From the NCBI GenBank assembly GCA_963833225.1, contig CAWHXD010000017.1, forward strand, positions 224,001 to 288,000: a DNA stretch of 64,000 bases, in the 5' to 3' direction. The DNA is from an uncultured Chloroflexia bacterium (GTDB lineage Bacteria > Chloroflexota > Limnocylindria > Limnocylindrales > CSP1-4). Within the stretch, counting starts at the first letter, position 1. Each line of letters opens with the position of its first letter. Both the position numbers and the translations under genes were made by a program. This document shows positions 1 through 64,000 of the stretch, one piece after another. The notes under the pieces are model-generated. The model was given only the letters and a program-made list of their open reading frames with translations, made no database searches and was not told where the DNA came from.

Positions 1-245
1 TGGCGCTCCCGCTCTCCCGCGATCCCATCGGCGATGACGCCGCTCGCGAGCAACAACGGGACCCAGGCAAAGGGGAGGATGGCCACCGGCTCGCGCACGA
101 GGTCCGGCCCGATCTGGAGCGGTAGGAAGACCCCGAAGATGACCAGCGAGAACGCCAGCCCGCGGAGCGACTTCTTGAGGCTTCCCGACGCGAAGAGGAG
201 ACCGCGAAGATCCTTCCAGACGATGGTGAGGGCGTCCGCGATCAC
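1..245 (-). CDS. ABC-2 type transporter permease (runs off window start)
   Basis: Manual translation from GTG at 245 (GTGA overlap with ATPase stop): MIADALTIVWKDLRGLL...GVIADGIAGERERH, hydrophobic with the typical AGERE motif. Confidence 0.85.
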   Translation of the reverse strand, partial: MIADALTIVWKDLRGLLFASGSLKKSLRGLAFSLVIFGVFLPLQIGPDLVREPVAILPFAWVPLLLASGVIADGIAGERER

Positions 246-1174
246 GCCTCACCCCCGACGAGCGTCATGAAGGCTTCCTCGAGGTCCGCGCTTCCTTTGC
301 GCACCTCGTCGATGGCCACGCCCTCCTCGACCAGCAGGGCGACCACGGGCGCGGTGTCGACGCCGTCGCGCAGCCGCAGCGTGAGCTTCCCGTCATCGAG
401 CTCGACCGATGCTGCGGCCGGCTGGGCATGCACGAGGGCTGCGATCCTCGCGTCGATCCCTCGTCCCGTGATCTCCATCCGCCCCGATCCGGCACGCGAC
501 CGCAGCTCGTCCGGCCGGCCCACGGCGAGCAGCCCGCCGCGGTTGATCACCCCAACGAGGTCGCAGAGCTTCTCGGCCTCGGCCAGGTTGTGCGTCGTCA
601 GGAACACGGTCACGCCTTCGCGCCGCGCCAAGGCCGTCAGGTCCTCGCGCAGTGCCGCAGCAGCGATTGGGTCGAGCCCCGCGGTCGGTTCGTCGAGGAA
701 CACGAGGGCCGGCCGATGGAGCAGCGTCCGGGCCACGGCGAGCTTCTGCTTCATGCCGCGGCTCCAAGCGCCCACGATCTCGCGCCTGCGCTCCCACAGG
801 TCCAGCCCGGTCAGGAGCTCCCTGACGCGTGCCTGGCGCTCAACGCTCGAGAGGCGCCACACCCGCGCGTAGAAGTCGAGGTTGTCCTGGGCAGTCATCC
901 GCTCGTACAGCCCGGGGTGTTCGAGCAGAGCGCCACAACGTTCGCGGATCGCGCCCGCGTCGGTCCTGGTGTCGTGGCCGAGCACATCGGCGATCCCCGC
1001 GGTCGGTTCGAGCAGGCCCAGGAGCAGCCGGATCGTCGTCGTCTTGCCCGAGCCATTGGGGCCAAGGAAGCCGAAGATCACGCCCGTGGGCACGTCGAGC
1101 GACAGCCCGTCCACGGCGCGGAGCACGCCAAAGTCGCGGGTCAGGTCACGCGTATGGATGGCGAGATCGGGCAC
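242..1174 (-). CDS. ABC transporter ATP-binding protein
   Basis: Walker A GPNGSGKTT, signature WSRGMKQK, Walker B VFLDEPT; start set at GTG 1174 after AGGAGAGGGA RBS. Confidence 0.95.
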   Translation of the reverse strand: MPDLAIHTRDLTRDFGVLRAVDGLSLDVPTGVIFGFLGPNGSGKTTTIRLLLGLLEPTAGIADVLGHDTRTDAGAIRERCGALLEHPGLYERMTAQDNLDFYARVWRLSSVERQARVRELLTGLDLWERRREIVGAWSRGMKQKLAVARTLLHRPALVFLDEPTAGLDPIAAAALREDLTALARREGVTVFLTTHNLAEAEKLCDLVGVINRGGLLAVGRPDELRSRAGSGRMEITGRGIDARIAALVHAQPAAASVELDDGKLTLRLRDGVDTAPVVALLVEEGVAIDEVRKGSADLEEAFMTLVGGEA

Positions 1175-1420
1175 GTAGTCCCTCTCCTGCGCGGCGTATC
1201 TGGGGAGTCGTCCAATTCTAGTCGCCCGCTGGGCCGGCCCGTCTGTATGCCGCCACCCGCCACGATGGCACGATCGTGACCGCGTTCCGACGGCAGTGGG
1301 CGTGCGGCCATTCGGTCCGAACAGGCCCCCATCGGGCAGCATCTGGTGCGCCACCGGACCGAGGAAGCCGAGCCAGTCAAGAGCCGTCGCGCGCGAGCGC
1401 AGGCAGCGCGTGCGCGCGAC

Positions 1421-1448
1421 GTCCGCGAGCGTGCGCCGATGCAACGTG
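1421..1448 (+). repeat. 28-bp intergenic direct repeat, copy A (right arm degenerate)
   Basis: GTCCGCGAGCGTGCGCCGATGCAACGTG. Confidence 0.75.
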
Positions 1449-1504
1449 ACGGGGTCGGGAGCGGACGGTGCGATACTGCCGAAACCCAACCCTCAGGAGG
1501 CAAC

Positions 1505-1747
1505 GTGACTGAGACAGCCACACCGAAGCCGGCTGCGCCTGGCTTCGTCGTCCTGCGTCAGGTCGGCGGGGACCGCTGGCAAATGCTGGGCGAGGTCCGT
1601 CGAAGGCAAGGGCTTCCCGCCAGAGCCGCCCGAACGCAGGCGATCCTTGATGCGACGAACGGCGAGGCGAAGGCCGGCGAGGTTTACGCGGCCGTCCTTC
1701 GCAGCGAGTGGCGGATCGCCATGGACTGGGTGCCCCCGAAGGCCTAG
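1505..1747 (+). CDS. small hypothetical protein (80 aa)
   Basis: AGGAGG RBS at 1495-1500 before GTG; lies between repeat copies A and B. Confidence 0.75.
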   Translation: MTETATPKPAAPGFVVLRQVGGDRWQMLGEVRRRQGLPARAARTQAILDATNGEAKAGEVYAAVLRSEWRIAMDWVPPKA

Positions 1748-1762
1748 GCACAGGACCGCGGG

Positions 1763-1790
1763 GTCCGCGAGCGTCCGGCAGTGTCACCTG
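1763..1790 (+). repeat. 28-bp intergenic direct repeat, copy B
   Basis: GTCCGCGAGCGTCCGGCAGTGTCACCTG. Confidence 0.85.
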
Positions 1791-1820
1791 ATCGAAGGGC
1801 GGTCGTTCTGTGGTGCCGCG

Positions 1821-2012
1821 CTACCGGTAGCCGCCCTTGCCGTCCTTGCGAGCGAGCTCGACCCGCCGGAGCTGCGCTGGGTCGAGGTCGGCCTGTCGCT
1901 TGCCGTCGATGTCGGGCGGCGGTGCGTCGGTTGGAGGTGACTGCGGCAGCAGGCTCGCGATCGTGCCGACAACCCGCTTGAGCGCGGCCACCGCGGGCGT
2001 GATGAGCGACAT
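1821..2012 (-). CDS. small hypothetical protein
   Basis: GGAG RBS before ATG (MSLITPAVAA...); stop 30 bp from repeat B. Confidence 0.55.
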   Translation of the reverse strand: MSLITPAVAALKRVVGTIASLLPQSPPTDAPPPDIDGKRQADLDPAQLRRVELARKDGKGGYR

Positions 2013-2147
2013 CAGGGACTCTCCATAAGGGCGCATCCGCACCCGAGCGCATCATGCTCGGCAAGGGAAGCCCGGTCAATCGAGCAGCCGCCACACCCCG
2101 GACGGCCAGTCGGTTCGGGGGGCTCGGCTTCCAAACGCGTGATTCGC

Positions 2148-2669
2148 TCAGGGCGCAAGCGCGGCGCGCACCCGCTCCGGATACTTCTTCTCCGCGGCCG
2201 TCGCATTGCCTCCGAACGTCCCGCCCGGCACGACGACCTCCACGAGCAGGTTCTGCACGCCGACCCACTCCGAGTGCACAACGCCGTCCCAGCTGACGGT
2301 GCCGCGCGGACCCTGGATGCTCATTCCGCCGAACCCGGGCTGCATCGCCATGCGCTCGGCGGGGGTTGGGTAGACCAACACGACCCCGATGGCTCTCCCG
2401 ATCCCCTTGGCCGTGGTGGTGGTTCCGCGATAGACGAGCTCCGGAAAGACGCCCATGTCGCGATCGTCGGTGGTCGCCACGAGCGAAAGACCGGGATCCA
2501 AGGTCTGGAGTCGGCCCTCGATGTCGGCGAGCGCAAGTGGGGCTGCGGCGGGCGTCGGCTCCGGGGCGACGGATGCCACGCTCGCAGCCGGCGGGGGCAC
2601 GGGAGGCGTCGATGCACACGCCGCGAACACCGCCGCCGATGCTGCCAGGGCGAGAAGCCGCTTCATCAT
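2148..2669 (-). CDS. putative lipoprotein
   Basis: Signal peptide MMKRLLALAASAAVFAAC with lipobox-like FAAC, then Pro-rich linker. Confidence 0.8.
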   Translation of the reverse strand: MMKRLLALAASAAVFAACASTPPVPPPAASVASVAPEPTPAAAPLALADIEGRLQTLDPGLSLVATTDDRDMGVFPELVYRGTTTTAKGIGRAIGVVLVYPTPAERMAMQPGFGGMSIQGPRGTVSWDGVVHSEWVGVQNLLVEVVVPGGTFGGNATAAEKKYPERVRAALAP

Positions 2670-2779
2670 GTCCCGAAATCGCTCATTGCTGGAGCCATCT
2701 TCGGCTCCGGGACACGCCAGTCAAGAGCGAGCGGGCACGCGTCCCTGCCCCGAGGCCCTCGACCGCTCCCGCTGCGCCG

Positions 2780-3136
2780 CTACTTCGCTGCCCAGCCGGA
2801 CAGGGGCTCTGGTGGCGCGGCGAACCCCCCACTCGCGAGGATGTCAACGCCGAGGACATCGCGGCACCATTCGACATACCAGCGGTCGTAATCCGAGTTC
2901 TCCGGATCGAATACGCGGCTGCCCATCAGCTTCAGGTCCTCGGGCTCGATGTCGTAGGTATTGACCCGAAGGTCGAGGCCGCTTGAGAGATGGCTGGCCC
3001 ACATCGCATGCGCCTTCAGCCGAAACCTCGCGTTGAGGGCCTCGTACTCGACCCGGTGTTCTTCAAGCTCGGTGGCCAGTCGCCGGGCTCGGTCCATCGT
3101 TCCCGGGAGGATGGGCTTGGCGGCTCCAAACAGCAT
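2780..3136 (-). CDS. hypothetical protein
   Basis: GGAGG RBS before ATG (MLFGAAKPILPG...); globular composition. Confidence 0.75.
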   Translation of the reverse strand: MLFGAAKPILPGTMDRARRLATELEEHRVEYEALNARFRLKAHAMWASHLSSGLDLRVNTYDIEPEDLKLMGSRVFDPENSDYDRWYVEWCRDVLGVDILASGGFAAPPEPLSGWAAK

Positions 3137-3632
3137 GGTCGCGCCTCCTTCCGACTTGATGGGCAACGAACGCGGGCGTGATGACCGACATCGAGGGACC
3201 TCCCTCACGGGCGAATCGGCGCCCGAGCCCCATCATCCTCGGCTTGGTTGGCGCGGGTCAATCGACCCTGCGGAACCACGGTGCCCGCCGGGGTCCAGTG
3301 CCGCCCGGCGGCCCCCTGGACGCGCGGTGCCACAACCGGTTCCCGCCAGGGAGTCAGAGCACGACTGTTCGTCGCGGGCTCTGTCCCCGGCGACATCGGA
3401 TCTGCTGTCGGTCAGCCACCAGACGACTACGTGTCAACCGGGCAGGCCGACACGGGCCCCGACCTGGGCGTCGACGCCGCCGGGCCGGGACGAGCAGTCG
3501 TCCTGTGACTGGCTGGCAGGAATCGCCCGATGCGGAAACAGGCCGGTCTTAGGGCCTGTAGCCGATTGATCCCGCACGAACTACCACGTTTGTGCCATTC
3601 AAGTTGACGCTCCCGGCTGTCAGGCTGCCCTC

Positions 3633-4482
3633 ATGGGCGCGGTGACCGAGCTGACGGACGAGGAGTGGGGGCTGGTCAAGCACTTGTTCGACCCGCCCAC
3701 GCATCGCGGCGTCAAGGGCACGATCCCGCGACGCGACATCGTGGACGCGATCCTGTGGGTCGCCCGGACCGGCTGCCAGTGGCGGCACCTGCCCGACGGG
3801 TTCCCGGACTGGCAGGCCGTGTGGAGCCAGTGGCGTCGGTGGCGGGACAACGGCACCTGGGCAGCCGCGATGCGCGTGCTCGCGCGGGAGATCCGGCTCC
3901 GGCACAAGCGCACGGCGGACCCGACGATGGTCATGATCGACGGCCAGACGGTGAAGGGCGGGCGCGGCGGGCCAACGTTCGACGAGGCCGGCGGGCGCGG
4001 CGGCTACACGCGCGGCGCCAAGCGCACGATCCTGATCGAGATCCTCGGGCTGCCGCTTCGCGGTGTCGGTCAAATCGGCCAAGCCGCACGATGTCCAGTC
4101 GGCGCGGCGGATCCTCAAGGACCAGCTGGACGCGCCCCCAGCCCAGCAGCCGAAGCTACCTGGCCTCCAGGCCATCGTCGCCGACCGTGGCTACACGGGC
4201 CTCGCCGCGCTGGCCAACACCCACGGCCTCAACCTCGACATCAAGCGGCCGCCCCCCGCCCCGATGCTGCCGCCCGCGAAGCCCGGCGGGAAGCCGAGGA
4301 AGGGCAAGCGCACCTTCACCCCGATCCGTCCGCTCTACAAGGTCGAGAACGCCTTTGCCCGGCTCGGGATGTGGCGCCAGCTGTCTCGGTGCTATGAGCA
4401 GACGGCGCTCGGCGCGCAGACCTGGCTCGAGGTCGCCTGCGTCGCTTACCTGTGCGGGAGGCTGCGCGTCGAGCCGACGTAG
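3633..4482 (+). CDS. IS5-family DDE transposase, frameshifted near 4059
   Basis: N-terminal LTDEEW...RTGCQWRHLP, IDGQTVK, then second frame with ADRGY and YKVENAFARL...LSRCYE; one extra base at CTGCCGCTTCGCG. Confidence 0.9.
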
Positions 4483-4970
4483 GCGCCCATCAGGCGCGTC
4501 GTAGCCTGGACGAGAACGCCCCAGAGGAACGTAATCGGCAGAGCGGCGATCACGGCGGCCGCGCCGTAGAACACCAGCCCGTAGAGGCCAAGCACGGCGA
4601 CCGCACCCACCACTTCGAGCGGACCGCTGACCCCGACCCGAAGTTCCGCCGGCTGACTCGCGAGCATGGTTGCGACATAGGCGAGAGCACCGAGTGGGAG
4701 CCCGATGAGGATCGCGGCGATCGATCCACCGAAGGCGGTCCAGCGATCGCCCGGGGCAACGCCGGGACCGAGCAGCCATCCGACAACCAGCGCGACGGGC
4801 ACCGCGACGACCACGATGGGCCCGGCATCTGGCGTGGACGTGACGGGCATGCCGAGGAGCAGCGCAAAGAGGGGTGCGAACAGCACGGCGGCCGGTATCC
4901 CCCACAGGGCACCGACCACGTGTGCGTTGGTCCTCGGTGACACCGCTAATGTGATACTCACAGGTAGCAC
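4446..4970 (-). CDS. membrane protein, IS passenger (start uncertain, possibly 4943)
   Basis: About 5 hydrophobic segments; inside the IS inverted repeats and convergent with the transposase. Confidence 0.7.
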   Translation of the reverse strand: MLPVSITLAVSPRTNAHVVGALWGIPAAVLFAPLFALLLGMPVTSTPDAGPIVVVAVPVALVVGWLLGPGVAPGDRWTAFGGSIAAILIGLPLGALAYVATMLASQPAELRVGVSGPLEVVGAVAVLGLYGLVFYGAAAVIAALPITFLWGVLVQATTRLMGAYVGSTRSLPHR

Positions 4971-5133
4971 AATGGTTCAAGGGCCTCGACTTGTCAAGCG
5001 GGTGGCGTAATCGGCTACAGGCTCTGAGTGACTCCCCCTTCGCCGGTAGCCATCGCCCCATCAAGCACGCGATCGGGAGGCTCGATGGGTCGCTGAAGCT
5101 CTGCTGACGCCGGTCGAGCCGCATGGCGGCATC

Positions 5134-5161
5134 GTCCGCGAGGGTGCGCCAATGACACCTG
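5134..5161 (+). repeat. 28-bp intergenic direct repeat, copy C
   Basis: GTCCGCGAGGGTGCGCCAATGACACCTG. Confidence 0.9.
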
Positions 5162-5201
5162 ACCCTCAGCACCGCCGACCCAGCTCGCAGGCCTGTGCAG
5201 G

Positions 5202-5720
5202 TCACATCGCCGAGGGGGTGCCGACGCGTTCGAGGACGGCCTCGACCTGCGGCAAGGCAGCGAGGTACTGGCGGTCGGCCAACTGCTTGAGCGCCACGAA
5301 CAGAGCGGTCGCGACGACATCGGCAAGGACGAACGCGGCAAGACTGGCGACGGTGCCCAACAGGAGCAGCGGCGCGGCCAGCACCAGCCCGAGGCTGATC
5401 GCGATCGGCCAGTCCCACTTGCTCGCGGGTGTGGTCGCGCGACCGACAAGCCGCGTACCTGTGCCCTGCGGGACGAGCTCACCTCGGACTTCGAGGGCGA
5501 GCGGGTACTGCGTGTGGATCCGCCCGGGCTCACTGTGCGCGTCGATCAGGAGGTCGAGCCTCCGCCCCCCGACCGACCCGCGCACGAGCCAAAACGACCA
5601 GGTGGCATGCCCCGCGTCCTCGTAGCGCTCCTCGGCGATGGCGCGCCCGATCGCGGCCGCGACCGCGTCTGGTGGCACGTCCCACCTGGCACTGACCGAG
5701 CGACTGATGAGCGATCTCAC
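5202..5720 (-). CDS. hypothetical membrane protein
   Basis: Soluble N-terminal domain plus two C-terminal hydrophobic helices; between repeats C and D. Confidence 0.7.
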   Translation of the reverse strand: MRSLISRSVSARWDVPPDAVAAAIGRAIAEERYEDAGHATWSFWLVRGSVGGRRLDLLIDAHSEPGRIHTQYPLALEVRGELVPQGTGTRLVGRATTPASKWDWPIAISLGLVLAAPLLLLGTVASLAAFVLADVVATALFVALKQLADRQYLAALPQVEAVLERVGTPSAM

Positions 5721-5807
5721 AGCGGACCTCGCGCTCTCCCCGCTCTCATCGTCCGAGCGACCTTCGCCCTGGTCAAGGTGCCGTTCGTACCGAGACGTGG
5801 CGGCCCG

Positions 5808-5835
5808 ATCTGCGAGGGTGCGCCAATGTCACCCG
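5808..5835 (+). repeat. 28-bp intergenic direct repeat, copy D
   Basis: ATCTGCGAGGGTGCGCCAATGTCACCCG. Confidence 0.9.
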
Positions 5836-5840
5836 GCAGA

Positions 5841-6035
5841 TCAGCAGCGCGACAGAGCGAGGATTGCCGTGCCGGAGGCCAGGGCGACAGCGGACCACAG
5901 GCCGACCGACGCCCATGGCAGGACGGCGAACATCGGCGTCAGGAGTGCCCACGCTGTGTAGGCAAGGCCTACACCAGCAACAGCAATCAGGCTGCCACCG
6001 GCGACGCTGCCGACAACACGCGCCAAGGTCCTCAT
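5841..6035 (-). CDS. small two-helix membrane protein
   Basis: MRTLARVVGSVAGGSLIAVAGVGLAY..., hydrophobic; stop 5 bp from repeat D. Confidence 0.5.
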   Translation of the reverse strand: MRTLARVVGSVAGGSLIAVAGVGLAYTAWALLTPMFAVLPWASVGLWSAVALASGTAILALSRC

Positions 6036-6388
6036 CGATTGTCCTGGACGATCGCCGCGGCCCATACGGGTCGCCTGGGTCGCAATGCGTCCGCGCAATG
6101 TCCCCTGATGCAGGTGGGGATCACCTGGGCAGAGGGGCATCCCACCATCGAAGCGCGAGGGCACGCTGGACTTCGCGCGGATCGCCCGCGAGCAGGTCTC
6201 GAAGGACCTCAGTCTGGTTGGCGAACGCCCGTGCAATCTCAAGGGCGTCAGCCGCGCTCCGGGCCTGCGACAGCGATCTGCCGGAGCGCCTTCGGGCCGG
6301 AGAAGGAGCGCTCGTCGGTGTCGCCGGTCGATTGACCGTGCCCTGGTTGTCCTTGGAGGCTCACGGGCAGATAGTACGCACTGGCAAT

Positions 6389-6416
6389 CTCCGCGAGCGT
6401 GTGTCAACCACACCTG
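6389..6416 (+). repeat. 28-bp intergenic direct repeat, copy E
   Basis: CTCCGCGAGCGTGTGTCAACCACACCTG. Confidence 0.8.
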
Positions 6417-6474
6417 GTGACCAGCTAGGGGCGGACGCGCTTGGATGAGCCGCAAAGCCCGTCCGCGTTAGGAG

Positions 6475-6783
6475 CTACGGACTTGCGCTCGGTCCCGGCT
6501 CGGCGCGCAGGCACAACTTGCCTTCGGGGGTGCCGAACTCGGCGTCGGATCCAGTCGGGCACGTGGCGTCCCTGCCCACCCAGGAGAGAACAACGTGGGT
6601 GTGTGGGCCGGAGCAGTCGGCGTTCCCGATCTGCTGGTGGTCGCCATCCGCCGACCCGTCGAAGTTCACGCACGCGCCGTCAGGGAAGCCGTCAGCCACG
6701 TCGTCGCGCTGTCGGCATGCCCCGATGGAAGCCGCGACCAGGAGCGTCCCCAGCAAGAACGGCAAAACGCGCAGTGATGTCAA
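6475..6783 (-). CDS. Cys-rich putative lipoprotein (LppU/SCO3897-like), start approximate
   Basis: Signal peptide ending IGAC; pattern GACV..ADC..H..VL..CP..LCL. Confidence 0.65.
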   Translation of the reverse strand: MTSLRVLPFLLGTLLVAASIGACRQRDDVADGFPDGACVNFDGSADGDHQQIGNADCSGPHTHVVLSWVGRDATCPTGSDAEFGTPEGKLCLRAEPGPSASP

Positions 6784-6947
6784 TCGAAGGCACTGAGCCC
6801 GATCGACATGACCCCTGCCCACGCGATATAGGCAAGCGCGAGGACGAGCACTCCCGCCAGGATCTGCCTTCCAGTCAATCGAGACACAGTCGGGTTCCTC
6901 GTGCGCAGCTGCCGCTGCGTATGCTCGTCACGATAGATGAGGCTTTG

Positions 6948-6975
6948 GTCCGCGAGCGTTTGCAGATGTCACCCG
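6948..6975 (+). repeat. 28-bp direct repeat, copy F; contains the stop codon of the adjacent gene
   Basis: GTCCGCGAGCGTTTGCAGATGTCACCCG; the minus-strand TGA of ORF 6969..7532 lies in TGTCACC. Confidence 0.85.
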
Positions 6976-7532
6976 AGACGGGCGAACGGCACCGGCTCCC
7001 GACCGCCGACCAGGTCCGCAAGCGCGGCGACGACAGTGCGCATCGACGTGTCGGCTAGGTAGCAGTCATAGCCGTCGGCGATGCACTCGAATGTGGAGTC
7101 ATGGAAGCCGAGGATGAAATGGCGCAAGCGCTCGAACCGCTCAGGCCGATGCAGGGGATGCACCCGGTTGGCCGCCTCCAGCTCCCGGATCCACGCGCTG
7201 CCCATCACCTCAGCCGCACCGTAGTGCCCTGCGTCCGCCAGGCCGCTCGACCAGAGCGCGTGCCCGTGAAGGGCCTCATCGTTCAGGCCACCGAGCACAG
7301 CCCCGCGACAGTCGAGCCACTCAACGATGCCGATCTCGCCTTGGTTCGGTTCCTCGGGAGGCAGAGCGGTGAGCGGCCCGAGCTTGAGGGCGGTAGCGGC
7401 GAGCCCGAACGCCAGGAACGTCCGAAACTCGGACTGAATCAGCACCGGCTCGGGCGCACCCGAATCCCAGCCGAGACCGATATCGATCGGATGGACCTGC
7501 TCGCCAGTGGTTTGGTCGTGTCCGAAACGCAC
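6969..7532 (-). CDS. hypothetical protein (NDEA..GH / FHDSTFEC motifs)
   Basis: GGAGG RBS; motifs LNDEALHGH, WIRELE..NRVH and RHF..FHDSTFECIA, recalled from an uncharacterised accessory family. Confidence 0.8.
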   Translation of the reverse strand: MRFGHDQTTGEQVHPIDIGLGWDSGAPEPVLIQSEFRTFLAFGLAATALKLGPLTALPPEEPNQGEIGIVEWLDCRGAVLGGLNDEALHGHALWSSGLADAGHYGAAEVMGSAWIRELEAANRVHPLHRPERFERLRHFILGFHDSTFECIADGYDCYLADTSMRTVVAALADLVGGREPVPFARLG

Positions 7533-7643
7533 ACTGCCTCCGATCGCCGCTCTCGGATAGGCCGGCTCGTCGAGCAGCGAAGTATCGACCGATTGTGAGG
7601 GAAATGGAGGACCCGGGGTCCGGACAAGTCACGCCAGGTTCTC

Positions 7644-7660
7644 GTCCGCGAGTGTCATCT
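7644..7660 (+). repeat. internally deleted repeat, copy G
   Basis: GTCCGCGAG joined directly to TGTCATCT; about 10 central bases missing. Confidence 0.5.
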
Positions 7661-7710
7661 CCCCCGACCGCGCAACCGCGATCCGTGCCCGTGCGGCAGA
7701 AGCGCCGGGG

Positions 7711-8673
7711 TCAGACCCCGCTCGCGCCCGCCTCGGCGAGGTACTGCCGCGCGGCGGCGCCTCGGACCTGCCGGATGTCCTCCTCGTACTTGAGGACCAC
7801 GCCCAGGGTCTCGTCCACGAGATCCGGGTCAAGCTCGGTCGCGCCCAGGGAGAGCAGCGCTCCGGCCCAATCGAGCGTCTCGGCAACCCCCGGGACCTTG
7901 GTCAGATCGGCCGTGCGCAGGCGGTGGACAAAGGCGACGACCTCGTGGGCGAGGCGCGCGGGGACGTCCGGCACCCGGGTGGAGACGATCTCGAACTCCT
8001 TGTTTGCGGTCGGGTAGTCGATCCAGTGGTAGAGGCAGCGCCGCTTGAGGGCGTCGTGCACCTCGCGGGTCCGGTTCGACGTCAGGATCACGCGCGGGGC
8101 CTTCGTGGCCCGGATGGTGCCGATCTCGGGAACCGTGACCTGGAAGTCGGACAGGATCTCCAGCAGGTAGGCCTCGAACTCCTCGTCCGCGCGGTCGATC
8201 TCGTCGATGAGCAGGACTGGCGGCGTGCCCTCGTGGTCCTCGAGCGCCTGGAGGAGCGGGCGCTTGAGCAGGAACTCCGGGCCGAAGATGTCGTGCGCCG
8301 ACGCCTTCGCGATGTCGCCGCGAGCCTCGAGGAGGCGGATCTCCAGCATCTGCCGCGGGTAGTTCCACTCGTAGACCGCGGTGTTGACGTCGAGACCCTC
8401 GTAGCACTGGAGGCGGATCAGGCGCGCGCCCAGGCTGGAGGCCAGGACCTTCGCGAGCTCCGTCTTGCCCACGCCGGCCTCCCCCTCAAGAAGTAGCGGG
8501 CGGCCAAGCTCCAGGGCCAGGAAGACGGTGGTCGCGAGCGAGCGCTCGGCGATGTACCCGTGGCTGCGGAAGGCGTTCGCGATGCCCTCGATGGATCGGG
8601 TCGCCTCGGGGCGGTCCTCGCGGGCGGCGGACCGGGTGGCGGCGGAGGTCACGGGAGTGGGCTGATCAACCAT
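7711..8673 (-). CDS. coxD: MoxR-family AAA+ ATPase, CoxD-like
   Basis: LEGEAGVGKT, RLQCYEGLD, LLIDEIDRAD, HDALKRRC; downstream of coxSLM. Confidence 0.9.
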   Translation of the reverse strand: MVDQPTPVTSAATRSAAREDRPEATRSIEGIANAFRSHGYIAERSLATTVFLALELGRPLLLEGEAGVGKTELAKVLASSLGARLIRLQCYEGLDVNTAVYEWNYPRQMLEIRLLEARGDIAKASAHDIFGPEFLLKRPLLQALEDHEGTPPVLLIDEIDRADEEFEAYLLEILSDFQVTVPEIGTIRATKAPRVILTSNRTREVHDALKRRCLYHWIDYPTANKEFEIVSTRVPDVPARLAHEVVAFVHRLRTADLTKVPGVAETLDWAGALLSLGATELDPDLVDETLGVVLKYEEDIRQVRGAAARQYLAEAGASGV

Positions 8674-8721
8674 GGGGGCCGATCCTACACCGATCCGGCG
8701 GTCCGTCCGCCCGCGGGCGCC

Positions 8722-9771
8722 TCATCCGTCGGGGGCGTCAAGGTCCCGGGCATACGCCGGGAACCGGAAGCGCTGGCTCCGGTTGAGGATCCCGCCGTGC
8801 GCGAGCCGGGCCACGGTCGCAGCGGTGGCCGGCTGGCCCGCGGCCAGGCGCGGCAGGAGGAGATCGGCGGCGGTGGCCATGGAGAACGCGCCGCAGCTCG
8901 GCAGGCCGATCACGACGGTCGGGCCCACCACCGCCATCCAGAGCATGGAACCCGGGTGGGCTGGCACGCCGCGGCGGACGATCCTGCCGCCCAGGCCGTC
9001 GATGGCGGCGAAGAATGGATCGGCCGGGTCGGTGCTCGCGCCACCCGCGGCCAGGACGATGTCGGCGCGGCCGTCGGCGCTGGTCGTGAACGCCGCCAGA
9101 GCTTCGGACACGGCGGCATCGGCATCCTCGACATACCGGATCTCGCCGAGGATCGCCCGCATCCCGGCGGCCTTGGAGCTGATCGCGGCCTCGAACCGCC
9201 GCCGCACGGCGGGCGCCACGTCGCCCTTCACGATCACGGCCATGCGAACACCGCGATAGGCGCGCACCCGCACGATCGGATCGCCGCGACGGGCGATGGC
9301 CTCACCCGCAGCGAGAACGTCCTCGGGGACCACGTGCGGGGCGATCTTGACGCTCGCGACCAGGTCCCCCGGCTCCACGGGCTGGCCGTCGATCACCGTG
9401 AACACCTCGAGCGGATCGATCCGGTTGATCCGTTCCAGTGCCGCCAGGCGGATGTCCACGATCCCGGCCCCGGCCGCCACGAGATCGACCCGGGATTGCG
9501 CCGGCCCGCGCACGACGAGCTCCGGCCGACCCCGAGTGACGGCCGCGGCCAGCCGGATGGCGGCCTCGTCCTCGTGGACGTCCAACGCGTCGGCCACGAT
9601 GACCCTGGCCGCCGGGCCTGCGGGCGCCGCGCCGATCGCCGCGAGGTGGGCGGGGGTGAGCCGCGTTCCCTTGGCAATTCGTCCACCCGCGACGGCAAGG
9701 TCACGGGTGAGGATGGCGCCCAGCAGGTTCGTGGACGGCGTGCGGCCCGGGACGATCTGCTCGAGCCGCAC
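8722..9771 (-). CDS. molybdopterin-binding protein (MoeA/MoCF-biosynthesis-like)
   Basis: VHEDEAAIRLA, GGASTDPAD, GVPAHPGSMLW, GLPSCG..S..TAADLLLPR. Confidence 0.8.
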   Translation of the reverse strand: MRLEQIVPGRTPSTNLLGAILTRDLAVAGGRIAKGTRLTPAHLAAIGAAPAGPAARVIVADALDVHEDEAAIRLAAAVTRGRPELVVRGPAQSRVDLVAAGAGIVDIRLAALERINRIDPLEVFTVIDGQPVEPGDLVASVKIAPHVVPEDVLAAGEAIARRGDPIVRVRAYRGVRMAVIVKGDVAPAVRRRFEAAISSKAAGMRAILGEIRYVEDADAAVSEALAAFTTSADGRADIVLAAGGASTDPADPFFAAIDGLGGRIVRRGVPAHPGSMLWMAVVGPTVVIGLPSCGAFSMATAADLLLPRLAAGQPATAATVARLAHGGILNRSQRFRFPAYARDLDAPDG

Positions 9772-9796
9772 CCGCCGGTTCCGTGGACCGCGCCGC

Positions 9797-10657
9797 TCAG
9801 CCCAGGCGGGCCAGCGCGGCCTCGATCGCGCGCCGCGTGTACACGACGGCCATGGCCGCGCGGTACTCGCTCCCCGCGTGGATGTCCGAGTTGATCTCGA
9901 CCTCGACGGTCACGTGCTGCGCCGCGGCGGCGATCGCGTCCGCCGACCCGTCGCTGCCGACGAGGGCGGACTCCACCTCCGGCGCCCGGTACGCGTGCTC
10001 GTGGACACCGGTCACGCCGATGCCCGCCCGCGCGATGCGCTTGTCGGCGCCCATGATGACCACGGCGGCCACGCCGACCATGGCGTAGCCGGAAGCCGGC
10101 TGTTCAAGCGTCGCGTACGCCGAGCCCGCGTTGTCGAGCGGCGCCGGGAGGATCACCTCCGTCAGCAGCTCGTCATGGCGCATGGCCGTGGCGAAGGCCC
10201 CCTCGAAGAACCCGTCGGCCATCACCGTCCGGGTCCCCGCGGCGGACCGGAGCACGAGCTCCGCATCCAGCGCGAGCAGCGCGGCCGGCAGGTCCGAGGC
10301 CGGGTCCGCGTGGGCGACGGAGCCCCCCACGGTGCCGCGGTTGCGGACCTGGACATCGCCGATCCCGGGCAGCATGTCCTTGAGCACGCCATAGTGCCGG
10401 GCCGGCGAGTCCATGAGCTCCGCGTAGGTCGTCAGCGCGCCAACCGACAGCCGGCCGTCGTCGAGCGTCCGCACGCCGCGAAGCTCCGGGATCCGCCCGA
10501 TGTCCACCAGCGTGGCTGGGTGCGCGAGCCGCAGCTTCATCAGCGGCAGCAGGCTCATGCCGCCCGCGATCACCTTCGCGCCACCATCCGATGCAAGCAT
10601 CCGCAGCGCCTCGTCGAGGCTGCCCGCCCGCGTGTAGCTGAACGCCGCCGGGATCAT
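9797..10657 (-). CDS. coxM: molybdo-hydroxylase FAD subunit (CoxM-like)
   Basis: IAGGMSLLP, QVRNRGTVGGS.AHADPASD; ATGA overlap with coxL stop. Confidence 0.93.
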   Translation of the reverse strand: MIPAAFSYTRAGSLDEALRMLASDGGAKVIAGGMSLLPLMKLRLAHPATLVDIGRIPELRGVRTLDDGRLSVGALTTYAELMDSPARHYGVLKDMLPGIGDVQVRNRGTVGGSVAHADPASDLPAALLALDAELVLRSAAGTRTVMADGFFEGAFATAMRHDELLTEVILPAPLDNAGSAYATLEQPASGYAMVGVAAVVIMGADKRIARAGIGVTGVHEHAYRAPEVESALVGSDGSADAIAAAAQHVTVEVEINSDIHAGSEYRAAMAVVYTRRAIEAALARLG

Positions 10658-13056
10658 GCCTGGCCTCCCTTCGCGCTCTGGATGGCGCCCCACACCTTCT
10701 GCGCCGTGTACGGCATGTCGAGATGCCGGATGCCCAGCGGGCTGAGCGCGTCGATGACGGCGTTCGCCACGGCCGCCGTGCTCGCGATGCACCCCGCCTC
10801 GCCGACGCCCTTGACACCCAGCGGGTTGACCGGCGACGGCGTGATGGTCTCGTCCAGCTCGAAGGCCGGCAGCCACGAGGCCCGCGGGAGCGCGTAGTCC
10901 AGCATGGAGCCGCTGAGCAGCTGGCCGTCGTCGCTGTAGACGGCGCCCTCCCAGAGCGCCTGGCCGATGCCCTGGGCGATGCCTCCGTGGAGCTGGCCGT
11001 CCACGATCATCGGGTTGATCTTCTTGCCGACATCGTCAACCGCCACGTAGCGGACGAGGTCCACGTGGCCGGTCTCCTCGTCCACCTCCACGAGCGCGAT
11101 GTGCGTCCCGAACGGGAACGTGCAGTTGGGGGTGTCGTGGTACGCGGTCTCGTCGAGGTACGGCTCCATCCCCTCCGGGGTGTCGAAGGCCAGGTCGAGC
11201 GCGAACGCGATCTCCTGGATCGTCTTCACCTTGTCGGGCGAGCCCTTGACCCGGTACTCGGCGCCATCGACCTCGATGTCCTCCGGGTTCGCCTCCAGCA
11301 TGTGCGCCGCGTACCGCCGGGCCTTGTCGCGGATCTTGGCGGCCGCCTTGAGAGCGGCCCCGGTCCCGACATTGGACGTCCGCGACCCGTACGAGCCGTA
11401 GCCAAACGGCGTGCCCTGGGTGTCGCTGTGCTGGACGACGATGTCGTCCATCGGGATGCCCAGCTCGTGGCTGATGATCTGGGCGTAGGTGGTCTCGTGG
11501 CCCTGGCCCTGCGGCTGGGTGCCCATGGTGACGACGACCTTGCCGGTGAGGTGGACCTTGATGTTGGACGACTCCCACATCGCCGCGCCCCAGCCCTCGC
11601 CGACGGCCCCGATCCACTTCGATGGCGCGACGCCGCAGACCTCGATGTACGTAGAGAGGCCGATGCCGAACAGCTTGCCTCGCGCCTTTGCCTCGGCCCG
11701 TTTCGCGGCGACGTCCGCGTAGCCCGCCATCGCGAGCGCCTTGTCCAGCGCCGGCTCGTAGTTGCCCGAGTCGATGTACAGCTTGGAGCCGTTGACGGCG
11801 GTCAGGAGCCCCGATGGGTTGTCGTACGGGAAGCTGTCGGGTGGCAGGAAGTTCCGCCGCCGGATCTCCGCGGCGTCGATCCCCAGCTCGTCGGCGACGA
11901 GGTCCATCGCCCGCTCCACGACGTAGGTCGCCTCCGGACGGCCGGCGCCACGGTACGCGTCCACGAACGTGGTGTTGGTGTAGACGCCGGTGACCTCGCA
12001 ATGGACGTTCGGGATCTTGTACGGCCCCGAGAGGATGCGGCCATACAGCGTCGTCGGGATGCCGGGGCCGATCGTGGACAGGCGGCCGCCGAGGTTGGCG
12101 TAGGTCTTGACGCGCAGCCCCTGGACCTCGCCGGTCTTGGTCGCGGCGGCCTCCAGGTACGTGATGTGGTCGCGGCCGTGGATCGTGCTCTGGTAGTTCT
12201 CGCGCCGGCTCTCGACCCACTTGACGGGGCGCCCGCCGATCGCCTTGCTGGCCCACATGACGAGCGCCATGTCCGCGTAGCAGAAGATCTTGGTGCCGAA
12301 GGCCCCACCGACGTCGGGGCTGATGCAGCGCACCTTATGCTCGGGGATGCCGGTCACGAAGGCCGTCAGCAGCAGCCGCTGGATGTGCGGCGTCTGGCTG
12401 GACATCCAGACCGTGTACTCATCCGTGCCCGGGTTGTACCAACCGATGTCACCCCGGACCTCCATCGGGTTGGGGATCAGTCGCTGGTTCACGACGCGCT
12501 GCCGGACGATGACCTCGGCCGCGTCGAAGGCGGCATCGGTGCCGCTCTTGTCGCCGACGGCCCACTCGAACACGACGTTGTTGGGCGCGTTCTCGTGCAG
12601 CTGGGGGGCGCCGGGCTGGGTGGCCTTCTCGGCATCCACCACGGCCGGGAGCGGCTCCCACTCCACCCGGATCAGCTCCAGGGCGTCCACGGCCTGCTCC
12701 GGCGTCTCCGCGACCACCGCGGCCACGCCCTCGCCGGTCCACTTGACCGAGTCCGTGGCGAGCACCCGGGGCATGTTGACGTTGTTCGTGATGCCGCTCG
12801 CCCCGCCTGCCGGCCAGGCCATCGGGAGCGGGTTGTACGGGATGTCGGCGCCGACGAACACGGCCAGGACGCCGGGGGCCGTCTTCGCGGCCGAGATGTC
12901 GATCGACCGGATGTTCGCGTGCGCGTATGGACTGCGCAGGATCGACATGTGGACCATGCCGGGCATGCTGATGTCATCGAGATAGCGACCCTGGCCCGTG
13001 ATGAACCGGGGATCTTCGACCCGCTTGACGGGTGCGCCGAGGACGTCGGTGGTCAC
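10654..13056 (-). CDS. coxL: xanthine dehydrogenase-family molybdopterin subunit, form II CoxL-like
   Basis: GGAFGTK, active-site loop AYRGAGR (form II, not AYXCSFR), GQGHET, GVKGVGEAG. Confidence 0.93.
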   Translation of the reverse strand: MTTDVLGAPVKRVEDPRFITGQGRYLDDISMPGMVHMSILRSPYAHANIRSIDISAAKTAPGVLAVFVGADIPYNPLPMAWPAGGASGITNNVNMPRVLATDSVKWTGEGVAAVVAETPEQAVDALELIRVEWEPLPAVVDAEKATQPGAPQLHENAPNNVVFEWAVGDKSGTDAAFDAAEVIVRQRVVNQRLIPNPMEVRGDIGWYNPGTDEYTVWMSSQTPHIQRLLLTAFVTGIPEHKVRCISPDVGGAFGTKIFCYADMALVMWASKAIGGRPVKWVESRRENYQSTIHGRDHITYLEAAATKTGEVQGLRVKTYANLGGRLSTIGPGIPTTLYGRILSGPYKIPNVHCEVTGVYTNTTFVDAYRGAGRPEATYVVERAMDLVADELGIDAAEIRRRNFLPPDSFPYDNPSGLLTAVNGSKLYIDSGNYEPALDKALAMAGYADVAAKRAEAKARGKLFGIGLSTYIEVCGVAPSKWIGAVGEGWGAAMWESSNIKVHLTGKVVVTMGTQPQGQGHETTYAQIISHELGIPMDDIVVQHSDTQGTPFGYGSYGSRTSNVGTGAALKAAAKIRDKARRYAAHMLEANPEDIEVDGAEYRVKGSPDKVKTIQEIAFALDLAFDTPEGMEPYLDETAYHDTPNCTFPFGTHIALVEVDEETGHVDLVRYVAVDDVGKKINPMIVDGQLHGGIAQGIGQALWEGAVYSDDGQLLSGSMLDYALPRASWLPAFELDETITPSPVNPLGVKGVGEAGCIASTAAVANAVIDALSPLGIRHLDMPYTAQKVWGAIQSAKGGQA

Positions 13057-13067
13057 GTCGCGCCTCC

Positions 13068-13565
13068 TCAGGCCGTGGCGACGGGGGTGGCCCCGTCACG
13101 CATGGCCCGGGCCGCCTCGCGGACCGCGACCACGATGTTGTGGTAGCCGGTGCAGCGGCAGATGTTGCCCTCGATCGCGTGCCGGATCTCGGTGTCGGTG
13201 GGATCGGCATTGCGCGCGAGCAGGTCGGCCGCGGCCATGATCATCCCGGGCGTGCAGAACCCGCACTGGAGGCCATGCTTCTCCCAGAACGCGTTCTGGA
13301 GGGGGTGCAGGGCGCCGACGTCACCCATCCCCTCGATGGTGGTGACGCTCGAGCCGTCCGCCTGGACGGCGAGCATCGTGCAGCTCTTCACGGCCCGGCC
13401 ATCCAGGTGCACCGTGCACGCCCCGCACTGGCTCGTGTCGCAGCCCACGTGGGTGCCGGTGAGCCCCAGGTCCTCCCGCAGGACCTGGACGAGGAGCCTG
13501 CGGGGCTCGACATCGACCTCCCGTGGTTCACCGTTCACCTCGAGGGCGACGTGCAGCTCGGTCAC
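13068..13565 (-). CDS. coxS: 2x[2Fe-2S] subunit (CoxS-like)
   Basis: [27 protein letters not shown]; GAGGAGG RBS before GTG 13565. Confidence 0.95.
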
Positions 13566-13954
13566 CGGGACGACCTCCTCGCCGACATCGGCGGTCTGGG
13601 CGCCGGGTCGTGGACCCGGCGGGTGCGCAGGACCTGTGGCCCACTCCGACCGGGCCAACTGGCTCCCGGAGCGAGGCTCCCCGATGGTGGCAGGATCGAG
13701 GGCTCGGCGCAACCCGGGACTTCGGTGGGTCCTGGTGAGGGGGCCACGGGGCGGGGCGGGCCGATCGGGCGGACACCCGCCCAACTCACCCTGTGCATCG
13801 GATCCGGGCCTGCGCCGCACGCTCGCGACACGCAGCGCGGGTTCGGACGCATCGGCCTGCGGCCCAGACAGCATTCCGATGCGTCCCGTGAGTTGCGGCC
13901 CGGCCAGGGGCGGCACGTAAGCCGCCGGTAAGCGGCGACCGCTACAACTCGGAC

Positions 13955-14827
13955 ATGTCACCGCTCGCGCGCATTCCGCTCCTCCCGGGCACGCTCAACG
14001 AGCGGGTGGCGGAGCTGGTCAGGACCACCCGGACGGCCATCGGCTGGAGCCAGGACGAGCTCGCCGATCGCGCACTCACGTCGCAGACCAAGATCTGGCG
14101 GATCGAACACACCCTCGCCGGCGCGGCTGATCTCGAGACCCTTGATCGAGTGCTCACGCAGCTCGGCCTGAGGGTCACCCTCGAGATCGAGGGCCGCCAC
14201 CTGGCGCAGCGAGTTGAACAGCGCGACATCGTCCACGCCTTGCTGGTGGGGGCGCTTGCGTCGCGGCTGCGCCGTGCCGGCTGGCTGGTCGCGTCCGAGG
14301 TGGCCACCGGATCCCGCGCACCAACCGGCTGGATCGACCTGCTCGCCTTCCGGGAGGCAGACGCGGCGCTCCTGATGTCCAAGGTGAAGGCGGCCATCCC
14401 GGACGTCGGCGGCCTGCAGCGCCAGGTCCGGTTCTACGAGCGCGAGGCTGTGTGGGCGGCGCGGCGCGAGGGCTGGCAGCCCGCAACCACCGCGAGCCTC
14501 GTCGCGTGCCTGGACTCCGCCGAGGTCGCGGATGTCCTCACTCGGAACCGGTCGCTGCTGGCAGCGGAGTTCCCGGGGAATCCCGTGGGACTCGAGGCGT
14601 GGCTGCTCTCCCCAAACGCCCCCAGGCCACGGCCCCGGACGATGGCCGCCATCGATCTGGCTCATCGTCGTCGCCCGGGACTCCGGCGAACCGCGCTCAC
14701 GGGCCGTCGTTCGGCGCCTGTCTATGGCGACTACGCTGCCGCAGCGCGCTCCCTCATCCGGCCGGTGCCACGTCGCGCAGGGCGGCCTCATAGGCGTCCG
14801 CCATCAGGCGGATCTCGGCCTCGGTGA
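13955..14827 (+). CDS. XRE-type HTH protein fused to a PD-(D/E)xK-like domain
   Basis: [27 protein letters not shown]; then EV...GWIDLLAF...LLMSKVK. Confidence 0.7.
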
Positions 14828-16013
14828 TCACGAACGCCGGCGAGACGTGCAGCGCGACGCCGCGCAGGTTCCGGGTCAGCACGCCGTGGTGCCTGGCCGC
14901 GCCCACGACCTTGTCGACGATCCCGGGGTCGGCGGCACGCGCCTCGGCGGAAAGCTCGACCGCGGCGGTGAGCCCGACGGTCCGGACCTCGGACACGAGC
15001 GGTGCCGCGAGGAGCCGGCCCATCTCGCGCTCGAGCACGGGCTCGAGGCTGCGCACGCGGCCCACGAGGTCGTCGCGCTCCATGAGATCGAGGTTGGCCA
15101 TGCCCGCGGCACACGCCGTCGCATGCCCGGAGTAGGTGTAGCCGTGGCGGAAGACGGCGCCCGGGATGGGGTCGTCCCAGAACGGCGCGCGGACCCGCGG
15201 ACCCGCGATCACGCCGCCCAGCGGCACGTAGCCGGAGGTGATGCCCTTGGCGAACGTGATCATGTCGGGCTCGATGCCGTAGCGCGTGCTCCCCCACCAC
15301 TGCCCGGTCCGGCCGAACCCGGTGACGATCTCGTCGGCGATGAGCAGGATGTCGTGCCGCCGGCACAGCGCCTGGACCTCGTCGAAGTACCCGTCGCGTG
15401 GCGGGATCACGCCACCCGCCCCGACCACGGGCTCCGCGTAGAACGCGGCGATCTCACCGCTCCGGGCCTCGAACAGCGCCGCGAGCGCCTCGAGATCGTG
15501 GGTCCCGACCACCACGATGTCACCGACGAGCGGCCCGTAGCCGGCCTTGTTGGACGGGATCCCGGCGAGCGACGTGCCAAACGCGGCCATGCCGTGGTAG
15601 CTGTGCTCGCGCGACACCATGACCTGCTTCTCCGGCCGGCCCATGACATCCCAGTACCGCCGGGCGAGCTTGGCCGCGGTGTCCACGGCCTCGGAACCGC
15701 CGCTGGTGAAGAACACGACGGCGTTGTCCATCGGCGCCATCGCGGCGATCCGGGCCGCCAGCTCCACGGTGGGCTCGGTCGTGTAGGCCCCGAACGACGA
15801 ATAGGCGCTCAGCTTCCGGAGCTGGGCGGCAACGGCATCGGCGATCTCCACCCGCCCGAACCCGGCGTTCGCGTACCACAGCCCCGCGGTCGCATCGAGG
15901 TAGCGGTTGCCGGCCACGTCGGTCACCCAGACCCCGTCGCCGTCACGGATCACGAGCTCTGCGTCCTTGACGACATGCATGTCGGCGAAGCCGTGCCAGA
16001 AGGAAGTGCTCAA
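14754..16013 (-). CDS. class III aminotransferase (omega-amino acid/diamine type)
   Basis: YLDATAGLW, SGGSEAVD, YHG, IADEIVTGFGRTG, FAKGITSG, HGYTYSGH. Confidence 0.93.
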   Translation of the reverse strand: MSTSFWHGFADMHVVKDAELVIRDGDGVWVTDVAGNRYLDATAGLWYANAGFGRVEIADAVAAQLRKLSAYSSFGAYTTEPTVELAARIAAMAPMDNAVVFFTSGGSEAVDTAAKLARRYWDVMGRPEKQVMVSREHSYHGMAAFGTSLAGIPSNKAGYGPLVGDIVVVGTHDLEALAALFEARSGEIAAFYAEPVVGAGGVIPPRDGYFDEVQALCRRHDILLIADEIVTGFGRTGQWWGSTRYGIEPDMITFAKGITSGYVPLGGVIAGPRVRAPFWDDPIPGAVFRHGYTYSGHATACAAGMANLDLMERDDLVGRVRSLEPVLEREMGRLLAAPLVSEVRTVGLTAAVELSAEARAADPGIVDKVVGAARHHGVLTRNLRGVALHVSPAFVITEAEIRLMADAYEAALRDVAPAG

Positions 16014-17080
16014 TTCGGGCTCCTCGGGGTGCGCTTGGCGGGCGATTTGGCGGGCGATTTGGCGGGCGATTTGGCGGGCGCGCCGGCCAGGCCGGGCGGG
16101 ATCGATCCGTGGGTCAGGATCCGCCTGTCGAGGCCGGCATCAACAGCCTCGCGTGCCGGCATGCCGGCGAGCGTCGCGGCCCGGGTCAGGGCCTCGAGGG
16201 CGATCTTCGCATCGGCGGGCGCAAGGTCCGCCAGCGACGAAGCGTTGGCCAGGCCCACCCGGGCCAGCCCGCGTCCGTTGGAGGAAGCGGCGTACTGGGC
16301 CGCCCAGACGAGCTCCGGGGCTTGGTCCAGCTGCTCCCTGCCATCACCCGCCCGCAGGGCCGCGCAGATGATCCCGCGCTCCGTCGGCGCGGCGCGCACC
16401 AGGTGCCAGTTGTCGGGACCGGCGATCAGGTCAAACAGGAATGACGCGTAGGGAGCTCCCAGGATCGCTTCCGCCCCAGCCTCCGCCGCCGACCCGCCGG
16501 TGATCGCGAGCATGACGTGCATCTCGCCGGCGCGCGCCAGGAGCTGCCGGTGCGCCTCGAGGAACGCCGCCCTCGCGGATTCGTCGGCGCCAATCGCGAC
16601 CGCGGACGGCTCGAGCACCTGGACCACCGGGCAGCCGGCCTCGGCGAGGGCTTGGAGCTCGCCCGCAAGTAGGCCGGCGAGCTCGCTCGCGCGGAGGAAT
16701 ACGGCCGCGGCGCCGGCCGCGGCATCCGCCTCGATGGACGCCAGGGTCAACGGACCTGCCACGGCCTGCGCCACCGGCACATCCGTCAGCTCCGCGGCGG
16801 CCCGCCAGGTCCGGACGGCCAGGCCGTCCCGGCCGGTGTCGCCGGCGTGCAGCGCCTCGAGGACGGCTCGGGCCGGATCCGCCCATCGCACGGAGCCATC
16901 GGTGATCAGCCCCATTCCAGCCTGGGCCTGCGCGGCGATCGCCTCCGCGACAACCTGGTCCACGGCCCTCGAGAGCGCCGCGGTCGGCACCCGCCCGGCC
17001 TCCGCGTCCGCTTCGAGCGTGTCGAGTCGGACGCCATCGGTCGTCTCGCGGGGCCACGGCCCCAGAAGCATGGCGAACAT
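16010..17080 (-). CDS. MetE/UROD-fold protein (cobalamin-independent methionine synthase-like, degenerate)
   Basis: EAIAAQAQAGMGLITDG..RW, AGPLTLA, LAEAGCPVVQVLEP; His-x-Cys and Cys zinc ligands not seen. Confidence 0.7.
   Translation of the reverse strand: MFAMLLGPWPRETTDGVRLDTLEADAEAGRVPTAALSRAVDQVVAEAIAAQAQAGMGLITDGSVRWADPARAVLEALHAGDTGRDGLAVRTWRAAAELTDVPVAQAVAGPLTLASIEADAAAGAAAVFLRASELAGLLAGELQALAEAGCPVVQVLEPSAVAIGADESARAAFLEAHRQLLARAGEMHVMLAITGGSAAEAGAEAILGAPYASFLFDLIAGPDNWHLVRAAPTERGIICAALRAGDGREQLDQAPELVWAAQYAASSNGRGLARVGLANASSLADLAPADAKIALEALTRAATLAGMPAREAVDAGLDRRILTHGSIPPGLAGAPAKSPAKSPAKSPAKRTPRSPN
16035..16080 (+). repeat. 12-bp tandem repeat TTGGCGGGCGAT x3.8 (encodes PAKS repeats)
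   Basis: Read directly in the sequence. Confidence 0.9.
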
Positions 17081-17273
17081 GTGACAGATGCTACCGGGCC
17101 GGCCCATCTGCCGGGCATCGCGAGGCGAACCGGAGACGATGGAAGCCCTGCTCCTCCCCTCCGGGTCGCTCGCCTTCTCGGAGCTCGGCGGGGTGGCGCC
17201 CGCGCCGATCAGCCGTCCCACGGCCCCCGCGTATGATCAAGGCGCGAACAACGATTCCACCAGGGAGGGTCGC

Positions 17274-17891
17274 TTGCGGGAATCAGAGGACGGTCGTGCC
17301 CAGCGCCGGGCGGAGGACGTTGACCTCCTGGCGCGGATCGTCGCCAGGGACGAGCGGGCAGTGGAAGCCCTCTATGCCCGGTACTCCGGCCCGCTGTACT
17401 CGCTCGCCTACCAGGTCACCGGCGCCGAACGCTTCGCCCAGGACGTGGTCCAGGAGGTGTTCGTCGCCCTGTGGCGTGACGCGTCCCGGTTCGATCCGGC
17501 GAAGGGAGCGGTGGCTCCCTGGCTGTTCTCGCTCGCTCGTCACAAGGCGATCGACCTCGTCCGCCGCGAGGCGAACATCCGCAAGCGGACCGCCGACGTG
17601 GATCTCGAGCTCCATGAAGCGGAGGACGACGTTGACCAGGAGACCTGGCTCAGCTTCCGCCGCGAGCGGGTCCGGGCCGCGATCGAGCAGCTGACGCCTG
17701 ACCAGCGCGAGGCCCTCGAGCTCGCCTTCTTCGGTGGCCTCACCCACGTCGAGGTCTCCGCCAAGCTGGGCATCCCGCTGGGAACGGCCAAGACCCGGAT
17801 CCGCAGCGCGCTCCTGCGCCTGCGCGACATCCTCGGCGACTCCGTCTCCGAGCTGCCGGCCTCACAGGGCCTCCAGGGCGCCGACGCATGA
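17274..17891 (+). CDS. ECF RNA polymerase sigma factor (SigK-like)
   Basis: AQDVVQEVF..LW, WL..ARHKAID, LGIPLGTAKTRIRSAL; TTG start after AGGGAGG. Confidence 0.92.
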   Translation: MRESEDGRAQRRAEDVDLLARIVARDERAVEALYARYSGPLYSLAYQVTGAERFAQDVVQEVFVALWRDASRFDPAKGAVAPWLFSLARHKAIDLVRREANIRKRTADVDLELHEAEDDVDQETWLSFRRERVRAAIEQLTPDQREALELAFFGGLTHVEVSAKLGIPLGTAKTRIRSALLRLRDILGDSVSELPASQGLQGADA

Positions 17892-18136
17892 TCCACGACG
17901 ATGCCGCGTTGATGCTCGCCGCCGGGTCCGTCCTCGGGGACCTGGCGCCTGACGAGCGTGCGGCGTATCAAGGGCACCGGGACAGCTGCGTCGAGTGTCG
18001 CCAGGTCGAGCGGGAGCTGGACCAGGTGATGACCGATCTCTCCCTGGCCGCCCCGGAACGCGTGCCGCCGCCCGGGCTACTGGATGACGTCCGGCGAGCG
18101 CTGGCTGCGGAGCGGCAACGGCCGGTGACCCGCTGA
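17888..18136 (+). CDS. zinc-binding anti-sigma (ZAS) domain protein
   Basis: H...HRDSCVEC (HxxxCxxC); ATGA-coupled to the sigma gene. Confidence 0.85.
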   Translation: MIHDDAALMLAAGSVLGDLAPDERAAYQGHRDSCVECRQVERELDQVMTDLSLAAPERVPPPGLLDDVRRALAAERQRPVTR

Positions 18137-18164
18137 CCTCCCGGCGGCGAGCTGTCGGCCCGCC

Positions 18165-19385
18165 TCAGGACCAGACGGCGGTGCCCAGCACCCACAGCCA
18201 CGCATCCAGGGCACCCAGCGCGAGCACCCCGACCAGCTGGATCGCCGCGTGGCCCCTCGTGCCGAACAGCGGCACGGTCGTCCCGGGCGCGGTTCCCGGC
18301 CGTCGCCAGAGCGAGCGGAGCGTGGGCACGCGCCCCGGCGCGAACAGGAGCCCGAGCCACAGGCCCGTCACCAGCCCACCGATGTGGGCCCAGTTGTCCA
18401 CGATGCCGCTCATCGCGAACCCCAGGATCAGGTTCAGGATCACGAGGCCCACGAACTGGCCCATGAATGCCCGTGCGCCGCGGTCGAGCACCGGCCGGTG
18501 GATGTACAGCCCGGAGATCATCAGGCCGAACAGGCCGAACAGCGCTCCGGACGCACCCACGCCCCCGGTCGCGCTGCCGAACGCGAATGTCGCCAGGGAC
18601 CCGCCGGCGGCCGCCGCGATGTAGACGAGCAGGAACGGGATGCGTCCGTACAGGCGCTCGGTGAACGGGCCGGCGAGATACAGCAGGTACATGTTGAACA
18701 GCAGGTGGAGCGGCATCTGGGTCAGCGGGGCATGGACCAGGGTCACGGTCCACAGGCGCCAGATCTCGCCGCCCGCGAGGGCCGGCTTGTCGAGCGCCAG
18801 CAGGTCACGCAGGCTGTTGCCCACCGGGCTCAGGCTGGGATCGGCGATCAGCGAGGTGATCACGGTGACGATCAGGATCCCGATCGCCAGCGACGGGCCA
18901 GTGTCACCGCGGGCGCGGGCGAAGTACTTGCCGGAGGCGCCCTTGTCACCGATCTCCTTGGCCAGCCAGCCCAGGCGCGACGCGATCTCGGCCTTGTCGT
19001 CGGACGGGGCCCGCCGGTCCGCTTCGCGGTAGGCGTTGAGCGCACCGCGCAGGTCGCCGGCGCGAACCCGCGCCGCGGCCACGTTCCGCCAGGCGGCGTA
19101 CGTGTGGTCGTTCTCGGGCAGCTGGGTGGCGGCCTCCCACTCGCCGAGCGCCTGGGCATCCTCGTTGAGCCGGTAGAGCGCCTCACCCAGGCCCAGCAGG
19201 GCGGCGGCCGTGATCGACGTGTCGTTGAACCCGATGACCCGCTGGTAGACGCGGGCGGCGTCGAGGAAGTCCGCCGACGCCATCAGGTCGGCGGCGTGGG
19301 TGAGGGCGGCGACGGCCGCCTCGCGGGAGAGCGGCCCTGACTGGTCCAGGAGGCCGCGCCTGTCGTAGCTGGGTTGATCGGTCAC
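18165..19385 (-). CDS. TPR-repeat rhomboid intramembrane serine protease
   Basis: N-terminal TPR-like helices; WRLWT..H, HLLFNM, GASG, AHIGG. Confidence 0.92.
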   Translation of the reverse strand: MTDQPSYDRRGLLDQSGPLSREAAVAALTHAADLMASADFLDAARVYQRVIGFNDTSITAAALLGLGEALYRLNEDAQALGEWEAATQLPENDHTYAAWRNVAAARVRAGDLRGALNAYREADRRAPSDDKAEIASRLGWLAKEIGDKGASGKYFARARGDTGPSLAIGILIVTVITSLIADPSLSPVGNSLRDLLALDKPALAGGEIWRLWTVTLVHAPLTQMPLHLLFNMYLLYLAGPFTERLYGRIPFLLVYIAAAAGGSLATFAFGSATGGVGASGALFGLFGLMISGLYIHRPVLDRGARAFMGQFVGLVILNLILGFAMSGIVDNWAHIGGLVTGLWLGLLFAPGRVPTLRSLWRRPGTAPGTTVPLFGTRGHAAIQLVGVLALGALDAWLWVLGTAVWS

Positions 19386-19438
19386 GAGCGCGAGAGTACC
19401 GGACGGGGCCTCTCGCGGCTCGCGGCTAGACTCTGGTC

Positions 19439-20143
19439 ATGTGCGGACGGTTCACCCAGCAGCGCCCCACGTCCGAGATCGCGCGGATCTTCGAGGCCGA
19501 GGACCTCGTCGACGATCCGGGCGGGCGGTTCAACGTGGCACCGACCGACGAGGCGGCCGTCGTCGTGCAGCGTGACGACCAGCGGGCCGTCGTCGCCTAC
19601 CGGTGGGGCCTGCAGCCGGCGTGGGCGGACCCCAAGCGCGCGTCAAAGGCGTTCAACGCCCGGGCCGAGACCCTGGCCACCAGCGGCCTCTTCCGCGATG
19701 CCTACCGCAAGCGACGCTGCCTTGTCCCGGTTGACGGCTTCTACGAGTGGCTCCGCGAGGGGTCGCGTCGCGTCCCGATGTGGATCCACGATCCTGCGAA
19801 GCGGCCGCTCGCGCTGGCCGGGCTGTGGACCGGGCGCAAGGACGAGGAGTCCGGCGAGTGGCTGCGCACCTTCACGATCATCACCACCTCGCCCAACGCG
19901 TTCATGGCCGACATCCACAACCGGATGCCGGTGGTAATCGCGCCCGGAGACTGGCCAACCTGGCTGGACCCCGAGCCCCGCGACCCGGGCGAGCTCCGGG
20001 CGCTGCTCGAGCCACGCGACAACCTGCCGCTCGCGGCGTTCGCCGTCTCAACCCTGGTGAACAACGTGCGCAACGACGGGCCGACCCTCATCCTGCCGGC
20101 CGAACCCGAGGCGGACCAGGAGTCCGCCTCGACGCTGTTCTAG
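19439..20143 (+). CDS. SRAP-family abasic-site processing protein (YedK/HMCES-like)
   Basis: MCGRF, FNVAPT, NARAET, RCLVPVDGFYEW, HNRMP. Confidence 0.95.
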   Translation: MCGRFTQQRPTSEIARIFEAEDLVDDPGGRFNVAPTDEAAVVVQRDDQRAVVAYRWGLQPAWADPKRASKAFNARAETLATSGLFRDAYRKRRCLVPVDGFYEWLREGSRRVPMWIHDPAKRPLALAGLWTGRKDEESGEWLRTFTIITTSPNAFMADIHNRMPVVIAPGDWPTWLDPEPRDPGELRALLEPRDNLPLAAFAVSTLVNNVRNDGPTLILPAEPEADQESASTLF

Positions 20144-20382
20144 GCCCGAAGCCGGTCTGGTGTCGCCGGCGAGGCCTGGGTTCGATCGGCAGCCGGCTGA
20201 GCCAGGTGCCGGCGCACGATCGACCCGACTCCCGGATCAGATCCGACCAGCACGAATGCGGCGAGCGCCAGCCCGAGGATGATGCCCAGGAAGGCGGGGA
20301 ATCCGGTCGCCATGGAGAGGAGGTTCCAGCCCCACCCAGCGGCGAGGAACCAGAGAACGGCCGTGACGCTTCGCAGGAGCAT
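20140..20382 (-). CDS. small membrane protein
   Basis: Two hydrophobic helices. Confidence 0.6.
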   Translation of the reverse strand: MLLRSVTAVLWFLAAGWGWNLLSMATGFPAFLGIILGLALAAFVLVGSDPGVGSIVRRHLAQPAADRTQASPATPDRLRA

Positions 20383-20469
20383 GCATCAAGGCTATGCGTC
20401 CGCTTGCCCGGAGCCAGATCCCAGCGGTACCAGTCCCCAGACGCCAGTCGTCATGGTCGCGCACGGTCG

Positions 20470-21927
20470 CTACTCGACGAGCCCGACTCCCTTGAGATGG
20501 AACAGGTTGTCCGGGTTGTAGTTGATCGTGAACGACGCGCCAGAGCCATTCACCTGGAAGTTGTAGCAGATGACCTGCGTGGACAGGACGGTGCTGGAGC
20601 TGCCGTTGAACTTCACGGAGCCGCTCGCCGCGTAGATGGTTCCGGTCACGTCCAGCGTGGAGCCCTCGCCGTTGAGGTCGATGTCGTCCCCGCCACCCGC
20701 GGCGGCATCCCGATCCACGAAGATAACCATTCCCTCGTAGAGCCCGGACTCGATGGGCCGGAGAGCCAGCGTGGAGCCGTCTCCGCCGTTGAGGTGGATC
20801 GGGCCGTATCCGCCGCCCGCCGCATCCGTGGTGTTGTAGATGAGCACGCCGCCGGTCGGGTCGGTTCCCGTGTTGTCGCCCGAGGCCTTGGTGATGAGCG
20901 CGCCGTGGTCGCCGCCGGTGCTTCGAATCTCGATGCCGCCGCCGCCGATCCAGTAGAGGCCGGGCTCCATGTAGACGGTTGCCCGGGTCACCTCGAGGCC
21001 GCCCGGGTAGTTGCCAGGGAAGATCCGGTAGGTCTTGCCGCCCATCGTCGGCTTGCTGAACGAGCAGACCGCGGGAGCGCCGTCCGTGGCCGGGCTCGAG
21101 CCACCGGGACAGCCGTTGGGAATCGGACCCGGGATGGCATCGATCGGCTGGACCGCCGCCGGCATGCCCGGCTTGTCGGGCACGGCGAGGTCGCGCAGCG
21201 GGTCACCCGAGACGAGCACGCCGCTCGGGGCCGAGGTGCAGTTGTTCACGGCTCCACCGCTCGTCTGGATCTGTCCCACGACGTCGCACTGCGGAGCGGT
21301 CAACACCCCGTTGCCGCTGAGCAGGACCGCATCGGTCGGGCAATCGGAGTCGATGTGGACCGTCCCATCGGAGGTCACATTCGTGCCCGGCGCCCCGTTG
21401 ATCTTGTTCGTCCCGCAGCCGTGCGGATCGAGGGCCAGCAGCGAGTACGGCAGGGCGATATCGCCACCGTTCTTGGCGACGCCCATGGCGCCCGTCTGCT
21501 GCTCAGTGATTCCGAGGACGCCGAGGAAGATCGAGGGACGCGTCGACCCGATCGTCACCTCGATGTGCCCGGGGAGACCGGCTTTCGTCGAGGGCGCGAC
21601 CGGCGGGAGATCCACCCGGACGGTCCGCGCGTCCTGGCCGTCGAGATAGCCATGCTCCGCCGCCACCTCGCAGGCCGTGTCGATCGCGGCCAGGCCCGAG
21701 TGTGGCGTCGAGCAGCCGCCGTGGAACGTGTACCCGGCACCCACGATGTAGCGCGCGCCCGCGAGCGCTGCCGCGTCCGACGCATTCTGTTCGGTGCGCC
21801 GATCGAGCAGGTTCTGGCCCACGTCAAAGACGAGTGCGGCGACGACGCAGAGCGCGACGAGCCCGCCGGCCACGAGGACGAGGATCTGGCCCTGCTCGTT
21901 GGAGCGTCGGTCAGTTGTTGATGACAA
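20470..21927 (-). CDS. TadG-like pilus-associated protein
   Basis: EQGQILVLVA..., DVGQ..EQNASDAAALAGA Tad domain; Gly/Cys-rich beta-rich C-terminus. Confidence 0.85.
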   Translation of the reverse strand: MSSTTDRRSNEQGQILVLVAGGLVALCVVAALVFDVGQNLLDRRTEQNASDAAALAGARYIVGAGYTFHGGCSTPHSGLAAIDTACEVAAEHGYLDGQDARTVRVDLPPVAPSTKAGLPGHIEVTIGSTRPSIFLGVLGITEQQTGAMGVAKNGGDIALPYSLLALDPHGCGTNKINGAPGTNVTSDGTVHIDSDCPTDAVLLSGNGVLTAPQCDVVGQIQTSGGAVNNCTSAPSGVLVSGDPLRDLAVPDKPGMPAAVQPIDAIPGPIPNGCPGGSSPATDGAPAVCSFSKPTMGGKTYRIFPGNYPGGLEVTRATVYMEPGLYWIGGGGIEIRSTGGDHGALITKASGDNTGTDPTGGVLIYNTTDAAGGGYGPIHLNGGDGSTLALRPIESGLYEGMVIFVDRDAAAGGGDDIDLNGEGSTLDVTGTIYAASGSVKFNGSSSTVLSTQVICYNFQVNGSGASFTINYNPDNLFHLKGVGLVE

Positions 21928-22387
21928 GGGTCGACGCTCCTTTCACCGAGACGGGCGGGATGGGCACCAGCGGGATGGCCGATGTGAAGGCGTACGTCAC
22001 CTCGACGGTCACGGTCGTTCCGCGGTCGTTGTCGGGGACGGCTGGCGGCGTCCCCCACGTCGGCGTGATCGTGAGCATTGACGGATCGTCGATCCCGATG
22101 ACGCCAATCGCGTAGTTGCGGACGACCGCGATCACCGCGGTTCCGCTCGGGTCGTTGGGCGGCCCGGTTGGCGACAGCGACGCCGCGCCGTGGACGATCG
22201 CGTACCGGGCCCCTTCGCGCGCCGCGTTGTTGAGGATCTGCACGTAGTAGACGTAGCGACCGAAGTCGATGATCGCGAACAGGAGCAGGAAGAACAGCGG
22301 CGCGACGATGGAGAACTCGACAAGGGCCTGGCCACGACTCCTCGAGCCGGGCGGGCGAGATCCAGCCGCATGCACAGCGCGCATCAC
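21911..22387 (-). CDS. TadE-family pseudopilin
   Basis: GQALVEFSIV..., NNAAREGARYA. Confidence 0.9.
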   Translation of the reverse strand: MMRAVHAAGSRPPGSRSRGQALVEFSIVAPLFFLLLFAIIDFGRYVYYVQILNNAAREGARYAIVHGAASLSPTGPPNDPSGTAVIAVVRNYAIGVIGIDDPSMLTITPTWGTPPAVPDNDRGTTVTVEVTYAFTSAIPLVPIPPVSVKGASTLVINN

Positions 22388-22941
22388 GGCCCCACCGGCT
22401 GGAGGTCAGAGATCCGGAAGTAGCTGTCTCGATTGGCCTGGATCACCGCGGGAAGCGGCGGGATCGCGAGGATGAGGTGGAACTGGTAGCTCACCCGGAC
22501 GTGCACCGTGCAGGGCGGCTCGGTTGTGGCGATGGAGCAGTCGACGCCGTCGGTGACGCCTCCTGAGGTCCCGCAGTCGGTGGAGGCGCCGTTGCGTTCC
22601 AGCGTGCACGTGATCGTCGGGTTGGTGCAGGTCGTGTTGTTGACCGGGTCGGTCGTCTCGTAGTCCTGGAGGTGGCTGCCAGCCACCGACGTGCAGGCGC
22701 GGCGCTCCATCTCGCCGATCGTCACCGGGATGTTGACAGGCGACCAGTTCGTTGCCGCGAAGGCGCCGTAGTCCGCAGCCTCGCGCGCGGCGGACTCGAC
22801 CGCAACGACGCTGTTGTAGAGCCGCCCGAGATCGGCGATCCCAACGAGGAGCAGCAGCAGGATCGGGAAGACCAGCGCGAACTCGACGACGCTCTGGCCA
22901 GCGCGCCGGAGGAATGGCGCGCGCGGTGCGGAGAACAGCAT
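22384..22941 (-). CDS. TadE-family pseudopilin
   Basis: GQSVVEFALV..., SAAREAADYG. Confidence 0.88.
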   Translation of the reverse strand: MLFSAPRAPFLRRAGQSVVEFALVFPILLLLLVGIADLGRLYNSVVAVESAAREAADYGAFAATNWSPVNIPVTIGEMERRACTSVAGSHLQDYETTDPVNNTTCTNPTITCTLERNGASTDCGTSGGVTDGVDCSIATTEPPCTVHVRVSYQFHLILAIPPLPAVIQANRDSYFRISDLQPVGP

Positions 22942-23042
22942 GGGCACCCGGCTGTCCCCGGCGGCAGCGGACACCTAGCGTAGGGCGCCGTCCTTGCGGC
23001 CAACCTTGCCAGATGGCCCATAGGTCCTGGTACGTGGTGACA

Positions 23043-23687
23043 TCAGGCAACGCTGCCGCCGACGCCACCAAGGGCCGCCTGAAACGCCTCGCCGGACCCG
23101 GTCCCTGCGTCCAGGCGAGCCGCGAAGGCCCCCACGAACTCGGCGAACGCCCCCTCGCCACCGGCCGGCGTCGCGAGCACGGTGGTACCGGTGGGCAGCC
23201 CATCAGGCGGCGCGGCCTGTTCCGGGACCAGCACCACCAGGGAGGCCCCCGCGAATGCGGCTCCGTCCACGCACGCCGGGATCACTTCGGGCGGGACGTC
23301 GTCCGTGACCACGAGGACGCGGTACGACGTGAGGTACGACAGGCCGAGGGCGACATCGGCGGGCTGGAGCCGGGGCGCCGGGCTCAACGAGGCGGCGGAT
23401 CCCGCAGGCCCTGGCTCGACGTCGACAACGTCGGCTGGCCCCGGGTCGGGCGTCGGGCGCTGGACGGACGTCGGTTGCGCCGGATCGCGAAGCACGGCCA
23501 CGTGGCCGACGCCAGCCCGTGAGAGCCCGATCAGGAGGGCATCACCCATCGCGTCGTCGCCGATCCGGCCGACCAACTCCACGGACGAGCCGGCGATGGC
23601 GGCGGCGGCGGCAATGGCACAGGTCAGCCCCGCGGGTCCGGCCGGGTCGAAGGGACGCCATGCCGGTGAGCCGACGATGACGATCAT
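23043..23687 (-). CDS. degenerate PfkB/ribokinase-like protein
   Basis: VELVGRIGDDAMGD..L..L..AGV PfkB signature 1; C-terminal GAGD motif absent. Confidence 0.65.
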   Translation of the reverse strand: MIVIVGSPAWRPFDPAGPAGLTCAIAAAAAIAGSSVELVGRIGDDAMGDALLIGLSRAGVGHVAVLRDPAQPTSVQRPTPDPGPADVVDVEPGPAGSAASLSPAPRLQPADVALGLSYLTSYRVLVVTDDVPPEVIPACVDGAAFAGASLVVLVPEQAAPPDGLPTGTTVLATPAGGEGAFAEFVGAFAARLDAGTGSGEAFQAALGGVGGSVA

Positions 23688-23744
23688 CGGTCCAGCCTAG
23701 CGCGCCCTGCCCGCCGGCGCGACGCGGATCGAGCCCCTCAGGCC

Positions 23745-24515
23745 CTAGTTGTCGTCGTGGGTGGGGCCCGGGGAAGGGCTGCCGCTCGGCCGAGGCGTCG
23801 ACGTCTCGTCCTCATGGTCGTCCGTCGGCTCCGGGGTCGGCTTGGCCGTGGGCTTGGAGGTTGGCCGCGGTGTCGACGCGGAGGCTCCGCCCGATCCCTT
23901 GCCGCTGCCGGCATCCCCGGGCTCCTGCGTCTCGCCGGGATCTGGCGTCTCCGGGGAGGCCGAGATCGGGGGCTCGAGCTGTCCGTCGGGTGAAGGGGTT
24001 GGCAGCTCGAACGTCACCTGGGGTGTCTCGGTCGGTTCAGGAGCCGCCGACTCCGGCGTCGGCGTCGGTCCCGGCTGGGTCGGGGCAGGAGAGGGCGAGC
24101 TGTGGTCATCAAAGATACCCAGGGCCCCGGCGCCAACGACCCCGGACCCTCCCGCGACAACCGCCACGAGCAGGACCAGCGCGAAGGACTGGGCGCGGAC
24201 GGCAACCGGGAACCCACCCCCGAACGCGACCCGGAACGAGTCCCGCAGGGACCGGAGGAACCCGGCCATCTCGCGGTGTCGCAGCGCGCTCCCGGCCGCG
24301 ATGACCGGAGCCGGGACCGGCTCCGTGGCAATCGCGCCCATCACCCTGTCCGCAAATCCGGCTGACGGGGCCGCTCCCCCGCGTGCGGCCACGCTTTCGA
24401 TGTCCCGCGCGAGACGCGTCTCCGCGGCCAGCTGCTCGGGATTGATCCCGGGAACGCCGTCCAGCTCATCGGGGCCGAACGGCCGCGGGCGCTCGTTGGG
24501 GCGGTTGCCGGTCAT
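23745..24515 (-). CDS. putative membrane anti-sigma factor
   Basis: Coupled to the ECF gene; PSAGFADRVM, one TM helix, Pro/Thr-rich tail. Confidence 0.75.
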   Translation of the reverse strand: MTGNRPNERPRPFGPDELDGVPGINPEQLAAETRLARDIESVAARGGAAPSAGFADRVMGAIATEPVPAPVIAAGSALRHREMAGFLRSLRDSFRVAFGGGFPVAVRAQSFALVLLVAVVAGGSGVVGAGALGIFDDHSSPSPAPTQPGPTPTPESAAPEPTETPQVTFELPTPSPDGQLEPPISASPETPDPGETQEPGDAGSGKGSGGASASTPRPTSKPTAKPTPEPTDDHEDETSTPRPSGSPSPGPTHDDN

Positions 24516-25144
24516 CGGTCCGACTCCTCGAGGACGCGGCGCAGTCGCCCCAGGCCCCGATGCAGATGGGTCTTCACGGTGCCGAGTGGCCGTCCGGTCG
24601 CCTCGGCGATCTCCTGGAGGCTCCGCTCAGCGAAGAATCGCAGCGCAACGACCTCTCGATACGGCTCGTCGAGGGAGGCGACGGCCGCCCGGATCTGGGC
24701 ATGGCGCTCGGTGCGCAGGAGCGTGTGTGCCGGATCCACCGCGTCGCCGACGCCCATGGTCCGGAAGCGCTCCTGGTTGGGTTGATCCGCCTCGGCCGCC
24801 AGCGGGTCAAGCCAGGCGACCTGCTTGCGGGTCTGGGCCCGACGGACGGCAAGCCGGACCGCGATGCGGCTCAGCCAGGCCCCAAACGCGCCGTCGGCGC
24901 GCCAGGTCCCGAGCGAGCGATACGCGATCACGAATGCCTCCTGTGCCACGTCCTCGGCTTCGCCACGATCGCCCAGCACGCGTGCGCACGACGCGACAAC
25001 CGAAGCCCCTTCGCGATCCACGAGGATCCGGAAGGCGTTGCGGTCACCGGCGAGCACCGCGTCGACGATCGTTCGGTCATCGAATGTGGCTCCGGTGTCC
25101 AGGTTGCTGGTCACGATCCGGTCTGCCAGGGCTGCGAGCTCCAT
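24512..25144 (-). CDS. ECF RNA polymerase sigma factor (start approximate)
   Basis: AEDVAQEAF, WLSRIA, SLQEIAEATGRPLGTVKTHLHRG. Confidence 0.92.
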   Translation of the reverse strand: MELAALADRIVTSNLDTGATFDDRTIVDAVLAGDRNAFRILVDREGASVVASCARVLGDRGEAEDVAQEAFVIAYRSLGTWRADGAFGAWLSRIAVRLAVRRAQTRKQVAWLDPLAAEADQPNQERFRTMGVGDAVDPAHTLLRTERHAQIRAAVASLDEPYREVVALRFFAERSLQEIAEATGRPLGTVKTHLHRGLGRLRRVLEESDR

Positions 25145-25269
25145 CCTGCGGGTTGTCGAGTCTGCCCGACGGCTCGGCTCGGCAAGGACCGATCCGACAC
25201 CCGAGATGGTCGCGCATCGGATCGGCACTCACCGCGGACGGAGGTTACAGGGATCCTGGCCGGATCGGA

Positions 25270-25806
25270 TCAGTCATCGCTGCCGGGGTCGCCGCCATGA
25301 TCACCGCCGCCACTGTGGTCGCCGTCGCCGTCCTGGGAGCCACTGTCATGGCCACCCTCGTCGCCGGGACCGCTGTGCTCGCCCTGGTCGTTGTCGTCGC
25401 CCTGGTCGTTGTCGTCGCCCTGGTCGTTGTCGTCGCCCTGGTCGCCCGCGCTGGGCCCGCTGTTGTCACGGGCTCCGCCCTTGTCGCTGGCGCTGCCCTC
25501 GTCCACCTTCGCCTTGGCGTGGTCGTCGGTGGCGTCGGGGGTTGCGTCGTCCGCCTCGGGCGATTCGGTGGCCTCGGCCGTCGCCGTCGCCTCGGGCGAC
25601 TCGGTGGCCTCGGCCGTCGCCGTCGCCTCGGGCGACTCGGTGGCCTCGGGCGACTCGGTGGCCTCGTCCGTGGCCGAGACGGGCGCGGTGTCCGCGCTCC
25701 GTCCGCCGGCGACGAAGCTGCTGGTGGCGAAGGCCGCGCCGGCGACCAGGAACAGGGTCACCGCGGCGGTACCCGCCGAGCGGATGATCGTCTCTTTCGA
25801 GCGCAT
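25270..25806 (-). CDS. secreted, highly acidic low-complexity protein
   Basis: Signal peptide, then (ATESPE/ATATAE)n and (DQGDDN)3 repeats and a His/Asp/Gly tail. Confidence 0.8.
   Translation of the reverse strand: MRSKETIIRSAGTAAVTLFLVAGAAFATSSFVAGGRSADTAPVSATDEATESPEATESPEATATAEATESPEATATAEATESPEADDATPDATDDHAKAKVDEGSASDKGGARDNSGPSAGDQGDDNDQGDDNDQGDDNDQGEHSGPGDEGGHDSGSQDGDGDHSGGGDHGGDPGSDD
25381..25444 (+). repeat. 18-bp tandem repeat GCCCTGGTCGTTGTCGTC x3.5 (coding)
   Basis: Read directly; related 18/36-bp units also at about 25552-25665. Confidence 0.9.
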
Positions 25807-25958
25807 GGGTGGTTTGCTCCAAGATGGCTCGGCATCCCTCGCTGGTGCCGCTTCATCTCTCCAGAGGCGTCCGCGAGCCGGAAGGTTTCGGGCCGGCCCA
25901 CGTTCGTGGGTCCCCGGCCCGGTGCCTGGCCCACCCTCCGCGGCACCCCCGACCCTGC

Positions 25959-27362
25959 CTACCCCTCGGGGGCGTCCTCGGCGGCAGCGCCCGGCACGTC
26001 ATCCCGGACCACGTCGACCGGGCCGATCGCCGCCGCCTCGAGGTCCGCGCCAAACTGGTCGTGGTCGCCGACAAGCACGACGGCCGCGGCCTCGGGCCGG
26101 ATGTGGGCACGCGCGACCCGGAGCACGTCGCCGGCAGTCACCGCCTCGATCGACGACCGGTAGCGATCCAGCTCGTCGTCCGGCAGGCCATGGACAAACA
26201 GCCCGGCCAGGGATCCGGCCACGGGACCCGGGGTCTCGAACCGGAGCGGGAACACGCCGATCAGGTAGTTCCTGGCGGCTCGCAGCTCGTCGTCCGTGAC
26301 CGGCACCTCCCGGATCCGGTCCAGCTCGACCAGGAACTCGCGGAGCGCCGGAACGGTGACCTCGGTGTTCACCGCCGCGCGGGCCGAGAACGGGCCGTGT
26401 CCTCGACGCATGTCGAAGCCGGCGCTGGCGCCGTAGGTGTATCCCTTGTCCTCGCGGAGGTTCATGTTCAGGCGCGAGTTGAACAGGCCGCCCAGGATGG
26501 CGCTCATGACGACGACCGCGTGGTAGTCAGCGTGCAGGCGGGGCAGTCCCCGGTGTCCGATCCGGATCTCGGATTGCACCGAGCCCGGTCGGTGGATGAC
26601 ACGCACGAACCGCGCATCGACCGCGCCGGCATCGTCGATGGGTCCCGCGGTCGCGGCATCCGGTCCGGTCCAGCTGCCGAACATCGACTCGGCTGCCCGG
26701 GCAACCGCGGCGGGATCCAGGTCACCCGCGACGACGAGCGCGCCGCGCGACGGCACGCAGGCTCGCCCGTGCACCGTTCGCAGCTCGGTCGGGGTCAGCC
26801 CGGCCACGGTGTCCGTCCCCCCGCCCGCCGGACGATGGTAGGGACTGCCGGACGCGTAGACCGCGGCGCTGAACGCCTGGTCGGCACGCCGCCGGGGGTC
26901 CGACTTGACCTGGAGCAGGTCGGTGAGGCGCTCGTCGCGGAGACGATCGACCTCGGTCCCGGGAAAGGCCGGGCGACGCACGACCTCCGCCAGCAGCTCG
27001 AGGGCAGGCTCGAGACGGTTGGCGGGAACATCCACTCCCGCGGAGAGCGCATCCCAGCCCGCCTCGGCATGGATGGAGGCACCGAGGCGCTCGGCGGCCT
27101 CGGTCAGCGCGATGGCATCACGCACCTCGGTGCCCTCGGTGAGCGCGCGGGCCGCCAGCACCGTGGCTCCGCCGGCGGCGGCCGGCTCATCGGATGCGCC
27201 GGCCCGGAACGAGAGCGAGACGGCCACCAGCTCGCGCCCGGGCATCGGGGTGACGACCACCTTGAGCCCGTTGGCGAGCGAGGACCGGAACGTGTGCGGG
27301 AACTCGAAGGGACGCGGCTCGCCAGGAACGGGCCGGACCCCGGGGGATCGCTGCCCGCTCAT
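25959..27362 (-). CDS. M16 (pitrilysin) peptidase, non-catalytic partner subunit
   Basis: LANGLKV, ILGG.FNSRLNMNLREDKGYTYG; lacks HxxEH. Confidence 0.9.
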   Translation of the reverse strand: MSGQRSPGVRPVPGEPRPFEFPHTFRSSLANGLKVVVTPMPGRELVAVSLSFRAGASDEPAAAGGATVLAARALTEGTEVRDAIALTEAAERLGASIHAEAGWDALSAGVDVPANRLEPALELLAEVVRRPAFPGTEVDRLRDERLTDLLQVKSDPRRRADQAFSAAVYASGSPYHRPAGGGTDTVAGLTPTELRTVHGRACVPSRGALVVAGDLDPAAVARAAESMFGSWTGPDAATAGPIDDAGAVDARFVRVIHRPGSVQSEIRIGHRGLPRLHADYHAVVVMSAILGGLFNSRLNMNLREDKGYTYGASAGFDMRRGHGPFSARAAVNTEVTVPALREFLVELDRIREVPVTDDELRAARNYLIGVFPLRFETPGPVAGSLAGLFVHGLPDDELDRYRSSIEAVTAGDVLRVARAHIRPEAAAVVLVGDHDQFGADLEAAAIGPVDVVRDDVPGAAAEDAPEG

Positions 27363-28674
27363 GCCGCCGCCTCGCCGGGTGCGTCGCCGGTGGCGTCGCC
27401 GGTGGTCGCCGGCACGTAGGTCAGCACCACCCGGTTGTCGGCACGGAACACGGCGCGGGCGGCGTCCCGGATCTGGTCCGCCGTCACCGCGAGGTAGCGT
27501 GGTAGCAGGGTGTTGATGAGGTCCGGGTCGTCGAACAGGCCCGCGTATTCGGCGAGCCGCCGGGCGCGCTCCTCGACGCGGGCAAGCGAGCCCAGCTCGT
27601 CGGCCTCGATGAGGGCCTTTGCGCGGGCGACCTCGTCCTCGCTGGGCGCCTCCGAGGCGAGCTTCTCAAGCTCCTCGTGGAACGCCGCCTCGACCGCCGC
27701 CGGATCCACGCCCGGCCGGACGGTGGCGATGCCCAGGAACACGGACCCCCCCGACGAAGCCCCAGCTCCCGCAGTCGACCTCCTGCGCAAGCCGATCCTC
27801 ACGGACGAGGCGCTTGTGGAGACGGCTCCCCTTGCCGCCTGCCAGCAGCTGCGCCGCAATGTCGAGCGGATCCAGCGCCGGATCCCCATACGCCGGCGCC
27901 CGGTAGGCGACGAAGATCCGGGTCAGCGGGACCCGGTCCTCCACGGTCTCGCGCTGCTCCTCGCCCAGGAGCGCGGGGAGCGGCGTGGTCCGGCAGCGAC
28001 GGGATCGCCGGGTTCGCCGGGATCGGTCCGAAGTAGCGGTCCGCCCACGCCCGGACCTGGGCGCGCTCGCAGTCCCCCACCACGGCGATCGTGGCGTTGT
28101 TCGGCGCGTAGTAGGTCCGGAAGAACGCGGAGACATCCTCCAGGGAGGCCGCGTCGAGGTCCGCCATCGAGCCGATGGTCGGGTGGTGGTACGGGTGATC
28201 CTCGGGGTAGAGGTGGGCGAACACCTTCTCCTGCCACGACCCGTACGGCCGGTTGTCGTAGCTCCACCGCTTCTCGTTCTTGACGACCTCGCGCTGGTTG
28301 TCGAGGTTCTCCTGCGACAGTGCGTCGAGGAGCGTGGCCATCCGGTCCGCCTCCAGCCACAGCGCGAGCTCCAGCTGGTGGGAGGGCAGCGTCTCGTAGT
28401 AGTTGGTGCGGTCCAGCCAGGTCGTGCCGTTGAGCGTGCCGCCGGCTGCCTGGACCAGCGCCATGTGCTCCGCCTTGGCCACGTTCGCCGACCCCTGGAA
28501 CATCACGTGCTCGAACAGGTGGGCGAACCCGGTCTTGCCGGGGACCTCGTGCTTGGAGCCGACGTTGTACCAGACGTGGACGGCGACGACGGGCGCGAGA
28601 TGGTCCTCGGCGACGATCAGGCGCAGGCCGTTGGGCAGGCGCTCGTCGGAGAACTCGATCACGGGAACGGGCAT
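27359..28674 (-). CDS. M16 zinc peptidase, two apparent frameshifts (about 27985 and 27750)
   Basis: GFAHLFEHVMFQGS, EREVVKNEKR-like, HPYHHPTIG; peptidase-like text continues across three reading frames. Confidence 0.88.
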
Positions 28675-28855
28675 ACGGAACGGGTCCTCGGGCGGTGACG
28701 GGTCGCGGGCTAGTGTAGGGCGGGTGGCCGATCCGGGGCCCGGGACGGTCCGCCCCGGGGCCGTCGGCGTGACCTTCGGTCCGCACCGTCGACGGCCGGA
28801 CGTGCCAGCATGATCGAGACGGGCCGCGCTGCCGGCCCGGCACAGGGAGGGTCCG

Positions 28856-29635
28856 ATGGGATCGGGTCGTGGACCGTCGTCGGGGGCGCTCATCGGCGGC
28901 ATCGTGCTGCTGATCGTCGGTGTGGCGTTCCTGCTCCGGAATGCGGGGATCATCCGTGTGGACTGGGGGGTCCTGTGGCCGGCGCTGGTGATCGCGATGG
29001 GGGTCGTGCTGATCGTGGGAGCGCTCCGACGGGGTGGTGGCGGGCCCGGCGACACCAACGTGAGCATCCCGATGGACGGAACGGCGCGCCTTGACCTCGC
29101 CCTGCGCCTGGGGGCCGGCCAGTACCGGCTCCGGGCCGGGGCCGCGGGCCTCGTGGACGTGGCGGCCAGCGGGCCGACCATCGACCACCGCGTCGAGCGA
29201 TCCGGCGACCTTGCCCGGGTCCGCCTCGCGACCGCCATCGACTCCTGGAGCTGGGGGCGGATGGCCGGCGGGACCGACTGGCGGATCGGGGTCACGCCCG
29301 GGGTGCCGGTCCGGCTCGATGTCCAGGCCGGCGCCGGCACGTTCGAGCTGGATCTCGAGGGCGTCATGACCAGCGGGGTCACGTGCGGGATCGGGGCGGC
29401 GGACCTGCGGATCGTGCTTCCGCGGCCCCGGGGCGAGGTCCCGGTCCGGGTCGAGGGTGGAGCTGCCCAGTTCACCTTCGAGATCCCGGCGGGTGTCGAG
29501 GCCAGGGTCACGACGACCGGGCTGGTCACGACGAGCGGCATCAACCAGACAGCGGGCTACGCGACCGCTGCCGATCGCGTGACGGTTGCGGTGACCGGTG
29601 GCGCGGCGGCCGTGCGGGTGATCCAGCGAGCCTGA
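28856..29635 (+). CDS. LiaF/LiaI-like membrane protein with C-terminal beta-rich domain
   Basis: GIVLLIVGVAFLLRNAG..LWPALVIAMG, followed by repeated beta-strand GAG units. Confidence 0.75.
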   Translation: MGSGRGPSSGALIGGIVLLIVGVAFLLRNAGIIRVDWGVLWPALVIAMGVVLIVGALRRGGGGPGDTNVSIPMDGTARLDLALRLGAGQYRLRAGAAGLVDVAASGPTIDHRVERSGDLARVRLATAIDSWSWGRMAGGTDWRIGVTPGVPVRLDVQAGAGTFELDLEGVMTSGVTCGIGAADLRIVLPRPRGEVPVRVEGGAAQFTFEIPAGVEARVTTTGLVTTSGINQTAGYATAADRVTVAVTGGAAAVRVIQRA

Positions 29636-29678
29636 GGCGCCTCGCGGTTCCCTTGGATCGGGTGCCGGAACGGCGCGG

Positions 29679-30110
29679 CTAGATGGGCAGCAGCACCGCG
29701 ATGACGGTCGGGATGATCGCGAGCAGGAAGGCATCGCGCACGAGGACGGCCGTGGTCCGTCGGTCGAGCTCCCGCTGAACCGGGTCGACGACCGGCTCAC
29801 GGCTCGCCTCGCCGTCACCGAAGTTCGACAGCCCGGCCATCGCGAACGCGACGCAGAACCGGCGGCGGGCCTGGAGCCAGGCGACGCCGGCACCCCACAA
29901 CGGCAGGAACAGCAGGAGGCGCGTCAGGGCGGGCGCGCCGGCCGCCACGAGGATGGCGAGCAGGGCGACCGCCGCCGCGATCGCCGCGATGGCCGACCGT
30001 CGCCGCCGCCGGATCTCCCACGGACCGATGTTGCACGCTCCCGCGACATAGCCATGGTCGGGCTCGGGAGCCGGCGTGATGGGAGCGGCGAAGCGGGTCG
30101 GGTCGGACAT
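29679..30110 (-). CDS. hypothetical membrane protein (CNIG..E..RR motif)
   Basis: YVAGACNIGPWEIRRR, QARRRFCV, three hydrophobic segments. Confidence 0.75.
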   Translation of the reverse strand: MSDPTRFAAPITPAPEPDHGYVAGACNIGPWEIRRRRRSAIAAIAAAVALLAILVAAGAPALTRLLLFLPLWGAGVAWLQARRRFCVAFAMAGLSNFGDGEASREPVVDPVQRELDRRTTAVLVRDAFLLAIIPTVIAVLLPI

Positions 30111-30243
30111 CGAGGCACCAGGTGGCGGCGCGGGGTGACGCGCTCACCTGATCTTCGCAGGTCGCGGCGTGGCGGATGCCTGCGACGCACGCCCGAGCAC
30201 TCGCGGGTAGACTCCCGCTCCGTGAGAACCACATCGCACCGCC

Positions 30244-30859
30244 TTGGCGTCCGGGCTCGTGGGCGCCGTGCTTGCCCTGCTCGTGGCGGCACCCGCCCTG
30301 GCCCATGCCGATCTCGTCGCGTCCACCCCCGAGGACGGCGAGGTGCTGGCGGTCCCGCCCACGGCGGTCGAGCTCACGTTCAGCGAGGGCCTGGACGCCG
30401 GCAAGAGCTCCTTCAGGCTCATCGGCCCGGACGGCGATGTCGGAACCGGCAAGGCTCCCAAGGACGGCGCCACCACGATGGCGCTCGAGGGTCTGGCCCT
30501 GGGTCCCGGTGACTACAGGATCAAGTGGACCTCGGTTGCCGAGGACGGACACATCGAGCGGGGCTCGCTCGCGTTCACGGTGTCGTCACCGACCCCGGAG
30601 CCCGCAACGCCGACGCCGGTCCCGACAACTGCGCCACCGCGGCGTCGCGACCACGCCCACGGCGGCGCCCGCGACCGAGTCTTCGGCACCCCCGCCGCCG
30701 ACAACCGCACTGCCGAGTGACACCTCCGCCTCACCCGCCACGGACAGCGGCGACCCCGCATCGGTCTCCGGGACCGACGTCCTGATCCCCATCGTGGCGG
30801 GGCTCGTCCTCGTGGCCGGCGTGGGGGTCTTCGTCCTCCGTCGCAGTCGCCGGGCCTGA
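30244..30859 (+). CDS. copC: CopC copper-binding protein with C-terminal membrane anchor, frameshift near 30643
   Basis: AHADLVASTP.DG, LTFSE, W..VAEDGH; Pro/Thr linker and TM + RRSRR tail in the adjacent frame. Confidence 0.85.
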
Positions 30860-30896
30860 AGCCGGTGACCGGGCCCAGGCGGGCGTGGGCCACGGC

Positions 30897-32378
30897 ATGA
30901 CCAGGCGCCTGGCCGGCGTGATCCTCGCCGCGGCCGTGATGCTCGGCGCACCGGTCGTCGCGCTCGCCCATGGCCTCTCGCCGCTCTACGAGAGCCCGCT
31001 GCCACTGGCCGTGTACCTCGCCGGCGCCGCAGCCACGGTCGCGCTGTCGTTCGTGTTCGTCCTGGCCCGCGACCTGCGGGCGGCGCCCGTGCAGGCGGGG
31101 CGCCCCGCACCGGTCCCGGTCACCGTGCGGTACGGGCTGCGCACCATCGGCGTCTTCGGCTGGGTATGGATCCTCGCCCAGGGCATCGCCGGGGGCTCGT
31201 CGGATGCCTCCGTGGCCGGGCTCTTCCTGTGGGTGTACGGCTGGGTTGGCGTGGCGATCCTCTCGGCGCTCGTGTTCCCGGTGTGGGAGTGGCTCGACCC
31301 GTTCACGACGATCCATGACCTGATCGCCGCCGTCCTGCGCCGGCTCGGCCTGCGGGGCGGCACGCCCGCGCCCCTGCCCGGGTGGGCGCGACTGTGGCCC
31401 GCGGTCGCCGGGCTCGTGTTCCTCGTCTGGCTGGAGCTCGTGGCGGTGCCCGGCAATGACGGGCTGACGGTGGTCGTCGCCGGCTACACGGTGCTCACGC
31501 TCGCGCTCATGGCCCAGTTCGGACGCGACCCATGGCGCGCGTACGGCGACACGTTCAGCGTGTGGTTCCGGACGCTCAACCGGCTGGCAGCGACCGGCGT
31601 CCCGCCGTCGCCGGGACCGGAGGCCTCAGACACGGCCACCGACCACCACGGCGTGCTTCGCCGGCCGTTTGCCTCCGGGGTGATCGACGCTCGCTGGGAG
31701 GTGCCGCGCATCATCCTGGTGGCCGTGGCCACGGGGTCCATCCTGTTCGACGGCCTGTCACAGACCGTGCCCTTCGCGACGGTCTTCGGGGCCCCGACGC
31801 TGGTGCCGAAGACCCTGCTCCTGCTCGCGTTCCTCGCGATCATCGCGCTGGCCGCGCTGGTTGTGGCGAAGTCGGTCAGCCCGGGAGCGATCGGGGCCGG
31901 CCTGCTGCCGATCGCGGTCGGCTACCTGGTCGCCCATTACCTGACCTACCTGCTGATCGACGGGCAGCGGATCGTGATCGCCATCTCCGACCCCCTCCAG
32001 CAGGGCTGGGACGTGTTCGGGACCGCATTCTTCGTCCCAACGGCTGCCTGGCTGCCGCCGGGCCTCGTCTGGACCGCCCAGCTCGCCGCGGTCGTGGGTG
32101 GCCACATGCTCGGGGCCTGGGCCGGCCACGTCACCGCCCAGCGGGACCTGGAGGCGTCGGCCGCGGCCGCCAACGGCCGGGCGGCAAGGGACCTGCGTCA
32201 CCGGAAGATCCACGACCCGGATCCGCTCCCGCCACGGCGCCGGAACCTGCGCGCCAGGGAGATCCCGCTGGCCGTCGTGATGGTGGCGCTGACGACGCTG
32301 ACGCTGTGGTCACTCGGGCAGGCGATCGTCGTCGAGACCCCCGCCGCGTCGGTCGGAGGCGTCACCCAACCCGCGTAG
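30897..32378 (+). CDS. polytopic membrane protein (resembles family annotated fenitrothion hydrolase/FedB-like)
   Basis: AHG...PLPL..YLAGAAATVALSF; LLPIAVGYLVAHY; SDPLQQGWD; VGGH. Confidence 0.7.
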   Translation: MTRRLAGVILAAAVMLGAPVVALAHGLSPLYESPLPLAVYLAGAAATVALSFVFVLARDLRAAPVQAGRPAPVPVTVRYGLRTIGVFGWVWILAQGIAGGSSDASVAGLFLWVYGWVGVAILSALVFPVWEWLDPFTTIHDLIAAVLRRLGLRGGTPAPLPGWARLWPAVAGLVFLVWLELVAVPGNDGLTVVVAGYTVLTLALMAQFGRDPWRAYGDTFSVWFRTLNRLAATGVPPSPGPEASDTATDHHGVLRRPFASGVIDARWEVPRIILVAVATGSILFDGLSQTVPFATVFGAPTLVPKTLLLLAFLAIIALAALVVAKSVSPGAIGAGLLPIAVGYLVAHYLTYLLIDGQRIVIAISDPLQQGWDVFGTAFFVPTAAWLPPGLVWTAQLAAVVGGHMLGAWAGHVTAQRDLEASAAAANGRAARDLRHRKIHDPDPLPPRRRNLRAREIPLAVVMVALTTLTLWSLGQAIVVETPAASVGGVTQPA

Positions 32379-32431
32379 GCGCAGCCAGCCCGGCGCCGGG
32401 TGCGCCGGGGGCATCCTGGTGACGCGGTCGG

Positions 32432-32671
32432 TCAGGCCTCTCCGAGCCAGGCCGCGATCGTGGGGACTGTCGGGATCTTCCCGGCCGAGACGACCCGGCC
32501 GTCGATGACGAGCCCGGGCGTGCTCAGGACGCCGCGGGCGGCAATCTCCGCATAGTCGGTCACGTGGCGGACCTCCGCCGGGATCCCGAGCTGGGCGACG
32601 GCCTCACGGGCATTTGCCTCCAGCTTCTGGCAGTTGGCGCAGCCGGAACCGAGAACCTCGATGACCTTCAC
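32432..32671 (-). CDS. small redox-active disulfide protein (thioredoxin-like, MTH895 type)
   Basis: VLGSGCANC, GVLSTPGLVIDG. Confidence 0.92.
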   Translation of the reverse strand: MKVIEVLGSGCANCQKLEANAREAVAQLGIPAEVRHVTDYAEIAARGVLSTPGLVIDGRVVSAGKIPTVPTIAAWLGEA

Positions 32672-32716
32672 TGGTGGATCTCCTTGAGAGCGGGTTGGCG
32701 AATGGGTGCGCCCACG

Positions 32717-33754
32717 TCAGGCGAGCAGGTTGAACAGGTAGCCGACGATGACGATCCCGCCGGCCACGGTCGCAGCAAACGTCGCCAGGAGGCGCGGCTT
32801 CATGACCTTGCGCAGGATCACCATCTCCGGGAAGGAGAGGGCCGTGATCGCCATCATGAACGCGAGGGCGGAGCCGAGCGGCAGCCCCTTGCCGATCAGC
32901 GCCTCGACGATCGGGATGGTGCCGGCGGCATTGCTGTACAGCGGGACGCCGAGGGCGACCAGCGCCGGGACCGCGAGCGGATTGCCCGAGCCGCCGATCG
33001 AGACCACCAGGTCCTGCGGCACGAAGCCGTGGATGAACGCCCCGACCGCGATGCCGGCGACGACCCAGGGCCAGACCCGGCCGACGATGTCGAGCGTCGA
33101 TCGCCAGGCATCACGGACCCGGTCGCCGAGCGACGTGCGCATCTCGATGGCCCCGGCACCCGCCCGGATTGTCCAGACGTAGTCCTCGACATGGCGCTCC
33201 ATGTTCAGCCGTCCGATCAGCAGACCCGCGGCGACCGCCACGACCAGCCCCGCTCCCACGTACGCGGCCGTCACGCCGGGCCCGAACAGCCCCCACAGCA
33301 GGACGATCGCCACCTCGTTGACCATCGGCGACGCCACCAGGAACGCGAAGGTCACGCCCAGCGGCACCCCGGCTTCCACGAACCCGATGAACAGCGGCAC
33401 CGCCGAGCAGGAGCAGAATGGCGTCACCACGCCGAACCCGGCCGCCGCCATGGTCCCGGCCACGGCATTCCGACCAGCCAGCGCGCGCCGGACGCGATCG
33501 GGCGAGACGAACGAGCGCAGGAACGAGACCAGGGTCACGATCCCGGTCAGCAGCAGCAGGACCTTGGGCACGTCGAACAGGAAGAACGCCACCGCCTGGC
33601 CAAGCTGCGACGCCGGATCCTGGCCGAGGACCTCGAAGGCGAGCCACTCAGAGAGCGGCAGCGCCAGGAACCACGCCACCAGCCACGCTGCCGTGCCGGC
33701 GGCGACCACCAGCCACAGCGGAACCTGGGGCCGGCGAAGGGCCAGGGTCGTCAT
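32717..33754 (-). CDS. arsP: ArsP/DUF318 permease
   Basis: TPFCSCSAVP, ASPMVNE, GVPLYSN, ALSFPE. Confidence 0.88.
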   Translation of the reverse strand: MTTLALRRPQVPLWLVVAAGTAAWLVAWFLALPLSEWLAFEVLGQDPASQLGQAVAFFLFDVPKVLLLLTGIVTLVSFLRSFVSPDRVRRALAGRNAVAGTMAAAGFGVVTPFCSCSAVPLFIGFVEAGVPLGVTFAFLVASPMVNEVAIVLLWGLFGPGVTAAYVGAGLVVAVAAGLLIGRLNMERHVEDYVWTIRAGAGAIEMRTSLGDRVRDAWRSTLDIVGRVWPWVVAGIAVGAFIHGFVPQDLVVSIGGSGNPLAVPALVALGVPLYSNAAGTIPIVEALIGKGLPLGSALAFMMAITALSFPEMVILRKVMKPRLLATFAATVAGGIVIVGYLFNLLA

Positions 33755-34080
33755 CCGAGGAGCTCGGCGAGGGCGTTGCGGGCGGCCGCGACGGCCGCCT
33801 CGTCGCGTTCGTAGTACTGGAAGCGCCCGTTCGTCTCGTGCCGGACCGAATGCACGAGGCCCGCGTCGCGGAGCCTGGCGAGGTGGTTGGACACGTTGTT
33901 CTCGCGCTCACCCAGGGCCGCCGCCATCTCGCACACGCAATGGGGGCCATCCGCGAGCATCCGCAGGATCGAGGCGCGCACGCGGTCCGCCATCAGCGCC
34001 GCGATGGCCTGCGCCTCGGCCACGTCCGGCGCGGCGAGGTCCATGCGAGGCTGGGCGATAACGGGCAGGTCAGCACGCAT
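33751..34080 (-). CDS. arsR: ArsR/SmtB metalloregulator
   Basis: ADRVRASIL, HCVCEM, VSNHLARLRDAGLV. Confidence 0.9.
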   Translation of the reverse strand: MRADLPVIAQPRMDLAAPDVAEAQAIAALMADRVRASILRMLADGPHCVCEMAAALGERENNVSNHLARLRDAGLVHSVRHETNGRFQYYERDEAAVAAARNALAELLG

Positions 34081-34113
34081 GGCTGCGTCCCTGGTGGGAT
34101 CGGGGTGGTGTCA

Positions 34114-34152
34114 ACATCTCACCGGTGAATGTCTCACCATCCGATGAGATGT
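34114..34152. promoter_or_regulatory. inverted repeat, candidate ArsR operator
   Basis: ACATCTCACCGG-N15-CCGATGAGATGT (11/12 arms), about 35 bp upstream of arsR. Confidence 0.65.
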
Positions 34153-34245
34153 CATAGGGCCAATCGGCAGGATTGGCAGGCCACCTTGGCTCGGGGCAGC
34201 GACCCGCCCGGGTGATACCCAGCCAAGCTCGCTATCGCTCGGCGA

Positions 34246-34820
34246 TCAGGTCTTGGCGGTCGTGAGGCCGGTCTCGCCGACGAGGCGCTCGAGGCGATCG
34301 TAGGCGTGGGCCGTGGTGCCGCCCGCAGCGTCGCCAATGATGCCGGTCCCGGTGAAGGTGCGGTCGCCGCCCGCGACGTTGTTCGCGCGGTGTAGGTCTG
34401 GGTCATCGAGACCACGGTGCTCTTGGCGGCGCCGGTGGGGCGCTTGGCCGCGTCGTGCGTGTCGGCGAGCGCGCTGGTCTCGCCGGCCCACTTCCGACCC
34501 GCGATCGTGCCGTCGAGGTTCCAGGTGGTGGTCGCGGTCGCCGACCACGGGGTCACCACCGACCGCAGGCGCCCGGCCGACGTGTCGGAGCCCGTTGCCG
34601 GGTTGCACGAGAGGCCGTAGACGGCGTTGTCCGGGCAGTAGCCCGTCTGCTCGCCGATCGAGTCGTACGCGAACCTGGACTTGACGTCGTCGGTGCCGTC
34701 CGCGCCCGAAGCCGCGCCGTTCTCGGAGTCGAGCGTGGTCGCGGCCACCCGGCCGAGGGCGTCGTAGGTCGCCCGGCTCGCGATGCCCAAGGGGGTCATG
34801 GTGCCGGTCGCCCGATAGCT
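34246..34820 (-). pseudogene. RHS/YD-repeat protein remnant
   Basis: TYDALGR, AYDSIG, HDAAKR and AYDRLERL motifs across two frames; no proper start or RHS core end. Confidence 0.7.
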
Positions 34821-34885
34821 GCGCCGCCCGGATCTCGCCGCGGCCTTGCCCAGGCGGCAGCCGGTGGCCGGGGACGGTCGGGAGG

Positions 34886-35183
34886 GTATGTCGTCGCCGA
34901 GCTCGACTACCTCGTCGCGTCACGGCTCGGCGTGACGGCCGAGCTCGCAATCCTCGCAGAGCTGGTGGGCGGCGCATGGGACCTGCCGGCGATGGACGTC
35001 GAAGGGCTCAAGGACACACGCGACGTCATCGGGCACTATGCGCATCAACGGATCGGTGTCGCAGACGCCTCCAACGTCGTCCTCGCCGCGCGTTATCGGA
35101 CGCAGACGATCGTCACGCTCGACCATCGGCATTTCGACGTCCTTCGGCCGATCACCGGCGGTCGCTTCGCCGTGCAGCCGTAG
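34886..35183 (+). pseudogene. vapC: 5'-truncated PIN-domain (VapC) toxin
   Basis: YVVAELDYLV, IGVADASNVVLAARY, TLDHRHF; first acidic motif and antitoxin missing. Confidence 0.75.
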
Positions 35184-35219
35184 CGCGGATCAACGAGGGA
35201 TCGGCCAAGGGCAACCGAC

Positions 35220-38200
35220 TCAGCCTGGCACCCACTCCGTGATGGCCCTGACTGCCGCGATCCCGTCCACGACCGCCGGATCCAGGGCCTGGGCCGCCGC
35301 GACCCCGGTCTCGATCGAGGTGAAGCACAGGATCCCCTCGGCGATGGTCGCGTGGCGGATGTCGGCCGCGTCGCGCACGGGACCTGAGCGCGGGGTGGGC
35401 GTGTTGACGACGAGCCTGACGGTCCCCGACGCGATCAGCTCCAGGATCCCGGATTCCTCCCCGACCGGCTCCTCGCCCAGCTTCGCGACCGGCGCGATCG
35501 CCACGATCCCGGCCTCCTCCAGCACCGCCCGCGTGCCACCGGTCGCGGCCAGCCGGTAGCCGGCCCGCACCAGTGCCTGGCCGAGGTCCACCAGGCCCCA
35601 CTTGTCGCGGTCGGCGATCGAGAGCAGCGCGAGCGGCGGCTCCCCTGCCCCGGCGCGCGGCGGGATGAGGGCGGCGCCGGTGAGCGCCTTGGCCATGGCG
35701 ACGCGCGGGTCCACGGCGATCCCGATGACCTCACCGGTGGATTGCATGAATGGACCCACCGAGGGATCCACGCCCTTGAGCTTGGACGTCGAGAACGCAG
35801 GCGACTTGACGGCCACGAACGGCGGCTCCGGGCGGAGCCCGCCCTCCCAGCCCATGTCGCGCAGGGTCTCGCCGAGCGAGATCCGGACGGCCAGCTCCAC
35901 CATCGGCACACCGGTCACCTTGGACACGAAGGGCACGGTGCGTGAGGCGCGCGGGTTGACCTCGATCAGGTACACGCCGTCGTCACGGACGATGAACTGG
36001 GCGTTGACCAGCCCCCTGACGCCAAGGGCGAGGCTGATCCGCTCCATGGTCGAGACGATCAGCGACTGGTCGCCCGCCGACACGCCCTGGGGCGGGAACC
36101 ACGCGATCGAGTCGCCCGAATGGATGCCCGCCCGTTCGACATGCTCCAGCAGACCCGGGATCAGGACCTCGGTGCCGTCGCACACGGCGTCGACGTCGAC
36201 CTCGAGGCCCTCAAGGAACCGGTCGATCCGCACCGGCCGGTCGGGGTCCACGATCGCCGCCGCGGCCAGGTGCCGGGCGAGGTCCTCCGGGGAGTAGGCG
36301 AAATCGATGGCCAGGCCGCCGATGACGAACGAGGGCCGGACGATGACCGGGTAGCCGATCCGATCGGCCAGCGTGAGCGCCTCCTCGATGGACTCGGCCA
36401 TGCCGCCCTCGGGCTGCGGGATGCCGAGCCGGTCCAGCAGGGCTGAGAACCGGGTGCGCTCCTCGGCCTGGTCGATGGTCTCGAGATCGGAGCCCAGGAG
36501 CGGCACGCCGGCGGCGACCAGCGGGCCGGCCAGGTTGAGCGGGGTCTGGCCACCGAACGCCACGACGGCGGGGAGGAGGCCGTGGCCGATGTCGTGCCCA
36601 TCGGCGGCCGCCGGGCTCTCGAACTCGATGATGCTGCGCACGCTCTCCGTGTCGAGCGGCTCGAAGTACAGCCGCGTCGAGGCGTCGAAGTCGGTCGAGA
36701 CCGTCTCGGGGTTGGAGTTGACCATGATCGCGCCCCAGCCCTGGCGGCGGAGCACGTCCGCCGCCTGCACGGCGCAGTAGTCGAACTCGATCCCCTGCCC
36801 GATCCGGACCGGACCGGAGCCGATGACGAGGGCGGCCGGCCGGTTGACGGGCGGTGCCTCCGGGGGCGACCCCGCCGATGCGTAGGTCGAGTAGAAGTAC
36901 GGCGTCTCGGCGGCAAACTCGGCGGCGCAGGTGTCGACCATCGCGTAGCCCGGCACCAGCCCCAGCGCCATCCGCGCCCCGCGCACGGCGGCCTCGATCG
37001 TTCCAGCGAGTCTGGCGAGATCCCGGTCGGCGAAGGCGGCCCGCTTGGCGGTGACGAGGAGCGAGGCGCCATCCGCGTCCTCGGGGTCGATGAGCCGCTG
37101 GCCCATGGTGCCCACCGCGGCCTCGAGCGCGACGTTCCGGCCCATCTCGGCCAGGAACCAGGCGCTGATCCCGGTTGCCCGCCTCACCACCTCCTGCGGA
37201 ACCCCGCGGCGCAGCAGCCCCAGGACCCGCCACAGGCGCGAGTCGGACGGCTCCACGAACTGGCGCAGCACGATCGGCGCCGCCGAGCGCTGGGCGAAGC
37301 GGGTGCTCTCGCAGGCCTGGCCGGCGTCGTCCGTCCAGCGGATCGGCGCATCGTCGACGGGGAGCGCGTCGAGGCCCTGGCCACCCTCGTCGGCGTCGAT
37401 CCCCGCGTAGACGGCGGCGAGGTAGTCGAAGGTCGGGCGCCACGAGGGATCCTCGCCCAGCGGTCCGGCACCAGCCTGCTCGAGGCCCCGGAGGGCCTTG
37501 TTGAGGGCGGCCCCGAAGGTGCGGTCGATGGCCATCACCTCGCCCGTCGCCTTCATCTGCGAGCCCAGGCGGCGGTCGGCGGTCGGGAACTTGTCGAACG
37601 GGAAGCGCGGCAGCTTGACCACCACGTAGTCGAGGGCTGGCTCGAAGGCGGCGACGGTCGTGCCGGTGACGACGTTGGGGATCTCCGCCAGCGTGCGGCC
37701 GGTGGCGATCTGGGCAGCGACACGCGCGATCGGGTATCCCGTGGCCTTCGACGCCAGCGCGGACGACCGCGACACCCGGGGGTTGACCTCGATCACCGCG
37801 TACTCGGTCGAGTCGGGCGAGAGCGCGAACTGGACGTTGCAGCCGCCCTCGACCCCCAGCGCGCGGATGATCGCGAGCGCCGCGCTGCGGAGCCGCTGGT
37901 GGACGGTGTCGGTCAGGGTCTGGACGGGGGCGACGACGATCGAGTCGCCGGTGTGGACCCCGAGCGGGTCCACGTTCTCCATCGAGCACACCGCGATGCA
38001 CGTGTCCTCGGCGTCGCGCATGACCTCGTACTCGATCTCCTGCCAGCCGACGAGGCAGCGCTCGATCATGACCTGCTTGATCGGGCTGGCCCGGAGACCG
38101 GCGCGGACACGCTCCCAGTAGGCAGGCTCGGTCTCGACGATCCCGCCGCCGGTGCCGCCGAGGGTGAACGCGGGCCGGATGATGGCCGGCAGCCCGATCT

Positions 38201-38744
38201 CCTCGAGCGCGCGTCGCGCCGAGGCCAGCCGCTCCTCGTCCGTCGCCCCCTCGATGATGGACGACGGCGCGTACGGCTGTTCGATCCGGTCGAGGAGGTC
38301 CCGGAACGCCTCGCGATCCTCGGCCATCCGGATGGCTTCCAGCGGCGTGCCCAGGAGCCGGACGTTGTGGCGCTCCAGGACCCCGGCCTCGGACAGCGCC
38401 ATCGCGAGGTTGAGCGCCGTCTGGCCCCCGAGACCGGCGAGCAACCCCTCCGGCCGCTCACGGGCGATGACGGCCTCGATCGCCGGGACCGTGAGCGGCT
38501 CGAGGTAGACGGCGTCGGCCACGGTGGGGTCGGTCATGATCGTGGCCGGGTTGGAGTTGACGAGGATCGTCCGGACGCCCTCGGCGCGCAGCGCACGGCA
38601 CGCCTGGGTGCCCGCGTAGTCGAACTCTGCCGCCTGGCCGATGACGACCGGCCCCGAGCCCAGGATCAGCACCGAGGCGGGCTTGGGCCGGTGCGCGTGC
38701 ACGGGCGGCACCGGGAGCGGCGCGGCGGCACTGCCCTTGGTCAC
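35220..38744 (-). CDS. carB: carbamoyl-phosphate synthase large subunit
   Basis: GSGPVVIGQAAEFDYAG, NSNPATIMTD, EVNPRVSRSSALASKATG, second GSGP.RIGQGIEFDY half. Confidence 0.98.
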   Translation of the reverse strand: MTKGSAAAPLPVPPVHAHRPKPASVLILGSGPVVIGQAAEFDYAGTQACRALRAEGVRTILVNSNPATIMTDPTVADAVYLEPLTVPAIEAVIARERPEGLLAGLGGQTALNLAMALSEAGVLERHNVRLLGTPLEAIRMAEDREAFRDLLDRIEQPYAPSSIIEGATDEERLASARRALEEIGLPAIIRPAFTLGGTGGGIVETEPAYWERVRAGLRASPIKQVMIERCLVGWQEIEYEVMRDAEDTCIAVCSMENVDPLGVHTGDSIVVAPVQTLTDTVHQRLRSAALAIIRALGVEGGCNVQFALSPDSTEYAVIEVNPRVSRSSALASKATGYPIARVAAQIATGRTLAEIPNVVTGTTVAAFEPALDYVVVKLPRFPFDKFPTADRRLGSQMKATGEVMAIDRTFGAALNKALRGLEQAGAGPLGEDPSWRPTFDYLAAVYAGIDADEGGQGLDALPVDDAPIRWTDDAGQACESTRFAQRSAAPIVLRQFVEPSDSRLWRVLGLLRRGVPQEVVRRATGISAWFLAEMGRNVALEAAVGTMGQRLIDPEDADGASLLVTAKRAAFADRDLARLAGTIEAAVRGARMALGLVPGYAMVDTCAAEFAAETPYFYSTYASAGSPPEAPPVNRPAALVIGSGPVRIGQGIEFDYCAVQAADVLRRQGWGAIMVNSNPETVSTDFDASTRLYFEPLDTESVRSIIEFESPAAADGHDIGHGLLPAVVAFGGQTPLNLAGPLVAAGVPLLGSDLETIDQAEERTRFSALLDRLGIPQPEGGMAESIEEALTLADRIGYPVIVRPSFVIGGLAIDFAYSPEDLARHLAAAAIVDPDRPVRIDRFLEGLEVDVDAVCDGTEVLIPGLLEHVERAGIHSGDSIAWFPPQGVSAGDQSLIVSTMERISLALGVRGLVNAQFIVRDDGVYLIEVNPRASRTVPFVSKVTGVPMVELAVRISLGETLRDMGWEGGLRPEPPFVAVKSPAFSTSKLKGVDPSVGPFMQSTGEVIGIAVDPRVAMAKALTGAALIPPRAGAGEPPLALLSIADRDKWGLVDLGQALVRAGYRLAATGGTRAVLEEAGIVAIAPVAKLGEEPVGEESGILELIASGTVRLVVNTPTPRSGPVRDAADIRHATIAEGILCFTSIETGVAAAQALDPAVVDGIAAVRAITEWVPG

Positions 38745-39904
38745 GCGTGCCGCCGGCAGGCGTCCGCGAACCGGTCGAACACGGCGAGCGCATCGAGCGG
38801 CCCGGGGGCGCCCTCGGGGTGGTACTGAACGGTCTCGATCGGTTTCTCGGCGTGCCGCAGGCCCTCGACCGAGCGGTCGTTGAGATTCAGCTGGCTGACC
38901 CGGAAGCCAGAGCTCGCCGGCAGGCTGTCACCGAGGACCTGGACCTCGTGGTTCTGCGCGGTGACCTGGACGTAGCCCGTGTCGAGGTCCTGGACCGGGT
39001 GGTTGGCGCCGTGGTGCCCGAACCGCAGGCGGCCGGTCTCCGCGCCCGCCGCGCGCGCCACGACCTGGTGGCCGAGGCAGATGCCGAGGAGCGGGCGCCC
39101 GTCGTCGATGATCGCGCGGGCGAGGGCGACCGGGCCGTCGAGCCGGGCGGGATCCCCGGGGCCCGGGCTCAGCACGACCCCCGCGATGTCGGCGGCAAGG
39201 ATCTCCGCCGCGCTTGCCGTATGGGGCAGCACGCGGACACGGACTCCCCGGCGGTTGAGGCTGCGGACGATGTTGGCCTTGAGCCCGTAGTCGATGATGG
39301 CCACCAGCGGCGCGGCCGGGTCGTCGCCGGACTCGCGAACGGCCGCGGGACTGACCTGGGCGACGAAGTCCTGGTCCTCCCAGCGCGGGACGTCGCGGGC
39401 CATCGCGATGGCCGCCGCGGGATCGGTCATGCCCGGCTGCGTGATGATGCCCCGGAGGCAACCTGTGCTCCGCAGGTGTCTCGCGAGGGCCCGGGTGTCG
39501 ACGCCCGCGATGGCCGGGATGCCGTTGGTTCGCAGGAGCGTGGCCAGCTGGCGCGCATCGTCGAGGACGGCCGCGGTGGCGTGCGCGACGACCAGGCCCC
39601 GCAGCCACGGCCGCTCGCTCTGGTCGTCCGCGAGGAGCCGGCCGTAGTTGCCGATCAGCGGGTAGGTCATCACGACGACCTGGCCCGCGTAGGACGGGTC
39701 GGTGGCGATCTCCTGGTAGCCGGTCTGCGAGGTGTTGACCACCAGGTCCCCGCCCGCCGGCACGTCGGCCCCGAAGGCGATGCCCGCGAACACGGTGCCA
39801 TCCTCGAGCGCAAGGAGCGCCGGACCCGCGTCGCCGACGCGCGGGTCGACGATCGCGTCGGCGCGCGGAAGCGGGGGCTGTCCGACGAACGGTGGGGTGA
39901 TCAC
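38741..39904 (-). CDS. carA: carbamoyl-phosphate synthase small subunit
   Basis: TGYQEIATDPSY, SPGPGDP, GICLGHQ, QYHPEGAPGP. Confidence 0.98.
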   Translation of the reverse strand: MITPPFVGQPPLPRADAIVDPRVGDAGPALLALEDGTVFAGIAFGADVPAGGDLVVNTSQTGYQEIATDPSYAGQVVVMTYPLIGNYGRLLADDQSERPWLRGLVVAHATAAVLDDARQLATLLRTNGIPAIAGVDTRALARHLRSTGCLRGIITQPGMTDPAAAIAMARDVPRWEDQDFVAQVSPAAVRESGDDPAAPLVAIIDYGLKANIVRSLNRRGVRVRVLPHTASAAEILAADIAGVVLSPGPGDPARLDGPVALARAIIDDGRPLLGICLGHQVVARAAGAETGRLRFGHHGANHPVQDLDTGYVQVTAQNHEVQVLGDSLPASSGFRVSQLNLNDRSVEGLRHAEKPIETVQYHPEGAPGPLDALAVFDRFADACRRHA

Positions 39905-39980
39905 TCAGGTCCCGGCGGGCCGCGGCGGGCGAGCGTCGCAGGCGGGCATGCGCGTGCGCAAGATAGGTCTACCTCTCCAA

Positions 39981-40022
39981 CACCGGCCTCACGGGACCGG
40001 TCCACCGGCCTCACGGGACCGG
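39981..40022 (-). promoter_or_regulatory. two tandem PyrR-type RNA binding hairpins
   Basis: Perfect 20-bp direct repeat; the transcript reads CCGGUCCCGUGAGGCCGG twice, matching the PyrR loop UCCNGNGAGGY, in the carA leader. Confidence 0.75.
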
Positions 40023-40097
40023 CTCTGCAGGATGGCCGAAGCGTAGCATCCCGGCGACCGCCCGGGCATCGCCGGGGGTCCCGCCGAGAGGCGAGCG

Positions 40098-41525
40098 TCA
40101 GCCCGCTGGCGCGGTGTCGCCGCCGGTGGCCGGCGCCGCGGGAGGCACGCTTCCGCCCTGCCCGGGCAGCTCCACCCGGAAGATCGCCCCGCCGGTCTCC
40201 GCGTTGCGCACCCCGATCCGACCGCCGTGCCGCTCGGTGATCCAGCGGGCGATCGCGAGCCCCAGGCCGGTGCCGCCGGACGGTGCGCCGGGCGCTCGAT
40301 AGAACCGGTCGAACACGTGGGCCATGTCCTCGGGCCGCACGCCGGGGCCCTGGTCCGCGACCTCCACCGTCACCATGGTGCCGTCCGTCCGCGCCTGGAC
40401 CGACACGACCCCTCCGCGTGGGCTGTGGCGGACGGCGTTGTCGACGAGGATGGTCACCAGTTGGCGCAGGCGAACTGGATCGCCATCGAGCATAGCCGGC
40501 TCGGGGTCCACCTCGAGGCGGACCAGCCGGTCCTCGGCGAGGCGACCCAGGGAGGTCGCCGCGTCCGACGCCACGTCGCCCAGGTCCAGCGGCATTCGAT
40601 CCAACGGGATCGCCCCCAAATCCGACCGTGCCAGCAGCAGGAGATCGTCCACGAGCAGCGACAGGTGGGTCACCTCCGCCTCGATGTCATCGAGCGCCTC
40701 GGAGGTCGTGCCGAGAGGCTCCTCGCGATGCCGGTTGAGGTGCTCCACGGAGGACCGGATGACGGTCAGCGGTGTCCGCAGCTCGTGCGAGGCGTCGGCG
40801 GCGAACTCGCGCTGGCTCCGAAGCGCGGCACGCTGGGCGGTGAGCGACTCGCGGATCGGCACCAGGGCGCGGCGGGCGTAGAGCGCCCCAAGACCGAACG
40901 ACACGAGGACCACCAGGAACCCACCCCCAAGCAGCACGGCGAGCAGCGCGTTCAGGGTGTTCACCTCGGTGGAGCGGTCCTGGAGCGCCTGGACGTAGTA
41001 CGTGTTGCCGTCCCGGGCGTCGACGCGGTGGGTCAGGATCCGGATCGGGGCGACCGTCGTGGCGCCGCCCGCCTGGATCGTCAGCGTCGAGAGCCGGACA
41101 TCGGTGCGATCGGCGGCGGCTGCGGCGGCGCTCACCCCGTCGGACTCGGGAAGTCCGGCCGGCACGACCTGGCCCCGGTCGCCCAGCAGGACGGGCGTGC
41201 CCGTATCGTCGAACAGGTACAGCAACGTGTTGCCGTTGCCGAACAGGAACCCGAGACCCGGCTGCTCCTGGGTGTCCGGCGTCCCCTCGAGGAACGCGAC
41301 GATCCCCTGCGTCCTGGCCTCCAGCTGGGCAACCGACGCGGTCTCCAGAGCGCGTGCCGTGACCGCGTACAGCGCCGTCGCGAGCACGACCAGGACCGCC
41401 AGCGTGGACAGGCCGCTCCAGGCCACCAGGCGCCAGCGGGTGCGTCGGAGGAGCCGCGCCTGGTCGGCGAGCGCCCCCTGCTCGGCGCCGTCGTCGTCGG
41501 GCGCCAGGCCGACGCCGTCACCCAT
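40098..41525 (-). CDS. sensor histidine kinase (MprB/CiaH-like)
   Basis: Two TM helices, ADASHELRTPL, LVDNAVRH, DQGPG, GTGLGLAI. Confidence 0.93.
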   Translation of the reverse strand: MGDGVGLAPDDDGAEQGALADQARLLRRTRWRLVAWSGLSTLAVLVVLATALYAVTARALETASVAQLEARTQGIVAFLEGTPDTQEQPGLGFLFGNGNTLLYLFDDTGTPVLLGDRGQVVPAGLPESDGVSAAAAAADRTDVRLSTLTIQAGGATTVAPIRILTHRVDARDGNTYYVQALQDRSTEVNTLNALLAVLLGGGFLVVLVSFGLGALYARRALVPIRESLTAQRAALRSQREFAADASHELRTPLTVIRSSVEHLNRHREEPLGTTSEALDDIEAEVTHLSLLVDDLLLLARSDLGAIPLDRMPLDLGDVASDAATSLGRLAEDRLVRLEVDPEPAMLDGDPVRLRQLVTILVDNAVRHSPRGGVVSVQARTDGTMVTVEVADQGPGVRPEDMAHVFDRFYRAPGAPSGGTGLGLAIARWITERHGGRIGVRNAETGGAIFRVELPGQGGSVPPAAPATGGDTAPAG

Positions 41526-42204
41526 CGGACAGCCGGTACCCCACGCCGCGCACCGTTTCGACCTGCGCCCCCGCCGGCCCCAGCTTGGTGCGCAGGTAGT
41601 GGACGTAGGCGTCAACGGCGTTGGGCGTCACCGCGACGCTGAACGGCCACGCGTGATCGAGCAGCTGGTCACGCGTGAGCGCCTGACCGGGGTGGCGGAG
41701 GAGGGCTTCGAGCAGCGAGAACTCGCGGGGGCTGAGATCCACGTTGGCGCCATTCACCGTCACCCGGCGCGCGGCCTCGTCCAGCGTGATCGCACCGGCG
41801 GTCAGCCTCGGTTCTGAGCGTCGGGGTCCGGGCTCGGCCCGTCTCGCGAGGGCTCGCAGGCGCGCCGCAACCTCCGCATAGGCGAACGGCTTGACGACGT
41901 AGTCATCGGCGCCGGCATCGAGACCGGCGACACGGTCGTTGACCGTGTCACGGGCCGTCAGCATCAGGATGCTGACCTCCGCGCCCCGCGCGCCCTGCCT
42001 GCGGATCACGCGCGCGACATCGAGGCCGGACATGTCGGGCAGCCCGATGTCGAGGATCACGGCATCGAGGCCGTCGATCGCGCCGGCGAGCTCGATCCCG
42101 GAGCGACCGTCCGGCGCGTGCTCCACGACATGCCGGTCCTCCTCGAGGAGGCGGGTCAGGGCGCGGGCGAGACGCTGGTCATCCTCGACCAGGAGCAGGT
42201 GCAT
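41518..42204 (-). CDS. OmpR-family response regulator (MprA-like)
   Basis: LLVEDD, ILDIGLP, LTARD..DRVAGLDAGADDY, ETVRGVGY. Confidence 0.95.
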   Translation of the reverse strand: MHLLLVEDDQRLARALTRLLEEDRHVVEHAPDGRSGIELAGAIDGLDAVILDIGLPDMSGLDVARVIRRQGARGAEVSILMLTARDTVNDRVAGLDAGADDYVVKPFAYAEVAARLRALARRAEPGPRRSEPRLTAGAITLDEAARRVTVNGANVDLSPREFSLLEALLRHPGQALTRDQLLDHAWPFSVAVTPNAVDAYVHYLRTKLGPAGAQVETVRGVGYRLSDG

Positions 42205-42239
42205 GCGATGCCTCGAACAGCATTGGTCAGGAGACGATG

Positions 42240-43173
42240 CTACGTGCCCTGGCCAGTGGCGCGGGTGATCAGGGACGCGGCCCGGTCGATCGGGATCGCG
42301 AACCCGAGGCCCTCCGCGGTGGAGGCGATGGCCGTATTGATGCCGATGACCGCCCCGGTCGCATCGAGCAGTGGCCCACCGCTGTTGCCGGGGTTGATGG
42401 CGGCATCGGTCTGGATCAGGTCCTCCAGCGTCGTCGGGCGACCGGTGCTGTCGTCACGGACGGTGATCGTCCGCCCGAGGCCGGAGACGATGCCACGCGT
42501 GACCGTCTCGGTGTAGGTGCCCAGTGGGCTGCCGATGGCGATGGCGGTCTGGCCGACCTGGATGGCCGACGCGTCTCCGATCTTCGCCGCGGTCAGGCCG
42601 GTGGCGTCGACCTTGATCAGTGCCAGGTCCTCGTCCTTGGAGATCTCGACGACCGTCGCGGGCAGCTGCGCCGTCGTGTCCAGCTCCACCGTGAGCGTCT
42701 GGGCGCCCTCCACGACGTGGCGGTTGGTGAGGATGTAGCCGTCGCTGCTCAGGATGATGCCCGAGCCGACCCCGGTGACGGGGCCGCCGAACGGCGAGAA
42801 CCCCTGGGTCGTGATCCCGTCGGCGGTGATCGTGACGACCGAATCCCGGGCATGGGCCACGATGTCGGTGAGATCCGACGAGGTCACGGTCGTGGTCGCG
42901 GACGTCGTGGTGGCGATGGGCGCCGTCGGCCCCGCGGTGGGGGCCGGAACCAGCTCCTTCACCGCGATGGCGGTCCCGCCCGATGCGAGGGCCGCCGACA
43001 GCAGCGAGACGGCGACGATCGTCCCCAGTCCGGCCCGGCGGCGCGGGCGGACGGGAGGCGGCGCGTGCACGATCGGAGCGACAGGCCCCGCGGCGGGGAT
43101 GGCGGGTGCGGCGACCGGGGGCGGGAGAATTCGGCTCGTCGGGCCGTCCGTTGGGGGGAAGCGGCAAGGTCAT
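42240..43173 (-). CDS. HtrA/S1C serine protease without PDZ domain; probable N-terminal frameshift
   Basis: TNRHVV, DLAL, QTDAAINPGNSGGPL; ATG 43173 with GGAG RBS is out of frame across C-runs at about 43117-43158. Confidence 0.88.
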
Positions 43174-43218
43174 CTGGAGACTCCACAGTGGGTGATGGGT
43201 CGATTGAAGCGGGTGCCG

Positions 43219-43235
43219 CTGAGACGCCTCTGAGA
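43219..43235 (-). promoter_or_regulatory. MprA-box-like direct repeat TCTCAG-N5-TCTCAG
   Basis: Minus strand TCTCAGaggcgTCTCAG, upstream of the protease/TCS operon. Confidence 0.7.
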
Positions 43236-43353
43236 GCGGCCCCAGCCACCCTCGGCTCGGCGCATCCCCGGAGGAATCACGACGCGGCGCTCCCGGTGGG
43301 GAGGAGAGAGCCACCCGGAGCGTCGCGTTCGATGACCATTCAAGCGCCGGTGG

Positions 43354-43370
43354 CTGAGAACGGTCTGAGA
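43354..43370 (-). promoter_or_regulatory. second MprA-box-like direct repeat
   Basis: Minus strand TCTCAGaccgtTCTCAG. Confidence 0.7.
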
Positions 43371-43374
43371 ACGA

Positions 43375-44142
43375 TCAGCCTTTTGTGAGCTGCAGCTGCA
43401 CCTCGAGGATGCCCCGGTCCTGGACGGACAGCACCGCCATCGCCTGGGGCTTGGTGATGCCGTAGTCAGCAAAGGCGATCTCGAGCGAACCCGTGATGGT
43501 GACCACGCCGCTCCCAAGGCGCGCCTGCAGCGGGATCTCCACCGCATTGGTCACGCCGTGGAGGGTCAGGTCGCCGGCCGCGGTGATGTCGATCACGGCG
43601 CCATCCGCGGGCGCAGGTTCGAGGTCGATGGGGGTCGTGAGCGTGAACGTGGCCGTCGGGAACTGCGAGGTCTGGAGCGCCTGCCGGCTCAGCTGACCGT
43701 CGCGCCGGGTTTCGTCGCTCACGAGGCCGGTCAGGTCAGCCGTGAACTCGGCGGCGCTGACGACGGTGCCATCGACCGTGACGGAGCCCGTGACGTCGGG
43801 GGTGCGGCCGACGGCCTCCGTGGCCCCGATGCTGGCGAGGGTCTCCTGGACGCGGTAGCCGACGAACGAGCCTGAGAAGTCGGAGAACGAACCCACCGCC
43901 GGATCGACCGACCAGGTGCCGCCAAGGCCTCCGGCGTCGGTGGTCGCGCTGCCGGACGTCGAGGCTGCCGGGCTGCGGCCCACAAGCGTGACCGGCGCCG
44001 GTCCGGCCGGGCGGAAGAACAGGTACCACGTCCCCGCTGCGGCGCCGATGAGCACGACGACCGCCAGGATGGCCAGAATCGGGGCCGGGCGCGGGCGGCG
44101 GATCTGCGTGTTCACGGACGACACCGGCAGCGACGCGGTCAT
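43375..44142 (-). CDS. membrane-anchored YceI-family protein
   Basis: SFVGYRVQE, SDETRRDGQL, FPTATF, GDLTLHGVT, DYGI. Confidence 0.9.
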   Translation of the reverse strand: MTASLPVSSVNTQIRRPRPAPILAILAVVVLIGAAAGTWYLFFRPAGPAPVTLVGRSPAASTSGSATTDAGGLGGTWSVDPAVGSFSDFSGSFVGYRVQETLASIGATEAVGRTPDVTGSVTVDGTVVSAAEFTADLTGLVSDETRRDGQLSRQALQTSQFPTATFTLTTPIDLEPAPADGAVIDITAAGDLTLHGVTNAVEIPLQARLGSGVVTITGSLEIAFADYGITKPQAMAVLSVQDRGILEVQLQLTKG

Positions 44143-44596
44143 GCGCCGGCCTTGTAGGGGTACTGGACCCAGCCGTCGGCCGTGTCCGCCCAGAGGTCCG
44201 GGGCTCCATCCACCCGGGAGCGCCCCGGCTTGAAGTGGACCACGGCGGACAGCGGGATCCCGCCAGCTGTCTTCACGCGCGCGACGACCTCGGTCATCGT
44301 CTCGCCCGTCTCCCAGACCTCGTCCACCACCAACACCCGCTGGCCAGCCAGCAGCGCCGCGTCGGGGAAGTGCCCGATCACCGGGGCTGGGTGCGTGCCG
44401 CCCTCGGGCCGGTAGAACATGGCGCCCGCCACCAGGATCTCGCGCAGGTCCAGGCGGTAGGCGAGCATCCCCGCCGGGCACGAGGCCCGCCACGGGTGAT
44501 CGCGAGCACGAGGTCATGGTCGCGACCGGCCTTCACGGCGAGCCGTTCGACCAGGGCGTCGAGCGCGTCCCAGGTGATGATCTGCGTATTGGGCAC
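44139..44596 (-). CDS. type I purine phosphoribosyltransferase (Gpt-like), frameshifted at about 44475-44490
   Basis: ITWD, LAITRGG[LVP]AGMLAY restored by removing two homopolymer bases; VLVVDEVWETGET, WVQYPY. Confidence 0.85.
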
Positions 44597-44634
44597 AGCG
44601 CCATCATCGCGCATGGCAGCGATGGAGCGTCCGA

Positions 44635-45387
44635 TCAGCCTCCGGTGCCGTTGCTCGGAGCGGGCGCGGACTCGGCGGGCCCCGCGGACTCGGCGGGGAT
44701 CCCGGACGCCACGGGCGTGGCCCTGATGTCGTGGCACAGGGTGCAGGTGCTGTCCTCACGCAGCGCATGGTCAATCGGCAGCGCGCCCACCTGTGCGCTC
44801 TGGTGGCACGCGCGGCAGGTGAGGTTCTGCGGGTCGGGATGGGGCTTCGTGGGCGGCGGGGCCGGGTTGGGCTTGTGGCACAGCCAGCACTCGTCCTGGT
44901 TGCGTCCCACCATGCTCGACGGGAGATGCGCCACCGATCCGTGGCAATCGAGGCAGGGCTCGTTGAGCTCGGCGTGCGCCTGGGTGATCGCCGGGCCGTC
45001 CTGGGCGATCTTGTGGCAGTTGAGGCACTCGCTCTCGGCGATGCCGGTGTGACCGGGCGCCTTGCGACCGAGCGTTTCATCCGTGTGACAGGTCAGGCAC
45101 GCGGTCCAGCCCTCGAGCGGGTGCCCGATCGCGGGGATCGGCTTGAGATCCGCGGCGCCACCCCGCTCGTGGCACAGCAGGCAGCTGTTCGAGGTGGGAA
45201 TGTGGGCCAGGCCCATCTGCATCGTCTCGGGTGTCGCCGCGACCGACGGTGCGCTGGTCTCGTCGGCGGTGCCGCGGGCCGGGATGACCTGCATCCAGTC
45301 GAGGACCATCGTGCCGGCCAGGAGAGCCACCACCACGAAGTTCGCCAGGATCAACAGCCGCAGCGTGCGGTCCAGCCGGGATCTCAT
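44635..45387 (-). CDS. membrane-anchored heptaheme c-type cytochrome
   Basis: Seven CxxCH motifs (CLLCH, CLTCH, CLNCH, CLDCH, CWLCH, CRACH, CTLCH); N-terminal TM helix. Confidence 0.9.
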   Translation of the reverse strand: MRSRLDRTLRLLILANFVVVALLAGTMVLDWMQVIPARGTADETSAPSVAATPETMQMGLAHIPTSNSCLLCHERGGAADLKPIPAIGHPLEGWTACLTCHTDETLGRKAPGHTGIAESECLNCHKIAQDGPAITQAHAELNEPCLDCHGSVAHLPSSMVGRNQDECWLCHKPNPAPPPTKPHPDPQNLTCRACHQSAQVGALPIDHALREDSTCTLCHDIRATPVASGIPAESAGPAESAPAPSNGTGG

Positions 45388-45935
45388 GCCATCGCCTCTG
45401 CCATGGGCCGGGTGGGGTCGCCACCTTGCCGCTCGTTGCTGAGAAGGAACGCCATTCGCGCGAGCTCGCGGCGGACAGCCGCGACAGCCGCCGGAATGGC
45501 GCCCGCCACCGCCGGCGAGAGGTGGACGCCGGCCTCGAGGTCCCCGACCTCGATCGCGACCATCGCCACCCGCGTCGGCAGCCAGCCCATGAGCCGGGCC
45601 ACCGCGAGGAGCTCGCCCACGGGCGTCCCCGCTCCCCCATCGGCGGCGCCGCCCGCCGAGCCCATCGCGTGGCCGTCCAGCACCCGGACCTCGCCGGCCG
45701 GCCCGCCGAGGCGCACGGCGTCCACGAGCACGAGGGCGCGCGACTCGCGGACTGGATCGAGCAGGTCGAGGCCGAGCGTCCCACCGTCGACCAGCCGCGT
45801 GCCCGAGGGAACGGTCCCGGAGGCCGCCTCCGCCTGGGCCCGCAGCGCCTCCACGACCCGCACGCCGACCGCATCGTCGCCGAGCATCACGTTGCCGACG
45901 CCGATCACGACCAGCGGAGCCACGGGGTGGTTCAT
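45384..45935 (-). CDS. hydrogenase maturation protease (HyaD/HybD-like)
   Basis: IGVGNVMLGDDAVG, DGGTLG, LVDAV. Confidence 0.9.
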   Translation of the reverse strand: MNHPVAPLVVIGVGNVMLGDDAVGVRVVEALRAQAEAASGTVPSGTRLVDGGTLGLDLLDPVRESRALVLVDAVRLGGPAGEVRVLDGHAMGSAGGAADGGAGTPVGELLAVARLMGWLPTRVAMVAIEVGDLEAGVHLSPAVAGAIPAAVAAVRRELARMAFLLSNERQGGDPTRPMAEAMA

Positions 45936-46741
45936 GACTCGACCCGCTCCAGGAGCTCAGGCCCGCCGTCCCGCGACTCGACGACCTGGTGGCGGGTGGG
46001 GAACTTCCAGCCGCTGATGATGCTGCTGACCAGGCCGTTGTGCTCGATGTGGTCCACGAGCACGCAGCTGTACACGTGGAACAGCGCGATGGCGAGGATC
46101 AGCCACATCGAAAGGTGGTGGATCTGCCGAAGCAGCTGGGGACCCACGAGCTCGCGGAGCCAGGCGAACAGGGTGGCGCCGGGCTCAGCACCCATCAGGC
46201 CGTCGAGCGCGAAGCCGGTGACGGTCTCGACGAGGAGCAGCGCGAACAGGACGAGGTAGGCGGTGGCGGCCAGCTGGTTGTGGCCCAATACCTCCGGGAT
46301 CTCCTTGCGGATGAAGCCGTAGAACGCGCCCTGCCGGAACAGCTCCGTGAACTGGAACTTGGTGGTCGGGATGAACGCCTTCCAGCGAGCGAACCGGTTG
46401 CCGACCAGGAGCCAGTACGTGCGCACCAGCCCGGAGAGCAGGAACGTGAGCGCCGTCAGGATGTGGATGAGACGGACCGTCGACATCACGTTGCCGCCGG
46501 CGGGGATGAGGAACGGGTCGGCGATGTAGCCGCCGGTGACGGACAGGATCACGATGCAGCTCGCCGTGACCCAATGCGTCACCCGCACCGGGATCTGCCA
46601 GACGTACAGCCGGACCCGCTGGTCTGGGTTGGCCACATGGCCGTCATGAGGGACGGCGGCCACCGGGGGCTCAGCGACGGGCCCCACCTCGGACACGGGC
46701 TCCGGCTCGGCCGTTGCGAGGGGTTCGGAGACGGCGGTCAT
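45932..46741 (-). CDS. Ni/Fe-hydrogenase b-type cytochrome subunit (HyaC-like)
   Basis: VWQIPVRVTHW, RLIH, GHNQLA, IHHLSMW...FHVY, SSIISGWK. Confidence 0.92.
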   Translation of the reverse strand: MTAVSEPLATAEPEPVSEVGPVAEPPVAAVPHDGHVANPDQRVRLYVWQIPVRVTHWVTASCIVILSVTGGYIADPFLIPAGGNVMSTVRLIHILTALTFLLSGLVRTYWLLVGNRFARWKAFIPTTKFQFTELFRQGAFYGFIRKEIPEVLGHNQLAATAYLVLFALLLVETVTGFALDGLMGAEPGATLFAWLRELVGPQLLRQIHHLSMWLILAIALFHVYSCVLVDHIEHNGLVSSIISGWKFPTRHQVVESRDGGPELLERVES

Positions 46742-48504
46742 CGGGGCTCCTCGGGAGCAGTGTGGCGGCCCGGGTGGAACCCCGGGGCCTCGAACACATG
46801 GGCTGCGCACGCCGCGCACGGCGCGAACGAATGGATGACCCGGAGGAGCTCCACGGGCCTGGCCGGGTCCACCACCGCAACGCCTTCGAGCGCCGACTCC
46901 ATCGGGCCGGGCATCCCCCGGGCATCTCGCGGGGACGCGTTCCACGTCGACCCGTCGACGACCTGGTAGTGGTCGATCACCGCATCCTTGATCCGCAGCC
47001 AGTGACCGACGGACCCGCGGGGCCCCTCACCCAGCGACCAGCCCTCCACCTCCGACGGCCAGGAGACCGGATCCCACAGCTCAACGCTCGCGATGGCCAC
47101 GTCGCCGGTCGCGAGGCTGGCAGCGAGGTCGTCGAGCCAGCCCGCGAGGGCGGTCGTCACGACATCGAGCTCCACGGCCCGGGCAAGCGTTCGTCCCAGG
47201 GCACCGGTCACCTGCGCCGATGACAGACCCGCGTCGCCGAGCATCCGCCCGAACGACTCCCGGATCTCCGGCCGTCCATTCGCGGTGCCCACGAGGACAC
47301 GCGCCAGGGGGCCCGTCTCCATCACGAGCCCATCGAGCCGGGCGGACTTGACCCACGTGTACTTCTCGCCGGCATTGAGCTGCGAGAGGGGGATCTGCCC
47401 GGTGTACCTGGGCGTCGTCTCGCCCTCGGCGGGCGGGCGGAGCGAGTCGTCGACGTCGCTGTAGGCGTACCAGGCGTGTGAGACGGACTCCCCGACCGAT
47501 GCCTCGGCCACCGGCTTGGGTCCCTCGAGGTTGCCGCCGACCAGCCGTCCGCTCGAGAACAGGCGAGCCGGATCCCGGCTGGCGTCATCGGGGAACTCGC
47601 CGCTGCACAGGTAGTTGCCCGGCCCCGCCCCGATGGTGAGCCATTCCGGGTACGCCGCCATCAGCAGGGCGGTGTCCGGCAGCACGACCTGGTCGACGAA
47701 GGTCCGAGCGCTCCGCACGAGCGTCCGCATCAGCGCGATGCCCTCGTCGCTCAGGGCGAGGGGAGCGTTGTGATCCGGCACCTGGGGGTGCTGCCGGGTC
47801 TTGGCCACGTCGGGGCCACCCCACGGCGGCGCGAGCGCCATGCCGCCGACGAGGAAGGTCTGCGGGTGGGCCTCCTTGCCCGACAGCAGCGTGTGGATCC
47901 GCATGAAGTCCCGCTGCCAGTCCAGCGCGTCGAGGGCGTGGGTCATCAACAGCAGGCTCTGTTCCGGGCTCAGCAGATAGGCCGGGTGACCTGCCCAGGC
48001 CGGCGCGAACGGGCCCGGCTGCGAGGACGACACGACGGCAGCCAGGCGATCCCGGATCGACGCGAAGACCTCTGGCGTGGCTCCCGGCCAGGCGCTGCGA
48101 CCCTGGGCGAGCCGCGCGGTCGCTCCGGGGTCCGCGGTGATGGCCGCCGTCACGTCGACCCACTCGGGCAGGGCTCGCTGGTAGAGCGTCATCACGTGGT
48201 CGCGGACGAGCAGCGCGCCGCCGAGGACGTTGCGGATCAGGCGCGCGTTGGCCGGGATCTCGATCCCCAGCGCCTGCTCGACCGCGCGCACGGACGCGAG
48301 CGCGTGGACGCCGGTGCACGTCCCGCAGATGCGCTGCGCGAGCAGCCACGCGTCGCGCGGGTCGCGGCCGCGGAGCACCGACTCCATGCCGCGGAACATC
48401 GTGGCCGAGGCCCAGGCCGCGGACACGGAGCCGGCGGTGACGTCGGCCTCGACGCGGAGCTGGCCACCGAGGCGGGTGACGGGGTCGATGACGATGCGGG
48501 CCAT
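46738..48504 (-). CDS. group 1 [NiFe]-hydrogenase-like large subunit (atypical motifs)
   Basis: RICGTC...H, ETGPLAR, EGPRG..GHW, TWNASPRD, PCAACAAH plus cleavable tail. Confidence 0.92.
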   Translation of the reverse strand: MARIVIDPVTRLGGQLRVEADVTAGSVSAAWASATMFRGMESVLRGRDPRDAWLLAQRICGTCTGVHALASVRAVEQALGIEIPANARLIRNVLGGALLVRDHVMTLYQRALPEWVDVTAAITADPGATARLAQGRSAWPGATPEVFASIRDRLAAVVSSSQPGPFAPAWAGHPAYLLSPEQSLLLMTHALDALDWQRDFMRIHTLLSGKEAHPQTFLVGGMALAPPWGGPDVAKTRQHPQVPDHNAPLALSDEGIALMRTLVRSARTFVDQVVLPDTALLMAAYPEWLTIGAGPGNYLCSGEFPDDASRDPARLFSSGRLVGGNLEGPKPVAEASVGESVSHAWYAYSDVDDSLRPPAEGETTPRYTGQIPLSQLNAGEKYTWVKSARLDGLVMETGPLARVLVGTANGRPEIRESFGRMLGDAGLSSAQVTGALGRTLARAVELDVVTTALAGWLDDLAASLATGDVAIASVELWDPVSWPSEVEGWSLGEGPRGSVGHWLRIKDAVIDHYQVVDGSTWNASPRDARGMPGPMESALEGVAVVDPARPVELLRVIHSFAPCAACAAHVFEAPGFHPGRHTAPEEPR

Positions 48505-48505
48505 C

Positions 48506-49741
48506 TCAGCGCTCCTCGGTCATCGGAGCGTCGGGGGCGGCCACGCCCTCCGGATCGGACGGGGCCGGACTGGTCGTCTCGGGCGGGGCGGGATCAATCG
48601 TCTCGGGGGTGGCCGCATCGACAGCCTCCGCGACCGCGGCTCCCTCGGCGGCGGCGAGCGCTTCACGGCGCTCGTTCCGCGCGCGTCGCCGGTACCTCAC
48701 GCTCATGCCTACCGCGTGCGCGGCGGCCACCGCGCCGATACCGCCGACCATCGCGGCGCCCACGACATCCGTGGTCAGGTTCGGGAGGAATGGCACCGGG
48801 GACGGGAGACGGCGATACGCGGGGCCCATCTGTTCCCAGAAGTTGGGGGTCACGCAGCCGATGCAGCCGTGGCCGGCGCGAATGTTCCAGCTCACGCCCT
48901 CGCCGTAGCGAACGACCGGGCAGTTGCCCATGCTCTCGGGGCCCTTGCAGCCGACCTTGTACAGGCACCAGCCACGCTGGGCGCCCTCGTCGCCCCAGGC
49001 GAGGGCGAACTCGCCGAACTCGAAGTGGGGCCGGCGCTCGCACTCGTTGTGGATCAGGTTGCCGTAGGCGGCGAGGGGCCGGCTGGCGAGGTCGAGCGCC
49101 GGCCACTCGTTGAACGTGAGGTAGTGGACGATGACCGACACCAGGTTGACGACATTCATCGGGCAGCCGGGCAGGGCGATGAGCTTGGTATCGCCGGCGA
49201 TGCCACGGATCCCGTGCGCCTCCGTGAGACCACCTGGCGCCGCCGGCGCACCACCGTCCACGGCGCACGAGCCCACGGCGATGACCGCGAGGGCGCCCGC
49301 GATGACCTCCCGGGCGACGTCGCGAACGGGCCGGCCGCCAACCAGGCAATAGGCACCCGAGGCACCGTCGGGGATCGATCCCTCCACGACCGCGACGTAC
49401 CCCTTCGGGTAGCGCTCCATGGCGGTGGCCCGGGCCGCGTCCGCCCCGGCGCCGGAGGTCGCCATCAGCGACTGGTGGTATTCGAGTGACAGCGTGTCGA
49501 GCAGCAGCGTCTCGATCGTTGGATCCGGGCTGCGCAGGAACGATTCGGTGTTGCCGCTGCACGTCTGGCCCCGGACCCAGATCACGGGCAGGCGCGGCGC
49601 GGTCTCGAGCGCCGCCGCGATCCGTGGCGCGTACGACGCCGGCAGCGCGAGCGCCGCGGCCATCGCCGAGGAGAGCTTGATGAACGTTCGACGGGTCATC
49701 CCGCGCGCCAGCAGGGCGGCGTACAGACCGGCGTCGTCCAT
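48506..49741 (-). CDS. group 1 [NiFe]-hydrogenase small subunit, Tat-exported, C-terminal TM anchor
   Basis: TRRTFIK Tat motif, CSGNTESF, GSCA, PGCP, HNEC.RR, WCLYKVGCKGP, GHGCIGC. Confidence 0.93.
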   Translation of the reverse strand: MDDAGLYAALLARGMTRRTFIKLSSAMAAALALPASYAPRIAAALETAPRLPVIWVRGQTCSGNTESFLRSPDPTIETLLLDTLSLEYHQSLMATSGAGADAARATAMERYPKGYVAVVEGSIPDGASGAYCLVGGRPVRDVAREVIAGALAVIAVGSCAVDGGAPAAPGGLTEAHGIRGIAGDTKLIALPGCPMNVVNLVSVIVHYLTFNEWPALDLASRPLAAYGNLIHNECERRPHFEFGEFALAWGDEGAQRGWCLYKVGCKGPESMGNCPVVRYGEGVSWNIRAGHGCIGCVTPNFWEQMGPAYRRLPSPVPFLPNLTTDVVGAAMVGGIGAVAAAHAVGMSVRYRRRARNERREALAAAEGAAVAEAVDAATPETIDPAPPETTSPAPSDPEGVAAPDAPMTEER

Positions 49742-49997
49742 CTTGTCTCACTTCCTGGCCGGCGCGACGGGCGGAGCCGGAGGCTCCGCGACGGGCGCAC
49801 CACTACATACCCACGGGACGCACTTCAGATCGTGACGGACTGGGGTACGGTCGCGGACCTGCCATCGGTGAGCGCACTGGGGTTCGAAGGGCACCCGGAT
49901 CGGGCCCGGATGGCCCGGGGCCGTTGGGGGCCTGACGGCCCGTCCCGGGCGGGGGCAACGGCCTGCCGCCGCAGCTGGCCAGTGGCGCGGGGCCTCC

Positions 49998-52106
49998 TCA
50001 GGCCACCCGGGCCTCCTCGACGGGTGCCTCGAACCCCGGCTCCTCGACAGGATCGTCGCGCCGGTAGGGCACATCCACGACCACGGTGTGCGGCCGCCCC
50101 AGCAGGATCGTTCGCAGTCGCCGCGCCGACTGGTTGTACAGCACCCGCTCCCACCAGTGGCGGGCAACGTACTCAGGGACCACCACGAAGGTGATCGGCT
50201 CCAGCCGATCCGGCGGCCAGGCACGGTCAAGGACGTCGAGGTAGGCGACCAGCGGACCGGCGAGGGCCCGGTATGGGCTCTCCACGATGACCAGCGGCAC
50301 GCCGGGAACCTGGCGCTCCCAGCGGGTCCGCATCTTCGCGGAATGCTCGGGGTCCACGCTGATGTAGACGGCGCTCACGTCGTCCGTGATGGATCGGGCG
50401 ACGTTGACGGCCCGCACGACCGCACGGTTGAGCGACGGGACCGGAACGATCGCGCGGTCCAGGCGGGTGGGTGGCCCGACGACGTAGTCCGGGCGGATCG
50501 CCAGCTGCGTTGCCGAGGCGGCGTACTGCCTCCGGATGAACAGCATCGCGACCACCATGGTTGGGACCAGGACCGCCACGATCCACGCCCCGGCCTCGAA
50601 CTTCTCGCTCAGCACGATGATCAGGACGACAAAGGTCAGCATTGCCCCGAAGGCGTTGATCCCCAGTCGCCACCACCAGCCCGGGACGCGGCCACGCAGC
50701 CAGTGGCGGACCATGCCGGCCTGGCTCAGGGTGAAGCACACGAACACGCCAACCGAGTACAGCGGGATGAGGCTCGTGGTGTTGCCCCTGAAGGCGACGT
50801 ACAGGCCGGCGGCGATCCCGGCCAGCAGCACGATGCCCCAGCTGTAGGCGAGGCGATCACCGCGAAACGAGAACTGGCGCGGGAAGTAGCCGTCCTGGGC
50901 CAGGATCGCGGCCAGCCGCGGGAAGGCGTTGAAGCTGGTGTTCGCCGCGAGGAACAGGATGAGCGCGGTCGCCAGCTGGAACACGTAGAACGGCGGGCTC
51001 CCGGCGCCGAATGCGGTCTGGGCCACCAGCGCAATGACCGTCGGTCCGCCGGAGAGCGGCTCGGACGGCAGGATGTCGTAGGCGCGCGCGATCACGGTGG
51101 CCCCGATGAAGATGACCCCCAGCAGGGCTGCCATGGCGAGCATCGTGTTGCCGGCGTTCCTGGCTTCCGGCGGTTTGAATGCCGGGACGCCGTTGGCGAT
51201 CGCCTCAACGCCGGTCAGCGCGACAGAGCCGCTCGCGAACGCGCGCAGGATGAGGAACAGGCCGAGCGGCTCCGTCCCGAGTGACACGATCTCGGGTGGG
51301 TGGGGCAGCGGGTCAACCGCGCCGGTCATGATCCGGAGCACACCGTTGATCACGATGAACAGGGCCATCGAGACGAACAGGTACGTCGGGACGGCAAAGA
51401 TGTTCCCCGACTCGCGGAGTCCACGCAGATTGGCGATCGTGATCAGGGCGATGACGCCGACGGCGACCTCGATGCGGACCAGCTCCAGGCCAGGCAGGAT
51501 GGAGATCAGCTGGTCCATCGCCGACGAGGTGGAGACCGCCACCGTCATCACGTAGTCGATCAGCAGCGCCGCGGCGGCCACGAGCCCGAGGATCGGGCGC
51601 AGCTCCTGGCGGGCGACCGCGTAGGCGCCGCCTCCCCCGGGAAACGCGTTGCAGACCTGCCGGTAGGAGATCGCGACCACCGCCAACAGGATCGAGATCG
51701 CGATCGCGACCTCGATGGAGACCAGCAGCGCACCCGCACCCGCGAGCACCAGGACGCGCAGGATCTCCTCCGTGGCGTAGGCGGAGGACGAGATGGCATC
51801 GGAGCTGAAGATCGGCAGCGCGAGCCGCTTGGACAGGCGTTCGCCAATCTCCTCTTCGGACGCGAGTGGGCGCCCGATCAGCCACGCCTTCCAGCGGAGA
51901 AGGGACCGGCCGAACCCTGACCTTGGCAGCGACGCCTCCGGCTTGGCGACCAGCTGGTTGGGTCCCGTATATCGGAAGTACGGCGAGTGTGGCCGATCGA
52001 CGCGCACGCGGCGGTCGCCCGGCTTGCGCCCGGTGATGGGTCGGCGACCGCGGATCACGGGTGGGACCTCAGGATGGCTGGATGCGGATATTGGGCTTGG
52101 CTGCAT
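49998..52106 (-). CDS. APC-family permease, KimA/YdaO-like K+ transporter
   Basis: FSSDAISSSAYATEEIL, GGGAY, DYVMTVAVS, NLRGLRESG, ALTGVEAIANGV, VESPYR, LYNQSA. Confidence 0.88.
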   Translation of the reverse strand: MQPSPISASSHPEVPPVIRGRRPITGRKPGDRRVRVDRPHSPYFRYTGPNQLVAKPEASLPRSGFGRSLLRWKAWLIGRPLASEEEIGERLSKRLALPIFSSDAISSSAYATEEILRVLVLAGAGALLVSIEVAIAISILLAVVAISYRQVCNAFPGGGGAYAVARQELRPILGLVAAAALLIDYVMTVAVSTSSAMDQLISILPGLELVRIEVAVGVIALITIANLRGLRESGNIFAVPTYLFVSMALFIVINGVLRIMTGAVDPLPHPPEIVSLGTEPLGLFLILRAFASGSVALTGVEAIANGVPAFKPPEARNAGNTMLAMAALLGVIFIGATVIARAYDILPSEPLSGGPTVIALVAQTAFGAGSPPFYVFQLATALILFLAANTSFNAFPRLAAILAQDGYFPRQFSFRGDRLAYSWGIVLLAGIAAGLYVAFRGNTTSLIPLYSVGVFVCFTLSQAGMVRHWLRGRVPGWWWRLGINAFGAMLTFVVLIIVLSEKFEAGAWIVAVLVPTMVVAMLFIRRQYAASATQLAIRPDYVVGPPTRLDRAIVPVPSLNRAVVRAVNVARSITDDVSAVYISVDPEHSAKMRTRWERQVPGVPLVIVESPYRALAGPLVAYLDVLDRAWPPDRLEPITFVVVPEYVARHWWERVLYNQSARRLRTILLGRPHTVVVDVPYRRDDPVEEPGFEAPVEEARVA

Positions 52107-52366
52107 CAGCAGATGGGCTCGACAACGACGTCAATGCGATCATCGCGGGCAGTGGGGCGGGCTAGCAGCCGGACGCCGGCCTCGAGCGCCGGACGTCTCT
52201 GGCGCTCCAGGACCTCATCGCCGCACGCGATCCCAGCCACCAGGACGCGACGTGCCCCGTGGGCGGCGACGAGGAGGATCGCCTCGCGAACGAGGCGCTC
52301 CTCCCCGCGCCACGGCTCCGACAGGGACGCGGGGGGCACGGGGGCAGGATGCCGCTCACTGATCAC
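52106..52366 (-). CDS. small hypothetical protein
   Basis: Stop overlaps the permease start; plausible composition. Confidence 0.55.
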   Translation of the reverse strand: MISERHPAPVPPASLSEPWRGEERLVREAILLVAAHGARRVLVAGIACGDEVLERQRRPALEAGVRLLARPTARDDRIDVVVEPIC

Positions 52367-52420
52367 CGGACGAGCATCCGGCGGGGCACCAAGAGGGATC
52401 GGCAGCGAACGGGCCTCGGA

Positions 52421-52438
52421 TCCCTAAGGATTCCCTAA
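52421..52438. promoter_or_regulatory. 11-bp-period direct repeat TCCCTAA, candidate KdpE-like binding site
   Basis: TCCCTAAggatTCCCTAA at the end of the regulator gene, upstream of the permease unit. Confidence 0.5.
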
Positions 52439-53190
52439 AGACTCGTCCCGGGCGGCTCAGCATCTTCGGCAACCTCGGCGATCCGGTAGCCCACACCGGG
52501 CTCGGTCACGATCAGACCGTCGAGACGGTGATCAGGATCCGCGGCCGCGAGCTTCCGGCGCAGCTGGCTGACATGGACGTAGACGTAGCTGTCCTCACCC
52601 TGGTACGCCTCGCCCCAGACGGCACGGAGCAGACGGCCCTTGGTGACCACCCGTCCTCGATGGGTCAGGAGCACCCGCAGCAGCTCGAACTCCCTGGGCG
52701 TGAGATCGAGGGCGCGGCCACCGATCCGGACCGCGTGGCCCGCGACGTCGAGCACGAGGGGCCCCGCGGTGACGCGACCCGCCTGGTCGCCGGCCGGGCC
52801 TGCGGCACGCCGTAGCGCCACGCGGATGCGCGCGCGCAGCTCGTCGACCCCGAATGGCTTGGTCACGTAGTCGTCAGCACCGCGGTCGAGAGCCTCAACC
52901 TTCTCGTGCTCCTCGTATCGTCCGGACAGGATCACGATCGGTGTGGCGGCCTCGCGCCGGATAGCGGACACCACGCGTAGCCCATCCATGTCCGGCAGGC
53001 CGAGGTCAAGCAGCACGAGGTCCGGTCGTCGAGCCGCCCAGCGTTCGAGCGCCGTCCGCCCATCCGCCGCCTCCGCGACCGCGTAGCCTCCGGCCACCAG
53101 CTCGCGAACCAGGGCCGCCCGGGTCTCGGTGTCGTCTTCGACGACCAGGATCGTCGCACCCGAGCCGATGGGCACCGGGGGCCGCATCAC
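52435..53190 (-). CDS. kdpE: KdpE-like response regulator
   Basis: LLDLGLPDMDG, KVEALDRGADDYVTKPF, LLRAVWG, VTEPGVGY. Confidence 0.85.
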   Translation of the reverse strand: MMRPPVPIGSGATILVVEDDTETRAALVRELVAGGYAVAEAADGRTALERWAARRPDLVLLDLGLPDMDGLRVVSAIRREAATPIVILSGRYEEHEKVEALDRGADDYVTKPFGVDELRARIRVALRRAAGPAGDQAGRVTAGPLVLDVAGHAVRIGGRALDLTPREFELLRVLLTHRGRVVTKGRLLRAVWGEAYQGEDSYVYVHVSQLRRKLAAADPDHRLDGLIVTEPGVGYRIAEVAEDAEPPGTSL

Positions 53191-54755
53191 GCCGTCGCCT
53201 CCGCCGGCGACGGTTCGGCGAGGCCGTCCGGCACGCGTGTTGCCGGCAGGTCGATATCCACCGCAAGCCCACCAAGCTCGCTGCGGCGGGCGGCCACGCG
53301 CCCGCCGGTGGCCTCGACCAGCCCGCGCGCCACCGCGAGGCCGATCCCAGTCCCTTCCCGCGACGACCACCGGCGATTCGGGACCCGGTAGAACTTCTCG
53401 AACAGGCGCGGCAGCAGCTCGTCCGGCACGCCCGGCCCATCGTCCTCGATCGTGAGCCGGACCCGGTCGGGGTCGAGGTCCCGGGCCGTCACCCGGATCC
53501 GCGCTCCATCGGGCGTGTACTTCACCGCGTTGTCGAGGACGTTGCCAGCGGCTTCGTCCACGAATACCGGGTCCGCGGACACCGGGACTGCCCGGAGGTC
53601 GACGTCCAGGCGGCGGCCCGCGAGGCGGGTCCGCGTGCTCTCGACCGAGCGGGTCAGCAGATCGTCGAGATCGAACAGCTCACGCACCGGTCGCAGGGCC
53701 CCCGCCTCGATCCGCGACAGGTCCAGGAGATTTGTCACGAGTCGGTTGAGGTAGGCGACCTCCCGCTCGATGGCGTCGGCGCTCGCCTGCCGGTCCATAT
53801 CCGACAGCGCGCCGTCGGGCCGCAGGCTCCCCGCTGCCGCGCGGATCGTCGCCAGCGGCGTCCGCAGGTCATGCGAGACCGATTGGAGGAGCGCGGACTT
53901 GAGGGCGTCACTCTGGCGGGCCACCTCCGCCGCGCGTGTCTGGTCCTCGGACCGCTCGACGGCGATCGCCTGCCCCACCTGGCCCGCGGTCGCCGCCAGC
54001 AGCCGGGTCTGGATGCCGTCCGGCTCGCCCAGCGACCGGGCGCGCGTCGCCCAGATCGATCCGAGCGGCTCGCCGCCGGCCTCGATGCGGATGCGGTAGG
54101 CGTCACTGGGCGCCGAGGCGCGGATCATTCCCGGACGCTGGACGAGCACCCATCGCGGCGGCTGGTCATCGGGCAGGCGCTGGAGCACGCGAACGCGTCC
54201 GGGCTGGACAGGCGGGCGGCCCTCGCCGCTGTCGGCCGCCACGGTCTCCGTCGCCGGATCCGGGCCGATCCCGATCCAGGCACGTTCGAGATCGGCCTCC
54301 GCAGCGAGGACCTCGACGATCCCACGCAGCGCGCCGCGCATCGTGGTTCGACTGGCCAGCGAGCGGCTGACCCCGAACAGGGCGCGAGCCTCGCGCTCAC
54401 GGGCCGTGGCCGCCTCGGCACGCTCGCGCTGCGTGGCGGCCAGCCGGCCGACAACCACCCCGACGAACAGCAACAGCACGGTGCTGAGCAGCACGCCCGG
54501 GTCATGGATCAGGAAGGTGTAGCGAGGCTCGGTGAACCAGAAGTTGTAGAGCGCCGCGGAGCCCATCGCGGTCACGATCGCCCCGTCGGTGCCGACCAGC
54601 AGCGCCACGAACACCACGGCGACGAGATAGACGGCCGACGCGTTGTCGACGCCCAGGGCTCCCTCGAGCAGGGCGACGGCCGCCGTCGCCAGCGCGAGCG
54701 AGATGCCCGCTGCGGCGAGCAGCCGGACCAGGCGGCGGAGCGCAGTGGGCATCAT
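53187..54755 (-). CDS. KdpD-like sensor kinase (DUF4118 TM + GAF + HK; no N-terminal KdpD/Usp domains)
   Basis: YNFWFTEPRYTF, LLQSVSHDLRTPL, NLLDLSRIEAG, GTGIGLAV. Confidence 0.88.
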   Translation of the reverse strand: MMPTALRRLVRLLAAAGISLALATAAVALLEGALGVDNASAVYLVAVVFVALLVGTDGAIVTAMGSAALYNFWFTEPRYTFLIHDPGVLLSTVLLLFVGVVVGRLAATQRERAEAATAREREARALFGVSRSLASRTTMRGALRGIVEVLAAEADLERAWIGIGPDPATETVAADSGEGRPPVQPGRVRVLQRLPDDQPPRWVLVQRPGMIRASAPSDAYRIRIEAGGEPLGSIWATRARSLGEPDGIQTRLLAATAGQVGQAIAVERSEDQTRAAEVARQSDALKSALLQSVSHDLRTPLATIRAAAGSLRPDGALSDMDRQASADAIEREVAYLNRLVTNLLDLSRIEAGALRPVRELFDLDDLLTRSVESTRTRLAGRRLDVDLRAVPVSADPVFVDEAAGNVLDNAVKYTPDGARIRVTARDLDPDRVRLTIEDDGPGVPDELLPRLFEKFYRVPNRRWSSREGTGIGLAVARGLVEATGGRVAARRSELGGLAVDIDLPATRVPDGLAEPSPAEATA

Positions 54756-54980
54756 CGTTGAAGGTCGTCCGGCAGTCGGGCCGGAGCGCGTGGAGGTCGA
54801 GCGGCCCCCGGTATCCATGAGCTGGCGCGCTCCGTGCGCGTGCCGCGCAGCATATGGCACGACGGCCGACGATGAACTGGGCGTTCGGGCGCCCTGGGCC
54901 TGACCGGTCGGTTGCCGGTCGTTGCCGCCACGCAAGAGCCCCTCCTGGCAACCCGGAGGGGCTCGTTCGTGCATGAGAGA

Positions 54981-55055
54981 TGGTGAGCCCGCAGAGATTC
55001 GAACTCTGAACCTAGGGATTAAGAGTCCCCCGCTCTACCGTTGAGCTACGGGCCC
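54981..55055 (-). tRNA. tRNA-Lys(CTT)
   Basis: GGGCCCG acceptor stem, TAGCTCAACGGTAGAGC D arm, anticodon loop CTCTTAA, GTTCGAATC T loop, encoded CCA. Confidence 0.95.
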
Positions 55056-55148
55056 GGACCGCGGGAAGGATAACGCACATCTACGCGGGCGCGCGGCGGC
55101 CTTGGCGTCGCACCGGGCTCCTTGGCCGTGCCAGGAGCGGAGGGCTCG

Positions 55149-56384
55149 TTAGACCCGCTCGACCGCCATCGCCACCGAGCCACCACCGCCCAGGCAGAGC
55201 GTTGCGAGCCCGAGGGTGCCGCCGCGCCGCGCCAGCTCGTGGAGCAGCGTCGCCACGATCCGCGCGCCGCTGGCGCCGATCGGATGGCCCAGCGCGATCG
55301 CCCCGCCGTTGACGTTGACCTTCGCCCAGTCGAGACCCAGCTCGCGTCCATCGGCGAGCACCTGCGCCGCAAACGCCTCGTTCATCTCGACCAGGTCGTA
55401 GGCACCGGGAGCGATCCCGGTCCGCGCTTCGAGCGCACGGACTCCCTGGATCGGCGCCAGGAACAGCCACTTGGGCGTCACCTCCGCCTGGGCGTAGCCC
55501 ACGACCCGGGCCATCGGTCGCAGCCCGTACCGCTCCACCGCGCGCTCGGATGCCACGACCATGGCCGCCGCCCCATCGGTGATCCCGGGGGCGTTGCCGG
55601 CTGTCACGGTCCCGGTCGTCGCGCTGCCGCGATCGTCGCCGGTCGGCAGGTCGAACACCGGCTTGAGCCGGCCGAGCGCCTCGAGGGTCGTGTCGGCGCG
55701 CGGTCCCTCGTCCGCGGTGACCACCGTCTCGCGCCCCTTCGCATCGCGGACCGTGACCGGCGCCATCTCCGCGTCGAACCGGCCGTCCGCCTGGGCGGCC
55801 ACGGCGCGCCGGTGCGACTCCAGTGCGAAGGCGTCCTGGTCCTCGCGCGAGACCGCGCTGTGGATCGCGACCCGCTCGGCATGGGTGCCCATGTGGCAGT
55901 CCTCGATGGCGCACCACAGCCCATCGGTCACCGCAGCATCATCGAGCAATCCCCGGCCCAGGCGGTAGCCGAACCGCGCCTTGCCCAGCAGGAACGGCGC
56001 CTGGTTCATCGACTCCATCCCGCCCGCGACATACAGGTCCCCGTCGCCGGCGCGGATCCCGGCCGCGGCCAGCATGATCGCCTTGAGTCCCGACCCGCAC
56101 ACGCGGTTGATGGTCGTGGCCGGGGTGGTGTCGGCAAGGCCGGCCCGAAGCAGCGCCTGGCGCGCCGGAGCCTGGCCGGCGCCGGCCTGCAGCACCTGGC
56201 CCATCAGGACCTCGTCCACGTGGACATCGAGCGGCAGCCCGGAACGGTCGATCGCGGCCCGGATCGCCACGGCGCCCAGCTCCACGGCGGGGACCCCCGA
56301 GAGGGCACCGCCGAACTTGCCGATCGGGGTGCGGGCGGCACCGACGAGGAAGACATGGCCGTTGGGCTGCGCGCGCTGGTCCAT
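55149..56384 (-). CDS. acetyl-CoA C-acetyltransferase (thiolase)
   Basis: [26 protein letters not shown]. Confidence 0.96.
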
Positions 56385-56425
56385 TGCCCGACTCTACACC
56401 GCGGCGGGATGGCGGGCCGGGGGCG

Positions 56426-57286
56426 TCAACGGGGGTAGGTGTGGAACCCGCGACCGGTCTTCTGGCCGAGATGGCCCTCGGCGACGAGCCGCTCCAGGAT
56501 CGCGGGGGGAGCGAACTGCGCCTGACCAAACCCCTCGTGGAGGACGCGCATGATCCCGAGGCACACGTCGAGCCCGATGAAGTCGGCCAGCTCCAGCGGC
56601 CCCATCGGGTGGTTGAGGCCGACCCGGGCGCCGGTGTCGATGTCGTTGGCCGTGCCCAGGCCCTCTTCGAACGCGCGCATGGCCTCGGCGAGGAATGGCA
56701 TCAGGATGCGGTTGACGATGAACCCGGGCCGGTCTCCGGACACGATGACCTGCTTGCCGAGCTCGGCGGCCAGCGCCCGGACCGCGGCCTCGGTTGCGTC
56801 GTCTGTCGCCCTGCCCCGGATGAGCTCGATCAGCGGCATCACGGGCACGGGGCTGAAGAAGTGCATCCCGACGAAGCGGGCGCGCCGCCCCTCCCCGACC
56901 GCGGCCGCCAAGCGGTCGATGGCGATCGACGAGGTGTTCGAGGCGAATACGGCGTGCGCGGGAGCGATCCCGTCGAGCTCCGCCCACAGGCGCGTCTTGA
57001 CCTCCACGTCCTCGAACACGGCCTCGACCACCAGGTCCGCGTCGGCTGCGGCCGTGACGTCGGCGGTGGCGACGAGCCGCTCGAGGATGGCATCCCGGTC
57101 GGCGGCCGTGATCTTGCCCTTGGCCACGGCCCGGTCGAGGTTGCCGGCGATCCGTGCCCTGCCCGCCGCGGCTCGAGCGAGGTCCGGCTCATAGAGGGCC
57201 ACCTGCTTGCCGATGGCCGCATGGACCTGGGCGATCCCGTGCCCCATCAGGCCCGCGCCCGCGACGAAGACCCGCTCGATGCTCAT
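56426..57286 (-). CDS. hbd: 3-hydroxybutyryl-CoA dehydrogenase
   Basis: GAGLMGHGIA, ASNTSS, GMHFF, PGFIVNR, HPMGPL. Confidence 0.93.
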   Translation of the reverse strand: MSIERVFVAGAGLMGHGIAQVHAAIGKQVALYEPDLARAAAGRARIAGNLDRAVAKGKITAADRDAILERLVATADVTAAADADLVVEAVFEDVEVKTRLWAELDGIAPAHAVFASNTSSIAIDRLAAAVGEGRRARFVGMHFFSPVPVMPLIELIRGRATDDATEAAVRALAAELGKQVIVSGDRPGFIVNRILMPFLAEAMRAFEEGLGTANDIDTGARVGLNHPMGPLELADFIGLDVCLGIMRVLHEGFGQAQFAPPAILERLVAEGHLGQKTGRGFHTYPR

Positions 57287-58284
57287 TGCCGTTCCTCCGG
57301 TCTGATGCCCAGCGCGGCGAGCAGCTGGTCCGCGGCGGCGTAGGGGTCACGGTCGTGACCGGCGACCGCCTCGATCGCCTCCCCGGTGGCCGCCTCCAGC
57401 GAGGGCGCCTCCAGGCGACCCCAGATCCGCTCCACCAGCACGGCCCGGACCTGTGCTCCGGCGCGAGCCCGGCGCGATGCGCTCGTCGCACCGGCGGTGC
57501 CGCTCGCACGGTGGCGGTCGAGCGCGGCAAGCAGCTCCGGGACCCCCTCGCCGGTCACGGCCGTGGTCACCAGGACGTCGGGCCGCTTGGGGGCCGGCCT
57601 TGCCGGATCGTCATCCACGGGCGCGCCCCCCGGCACCAGCATCGCGCGCAGCTGCGCCGCCGTTCGCTGGGCACCCGGCCGATCGCCCTTGTTGACGACC
57701 ACGAGATCCGCGACCTCGAGCAGCCCCGCCTTGATCGCCTGGACCTCGTCGCCCATCTCCGGAGCCTCGAGGACCACGGTCGTGTCGGCCGCTGCGGCCA
57801 CCTCGACCTCGCTCTGGCCCGTGCCCACGGTCTCGAGGAGCACCATGTCGAAGCCGGCGGCGTCGAAGACGCTGGCCGCGGTCGCGGAGGTGGCGGCAAG
57901 TCCGCCGGCATGTCCGCGCGAGGCCATCGACCGGATGAACACGCCGTCGTCGGCCGCGTAGGCCTGCATCCGCACCCGGTCGCCCAGCAGCGCGCCGCCC
58001 GTGATCGGCGAGGACGGATCGACAGCCACGACGGCCACGGTTCGGCCTGCCGCGCGGAGCTCCGCGATGAGCGCGGCGACCAGCGTGGACTTGCCGGCGC
58101 CCGGCGGGCCGGTGATGCCCACCAGGTGCGCTCGACCGGCCAGCGGGTAGAGACGCCGCAGGGCAAGCTCGGCGACGGGCGTGTGGTTCTCGACCGCCGT
58201 CAGCAGCCGGGCAAGCGCACGGCGGTCGCCCGCCCGGGCCGCGTCGCCAAGGGCCTGCGCGCGCTCCGCCGGACCCTGCGTCAC
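57283..58284 (-). CDS. meaB: methylmalonyl-CoA mutase-associated GTPase MeaB
   Basis: [41 protein letters not shown]. Confidence 0.96.
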
Positions 58285-58688
58285 TCGACCCGCGGCGTGG
58301 CGTTGGCGCGGATGAAGTCGGCGACCTCGCGGATCGTCGTCCCGGGTCCGAACACGCCGGCGACGCCCCCCTCCTTGAGCGGCTCCACGTCGTCGTCAGG
58401 GATGATCCCGCCCACCGTCACCAGCACGTCGTCCAGCCCGCGCTCGCGCAGCTGGGCGCACACCCTGGGCACGAGCGTCATGTGGGCGCCGGACAGGATG
58501 GACAGGCCCACGACGTCGACGTCCTCCTGGAGAGCCGCGGTCACGATCATCTCCGGGGTCTGCCGGAGTCCGGTGTAGACCACCTCGAAGCCCTCGTCAC
58601 GCAGCCCCCGCGCGAGCACCTTGGCGCCCCGGTCGTGGCCGTCGAGACCGGGCTTCGCGATGAGCACCTTGAGCGGTCGGTCGGTCAT
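58281..58688 (-). CDS. acyl-CoA mutase B12-binding small subunit
   Basis: [24 protein letters not shown]. Confidence 0.95.
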
Positions 58689-58882
58689 GCGCGGATTGTA
58701 GGCCGTGCCATGCCCCCCGGCGAAGTCACACATGGCCGGAGGTTTCGATTTGGCAACGGAGCAGGCGAATTTGCAGAATTCTGTGTAGCCGTGCTGGAAG
58801 CGCGGGTGGATACTCCGCCGGCCGGGGTCGCTGTCAAGCGCGCCACGGCGACCTCCCCCGAATCCGGCGCGCGGAGGTCTCC

Positions 58883-60007
58883 ATGAAGCGTCCCATCTCA
58901 GCGCTGGTTGCGGCTGCCCTGCTTGCCTCGGTGGCCATATCGACCGCCAGCGCCGCGGATCCGAGCTACACCGTTGTCGCCGACGGGCTCCACAGCCCGC
59001 GCGGCCTCGCCTTCGGGCCCAACGGCCGCCTGTACGTGGCCGAGGCGGGCCTTGGCGGCGGCAATCCCACCGACGGGATCATGCCCGGCTTCGGGTTCAC
59101 TGGCTCGGTCACCGAGATCCGCCATGCTCGCGGCACGCATCCGAGCGCCCGCGTCCTGATCTCGGGTCTGCCGTCCGCGGCCGACGAGGAGGGCACCGTC
59201 GGGCCTGACGGCATCTCCGTCCACGGCAACGGCAACATCCTGGTCCAGGTCTCCCTGTCGCAGGAGCAGACCGGCCTGCCAAGCGACCTCGTGGGGCGCC
59301 TGATCAAGGTCACGCCCAGTGGTCGATCCCGGGTGGTTGCGAACATCGGCGACATGAACTACGAGTGGTCCACGCAGCACCAGGATCTGGCCCCCAACGA
59401 CTTCAACCCAGGCGACTCCAATCCCTACGCGGTGCTCGCGGTAGCCGGAGGGGCGTACGTCGCGGATGCCGGCACCAACACCCTGAGCTGGGTTGCCGCC
59501 AACGGGAGGTCCCGGATCCTCGCCTACTTCCCGAACAACACATTCGCTGATGCCACGCCGACGTGCATCGCCAAGGGCCCCGACGGGGCCTTGTACATCG
59601 GGACGCTGGCCCTCGTGGACTCGGTCGGGACCCTCCTCGGCATCCCGGGCCTCCCGCCCCCGCACCCCGCAGCGACCGTGTATCGCGTCGACCCGGCCGC
59701 CGCGGATCCGTCCGATCTGTCAGCCGTGCTGAGCCTCGCGACGCCGTGGGCGGCCGGCCTGTGGCCGATCACCGGGTGCGCGGCGAGCCGAACCACGTTC
59801 TACGCTTCCGAGTTCATCTCGGGGGCGGGTCCGAGCGGTCCGTTCGGCGACGTGGTGGCCATCCCCTTCGCCCATCCAGACCAGCAGACGTCGCTGACGG
59901 ACGGCGGGCTGTCGTTCCCGGGCGGCGTCGCCATTGGCCGGGACGGTCACGTCTACGTGTCCAACATGAGCACGTCCGCGGCCGGCCAGGTCGTCCGCCT
60001 GCCCTGA
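58883..60007 (+). CDS. secreted ScyD/ScyE-family beta-propeller protein
   Basis: Signal peptide; [41 protein letters not shown]. Confidence 0.85.
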
Positions 60008-60127
60008 CGCGATCTCGGCTCATCAGGCACGGGGCCGCCCGCCACTGGCGGACGGCCTCGTCCGATTTGCGTGCCACGCGGCCACCCGCGGGCGCGCGGA
60101 TGGAGGGTGGGTGCCGAGCGCGAGAGG

Positions 60128-60820
60128 TCAGGCGCCTGGCGCCGGCCGCCCGATGTGCGAGAAGAACTCGGCGCGGGTCTTGTCGTTGCGCCGGAACAGG
60201 CCCTGGACGGCCGCCGTGGTCATCACCGTGCCGGGCTTGCGCACACCGCGCATCGCGGCGCACAGGTGGGTGGCCTCGAGCACGACGCCGACCCCCTTGG
60301 GGGCGAGGCGCTCCATGAGGAAGTCCGCGATCTCCTGGGTCATCCGCTCCTGGATCTGGAGCCGGCGCGCATACATCTCCACCACCCGCGGGATCTTGGA
60401 CAGGCCGATGACCCGGCCGTCGGGCACGTACGCCACGTGCGCCGACCCGAAGAATGGCAGCAGGTGATGCTCGCACAGGGAGTAGAACGGGATCTCCTTG
60501 ACCACGACCATCTCGCTGTAGCCGACCTCGAAGATCGCGCGATTGATGAGGCGCTCCGGGTCCACGTGGTAGCCCGCGGTCAGCTCCTGGTACATCCGGT
60601 GCATGCGGTCAGGGGTCGCGACCAGGCCCGGACGATCCGGATCCTCACCGACCTCGAGCAGGATCTCCCGGACCGCCGCCTCGATCCGGCCGGTGGTGGT
60701 GGGCACGGGCTCGGGGGCCTGGGTGCTCCCGGGGTCGTCGTCGCCGATCTCGTGCTCAATCTGGTCGACGATGAGGCGGACGTTGTCGGGCAGGTCGCGA
60801 GGGTCGTGGTGGTCGGTCAT
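60128..60820 (-). CDS. folE: GTP cyclohydrolase I
   Basis: [35 protein letters not shown]. Confidence 0.97.
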
Positions 60821-61827
60821 CGTGCGGGGATGGTAGCGTCCCTGCGCCAGCGGCCGACGTCACGATCATGCGCCGCGAGGATGGCGCTGCAGACCTCGGC
60901 CGGGCGATAGCGCATCAGGTTGTGGGCGGCCGTGGCGAATCCCGCCACCCGGATCGGCCCATGCCCGGCGCTGACTCGTGCCTCGCCCGCCCGCCGCAGC
61001 TCGGCCAGTCGCGCGTCGCGCTCCCCGGATGCCAGGGCCACGAGCGCGGTGACCGGCGCCGTGACCCGCGTCAAAGCGTCGACCGGGTCGATCGCGAACA
61101 TCGTGCGCACGACCGCGGTGGCCACGTGGGGTCTCACGGCCCGGACGACATGCCCGGCCGCCGTCTCCACCACCGAGTCGCGCGCGGACCGCTCCTGGTC
61201 CAGATCCCAAGTCGACGGGTCGAACCCGCGCCGGTCCGCCAGCCAGGCGTCGAGCGTGCGAAGGACCTCCGGTGGCTCGTCGAGGTTGCGCAGGAAGTCG
61301 TCCACATCCACCCCGGTCGTCTCCTCCATGCGCTCCCAACCGCCGTCGACGAGCACCAGGCCGGCGCACCGCCGCCCGAGGGCCGCTGCGGCAACGGCGG
61401 CAGCCGCCGCCCCGAACCCGTGCCCGGCCAGCACGACCCGGCCGCCGTCAAGCGCCCCCGAACCCTCGGCGACGACGACGATGTCAGCGGCAAGGGTCGC
61501 AAGGTCGTAGCCACCGGATGACGCGTCCGAGAGACCGTGGCCCCGGAGGTCCGCGACCACCGTCCGCCGCTCCACCCGCAGCCGACGCGCGACCGGCGCC
61601 CACGACCACGCGACCGAGAGGAAGCCCGGGATCAGCAGGATGCCCGGGGCACCTGGATCGGCAGGGACGGGCGTCTCCGGCCCGCTCCAGTCGTGGAAAT
61701 GGATCCGTGTCCCGTCGTCGGCCGTCACCAGGTACCCCGCGGGCTCGGCCGACGGATCGGGCGCCGGGACGATCTCATCCGGGAACGTGATCGGCAGCAG
61801 CGGCTCGGGCGCGGGGTCGGGCGTCAT
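60817..61827 (-). CDS. alpha/beta-fold hydrolase-like protein
   Basis: [27 protein letters not shown]. Confidence 0.85.
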
Positions 61828-61848
61828 GGCGGCTAGGATACGGGCGCC

Positions 61849-62265
61849 ATGACCAAGCGCCGCCGGGGATCCAGGACAGCCGCCCGTCACCCGCGAGCAC
61901 CGCACCACGTGCGGTTCGAGCTCCTCGTGGACCGGGCGGTCGCCACCATCTCGCAGCCGTTCCGCGCCGCGCTCGACGAGATCGCGCTGGTCATCGCCGA
62001 TGAGCCGTCCGGGGACCAGATCCGCGAGAACGACCTTGGGCCTGACGAGACCCTCTACGGCCTATACGAGGGCGTGCCACTCAACGAGTGGGGCGGCGAC
62101 TTCGTCCCCGTCCCCACCCGGATCACCATCTTCCGCCTGCCGCTCGAGGAGGACTTTCCGGACCCGTCAGACCTCGCCGACGAGGTGCGGATCACGATCC
62201 TTCACGAGCTTGCCCACCACCTGGGCGAGGATGAGGACCGGCTGATGGAGCTCGGGATCGGGTAG
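61849..62265 (+). CDS. minimal zincin metallopeptidase (Zincin_1)
   Basis: LYGLYEGVP, ITIFRLP, HELAHHLG. Confidence 0.9.
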   Translation: MTKRRRGSRTAARHPRAPHHVRFELLVDRAVATISQPFRAALDEIALVIADEPSGDQIRENDLGPDETLYGLYEGVPLNEWGGDFVPVPTRITIFRLPLEEDFPDPSDLADEVRITILHELAHHLGEDEDRLMELGIG

Positions 62266-62297
62266 GCGCCGCGCGACCCCGGCTCCGGCCGGCAGCG

Positions 62298-63443
62298 TCA
62301 GGCCGGCAGCGTCAACACCGCACCCACGAGCGAGAGCAGGGCAACGATCGTCACCAGCGCCATCCCGGGCGTGAGCCAGGGGCTGAACAGGCTCGTTCCG
62401 GCCACCGGGCGGTCTCGCCCATCCTGGAGACCCCGGGTGTAGTGCGTCAGCGCGGCGAACGCGTGAACAGCCGGTGCTGCCGCAATCGCTTCGACGAGGA
62501 AGGTCAGGGTGCCCAGCGCGAACACCAGCGCTGCGGCGATCGGCACCACCAGCGGCCGCGGGAAGTCCTCGACGACGCCGGCGCCAATGAGCACCCGGGC
62601 GACGATGTCGATGCCGGCGGACAGCCCGAACAGCACGATGAACTGGCCGAGCACGCTGAACAGGGTGACCACCACGGCGAGGCGCTTGCGGAGCCGGACC
62701 AGCTGCCACGAGCGGGCGATCGCATCGAACATCCCGACCTCGCCGAGCACGATCCCCGCCGCCACGTAGACGAACGGCACAGATACCAGCACCGATACCA
62801 CGAGCGACACACCGAACAGTGGCTCATCTCCCAGCCCGATCCCGAACCCGGCCACGAACTGCACGACCGAGCTGACGATGGCCGTGACGATGCCGACGAG
62901 GAACTGCGCGCCGAGGATCTGCCAGAAGCGCTGCCTGGCCACCGAAATCGACTCGCGAAGGTGCAGCGGTCGCCCCTCCACGCGGCCGCCGATGACGGCC
63001 GTCGCCAGCGAGCGGGCGTCGGTCCCGGCCGCCAGGTAGCCCAGGGCGGCGGGGATCGCGGCCAGGAGGAGCCATCCCAGCCAGGCCGCGGAGCCAGCGT
63101 CCAGCAAATAGGCGTCGGCGATCACCGGCTCGGTGACCATGGGCAGCGTCAGCAGCAGCCCGAAGATCACGATCAGCGGGGCCAGCGACACAAGCAGCAT
63201 GAACCCGACGTAGAAGGACGCCCCGCGCAGGCCGGTGTCCCGACGGGTGAGCAGATCGAGGGACACCTGGACGAGCTCCCGGGTCCCGAGCGGGATCTGG
63301 AGGACCGCCTCGCTGGCGACGGGCCTGGCCGGCGCGTTGGGCGTGTGGACGCCGGGCCGCGACACGCGTGGCGGCGGCGGGGGCAGCGGGACCGCCGGTG
63401 GCGGCGGGGGCGGCAGCGGGAACAGCTCCCCCGGCTCCGCCAT
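62298..63443 (-). CDS. polytopic membrane protein
   Basis: Pro-rich N-terminus, multiple TM helices, AIARSWQLV. Confidence 0.75.
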   Translation of the reverse strand: MAEPGELFPLPPPPPPAVPLPPPPPRVSRPGVHTPNAPARPVASEAVLQIPLGTRELVQVSLDLLTRRDTGLRGASFYVGFMLLVSLAPLIVIFGLLLTLPMVTEPVIADAYLLDAGSAAWLGWLLLAAIPAALGYLAAGTDARSLATAVIGGRVEGRPLHLRESISVARQRFWQILGAQFLVGIVTAIVSSVVQFVAGFGIGLGDEPLFGVSLVVSVLVSVPFVYVAAGIVLGEVGMFDAIARSWQLVRLRKRLAVVVTLFSVLGQFIVLFGLSAGIDIVARVLIGAGVVEDFPRPLVVPIAAALVFALGTLTFLVEAIAAAPAVHAFAALTHYTRGLQDGRDRPVAGTSLFSPWLTPGMALVTIVALLSLVGAVLTLPA

Positions 63444-64000
63444 CAGCGAGGCGAGGCCAGCGGCGCCGCGTCGGCGAGCAGCGATCCGAGCTGGTCCGTC
63501 GCCACGTTGCCGCCCGACAGGATGACCGCCACCCGGTCGCCGCTGCGAATCGGGATCGCTCCGGTCAGCACGGCGGCCAGGGCCGCGGCCCCGGCGGGCT
63601 CCAGGACCTGCTTGAGCCGCTCCACCGAGAACCGGACGCCCGACAGGATCGTCGCGTCGTCGATCGCGACCACGCCCTCCAGGTACCTGACGGCGATCTC
63701 CAGCGCCAGCCGCCCCGCATACGGCGCGTTGAGGCCGTCCGCGACGCTGTGCGGCGTCAGAGGCACCGGCTCGCCGGCCGCCATCGCCCGGCCGAGCGCA
63801 TCGGATCCGGTCGGCTCCACGGCGTAGATCCGGGTCTGCGGCCGGAGCTCCCCGACCGCAACGGCAACCCCGGCCATGAGCCCGCCCCCGCCGACCGCGA
63901 CGACCAGCACGTCGACGTCGGGCAGGTCCTCGAGAATCTCGAGACCGCACGAGCCATTGCCGAGGAGCACCTCCGGGTCGTCGAACGGGTGAACGAGCGC
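63443..64000 (-). CDS. threonine/serine dehydratase (PLP fold II), 5' end beyond window
   Basis: HPFDDP, VGGGGL, SVADGL, EPAGAAALAA, LSGGN. Confidence 0.92.
   Translation of the reverse strand, partial: ALVHPFDDPEVLLGNGSCGLEILEDLPDVDVLVVAVGGGGLMAGVAVAVGELRPQTRIYAVEPTGSDALGRAMAAGEPVPLTPHSVADGLNAPYAGRLALEIAVRYLEGVVAIDDATILSGVRFSVERLKQVLEPAGAAALAAVLTGAIPIRSGDRVAVILSGGNVATDQLGSLLADAAPLASPR

Follow-up and report, generated by a model that had tools for sequence, protein, structure and literature searches.

Integrons have an IntI-type tyrosine recombinase, normally adjoining the cassette array, and their attC sites are imperfect palindromes of ~60–140 nt with paired core sites, which fold as single strands. 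The pdif sites consist of two inverted 11-bp Xer-binding arms and a 6-bp spacer, and occur in alternating orientation. In activator-dependent promoters of the PhoB and SARP types, tandem direct repeats replace the −35 box; to our knowledge, such sites lie dispersed among the genes of a regulon, and they are not known to bound exchangeable modules. Long co-directional arrays of small genes with repetitive intergenic sequences, termed reminiscent of integrons, occur in Bacteroidales as recombinase-associated acquired interbacterial defense (rAID-1) arrays; as outlined in the preprint, their composition is skewed and there are signs that they actively acquire genes; a XerD-like recombinase gene at the 5′ end is their defining feature, and their cargo consists of recognizable immunity genes (bioRxiv 10.1101/471110). 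Reused or mobile promoters, as outlined in their report, place one promoter-like sequence upstream of many unrelated genes, and were found as similar upstream regions generally (PMC3575422).

Here, we describe a gene array in an uncultured Chloroflexia bacterium, contained in a window of 64,000 nucleotides (i.e., the whole stretch of DNA that was analyzed). This and related arrays may represent integron-like gene capture of a new type in a soil lineage of Chloroflexota.

Anatomy of the Array and Its Repeat

The initial annotation of the window had described six co-oriented 28-mers and a center-deleted copy, and both a repeat search and a PWM reproduced the six; the shortened copy also lies at the stated place (Table 1). 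The repeat, R, is 28 nt long, and its six full copies are in register, with start-to-start spacings from copy A to copy F of 342, 3371, 674, 581, and 559 nt; the shortened copy (GTCCGCGAGTGTCATCTC) begins 696 nt beyond the start of copy F, and corresponds to a full R without its central 10 nt. The window copies occupy a single strand throughout, antisense to the cassette genes, and the gene-strand reading of R is tCAGGTGACATTSSCGCACGCTSGCGGAC. Conservation is sharply confined to 29 nt, beyond which the flanking sequences are unrelated; R is built of two tandem 10-nt units (self-similarity of 0.58 at an offset of 10, and ≤0.39 at other offsets). R lacks both palindromic symmetry and a second inverted arm, the sole trace of the latter being a weak element downstream (3.66 of 9 matches, versus a background of 2.25). 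The initial annotation overlooked the tandem units, the short, 18-nt version of R that heads arrays, and the −10 box and start codon downstream of R; the tandem units and the set spacing of box and start codon are new here.

The IUPAC consensus from that annotation, at ≤3 mismatches, recovered four of the six window copies, those at 1421 and 6389 being more divergent, and gave 0 matches in 100 shuffles. When the whole genome was scanned with the PWM, the window copies scored 34.7–41.1 bits and five further copies, in two other clusters, scored 26.6–38.1 bits; the best site after these 11 reached 17.3 bits. The identical 11 copies were returned by nhmmer at E ≤ 1.7e-4, together with three weaker ones within the cluster on contig C7. 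Neither genome scan found an inverted copy of R on either strand and, as had been noted for the window, no further full copy was present, even when its entire contig was scanned. Strong copies are confined to three clusters in the 3.9-Mb genome, each of a single orientation, and are not scattered genome-wide; REP and BIME elements were ruled out on this distribution (11 strong and 3 weak copies). CRISPR was ruled out by the spacings of 342–3371 nt, with genes between copies, and the lack of a palindrome or fold likewise upholds the earlier statement that R is not attC.

The block does lie between ABC and cox loci, as first described, the flanking genes encoding an ABC-type ATPase and a MoxR/CoxD-type AAA ATPase. 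The claim that most intervals hold one short gene needs qualification: the 3371-nt interval contains not one gene but three, together with an insertion sequence (1478 bp) and a degenerate repeat (R*), and two others contain two small ORFs each. Similarly, minus-strand genes do precede R, with stop-to-R gaps of 30, 40, 5, and 58 nt (genes ending at 1821, 5202, 5841, and 6475), but the interval 1449–1762 holds a plus-strand gene. Copy F does supply a stop codon, i.e., the TGA of the 187-aa gene. The 35-aa membrane ORF in cassette 2 overlaps the start of the lipoprotein gene, and the TACTAT box at copy E is followed, 6 nt on, by a GTG at 6364.

Cassette 5 is uninterrupted in the array on contig C7, where it ends in a full R; the matching window segments (5027–5182 and 3266–3548) align to 9432–9871 of locus L001. 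We read R* as a putative decayed R at the expected end of this cassette; a metagenome joint (1757 to 3244) ends at the 3′ edge of R*. A transposase related to that of the window insertion sequence adjoins the array in genome G017. The short form of R found at the head of the window array also heads the array on contig C15 and its counterparts in G079 and G029.

Table 1. Features of the array and its flanks, in window coordinates, listed from the array head
Feature	Coordinates	Strand	Remarks
MoxR/CoxD-type AAA ATPase gene, conserved flank	7711–8673	−	Homology to relatives ends at ~7705–7733
Short R, array head	7644–7661	−	18 nt; gene strand GAGATGACACTCGCGGAC; 50 nt after MoxR/CoxD stop
Cassette 1	6976–7643	−	187-aa gene 6969–7532, no known family
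R copy F	6948–6975	−	Gene strand CGGGTGACATCTGCAAACGCTCGCGGAC; TATCGT box 6930–6935, 12 nt downstream
Cassette 2	6417–6947	−	35-aa membrane ORF 6780–6887; ~102-aa lipoprotein gene 6475–6783
R copy E	6389–6416	−	Rare variant CAGGTGTGGTTGACACACGCTCGCGGAG; TACTAT box 6371–6376
Cassette 3	5836–6388	−	Candidate leaderless 38-codon ORF 6248–6364; 64-aa membrane protein gene 5841–6035
R copy D	5808–5835	−	Found by consensus, repeat, PWM, and nhmmer searches
Cassette 4	5162–5807	−	172-aa gene 5202–5720; two hydrophobic segments; no Pfam family
R copy C	5134–5161	−	Closest of the copies to consensus
Cassette 5	3269–5133	−	~390-nt module, no clear gene, interrupted by insertion sequence
Insertion sequence, 1478 bp	3549–5026	+	Single copy in genome; outside the repeat system; terminal inverted repeats 3548–3567 and 5009–5028; two-frame transposase 3633–4482; passenger membrane ORF 4446–4919 on minus strand
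Degenerate R*	3244–3268	−	GGTCGATTGACCCGCGCCAACCAAG; about half of positions match R
Cassette 6, three genes	1791–3243	−	118-aa 2780–3136; 172-aa lipoprotein 2148–2666; 63-aa 1821–2012
R copy B	1763–1790	−	Found by consensus, repeat, PWM, and nhmmer searches
Cassette 7, inverted	1449–1762	+	80-aa gene 1505–1747, AGGAGG ribosome site
R copy A, last of array	1421–1448	−	246 nt upstream of ABC ATPase gene start
ABC-type ATPase gene, other flank	242–1174	−	Walker A motif in translation

Distribution of R

Of 69 further species in the genus, 26 have R, which also occurs in other genera of the family; it was found in 24 of 137 sampled family genomes, versus 0/16 and 0/92 in two sister families, and control searches with the reversed pattern gave 0–1 matches each. 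All of these genomes are metagenome bins, the source genome being 86% complete, and contigs frequently end at R. The multi-copy loci (69 copies in total, from 14 genomes) were co-oriented in 16 of 16 cases, and form arrays between small, mostly unannotatable genes; one genome has at least 17 copies in 19 kb. Copies of R were more similar within genomes (0.84, and 0.90 in G017) than between them (0.78). Single copies in another family adjoin one conserved cupin-like gene.

Gain, Loss, and Movement of Modules

Among the genomes compared and the metagenome contigs, which were assemblies of public runs, whole modules had been inserted, deleted, duplicated into other arrays, and reordered, with most junctions in the last bases of R. 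The proposal that R delimits gene modules was borne out, and relatives were found to differ in entire modules, whose breakpoints fall at R. In one filled/empty pair, with flanks 98%–99.6% identical, a 185-aa gene plus a full R had been inserted directly behind the short R with no target duplications, and polymorphisms placed the crossover after position 24 of R. Similarity in this pair extends ~30 nt beyond R, and homologous or slipped recombination could therefore have produced it as well. Addition of a gene and its R directly after the short R at an array head was seen in two events. One metagenome contig lacked exactly 696 nt, from the short R at 7644 to the R at 6948 (i.e., cassette 1; joint 6949 to 7646), and a second lacked the 1486-nt three-gene block of cassette 6; in the sample that yielded this second contig, the 118-aa gene has an R of its own behind it (loose end at 2740).

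Modules have also moved between loci. The lipoprotein module (window 6390–6773) is duplicated in the array on contig C7 at 95% identity, where the same rare R variant comes after the gene and homology stops at the last base of R. Other contigs shared 99.4% identity up to and including a 104-aa gene with its R, and were unrelated from 2–3 nt past R. The DUF6984 module is flanked by R at different loci in two species, and the order of modules varies by species (A..B versus B-A; P,Q,S versus P,S,Q). The prediction that breakpoints would coincide with R held for most junctions, but not for all: at L008/L012, homology ended within the middle of R or its 5′ portion rather than at its 3′ edge, and at L007 half an R was fused to a module and two modules were joined without R.

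Of the cassette proteins, 9 of 46 reached a Pfam cut-off, the families being DUF7674, DUF6984, DUF6714, Rce1-like, SnoaL (twice), DpnI-like, S51 peptidase, and TPR; no named immunity family was among these nine. PADLOC matched one of ten, the DpnI-like enzyme. As judged from these annotations, the cargo resembles that of integrons.

Position of R Relative to Genes

R is more closely associated with the 3′ end of the gene before it (median stop-to-R gap of 48 nt, often −10 to 40 nt) than with the start of the gene after it (median gap of 155 nt). Between 14 and 17 of ~75 flanking genes lie on the opposite strand, and the last R of an array sometimes faces a convergent or inverted gene. A TANNNT box starts 10–13 nt past R in 11 of 59 copies (at exactly +12 in nine), as against 0/59 in each of 12 control windows, and in eight of these 11 an ATG or GTG follows 6–7 nt after the box. 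Because box and start codon lie at a fixed distance downstream, R resembles the −35-side portion of a promoter from which a leaderless mRNA would be transcribed, and a role in transcription is likely. No RNA run was found to contain this stretch of DNA.

Search for a Recombinase

In agreement with the initial annotation, no recombinase is encoded in or beside the window array; nor does any recur next to arrays among the loci clustered from 14 genomes. The source genome contains three full PF00589 genes and one fragment, none of them near an array. Its three tyrosine recombinases are all Xer-like, and none reached the 265-bit cut-off of the integron-integrase models, the scores being 107, 91, and 63 bits. 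A single large serine recombinase was found beside an array, and just 3 of the 70 genomes from the genus have it. The suggestion of site-specific capture by a recombinase acting in trans was supported in part, as regards whole-module differences with breakpoints at R, but no candidate recombinase co-occurs with R. Site-specific recombination by an unlinked enzyme is, in our view, quite possible though short of probable.

Comparison with Described Systems

R arrays share many features with integrons, especially sedentary chromosomal ones: co-oriented arrays of small and unrelated genes, mostly one per cassette and for the most part unannotatable; a site at the 3′ end of the cassette that at times holds the stop codon, with crossover at its extreme 3′ end; a distinct head site behind which new cassettes are added; a few inverted cassettes; insertion sequences within arrays; and sites more uniform within than between genomes. 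Unlike integrons, they have no adjacent recombinase and no IntI (best model score 107 bits versus the cut-off of 265, in a genome 86% complete), and several arrays occur per genome. R itself is asymmetric, with tandem direct units, and is neither an imperfect palindrome nor foldable; it apparently supplies half a promoter to the next cassette, in contrast to the one common Pc promoter of integrons. Assignment to integrons failed on IntI and attC, although the co-oriented cassettes with a terminal site and the insertion at the head agree with it.

R arrays are like rAID-1, as outlined in that preprint, in having repetitive intergenic sequences between co-directional small genes. They differ in having no XerD-like gene at the array (the head of the window array abuts the MoxR gene), in phylum, and in cargo, recognizable immunity genes there and mostly unannotatable genes here. 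Like dif modules (pdif in Acinetobacter plasmids, and other Xer-using elements), for which the recombinase is a host enzyme acting in trans, R arrays consist of discrete modules bounded by 28-bp sites in varied contexts. However, dif and pdif were ruled out: the self-similarity of R is of the direct kind and without a dyad, all copies are direct, and the only palindromic dif-like core in the source genome (contig C8, ~75.8 kb) bears no resemblance to R. The asymmetry and the missing second inverted arm also set R apart from known core sites of tyrosine and serine recombinases. With PhoB- and SARP-type promoters R shares two direct repeats one helical turn apart, ending ~12 nt before a −10 hexamer (offset-10 self-similarity of 0.58; TANNNT at +10 to +13 in 11/59 copies versus 0/59). 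Unlike reused or mobile promoters as outlined in their report, R occurs in co-oriented arrays with precise junctions (PMC3575422).

Discussion

We consider it somewhat probable that R is the 3′-terminal site of small mobile gene modules exchanged between R sites, and that it is also half of a promoter. This reading draws on what was established directly, i.e., the anatomy and distribution of the arrays, the module-level differences and positions of their junctions, and the spacing of −10 box and start codon. A module would begin with a short 5′ leader, in many cases bearing a −10 box, continue with a gene (usually one, sometimes two or three, and occasionally inverted), and end in R; modules would be stacked head to tail. 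In an exchange, one R would recombine with another, crossing over within the final bases of the repeat, and new modules would enter directly behind the 18-nt, one-unit R at the array head. R would occupy the place of the −35 region relative to the TANNNT box of the next module, so that a promoter, in many cases one for a leaderless mRNA, could be assembled from the R that ends module n and the −10 box that module n+1 brings; any captured module would thus be expressed wherever it lands. A protein presumably binds the tandem units of R, and transcription is predicted to start at the corresponding place.

A serious rival is recombination between repeated promoter elements. R would then be cis-regulatory only (an activator site of tandem 10-nt repeats, or an unusual −35 element), serving accessory genes that make up a regulon particular to this lineage; modules would be gained, lost, and shuffled incidentally, as ordinary host enzymes recombine the repeated promoters by homologous, slipped-strand, or illegitimate routes, with no dedicated recombinase. 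We regard this as rather unlikely, although host enzymes acting between repeats could yield most junctions. The tandem units, and the −10 box at a set spacing with start codons 6–7 nt further on, are as expected for a promoter element, but the canonical box accompanies only 11 of 59 copies, and R follows the upstream gene more closely than it precedes the downstream one; moreover, the last R may face a convergent or inverted gene, and 14–17 of ~75 flanking genes are opposite in strand. Host recombination would fit the lack of a recombinase linked to arrays, crossovers inside the conserved 3′ unit of R, and those breakpoints that lie inside R or leave half repeats. However, the homology of 28 nt, often with just 11 nt perfect, would be a poor substrate for RecA. 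Single copies in the other family adjoin one conserved cupin-like gene, as a regulatory site might, whereas the presence of the same 28-nt element on unrelated genes is left without explanation, as are the distinct short form at array heads and the insertions after it.

It is improbable that the modules are non-autonomous derivatives of a transposable element with R as its conserved end, head-to-tail arrays arising by insertion beside the element's own end through a one-ended, rolling-circle-like, or related route. Strong conservation at one module end only, insertions exactly next to an existing R, and contigs that frequently break at R, as at mobile repeats, would agree with this, but no transposase or autonomous element with R at its end was present in the loci examined, the insertion sequences seen (two-frame transposase, IS110, and IS256 types) keep their own ends and targets, and the modules are without target duplications or subterminal hairpins at R. 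Action of R at the RNA level, as a 3′-UTR, terminator, or processing signal common to these genes, is very improbable: it would suit a position 0–60 nt past stop codons, but no stable fold was found on either strand (mean z of 0.11 and 0.06 versus shuffles; 78-nt segments, 59 copies), there was no terminator-like site in 1200–7900 and no Rfam match at R, and module exchange would be left without explanation.

Within the reading of R as the terminal site of exchanged modules, we suggest more tentatively that the arrays of these Chloroflexota (Limnocylindria) might be gene-capture platforms of a new class, with a non-palindromic 28-nt site, crossover between R (on the −35 side) and the −10 box of the cassette, the one-unit short R in the role of attI, and an unlinked recombinase of a family not so far tied to cassette arrays. 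Were this true, capture alone would suffice for every cassette to be transcribed, in many cases into a leaderless mRNA.

Contig C15, which carries one of the arrays headed by the short R, matches another species at 99.6% identity along 7.2 kb, whereas MoxR is only 79% identical; this contig may have been wrongly binned or lately transferred.

R is confined to three clusters of the genome

A repeat search of the window recovered six in-register copies of the 28-nt repeat R, with start-to-start spacings of 342, 3371, 674, 581 and 559, and a shortened copy (positions are listed in the table). With an IUPAC consensus allowing up to three mismatches, four of the six were recovered, and 100 shuffles gave no match. 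A position weight matrix made from the six window copies, which themselves score 34.7-41.1 bits, was scanned over the 3.89-Mb assembly (20 contigs, 71% G+C). Contigs C7 and C15, the latter at its start, carry five more copies (26.6-38.1 bits); after these 11, no site in the genome scored above 17.3 bits. The same 11 copies were returned by nhmmer (E <= 1.7e-4), which added three weaker, indel-bearing copies, every one within the C7 cluster, and repeat scans of window positions 9000-64000 revealed none. The element is real, far beyond chance, and restricted to three genome clusters. The six co-oriented copies and the shortened copy reported in the initial annotation are thus confirmed. Confinement to three clusters, each on one strand, removes the REP-like alternative that the annotation had named as refuting its view.

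The motif as first written lies on the strand opposite the local genes. On the gene strand it reads tCAGGTGACATTSSCGCACGCTSGCGGAC, a conserved block of 29 nt with sharp edges. The consensus holds ACATTGGCGC and ACGCTCGCGG as tandem units, with AC after them; self-similarity is 0.58 at an offset of 10 and at most 0.39 at the other offsets from 7 to 13. The shortened copy is an 18-nt form found at array heads (short R), which retains GGTGAC and one unit. It is present in the window, on C15 and in the C15 counterparts of two relatives (G079 and G029), and possibly in a third (G070).

Gene content of the window array

Because spurious frames dominate the ORF list of this 71% G+C genome, genes were called with a codon-usage model trained on its own long ORFs. 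Read on the minus strand, the array runs from short R through a 187-aa gene to R, then a 35-aa membrane ORF and a lipoprotein gene to R, two small ORFs to R, a 172-aa gene to R, a gene-less module interrupted by an insertion sequence to a degenerate R, three genes to R, and one inverted 80-aa gene to R. No Pfam family was assigned to any of the nine window cassette proteins tested; overall, 9/46 cassette proteins reached the Pfam cut-off, and the cargo is diverse and mostly of unknown function. Protein-atlas clusters for the 187-aa protein are all annotated 'hypothetical protein'. Third-position G+C is 0.68-0.875 in the window cassette genes, versus 0.875-0.94 in the flanking genes.

The insertion sequence is present once in the genome, and its empty site is retained in the C7 array. 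An ORF on the strand opposite its transposase is an apparent passenger. A region comprising a ribosome site plus start and encoding MS(L/V)ITPA occurs three times in the window (identity 78-88%). It opens a 63-aa gene, forms a 42-codon upstream ORF that overlaps the start of a 118-aa gene and is found in weaker form where the 172-aa gene begins.

Coordinates of features in the window, in the genome and in fetched loci (L numbers)
Feature	Location	Position	Details
ABC-type ATPase gene	window	242-1174	array flank
R, six copies	window, minus strand	1421, 1763, 5134, 5808, 6389, 6948	
Short R	window	7644	
Degenerate R	window	3244-3268	
MoxR/CoxD-type AAA ATPase gene	window	7711-8673	other array flank; Pfam AAA_5, AAA_3
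Insertion sequence	window	3549-5026	1478 bp; 20-nt terminal inverted repeats
Insertion sequence transposase	window	3633-4482	read in two frames
Apparent passenger ORF	window, opposite strand	4446-4919	157 aa, five-helix membrane protein
MS(L/V)ITPA-encoding regions	window	1992-2031, 3171-3210, 5695-5719	
R array	C7	465-469 kb	
IS110-family element	L001 (C7)	6016-7408 (C7 464015-465407)	
Region shared with G079 (L022)	L002 (C15)	C15 831-8075	7.2 kb
ATAA-N6-TTAT core	C8	~75,837	candidate chromosome dimer resolution site
Putative ECF sigma and anti-sigma ORF pair	L020 (G093)	3727-4885	~1.4 kb upstream of R array
Zn_ribbon_recom C-terminus	L113	4499-5134	co-oriented with R array
Zn_ribbon_recom C-terminus	L120	6979-7290	co-oriented with R array
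Cupin-linked R	L131	4958-4984	
Cupin-linked R	L132	5152-5181	
Cupin-linked R	L133	5020-5049	

Modules are gained and lost mostly at R

Contig C15 and its counterpart in G079, another species, differ by one module, with 98-99.6% identity on both sides. The empty form consists of short R (GAGGTGAC GCTCGCGGAG) and then the leader of the next gene; in the filled form, this short R and the leader are separated by a 185-aa gene and then a full R. From two polymorphisms within R, the crossover maps after position 24 of the 28. Public contigs present similar differences from the window. One joins position 6949 to 7646: the stretch between short R and the first full R, exactly 696 nt, is missing, and 7 bases are shared at the joint. 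A second joins 1757 to 3244, where the degenerate R has its 3' edge, and lacks the three-gene block together with that block's R; a third indicates that in its sample the 118-aa gene is followed by an R of its own. (A joint between 4429 and 6647 was disregarded, one side being just 21 nt.)

Modules also recur in different arrays. The lipoprotein module, with its rare R variant, is duplicated in the C7 array at 95% identity, the homology ending at the last base of R; this C7 copy is interrupted by an IS110-type element. On C7 the gene-less module that is split in the window is uninterrupted and closes with a full R. An R-flanked DUF6984 module occurs in the C7 array and, 90% identical, in an array downstream of MoxR in another relative (G008). 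Module order varies between species (A-X-Y-B versus B-A; P,Q,S versus P,S,Q), and metagenome contigs that share 99.4% identity over a 104-aa gene with its R are unrelated from 2-3 nt beyond R. In 59-75 repeat-gene pairs, the median distance from the upstream stop to R was 48 nt, often with overlap, and that from R to the next start 155 nt, the large values being overestimates because the gene caller misses small ORFs. Module-wise differences with breakpoints at R, which the initial annotation had set out as a check, are seen at most, not all, of the junctions compared.

At the MoxR loci of other species, homology ends at the MoxR stop; R was found at 0/80 of these loci and an ABC gene downstream of MoxR at 0/80, the closest loci all being metagenome bins.

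R as a candidate promoter half

A weaker signal than the conserved block lies downstream of R. The hexamer TANNNT begins 10-13 nt past R in 11/59 copies, nine of them at exactly +12, and was found in 0/59 in each of 12 control windows; the canonical -10 box is missing in 48/59. In 8/11 an ATG or GTG follows 6-7 nt beyond TANNNT (one copy, 5 to 7 nt), each opening an ORF, which in six of these eight copies stays open throughout the 200 nt examined. Judged from sequence, R, TANNNT and the start codon would have the geometry of a leaderless-mRNA promoter, with R at about -25 to -52. The mapped crossover would then lie between R and the -10 box, and an incoming module would place the -10 box that it carries behind the R already there, while its R would in turn be available to the module after it. 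We lean slightly towards the joint reading, in which R is the site where the modules it bounds are exchanged and also serves transcription.

Other promoter-like and coding readings were rejected. Hexamer spacings are, in our reading, unsuitable for a sigma-70-type promoter inside R, and a consensus promoter scan returned two promoter-like sites only, neither at a full R. On inspection by eye, there were no conserved partners for a sigma-54, ECF-type, Shine-Dalgarno-like or coding interpretation. A putative ECF sigma and anti-sigma pair, also recognized by eye, lies upstream of an R array in G093 only.

Folding, known site classes and the recombinase

On neither strand did 78-nt segments around 59 copies of R fold better than shuffled sequence. 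No Rfam family and no inverted partner were detected at R; a downstream inverted partner of its 5' arm gave a weak signal (3.66 of 9 matches). With neither a fold signal nor a terminator-like site, an attC-like hairpin or a terminator was rejected. The genome has a dif-like palindromic core, ATAA-N6-TTAT, which is the sole one on a high-G+C contig (two further matches sit in AT-rich stretches of contig C5) and is unlike R. Membership of the integron, CRISPR, REP and Xer-site classes is each contradicted because a tested defining feature of each fails, in agreement with the initial annotation, which had set R apart from attC and from CRISPR.

The initial annotation had also proposed a recombinase acting in trans. 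None is encoded in or next to the window array, as that proposal implied, and none of the candidates checked was tied to R. The genome encodes three full tyrosine recombinases, all Xer-like and far below the integron-integrase cut-off, and four serine recombinases, none near any array. Clustering of all array-flank proteins yielded three transposase types and no recurrent recombinase. The C-terminus of a large serine recombinase lies directly upstream of metagenomic R arrays at two loci, but this candidate was rejected, since homologues occur in 3/70 genomes of the genus, one without R, and none in the source genome. An IS110-type element 12 nt from R on C7 was likewise dismissed: its proximity is incidental, because all three genome copies share the target CCCCT|CTAGC. 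Compared with the remaining two copies, the one in the array has a 36-nt deletion.

Some junctions speak against a single fixed crossover. At two loci (L008 and L012) homology stops midway through R or in its 5' part, a third (L007) has a module fused to half an R and a pair of modules with no R between them, and C15/G079 similarity extends ~30 nt past R. Because the latter two sequences are 99.6% identical over their shared region, versus only 79% in MoxR, this region may have been transferred recently, or the contig mis-binned. If a dedicated recombinase exists, it would be encoded away from the arrays; otherwise host recombination would act on the repeats. That a dedicated site-specific enzyme performs the exchange is a tentative proposal, to which we give a little less than even weight. 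The rival in which R is no more than a repeated promoter element and host enzymes do the recombining seems rather unlikely to us. Even then, the arrays would be a clean natural case of promoter reuse driving modular gene exchange.

Comparison with known gene-capture systems

Integrons are the textbook gene-capture system, defined by the integrase IntI and folded attC sites. R arrays resemble chromosomal integrons in having a 3' site per cassette with crossover at the site end, a distinct head site, diverse cargo and a site homogenised within the genome; they differ in failing both defining tests, IntI and attC. Literature searches on Limnocylindria and Chloroflexi integrons, integron-like systems with direct repeats and mobile promoters yielded no description of R. 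The nearest published analogue found, compared by array description, is the rAID-1 clusters of Bacteroidales, which combine repetitive intergenic sequences with a 5' XerD-like recombinase (10.1101/471110). By that description R arrays differ in having no recombinase and in carrying cargo that is not recognisable as immunity genes. If our preferred reading of joint exchange and transcription is correct, R arrays would represent a second, mechanistically different route to building and expressing cassette arrays, widening the concept of integron-type gene capture. The novelty would lie in a short asymmetric site that doubles as a promoter half without an adjacent recombinase, and the biochemical question posed would be which protein reads the tandem units of R.

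Distribution among relatives

R was found in 13/36 genomes of other species of the genus in a first draw and in 26/69 in the full set. A class-wide draw of 401 genomes gave 24/137 for the family, 5/153 for a second family (one of the five being flagged unpublished), 0/16 for a small-genome sister family and 0/92 for another family; a reversed R pattern, used as control, gave 0-1 matches per search. In all, roughly 470 genomes were scanned. All the evidence presented here comes from metagenome bins and contigs. Exact matches occur on twelve metagenome contigs, several of which terminate at R, as assemblies do at repeats. The one-strand arrangement was seen in 16/16 fetched loci with at least two copies (69 copies in total), and one relative (G017) has at least 17 co-oriented copies inside 19 kb. 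R is a real, ordered feature, and across an entire bacterial family it is a unit of gene exchange. Other genera retain its 5' part (GGTGACATTGGCGCAC), and the final ten bases vary by genus; the 19-nt conserved part would offer a handle for mining the accessory genes of an uncultured lineage abundant in soil and sediment.

In the second family, a conserved cupin-like gene of 130 aa has a single R 12-65 nt from its start; this R is in the orientation reverse to that of the arrays, and the genes on the other side of it vary.

What the first reader, a model, noticed from the sequence alone, without database searches (positions are those of the whole stretch)
5133..5160. The repeat has dif-like 11-6-11 geometry, suggesting a Xer-type tyrosine recombinase site
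Seen: shifted by one base, the consensus parses as GGTCCGCGAGC-GTGCGC-CAATGTCACCT, with well-conserved arms and more variation around the centre. Established: E. coli dif is GGTGCGCATAA-TGTATA-TTATGTTAAAT. In this register each arm matches 6/11 (GGT.CGC and ATGT.A..T), but the TAA/TTA core flanking the spacer is missing. Direct orientation would give excision/integration, unlike the alternating pdif modules. Inference: the site could be read by a divergent XerC/D-like pair; the resemblance may be chance.
Basis: inference. Interest (0 to 1): 0.7.

Follow-up and report, generated by a model that had tools for sequence, protein, structure and literature searches.

The report
Serine-integrase site bounding gene cassettes
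The repeat is real but is not a dif/Xer site: it looks like the attachment half-site of a large serine recombinase, and it marks the borders of small mobile gene cassettes stacked in arrays in uncultured soil bacteria of two phyla.

Summary
The repeat exists. The window holds six direct (+) copies at 1422, 1764, 5135, 5809, 6390 and 6949, plus a shorter terminal variant at 7645. None are expected by chance.

The dif reading fails:
- The copy at 5133-5160 matches E. coli dif at 10/28; 4% of this genome's 28-mers do as well.
- The repeat has no dyad symmetry.
- The genome's true dif (ACTTCCGATAA-GGTAAG-TTATGTC...) lies on another contig and matches the repeat at only 6-8/28.

The repeat instead bounds about 0.2-1.5 kb gene cassettes in directly oriented arrays. 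These occur in Limnocylindria-type Chloroflexota and in Actinomycetota MAGs. Like cassettes turn up in different arrays, with homology breaking at the repeat. One metagenome contig joins 6949 to 7646, exactly one cassette fewer.

In 10 of 10 evaluable loci of one large serine recombinase (LSR) family, and in one genome of the window's own genus, an LSR plus a rolling-circle Rep gene sit at one end of such an array. The site beside the LSR start carries the same distal motif 5 bp closer in, which is the published attP/attB half-site geometry of serine integrases.

The window's genome has no such LSR, so its array is an orphan. No activity has been tested.

The parts
1422..1449 (+). Repeat copy M1 (TCCGCGAGCGTGCGCCGATGCAACGTGA). 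Its right part is diverged.
1764..1791 (+). Repeat copy M2. It lies between the convergent small ORFs 1505-1747(+) and 1821-2042(-).
2703..2722 (+). Probable decayed repeat copy, judged by eye. In one metagenome contig the DNA from 2740 onward is preceded by an intact repeat-like right part.
   Evidence: (table 7, X1 loose end at 2740); not tested statistically
3241..3266 (+). Probable decayed repeat copy, judged by eye. The sequence after it is homologous to the sequence after a repeat copy in the C7 array. A metagenome contig joins 1757 to 3244.
   Evidence: (table 5)
3633..4482 (+). IS5-family transposase in two frames (DUF4096, then DDE_Tnp_1), inserted within the array.
5135..5162 (+). 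Repeat copy M3.
5809..5836 (+). Repeat copy M4.
6390..6417 (+). Repeat copy M5, a variant (TCCGCGAGCGTG then TGTCAACCACACC...). The same variant plus 14 following bases occurs at G000 C7:465422, beside an IS110-family transposase.
6949..6976 (+). Repeat copy M6, the last full-length copy.
7645..7667 (+). Terminal short-type site (TCCGCGAGTGTCATCTCCCCCGA). It has the same start as the repeat, and its distal part lies 5 columns closer in. It sits 44 nt from the stop of the coxD-like gene and aligns with the sites next to LSR genes in other genomes.
   Evidence: (alignment A3)
1505..7532 (.). Cassette cargo: small ORFs without Pfam hits at 1505-1747(+), 1821-2042(-), 4446-4970(-), 5202-5720(-), 5841-6455(-) and 6969-7532(-). 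GC3 and GC are lower than in the flanks.
7711..8673 (-). Chromosomal flank: coxD-like AAA ATPase. In six other genomes of the genus it is followed directly by Phd/PIN and coxE, with no repeat.
242..1189 (-). Other flank: ABC-transporter ATPase.

Best explanation
The repeat is the conserved half of an attachment site of a family of large serine recombinases (LSRs). It consists of the crossover dinucleotide (TC here, TG in Actinomycetota) followed by one complete attP-type half-site of about 26 bp (CGCSAGCGTGCG-NNAA-TGTCACCYGA). The half-site to its left is the end of the preceding unit and is almost unconserved. That is why the site looks asymmetric.

Small autonomous elements carry the LSR gene, a rolling-circle Rep gene and Rep's own origin. 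They integrate at a chromosomal junction. Further circular units carrying the same half-site, most without any recombinase, pile up there one after another. The result is arrays of directly oriented sites separating cassettes of 0.2-1.5 kb. The array ends next to the chromosome in a short 'B-type' site, in which the distal motif sits 5 bp closer to the crossover.

The window holds such an array (1422-7667), inserted downstream of a coxD-like gene. It has lost, or never had, the LSR-Rep module. It is therefore an orphan array that could move only with a recombinase supplied in trans.

Shown: the arrays, cassette re-assortment, linkage to LSR-Rep in relatives, the 5-bp geometry, and one natural one-cassette-shorter variant.

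Inferred: that the LSR acts on these sites, the exact crossover, and the order of accretion.
For: 1. Arrays.
- The window has six direct copies plus the terminal variant.
- G000 has 11 copies in 3 clusters.
- Same-genus genomes have arrays of 20 (G017), 8 (G001) and 4 (G008) copies.
- The data set yielded 174 unique inter-site units, median 633 bp.
- Orientation is uniform in 88 of 89 loci.

2. Cassette behaviour.
- The same unit occurs in different contexts, with homology ending at the repeat. L115 and L132 share 93% over 1370 nt.
- A cassette of G008's cox-locus array shares 91.7% over 472 nt with the G000 C7 array. Three further pairs were found.
- G008 carries a 2.39-kb insert with 4 sites where G013 and five others have none.
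- A public metagenome contig joins 6949 to 7646 with 7 shared letters. The missing 696 bp is exactly the unit between M6 and the terminal site. Another contig joins 1757 to 3244.

3. Recombinase linkage.
- The order is array, then Rep (REP_ORF2-G2P), then LSR (Resolvase + Recombinase + Zn_ribbon_recom), always in one relative orientation. This holds in L085, in G442 twice, and in G473, G472, G468, G497, G496, G485 and G465. That is 10 of 10 loci with sequence on that side.
- The same holds in G655 (the window's genus) and G321 (its family).

4. Site geometry.
- The site 20-35 nt upstream of the LSR start aligns with the repeat but lacks 5 columns (GGGAA) in 8 of 9 loci.
- The reverse complement of its LSR-proximal half aligns without gaps to the repeat core, with 14 invariant columns.
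- In serine integrases the zinc-ribbon-domain motif of attB half-sites lies 5 bp nearer the centre than in attP half-sites (PMC3783163, passages read).
- The window's site at 7645 and G008's terminal site show the same 5-column gap.

5. Rivals excluded.
- No hairpin partner or extra folding.
- No Rfam family.
- Rep has its own hairpin plus a CTTGTATWAGCAAC origin.
Against: - The window's genome has no homologue of this LSR, at E<=1e-10 with the G442 protein or at E<=1e-15 with the same-genus G655 protein. Its four Resolvase-domain genes are far from the arrays.
- G001, G008 and G017 and G443-G445 also have arrays without it. Only 2 of 61 genus genomes sampled have it. The MAGs are 72-93% complete, but G443 is a complete chromosome.
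- Serine integrases are normally unidirectional and inactive on hybrid sites without a directionality factor (abstract of PMC3783163). No such factor was identified.
- Array sites keep only one well-conserved half-site, and whether an LSR can use them is untested.
- The LSR-Rep element could simply be one more guest that uses the array's end as its landing site.
- L247 has no Rep hit. L248 shows one copy only. In L250 the LSR and Rep are degraded and the copies lie 4-6 kb away.
- More distant LSR homologues (39-49% identity; G580, G430, G152) have no repeat in the flanks fetched.
- The crossover position rests on five homology pairs and two single low-depth contigs.
Confidence: 0.72

Rival explanations
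1. One reading: a dif-like 11-6-11 site used by the host's XerC/XerD pair or a divergent pair, with the arrays being IMEX-like accretions.
For: - Every genome searched has a conserved pair of Xer-like genes. Several array-bearing genomes show no other shared recombinase.
- The right part shares ATGTC with the right arm of the genus dif and ATGTCA with the Frankia dif.
- IMEX arrays at dif are a known precedent (recalled).
Against: - Matches run 7-12/28 to E. coli dif, 5-8/28 to Frankia dif and 6-8/28 to the genus's own dif, all within the genomic background.
- The repeat has no dyad symmetry.
- The true dif is single-copy and on another contig. The repeat has 11 copies in three clusters.
- The LSR linkage and 5-bp geometry fit another enzyme class.
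Confidence: 0.03
2. The repeat has another, still unidentified cognate recombinase. The LSR-Rep element, like the IS110 elements, merely targets the conserved repeat as a convenient landing site.
For: - Most arrays lack the LSR.
- IS110-family elements also sit in or beside the repeat: 9 distinct transposases were found near it.
- Targeting of recombination sites by such IS is known for integron attC (recalled).
Against: - Across about 200 repeat loci, the only recombinase or transposase families found were the LSR, the IS110 elements, and scattered IS5, Mutator and rve transposases. No other family recurs.
- The LSR-proximal site is built from the same half-site in inverted and 5-bp-shifted form. 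That is expected of the enzyme's own attP-derived site, not of a foreign target.
Confidence: 0.13
3. An integron-like system: attC-type folded sites used by a tyrosine integron integrase encoded elsewhere (the arrays being CALINs).
For: The arrays hold small, mostly unannotated cassettes, have site variants homogeneous within an array, and carry IS insertions. All this resembles sedentary chromosomal integrons.
Against: - No match over the TIGR02249 cut-off in 5 genomes.
- No tyrosine recombinase near the repeat loci.
- No inverse-core partner and no extra folding.
- Gene orientation is mixed, 87 versus 56.
Confidence: 0.02
4. The cassettes are shuffled by an IS110-type (bridge-RNA) recombinase whose guide specifies the asymmetric repeat.
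For: An asymmetric site is natural for an RNA-guided enzyme, and IS110 transposases recur near the repeat.
Against: - No IS110 DEDD domain was found in G017 (20 cassettes), G001 or G008.
- The IS copies interrupt the repeat at differing positions and carry their own ends.
Confidence: 0.04
5. A transcription signal, for example an ECF-sigma promoter (GGAAT / TGTCAC -35-like) or a terminator shared by island genes.
For: The actinobacterial version contains GGAAT and TGTCAC. ECF sigma genes are the commonest neighbours, with 10 distinct examples.
Against: - No conserved -10 at any fixed distance; information is about 0 bits beyond +26.
- Repeat orientation is constant while gene orientation is mixed.
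- No hairpin.
- The sigma cassettes carry their own GGAAT...CGTC element downstream of the repeat.
Confidence: 0.03

Closest known systems
SCCmec-type composite islands (Ccr large serine recombinases) of staphylococci
   Same: Mobile units are stacked in tandem and bounded by direct repeats of the attachment core. Only some units carry the LSR genes, and the others are presumed to be moved in trans. (The SCC facts are recalled, not checked here.)
   Different: Here the units are much smaller, with a median of 633 bp. Arrays occur at several loci per genome. The autonomous unit pairs one LSR with a rolling-circle Rep. The hosts are uncultured Chloroflexota and Actinomycetota. The landing sites are not one conserved gene.
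Integrons (sedentary chromosomal integrons and CALINs)
   Same: A recombinase gene sits at one end of a directly oriented array of small cassettes. Many orphan arrays exist. Site variants are homogeneous within an array. IS110-family elements target the sites.
   Different: The enzyme is a serine, not a tyrosine, recombinase. The sites are linear sequence motifs, not folded attC hairpins. Gene orientation is mixed, and at least the sigma cassettes examined carry a promoter-like element of their own. The platform also encodes a Rep.
Serine-integrase attP/attB systems of phages and ICEs (A118/LI, phiC31, Bxb1)
   Same: The domain set is Resolvase + Recombinase + zinc ribbon. The site lies immediately upstream of the integrase start. 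A distal motif is shifted by 5 bp between the two kinds of half-site.
   Different: Those systems give one attL and one attR per element. Here dozens of attL-like sites persist in tandem, and most units have no integrase.
Actinomycete integrative and conjugative elements (pSAM2-type AICEs)
   Same: They are integrative elements that carry a rolling-circle Rep with its own origin. (AICE facts are recalled.)
   Different: The core module has no transfer gene. It uses a serine instead of a tyrosine integrase. It has the associated cassette array.
dif / IMEX elements (XerC/D)
   Same: Directly repeated sites flank integrated units.
   Different: Sequence, symmetry, copy number and position are all unlike dif. 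The true dif was identified elsewhere.

Membership tests
dif / Xer core site | 28-bp 11-6-11 site whose two arms are imperfect inverted repeats | tested here: not met
   The best arm complementarity is 5-6 of 9, and 1399 and 1849 of 2000 shuffles do as well.
dif / Xer core site | Resembles the organism's own dif | tested here: not met
   The repeat matches the genus dif consensus at 6-8/28. The G000 dif at C8:75830 scores 23/28 to that consensus, with the next best 28-mer at 18.
dif / Xer core site | Single copy per replicon at the replication terminus | tested here: not met
   There are 11 copies in 3 clusters, and dif lies on another contig. The window's GC skew is uninformative.
dif / Xer core site | Bound and recombined by XerC/XerD | not testable with these tools
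   This needs EMSA or recombination assays.
Integron attC / integron | IntI-type integrase with its extra domain | tested here: not met
   TIGR02249 gave no match over the 265-bit cut-off in 5 genomes. No tyrosine recombinase lies near the repeat loci.
Integron attC / integron | Imperfect palindrome (R''-L''...L'-R') that folds as single strand | tested here: not met
   No inverse-core k-mers occur in the flanks. Mean folding energy is -20.4 against -20.2 and -20.0 in control flanks, over 150 copies.
Large-serine-recombinase attachment site | LSR gene (Resolvase + Recombinase + zinc ribbon) directly beside a site | tested here: met
   Met in relatives: 9 loci have a site 20-35 nt upstream of the LSR start, including the window's genus. 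Not met in the window's own genome.
Large-serine-recombinase attachment site | P-type and B-type half-sites share a distal motif offset by 5 bp | tested here: met
   A 5-column gap separates array sites from LSR-proximal or terminal sites. The rule is taken from PMC3783163.
Large-serine-recombinase attachment site | Quasi-symmetric pair of half-sites around a 2-bp crossover | tested here: inconclusive
   The LSR-proximal site has two inverted half-sites. Array sites keep only one. The crossover is placed within the first ~8 nt by homology breaks and by one joint with 7 shared letters.
Large-serine-recombinase attachment site | Recombined by its LSR | not testable with these tools

The most novel reading that the evidence does not exclude
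A serine-recombinase counterpart of the integron. A small LSR + rolling-circle-Rep platform accretes and re-assorts gene cassettes, at least some carrying a promoter-like element of their own, at one chromosomal junction. Cassettes are exchanged across uncultured soil Actinomycetota and Chloroflexota. Most arrays persist as orphans that are re-activated when an autonomous unit arrives.
Probability: 0.4. Interest if true: 0.85.

Novelty: new variant of a known kind. Interest (0 to 1): 0.7.

Why it matters
If the reading holds, two abundant and poorly known soil phyla share a cassette-capture system built on a serine recombinase rather than on the tyrosine integrase of integrons. That would be a new route for assembling accessory genes. 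Cargo seen here includes sigma/anti-sigma pairs, small redox and hydrolase enzymes, toxin-antitoxin modules and defence genes. It would also supply a family of natural serine integrases with a well-defined, highly conserved half-site and many natural pseudo-sites, which is useful for studying site recognition.

For the finding as written, the result is a correction. The 'dif-like' look is coincidence, and the true dif of this genus is now identified.

Tried and rejected
- **dif.** I compared the repeat with E. coli, Frankia and genus dif. All matches are at background level.
- **attC hairpin.** A k-mer partner search and folding of 150 copies showed nothing.
- **Coding motif / orphan toxin-tip model.** Rejected by reading. 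Both candidate frames hit TGA in common variants, and the flanks are unconserved.
- **Promoter.** There is no -10 signal.
- **Rfam.** No family covers the repeat.
- **Rep acting at the repeat.** Rejected, because Rep has its own hairpin and nick-like motif. No such origin and no Rep remnant occur in the window.
- **IS110 as the cassette enzyme.** The family is absent from G017, G001 and G008.
- **A shared extra tyrosine integrase.** The 'third' integrases of five genomes are not one orthologue group.
- **Primary attB.** The empty coxD-Phd junction of G013 shows no repeat, and the G008 insert has no full repeat at its outer ends.
- **Viral contigs.** There were 2 hits, one inside a phage ORF and one at a contig end. 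PLSDB plasmids gave no match at E<=1.
- **Literature.** The sequence strings returned only unrelated primer hits in the 20 of 92 papers listed. Searches for 'integron-like' cassettes in these phyla and for LSR cassette arrays found no description; listings only were read.
- **Public runs.** All held 14% or less of the sampled words. Apart from the joints cited, uncovered parts say nothing. The X2 joint 4429 to 6647 has a side of only 21 letters and was ignored.

Full report
**What is at the coordinates**

Positions 5133-5160 read CGTCCGCGAGGGTGCGCCAATGACACCT. This 28-mer belongs to a repeat with six + strand copies in the window, at 1422, 1764, 5135, 5809, 6390 and 6949. A degenerate pattern found 3 copies where 100 shuffles gave none. 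The whole genome (G000, 3.89 Mb, 20 contigs, about 71% GC) has 11 copies in three clusters, on C17 (the window), C7 and C15. The copies share about 25-28 nt, and their flanks are unrelated.

**Is it dif-like?**

- The real copies score 7-12/28, and the copy of the finding scores 10.
- In this genome 4.1% of all 28-mers reach 10, 0.48% reach 12, and unrelated 28-mers reach 17-19.
- Against the Frankia alni dif printed in PMC3025954 (passages read) the copies score 5-8/28.
- The repeat has no dyad symmetry beyond shuffles.
- A dif-core pattern found a single-copy site, ACTTCCGATAA-TGTGAG-TTATGTC.., in 12 of 30 other genomes of the genus.
- G000 has this site at C8:75830 (ACTTCCGATAAGGTAAGTTATGTCTCGC; 23/28 to the genus consensus, next best 18). 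That is another contig than the window. The repeat matches it at 6-8/28.
- The window's GC skew is flat and uninformative.

**What the repeat does in the genome**

Copies are always direct within a locus: 88 of 89 loci with at least 2 copies. They are spaced by one or two small genes. Arrays and cassettes in the data:
- The genus arrays have 20 copies in 19 kb (G017), 8 (G001) and 4 (G008).
- Scans of public collections found the repeat in MAGs labelled Chloroflexota/Limnocylindria, Thermoleophilia, Gaiellaceae, Acidimicrobiia and Actinomycetes (50 stretches).
- Three single hits, in a Gammaproteobacteria, a Planctomycetota and an Eggerthellaceae MAG, carry 5-6 further mismatches and are probably chance.
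- A logo of 282 distinct copies shows one conserved block, (C)TCGCC-TG-SGCSAGCGTGCG-NN-AATGTCACC-YGA, and nothing outside it.
- 174 distinct inter-site units have a median length of 633 bp, range 182-1501.
- By a crude GC3-based ORF call, the genes inside lie on either strand: 87 minus, 56 plus, 31 without a call. Pfam-supported sigma genes confirm both orientations within one array. The repeat is therefore a DNA-level signal, not an expression signal.
- No hairpin partner, no excess folding and no Rfam family were found.

**Cassettes move**

- An all-against-all comparison found the same unit in different neighbourhoods, with homology ending at the repeat. L115 and L132 share 93% over 1370 nt.
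- A cassette of G008's array shares 91.7% over 472 nt with G000's C7 array. Three more pairs exist.
- The window's array and G008's lie at the same place, downstream of a coxD-like gene, but hold different cassettes.
- G013 and five other genomes of the genus have coxD followed directly by Phd/PIN-coxE, with no repeat. G008 carries a 2.39-kb insert there.
- Contigs of public metagenome runs laid on the window gave two joints. One goes from 6949 to 7646 (skips 696 bp, 7 letters shared by both sides, one contig at depth 3.7). The other goes from 1757 to 3244 (one contig at depth 2.3).
- The first joint removes exactly the unit between the last full repeat and a short variant at 7645.
- The second runs from just before the repeat at 1764 to what looks by eye like a decayed copy at about 3241.
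- These are single low-depth contigs from related strains, so they are hints rather than proof.

**Which recombinase?**

- **Tyrosine recombinases.** G000 has two Xer-like genes and one other integrase far from the arrays. No integron integrase was found in five genomes. In about 200 repeat-bearing loci, phmmer with nine query ORFs taken from tyrosine-recombinase loci gave a single weak hit.
- **IS110-family transposases.** They recur near the repeat, with 9 distinct examples, but they interrupt it. The family is absent from G017, G001 and G008.
- **LSR-Rep in the first loci.** Next to the last repeat of a metagenome array (L085) lie a rolling-circle Rep gene and a large serine recombinase.
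- The Actinomycetota MAG G442 has the same trio twice, each followed by an array of 7 and 18 copies respectively.
- **LSR-Rep in relatives.** Homologues of this LSR occur in 9 of 121 relatives of G442. That count includes the unpublished G564, which I did not analyse.
- In all 10 loci with sequence on the Rep side, the order is array, then Rep, then LSR, in one relative orientation. Copy numbers are 11, 6, 2-3, 7 (+4 beyond the LSR), 1, 13, 2, 7, 18 and 5. An eleventh locus starts inside the LSR gene.
- One of the ten lacks a Rep hit, and one has degraded genes with copies 4-6 kb away.
- **The window's own lineage.** In the window's own class the LSR is in 11 of 151 genomes.
- G655, of the window's genus, has LSR (2923-4320), Rep (4436-5218), an ApeA-type HEPN gene, and then repeats at 7080 and 8235 in the expected orientation. 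G321, of the same family, has repeats at 7641 and 9374.
- Three more distant homologues (39-49% identity) have no repeat in the flanks fetched.

**Site anatomy**

- In nine loci a site lies 20-35 nt upstream of the LSR start codon. It aligns with the array repeat on both sides but lacks five columns (GGGAA) in eight of the nine.
- The reverse complement of its LSR-proximal half aligns without gaps to the repeat core, with 14 invariant columns in 8 sequences. The LSR-proximal site is therefore two inverted half-sites, one long and one short.
- Rutherford et al. (PMC3783163, passages read) showed that serine integrases read a distal zinc-ribbon-domain motif. In attB half-sites this motif lies 5 bp closer to the crossover than in attP half-sites.
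- On that rule the array repeat is a crossover dinucleotide plus a P'-type half-site. The LSR-proximal site is P + B', an attR.
- The poorly conserved sequence left of each array repeat is the end of the preceding unit.
- The window's site at 7645-7667 and G008's terminal site show the same 5-column gap. Both arrays thus end toward coxD in a B'-type junction.
- The homology breaks and the 7-letter overlap of the 6949/7646 joint place the exchange within the first ~8 nt of the repeat, as this model requires.
- Rep has its own hairpin and a CTTGTATWAGCAAC motif. That motif is absent from the window.

**What remains against it**

- The window's genome has no homologue of the LSR, and its Resolvase-domain genes are elsewhere.
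- G001, G008, G017 and G443-G445, the last group including a complete chromosome, also carry arrays without it.
- Only 2 of 61 genus genomes sampled have it, against 7 of 24 with the repeat.
- Arrays are therefore mostly orphans, and activity on one-sided sites is untested.
- No directionality factor was identified.
- The LSR-Rep unit could be merely the latest guest at the array's end.

I put the LSR-site reading at about 0.72, an unknown other enzyme at about 0.13, and the Xer reading at about 0.03.

**Comparison and novelty**

In function the system resembles SCC composite islands and integrons: tandem cassettes, a recombinase at one end, and many orphan arrays. In site architecture it resembles phage serine-integrase att sites. 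It is not a member of the dif/Xer or integron families, because their defining features were tested and not met.

My searches found no description. These covered the sequence strings (20 of 92 listed) and two topic searches. Only the listings were read, so a description may exist outside the library.

I rate it a new variant of a known kind: serine-integrase integrative elements, here with cassette accretion across two phyla.

Noticed in passing
G000 C8:75830-75857 (not in the window); genus loci L204-L209: The genus's true dif, ACTTCCGATAA-TGTGAG-TTATGTC.., is single-copy in 12 of 30 other genomes. Its outer right arm is unconserved.
   Followed up: partly
window 6390-6428; G000 C7:465422; L116:5954; L027:4605: IS110-family elements sit in or against the right part of the repeat in several lineages, and 9 distinct transposases were found near repeats. 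This is reminiscent of the IS1111 group that targets integron attC sites (recalled). The window copy at 6390 shares a 39-nt variant with the C7 copy next to such a transposase.
   Followed up: partly
window 3633-4482: An IS5-family transposase, split over two frames (DUF4096, DDE_Tnp_1), lies inside the array. A similar IS follows the last repeat in G017.
   Followed up: no
G443 (complete chromosome): repeats at 0.74, 1.40, 1.61, 2.01 and 2.75 Mb; dnaA at 1.206 Mb; dif-like site at 2.612 Mb: All five repeat loci point toward the origin of replication, and G442 agrees. In G445, however, only 1 of 3 loci does. This may be a replication-polarity bias, or chance.
   Followed up: partly
L084/L085, L069, L051, L007 and others: Two-gene cassettes of an ECF sigma factor (often with a SnoaL_2 tail) plus a large unannotated partner recur, three times in one array. 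They carry their own GGAAT...CGTC promoter-like element just after the repeat.
   Followed up: no
L263:5707-7071 (G655): An ApeA-type HEPN gene (a defence-associated family) sits between the Rep gene and the first repeat of the platform in the window's genus.
   Followed up: no
L085:4660-4760; L226 and L227 equivalents: The Rep gene's presumed double-strand origin is a perfect GC hairpin followed by CTTGTATWAGCAACGAAACTCG. It is conserved in three elements.
   Followed up: partly
window 1-14000: The coxE and xdhC genes follow coxD in seven other genomes of the genus, directly or after Phd/PIN (in G008 after the insert). They are missing downstream of coxD here, and an ABC-transporter gene flanks the array instead. 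This points to a rearrangement or deletion at the array.
   Followed up: no
window 25358-25696: Runs of 18-nt tandem repeats (GCCTCGGGCGACTCGGTG and TCGTCGCCCTGGTCGTTG types) occur here. They probably encode a repetitive, acidic, low-complexity protein segment.
   Followed up: no
window 1200-7600: GC (0.69 against 0.71-0.725) and third-codon-position GC (about 0.8 against about 0.95) are lower than in the flanking core genes, as expected for acquired DNA.
   Followed up: partly

What the first reader, a model, noticed from the sequence alone, without database searches (positions are those of the whole stretch)
46738..48504. Hydrogenase large subunit with key catalytic residues replaced
Seen, as codon substitutions in an intact frame: the N-terminal motif is DPVTRLGGQ instead of DPxTRIEGH, and the C-terminal motif is SFAPCAACAAH instead of SFDPCxACxxH. 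The usual HxxHFY segment reads HVMTLY. All four Ni/Fe cysteines and the canopy Arg (EGPRG) are retained. Established: the Glu of RIEGH is the proton-transfer residue (E28 in E. coli Hyd-1), and the Asp before PC is a canopy residue (D574); both are near-invariant. Inference: a divergent lineage that may bind the metal centre but not turn over H2 normally, or has another substrate or a sensing role. The intact five-gene operon argues against simple decay.
Basis: partly seen in the sequence, partly recalled or inferred. Interest (0 to 1): 0.82.

Follow-up and report, generated by a model that had tools for sequence, protein, structure and literature searches.

The report
Hydrogenase lineage lacking its proton-gate glutamate
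This is an intact nickel-iron hydrogenase gene from a family of soil and sediment Chloroflexota in which the glutamate thought to be needed by all such enzymes to move protons has been replaced, so it offers a natural test of how these enzymes work.

Summary
The gene lies on the minus strand (46738-48504, 588 aa) and reads DPVTRLGGQ, RICGTCTGVH, DHVMTLY, EGPRG and SFAPCAACAAH.

It is neither decay nor sequencing error. None of 119 aligned members of a monophyletic clade (support 100) has the Glu, and 43 of 56 columns conserved in canonical group 1 enzymes are kept. These include all four Cys and the canopy Arg. dN/dS is about 0.17.

- The two gas-channel gate residues are also changed (Val to Thr, Leu to variable).
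- A Val recalled to lie in the Fe-CO pocket is an Asp in 119 of 119 members.
- The operon's maturation protease lacks a conserved His in 0 of 17 operons, against 21 of 21 canonical ones that keep it.
- A membrane-anchored seven-haem cytochrome c follows the operon in 19 of 21 clade loci and 0 of 19 canonical loci.

The clade nests within canonical hydrogenases of the Roseiflexus/Acidobacteria type (group 1f). It was found in only one Chloroflexota family. The same genome also holds a canonical paralog.

Most likely this is a working but kinetically altered H2-oxidising enzyme with a rerouted proton path. That function is inferred, not shown. I file it as a new variant of a known kind.

The parts
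46738..48504 (-). Large (catalytic) subunit of a group 1 [NiFe] hydrogenase, 588 aa, Glu-less type. Signature residues: G13, Q15, T62, R101, T106, R110, V499, D517, G518, A561. Metal ligands C60, C63, C563, C566 and R496 are kept. A 19-aa C-terminal extension follows H569.
   Evidence: PF00374, 539 bits; 3myr_B, 500.7 bits; TM 0.87/0.91.
48506..49741 (-). Small subunit, 411 aa. It has a twin-arginine signal (RRTFIKL) and a C-terminal membrane helix. All FeS ligands are kept except the second proximal-cluster Cys (HyaA mature C20), which is Asn (TCSGN, codon 49550-49552).
   Evidence: (TIGR00391, 375.7 bits against a cut-off of 179.5).
45932..46741 (-). Hydrogenase-type cytochrome b membrane subunit, 269 aa counted from the ATG at 46741 that overlaps the large-subunit stop. 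The His at HyaC positions 22, 63, 125, 184 and 198 are conserved.
   Evidence: PF01292; TIGR02125, 130.8 bits against a cut-off of 121.5.
45384..45935 (-). HyaD/HybD-type maturation endopeptidase, 183 aa. It lacks the His that aligns with HybD His93 (Ala, codon 45630-45632) and has Asp at the Glu16 site.
   Evidence: (TIGR00072, 111.7 bits against a cut-off of 47.45).
44635..45387 (-). Membrane-anchored seven-haem c-type cytochrome, 250 aa, with an N-terminal helix and seven CxxCH motifs. It is specific to operons of the Glu-less clade.
   Evidence: (PF14522, PF09699, PF14537).
43375..44142 (-). YceI-like protein with an N-terminal helix (start taken at MTASLPV). It is a possible sixth gene, lying about 490 nt downstream of the cytochrome c gene on the minus strand.
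   Evidence: PF04264, 76.2 bits; present downstream in 7 of 10 same-genus loci.

Best explanation
The gene encodes the catalytic subunit of a distinct, selectively maintained lineage of Tat-exported, membrane-bound group 1 [NiFe] hydrogenase. The lineage arose by duplication from canonical enzymes of the Roseiflexus/Acidobacteria (group 1f) type within one Chloroflexota family.

Shown:
- The metal-binding core is kept.
- The residues around it have been rebuilt in steps. The stem of the clade has E28->Gly together with V530->Asp and P531->Gly/Ala. Later come L512V, V78T, H117R and loss of L126. Last comes loss of the canopy Asp574.
- The operon gained a seven-haem cytochrome c.
- Its protease lost a conserved His.

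Inferred mechanism: the NiFe site is still assembled and still splits H2 on the outer face of the membrane. Electrons pass through the three FeS clusters to cytochrome b and the quinone pool, and/or to the seven-haem cytochrome. Protons no longer leave by way of the Glu next to the terminal Cys. Instead they leave through a water-filled cavity opened by Gly13 and Ala561 and lined by Thr62, possibly with the clade-invariant Asp517 as the new carboxylate.

The expected phenotype is slower turnover and faster recovery from O2. That would suit an aerobic organism that also keeps a canonical paralog.
For: Family and fold:
- PF00374 scores 539 bits.
- The best solved relative is the A. vinosum enzyme at 500.7 bits.
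- The model has TM 0.87/0.91 to 3myr.

Clade:
- 120 tips are monophyletic with support 100 in FastTree on 184 sequences.
- 27 of 27 tips are monophyletic with SH-aLRT 100 in IQ-TREE quick on 56 sequences. The sister group is a canonical paralog type from the same family, with support 80.

Constraint:
- 43 of 56 columns that are at least 90% conserved in 51 canonical sequences stay at least 90% conserved in the clade. These include C76, C79, C576, C579, R509, H119 and E57.
- For the two closest genome pairs dN/dS is 0.17-0.18 at dS 0.53-0.55.
- Thr62 is conserved in 92% of members and Asp517 in 119 of 119. New residues that are themselves conserved point to a changed function rather than a lost one.

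Partners:
- Gene order is the same in 10 of 10 same-genus loci.
- The cytochrome b His residues are kept, and seven CxxCH motifs sit at the same spacing in 16 of 16 cytochromes.
- The cytochrome c follows the operon in 19 of 21 clade loci and 0 of 19 canonical loci. It is found in the same genomes as the Glu-less gene.

Maturation and respiration genes in the same genome: hypF, hypC, hypD and hypE and two haem-copper oxidase genes.

Literature, passages read:
- Hyd-1 E28Q is rescued when a water or hydroxide enters near the relay, and E28 is called a universal proton gate (PMC8020662).
- Hydrophilic residues at position 74 speed reactivation after O2. V74, L122 and E25 are the three residues drawn around the active site (PMC11023054).
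Against: - No activity, expression or cofactor data exist. No RNA run holds the gene.
- The large subunit evolves faster than its partners and 2 to 4 times faster than the canonical paralog in the same genome pairs. dN is 0.098 against 0.024, 0.226 against 0.083, 0.238 against 0.131, 0.288 against 0.153 and 0.395 against 0.092. In canonical operons the large subunit is about as conserved as, or more conserved than, its partners. This looks like relaxed constraint on catalysis.
- The protease has lost a metal-binding His and itself evolves fast, with dN/dS 0.36-0.80. Standard nickel-dependent maturation is therefore not assured.
- hypB was not found and hypA gives only a weak hit, in a genome that is 86% complete.
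- As I recall the work of Dementin and co-workers (cited in PMC8020662), replacing this Glu with Gln or Ala in studied enzymes nearly abolishes turnover.
- The positions of Asp517 and Thr62 relative to the metals could not be measured. No coordinates are available, and the model has pLDDT below 50 at residues 9-14 and 563-588.
- Other isolated Glu-less sequences do not carry an Asp at position 530, so there is no convergent support for a relocated carboxylate.
Confidence: 0.55

Rival explanations
1. The metal site is assembled but the enzyme no longer works mainly as a hydrogenase. The rebuilt pocket is wider and more polar, with Gly, Thr, Ala and Asp where canonical enzymes have Glu, Val, Asp and Val. 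In this reading it serves another small substrate or another redox reaction. Alternatively the large subunit is chiefly a scaffold for an FeS, cytochrome b and seven-haem electron-transfer module.
For: - Every residue that is strongly changed lies around the active site.
- The large subunit evolves faster than the small subunit, cytochrome b and cytochrome c of the same operon, and faster than the canonical paralog.
- The protease has lost its His.
- A canonical group 1 enzyme and two group 3 enzymes in the same genome could cover H2 metabolism.
- The gain of a seven-haem cytochrome marks a new electron-transfer setting.
Against: - All four Cys, Arg509, Asp118 and His119 are conserved over 120 sequences that go down to 51% identity. 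A pure scaffold would be expected to lose them.
- No alternative substrate is known for a NiFe(CN)2CO site. This statement is recalled, not searched.
- The operon holds no extra catalytic subunit.
Confidence: 0.22
2. The enzyme runs mainly in the H2-producing direction or as a redox valve. It would take electrons from the seven-haem cytochrome or the quinol pool and release H2, with the altered gas gate and proton path setting the catalytic bias.
For: - Residues 74 and 122 at the gas-channel gate control H2 egress and hence bias in studied enzymes (PMC11023054, passages read). Both are changed here.
- A dedicated multihaem cytochrome could feed electrons in.
Against: - Proton reduction needs proton delivery just as much, and the Glu gate is missing.
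- The nearest relatives, of group 1f, are described as aerobic uptake enzymes (PMC6776052, passage read).
- The genome encodes two haem-copper oxidases.
- Nothing here was tested directly.
Confidence: 0.1
3. It is an H2 sensor, comparable to regulatory hydrogenases. It would bind H2 with very low turnover and signal to a regulator.
For: - Loss of the proton gate would give very low turnover, which a sensor can tolerate.
- Two-component system genes lie upstream in the window at 52435-54974.
Against: - The small subunit has a Tat signal and a membrane helix, and the operon has a cytochrome b, a seven-haem cytochrome, a C-terminal extension and a protease.
- The upstream two-component genes are separated from the operon by a permease gene.
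- The sequence groups with group 1 uptake enzymes, not with other groups.
Confidence: 0.04
4. It is a decaying gene copy or an assembly or sequencing artefact.
For: One related copy (locus L054) does look broken. Its large subunit lacks the C-terminal Cys motif, and no cytochrome b or protease follows it.
Against: - The frame is open in the window and in 20 further species-level loci.
- The same substitutions occur in 0 of 119 to 119 of 119 patterns across the clade.
- dN/dS is 0.17.
- Operon order is conserved.
- Independent contigs list no difference at the key codons.
Confidence: 0.01

Closest known systems
Group 1f [NiFe] hydrogenases (Roseiflexus, Acidobacteria and Frankia synton-3 type; group label taken from PMC6776052 and PMC11879354, passages read)
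   Same: - It shares the nearest canonical relatives in both trees: Chloroflexota 'type 3', then Anaerolineae/Thermoflexus, then Roseiflexus and Acidobacteria.
- Subunit sizes are similar. The large subunit is 588 aa against about 573, and the small subunit is 411 aa against 410-420.
- It has a Tat signal, a cytochrome b and a dedicated protease.
- hypB is lacking, as reported for Frankia group 1f.
   Different: - No Glu28. Thr replaces Val78. Leu126 is lost. Asp replaces Val530. The canopy Asp574 is lost.
- The C-terminal extension is longer, 19-21 aa against about 15.
- There is a clade-specific insertion at residues about 224-250 with invariant Trp228 and His239.
- The protease lacks His93.
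- There is an extra seven-haem cytochrome c.

HydDB itself could not be run.
E. coli Hyd-1 and its engineered variants E28Q/E28D and V78 substitutions, with the D. fructosovorans V74/L122 mutants
   Same: The fold and metal ligands are the same. The natural substitutions fall on exactly the positions that were mutated in the laboratory: E28 (=E25), V78 (=V74), L126 (=L122) and D574.
   Different: - In the laboratory these are single changes that cripple or retune a canonical enzyme.
- Here they occur together, are fixed in a natural clade, and come with further changes (Asp517, Val499, Gly518, Arg101).
[quoted passage not shown] This clade carries a hydrophilic residue there naturally.
[NiFeSe] hydrogenases (group 1a)
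   Same: They show natural loss of the canopy Asp, which is Ser in those enzymes (PMC8020662). Some clade members also have Ser or Asn at this position.
   Different: - The window's enzyme has Cys, not selenocysteine, at the terminal ligand (TGC codons).
- It lacks the Glu that [NiFeSe] enzymes keep. This last point is recalled.
- The sequence match is much weaker, 229 bits or less.
Periplasmic hydrogenase with cytochrome c3 in sulfate reducers (group 1b)
   Same: An outward-facing hydrogenase is paired with a multihaem cytochrome of the c3/c7 type. The Pfam hits are PF14522 and PF14537.
   Different: Here the cytochrome has seven haems and a membrane anchor, is encoded in the operon, and coexists with a cytochrome b subunit.

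Membership tests
[NiFe] hydrogenase large subunit, group 1 (PF00374) | Profile match above the curated threshold over the full length | tested here: met
   PF00374 scores 539.4 bits against a cut-off of 25.8, covering residues 38-569 and profile positions 1-508 of 508. The NCBIfam equivalog cut-offs for Hyd-1 and Hyd-2 are not reached: 436.8 against 1101 and 436.3 against 969.
[NiFe] hydrogenase large subunit, group 1 (PF00374) | Four Cys ligands in RxCGxC...H and CxxCxxH, plus the canopy Arg | tested here: met
   C60, C63, C563, C566, R496 and H569 are present. They are conserved across the clade.
[NiFe] hydrogenase large subunit, group 1 (PF00374) | Proton-gate Glu in the N-terminal RxEGH motif | tested here: not met
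   The residue is Gly13. The Glu is present in 0 of 119 clade members and in 51 of 51 canonical representatives.
[NiFe] hydrogenase large subunit, group 1 (PF00374) | Asp before Pro-Cys in the C-terminal motif (DPCxxC) | tested here: not met
   The residue is Ala561. Across the clade the column reads A 77, N 19, S 11, D 7, G 2, P 1. Basal members keep Asp.
[NiFe] hydrogenase large subunit, group 1 (PF00374) | Fold of solved large subunits | tested here: met
   The AlphaFold2 model has pTM 0.84. Foldseek gives TM 0.87/0.91 to 3myr and 0.84-0.92 to the D. vulgaris and E. coli enzymes.
Membrane-bound uptake hydrogenase operon (group 1) | Tat-signal small subunit with three FeS clusters, a cytochrome b anchor, and a C-terminal extension cut by a dedicated endopeptidase | tested here: met
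   The small subunit matches TIGR00391 and has the RRTFIKL signal. Twelve of 13 FeS ligand positions match Hyd-1/Hyd-2, and C20 is Asn. The cytochrome b matches TIGR02125 above its cut-off. A 19-aa extension is present. A protease gene is present but lacks His93.
HydDB group 1f | Placement among reference group 1f sequences by the HydDB classifier or by phylogeny | tested here: inconclusive
   The clade nests inside sequences from Chloroflexota, Roseiflexus and Acidobacteria. Papers call the Roseiflexus and Acidobacterium enzymes group 1f. No HydDB reference set or classifier was available.
Regulatory (H2-sensing) hydrogenases, group 2b | Cytoplasmic, with no Tat signal, no C-terminal extension and no protease, and linked to a kinase (features recalled) | tested here: not met
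   A Tat signal, an extension, a protease, a cytochrome b and a membrane anchor are all present.
High-affinity groups 1h, 1l and 1m | Close sequence relation to the Hhy/Hyl/Hhm enzymes, with no Tat signal or cytochrome b (features partly recalled) | tested here: not met
   The group 1h structure 5aa5_C matches at only 96.1 bits over residues 473-569. The operon layout differs from the 1l and 1m descriptions in PMC9561532.

The most novel reading that the evidence does not exclude
This would be a natural [NiFe] enzyme lineage that works without the 'universal' glutamate proton gate. Its catalytic acid/base would have moved to a new, clade-invariant Asp in what is normally the hydrophobic pocket of the Fe-bound CO. 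The change would come with a polar gas-channel gate, a maturation protease that no longer uses its His to recognise nickel, and a dedicated seven-haem cytochrome.

That would amount to a second solution to proton-coupled H2 activation. It could also be a shift of the NiFe site to different chemistry or a different ligand set.
Probability: 0.3. Interest if true: 0.88.

Novelty: new variant of a known kind. Interest (0 to 1): 0.76.

Why it matters
The glutamate next to the terminal nickel cysteine is described as a universal proton gate (PMC8020662, passage read). Laboratory mutants at this site are nearly dead.

Here a whole clade has lived without it under purifying selection. Its members also carry coordinated changes at the gas-channel gate, the canopy and the Fe-ligand pocket. 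They therefore form a ready-made natural experiment on three questions:
- how protons leave the NiFe site;
- how the outer sphere sets O2 tolerance and catalytic bias;
- how the maturation protease recognises its substrate.

The review PMC11023054 treats a hydrophilic residue at position 74 as a non-natural route to O2 tolerance. This clade shows that nature uses one.

There is also a practical consequence. Metagenomic surveys that score these genes as ordinary group 1 uptake hydrogenases may be over-counting or mis-assigning H2-oxidising capacity in soil and sediment Chloroflexota.

Tried and rejected
- **Literature.** I found no description of a group 1 clade lacking the Glu in any of the ten searches: (a mis-set 'anywhere' match that returned only unrelated papers). 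Groups 1l and 1m are 1h-like and are not this clade. Supplementary hydrogenase tables of those papers were closed and could hold a classification of these MAG genes.
- **Residue contacts.** Two searches for papers naming the D. vulgaris CO/CN pocket residues found nothing. That mapping therefore rests on recall plus matching numbering offsets.
- **Expression.** No RNA holder is listed for the gene. This says nothing about expression.
- **Reads.** Only Logan contigs were available, at 90-99% likeness with partial cover, and 27 differences were not shown. I treat this as weak confirmation only.
- **Structure.** The model gives no coordinates, and its confidence is low exactly at residues 9-14, 210-245 and 563-588. 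Active-site geometry could not be assessed.
- **Complex prediction.** I did not run it. The subunit pair is a textbook pair, and a cytochrome partner without its haems is unlikely to give a verdict.
- **Convergence test.** I checked whether other Glu-less lineages also gained an Asp at position 530. None of the 13 other odd sequences has one.
- **dN/dS beyond the closest pairs.** dS plateaus at about 0.8-0.9, so those ratios are not used.
- **hyp genes.** hypB was not found and hypA was only weak, in a genome that is 86% complete. This is not evidence of absence.
- **Failed scripts.** Searches used filters that were too strict and were replaced by a BLAST-based pick.
Full report
**1. The observation**

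The ORF at 46738-48504 is open on the minus strand only.

Pfam places it in the nickel-dependent hydrogenase large-subunit family over the full profile, at 539 bits. The best solved relatives are the Allochromatium vinosum enzyme (3myr_B, 500.7 bits) and E. coli Hyd-1 (432.5 bits).

I fetched E. coli HyaB and aligned it so that the usual numbering could be used.
- Changed: E28->G13, H30->Q15, E73->Q, V78->T62, H122->T106, L126->R110, D574->A561.
- Kept: C76, C79, C576, C579, D118, H119, P508, R509 and H582.

The codons were read back.

**2. Not decay and not error**

The 120 best database relatives are 54-100% identical to P0001. None has Glu at this site (0 of the 118 that include the N-terminus).

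In an alignment of 184 large subunits, the column reads G 99, N 15, D 3, S 2 in the clade. It reads E in 51 of 51 canonical sequences.

The clade is monophyletic in two trees.
- FastTree gives 120 tips with support 100.
- IQ-TREE quick on 56 chosen sequences gives 27 of 27 tips with SH-aLRT 100.

Of 56 columns that are at least 90% conserved in canonical enzymes, 43 remain at least 90% conserved in the clade. For the two nearest genome pairs, dN/dS of the large subunit is 0.17-0.18 at dS 0.53-0.55.

Contigs of four public runs cover the key codons and list no difference there. The listing was cut, however.

**3. The remodelling is wider than reported and centres on the active site**

The canonical-invariant positions that are lost in the clade are E28, H30 (partly), V78, L126, Y206 and D574. 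H122 is also lost, though it is conserved in only 86% of canonical sequences.

With the numbering offset of 12 seen, G13, T62 and R110 correspond to E25, V74 and L122 of the D. fructosovorans enzyme. Those are the proton gate and the two gas-channel gate residues drawn together in Fig. 4B of PMC11023054 (passages read).

New residues conserved in the clade are T62 (92%), R101, G494, V499 (97%) and D517 (119 of 119), plus G/A518 and an insertion at about 224-250 with invariant W228 and H239.

With an offset of 17 from the D. vulgaris Miyazaki numbering, R496, V499, D517, G518 and S519 fall on Arg479, Leu482, Val500, Pro501 and Ser502. I recall these as the residues that hydrogen-bond the cyanides and wall the CO ligand. 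I could not find an open paper to cite for this. The canonical consensus at these columns is R, L, V, P and S/T, which fits the recollection. A PDB entry for an S499C active-site mutant of the D. fructosovorans enzyme maps to S519 with that enzyme's offset of 20.

On the tree the changes are ordered.
- All members, including the basal ones, share loss of Glu28 and gain of Asp530, with P531 changed to Gly or Ala.
- L512V, V78T, H117R and loss of L126 come later.
- Loss of Asp574 comes last. Basal members L053, L059, L064 and L073 still read SFDPC.

**4. The operon and what changed with it**

Five genes are packed with overlaps or a 1-nt gap:
- a Tat-signal small subunit (48506-49741);
- the large subunit;
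- a cytochrome b (start at 46741);
- a HyaD/HybD-type protease (45384-45935);
- a 250-aa cytochrome c with an N-terminal helix and seven CxxCH motifs (44635-45387).

A YceI-like gene follows in 7 of 10 related loci. The gene order is identical in 10 of 10 loci fetched from same-genus genomes.

Among species-representative genomes, 21 of the first 40 loci returned are Glu-less. All 21 come from MAGs titled Chloroflexota, Chloroflexi, Chloroflexia or Limnocylindrales.
- 19 of these 21 have the seven-haem gene downstream.
- One of the other two ends at the contig edge.
- The other, L054, looks broken.

None of the 19 canonical loci has the seven-haem gene. One Acidobacteriaceae locus has an unrelated ten-haem ORF further downstream.

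In 24 same-genus genomes, the cytochrome gives a strong hit in 19 of the 20 genomes that hold the Glu-less gene. The twentieth, the broken copy, has only a fragment. The four genomes without the Glu-less gene have no hit. These genomes are close kin and do not count as independent cases.

All 16 cytochromes examined keep seven CxxCH at the same spacing, and the cytochrome b keeps its conserved His.

The operon's protease lacks the His that aligns with HybD His93. It is present in 0 of 17 Glu-less operons, against 21 of 21 canonical ones including E. coli HyaD and HybD. It also has Asp at the Glu16 site. I recall these as metal-binding residues of HybD.

Three basal members (P0121, L081, G077) have no C-terminal extension at all. 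The G077 gene ends TGA TGA directly after the His. L081 has no protease hit.

**5. Rates**

Against the window's genome, the Glu-less large subunit is the least conserved structural protein of its operon apart from the protease in all 10 comparisons. The one exception is the nearest genome, where mhc is slightly lower. Large-subunit identity runs from 84% down to 54%, against 90 to 75% for cytochrome b and 91 to 68% for the cytochrome c.

In the canonical paralog operon the large subunit is about as conserved as its small subunit, and more conserved than the cytochrome b in every pair. For the five genomes that have both operons, dN of the Glu-less large subunit is 1.8 to 4.3 times that of the canonical one.

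So selection is purifying but looser, or has moved to different sites.

**6. Genome context**

The assembly is 3.89 Mb and 86% complete. It holds:
- a canonical group 1 operon with RIEGH, HFYHLHALDW and SFDPC (contig 6);
- two group 3 enzymes;
- a hypF-hypC-hypD-hypE cluster;
- a weak hypA hit next to a group 3 enzyme, and no hypB hit;
- two haem-copper oxidase genes;
- no RuBisCO hit.

In an even sample of 401 genomes of the class, hits of Glu-less strength occur in 19. All 19 belong to one family (18 of 137 genomes, not counting the window's) and to 3 of 65 genera.

**7. What it most likely is and does**

Shown: this is a distinct, old and constrained lineage of group 1 [NiFe] hydrogenase. 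It is derived from canonical enzymes whose nearest named relatives are the Roseiflexus/Acidobacteria type. Papers call that type group 1f and describe it as an aerobic uptake enzyme.

Inferred: the NiFe site is still made and still activates H2 at the outer membrane face. Electrons pass to cytochrome b and quinone, and/or to the seven-haem cytochrome.

Protons cannot use the Glu relay. Hyd-1 E28Q is rescued when water or hydroxide enters beside the relay. The cavity left by Gly13 and Ala561, lined by Thr62, could therefore hold such a water permanently. The invariant Asp517 is a candidate new carboxylate.

Hydrophilic residues at position 74 speed recovery from O2 at some cost in activity. That fits an aerobe which keeps a fast canonical enzyme as well.

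I put this reading at 0.55. The main rival (0.22) is that the pocket now serves other chemistry, or that the large subunit is mostly a scaffold. The faster evolution and the His-less protease support that rival. The strict retention of all four Cys, Arg509 and Asp118 argues against it. A production or valve role (0.10), a sensor (0.04) and decay (0.01) follow.

**8. Novelty**

Ten literature searches found no description of a group 1 clade without the Glu (calls listed under Tried and rejected). Supplementary hydrogenase tables that might classify these genes were closed. HydDB could not be run, and it would probably call the protein group 1f by similarity.

I file it as a new variant of a known kind. 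The family and fold are certain, but two motif features usually taken as defining (the Glu and the Asp) were tested and not met.

Noticed in passing
window 49550-49552 (small subunit residue 64); also loci L001, L019-L039: The second Cys of the proximal FeS cluster (HyaA mature C20) is not Cys in any of the three group 1 paralog types of this family. In the Glu-less operons it is Asn in 8, Asp in 1 and Glu in 2 of 11 small subunits. In the canonical and 'type 3' small subunits it is Asn in 11 of 11. E. coli HyaA and HybO have Cys. This suggests a proximal cluster with three Cys plus Asn/Asp/Glu across the whole lineage, independent of the Glu-less trait.
   Followed up: partly
window 45384-45935 (protease), codon 45630-45632: The maturation endopeptidase of Glu-less operons lacks the His aligned with HybD His93: 0 of 17, against 21 of 21 canonical. 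It evolves fast, with dN/dS 0.36-0.80.
   Followed up: yes
L122 (G077:C1:2108511-2110277), L081, P0121: Basal Glu-less large subunits end exactly at the C-terminal His, with no extension. G077 has TGA TGA immediately after the His. L081 also has no protease hit in its locus.
   Followed up: partly
L054 (same record as G003:C62): One clade copy looks broken. The 622-aa large-subunit frame lacks the C-terminal Cys motif. No cytochrome b or protease follows it, and only a fragment of the seven-haem cytochrome lies beside it.
   Followed up: no
window 43375-44142: A YceI-like protein with an N-terminal helix lies downstream of the operon, in the window and in 7 of 10 same-genus loci. As I recall, in E. 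coli yceI is paired with a cytochrome b561 homologue, so it may act with the cytochrome b.
   Followed up: no
G000:C19:383038-383547: A paralog of the seven-haem cytochrome (39% identity over its first 172 residues) lies about 8 kb from the hypF-hypE cluster at C19:370432-375364. Similar paralogs occur in most related genomes.
   Followed up: no
proteins P0155, P0158, P0177, P0187, P0197, P0210, P0214, P0215, P0241: Other isolated group-1-like representatives also lack the Glu; they carry D, H, Q, G, N, A or S at the site. Some also lack a Cys ligand or the canopy Arg. None has Asp at position 530. On the 184-sequence tree the Glu state changed at least 7 times.
   Followed up: partly
L033, L034, L037 (G001, G010, G007) and L062, L063, L066-L068, L071, L080: A third, canonical group 1 operon type (RACGVC, RIEGH, SFDPC) occurs in this family. 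It is the closest sister of the Glu-less clade, and its cytochrome b is closer to the Glu-less one (51-56% identity) than the other canonical type is (39-44%). The window's genome lacks it.
   Followed up: partly
window 49998-54974: On the minus strand, upstream of the operon, lie a 702-aa permease-family protein (PF13520), a response regulator (52435-53370) and a KdpD-like sensor kinase (53187-54974). Another two-component pair lies at 40098-42204. No link to the hydrogenase was examined.
   Followed up: no
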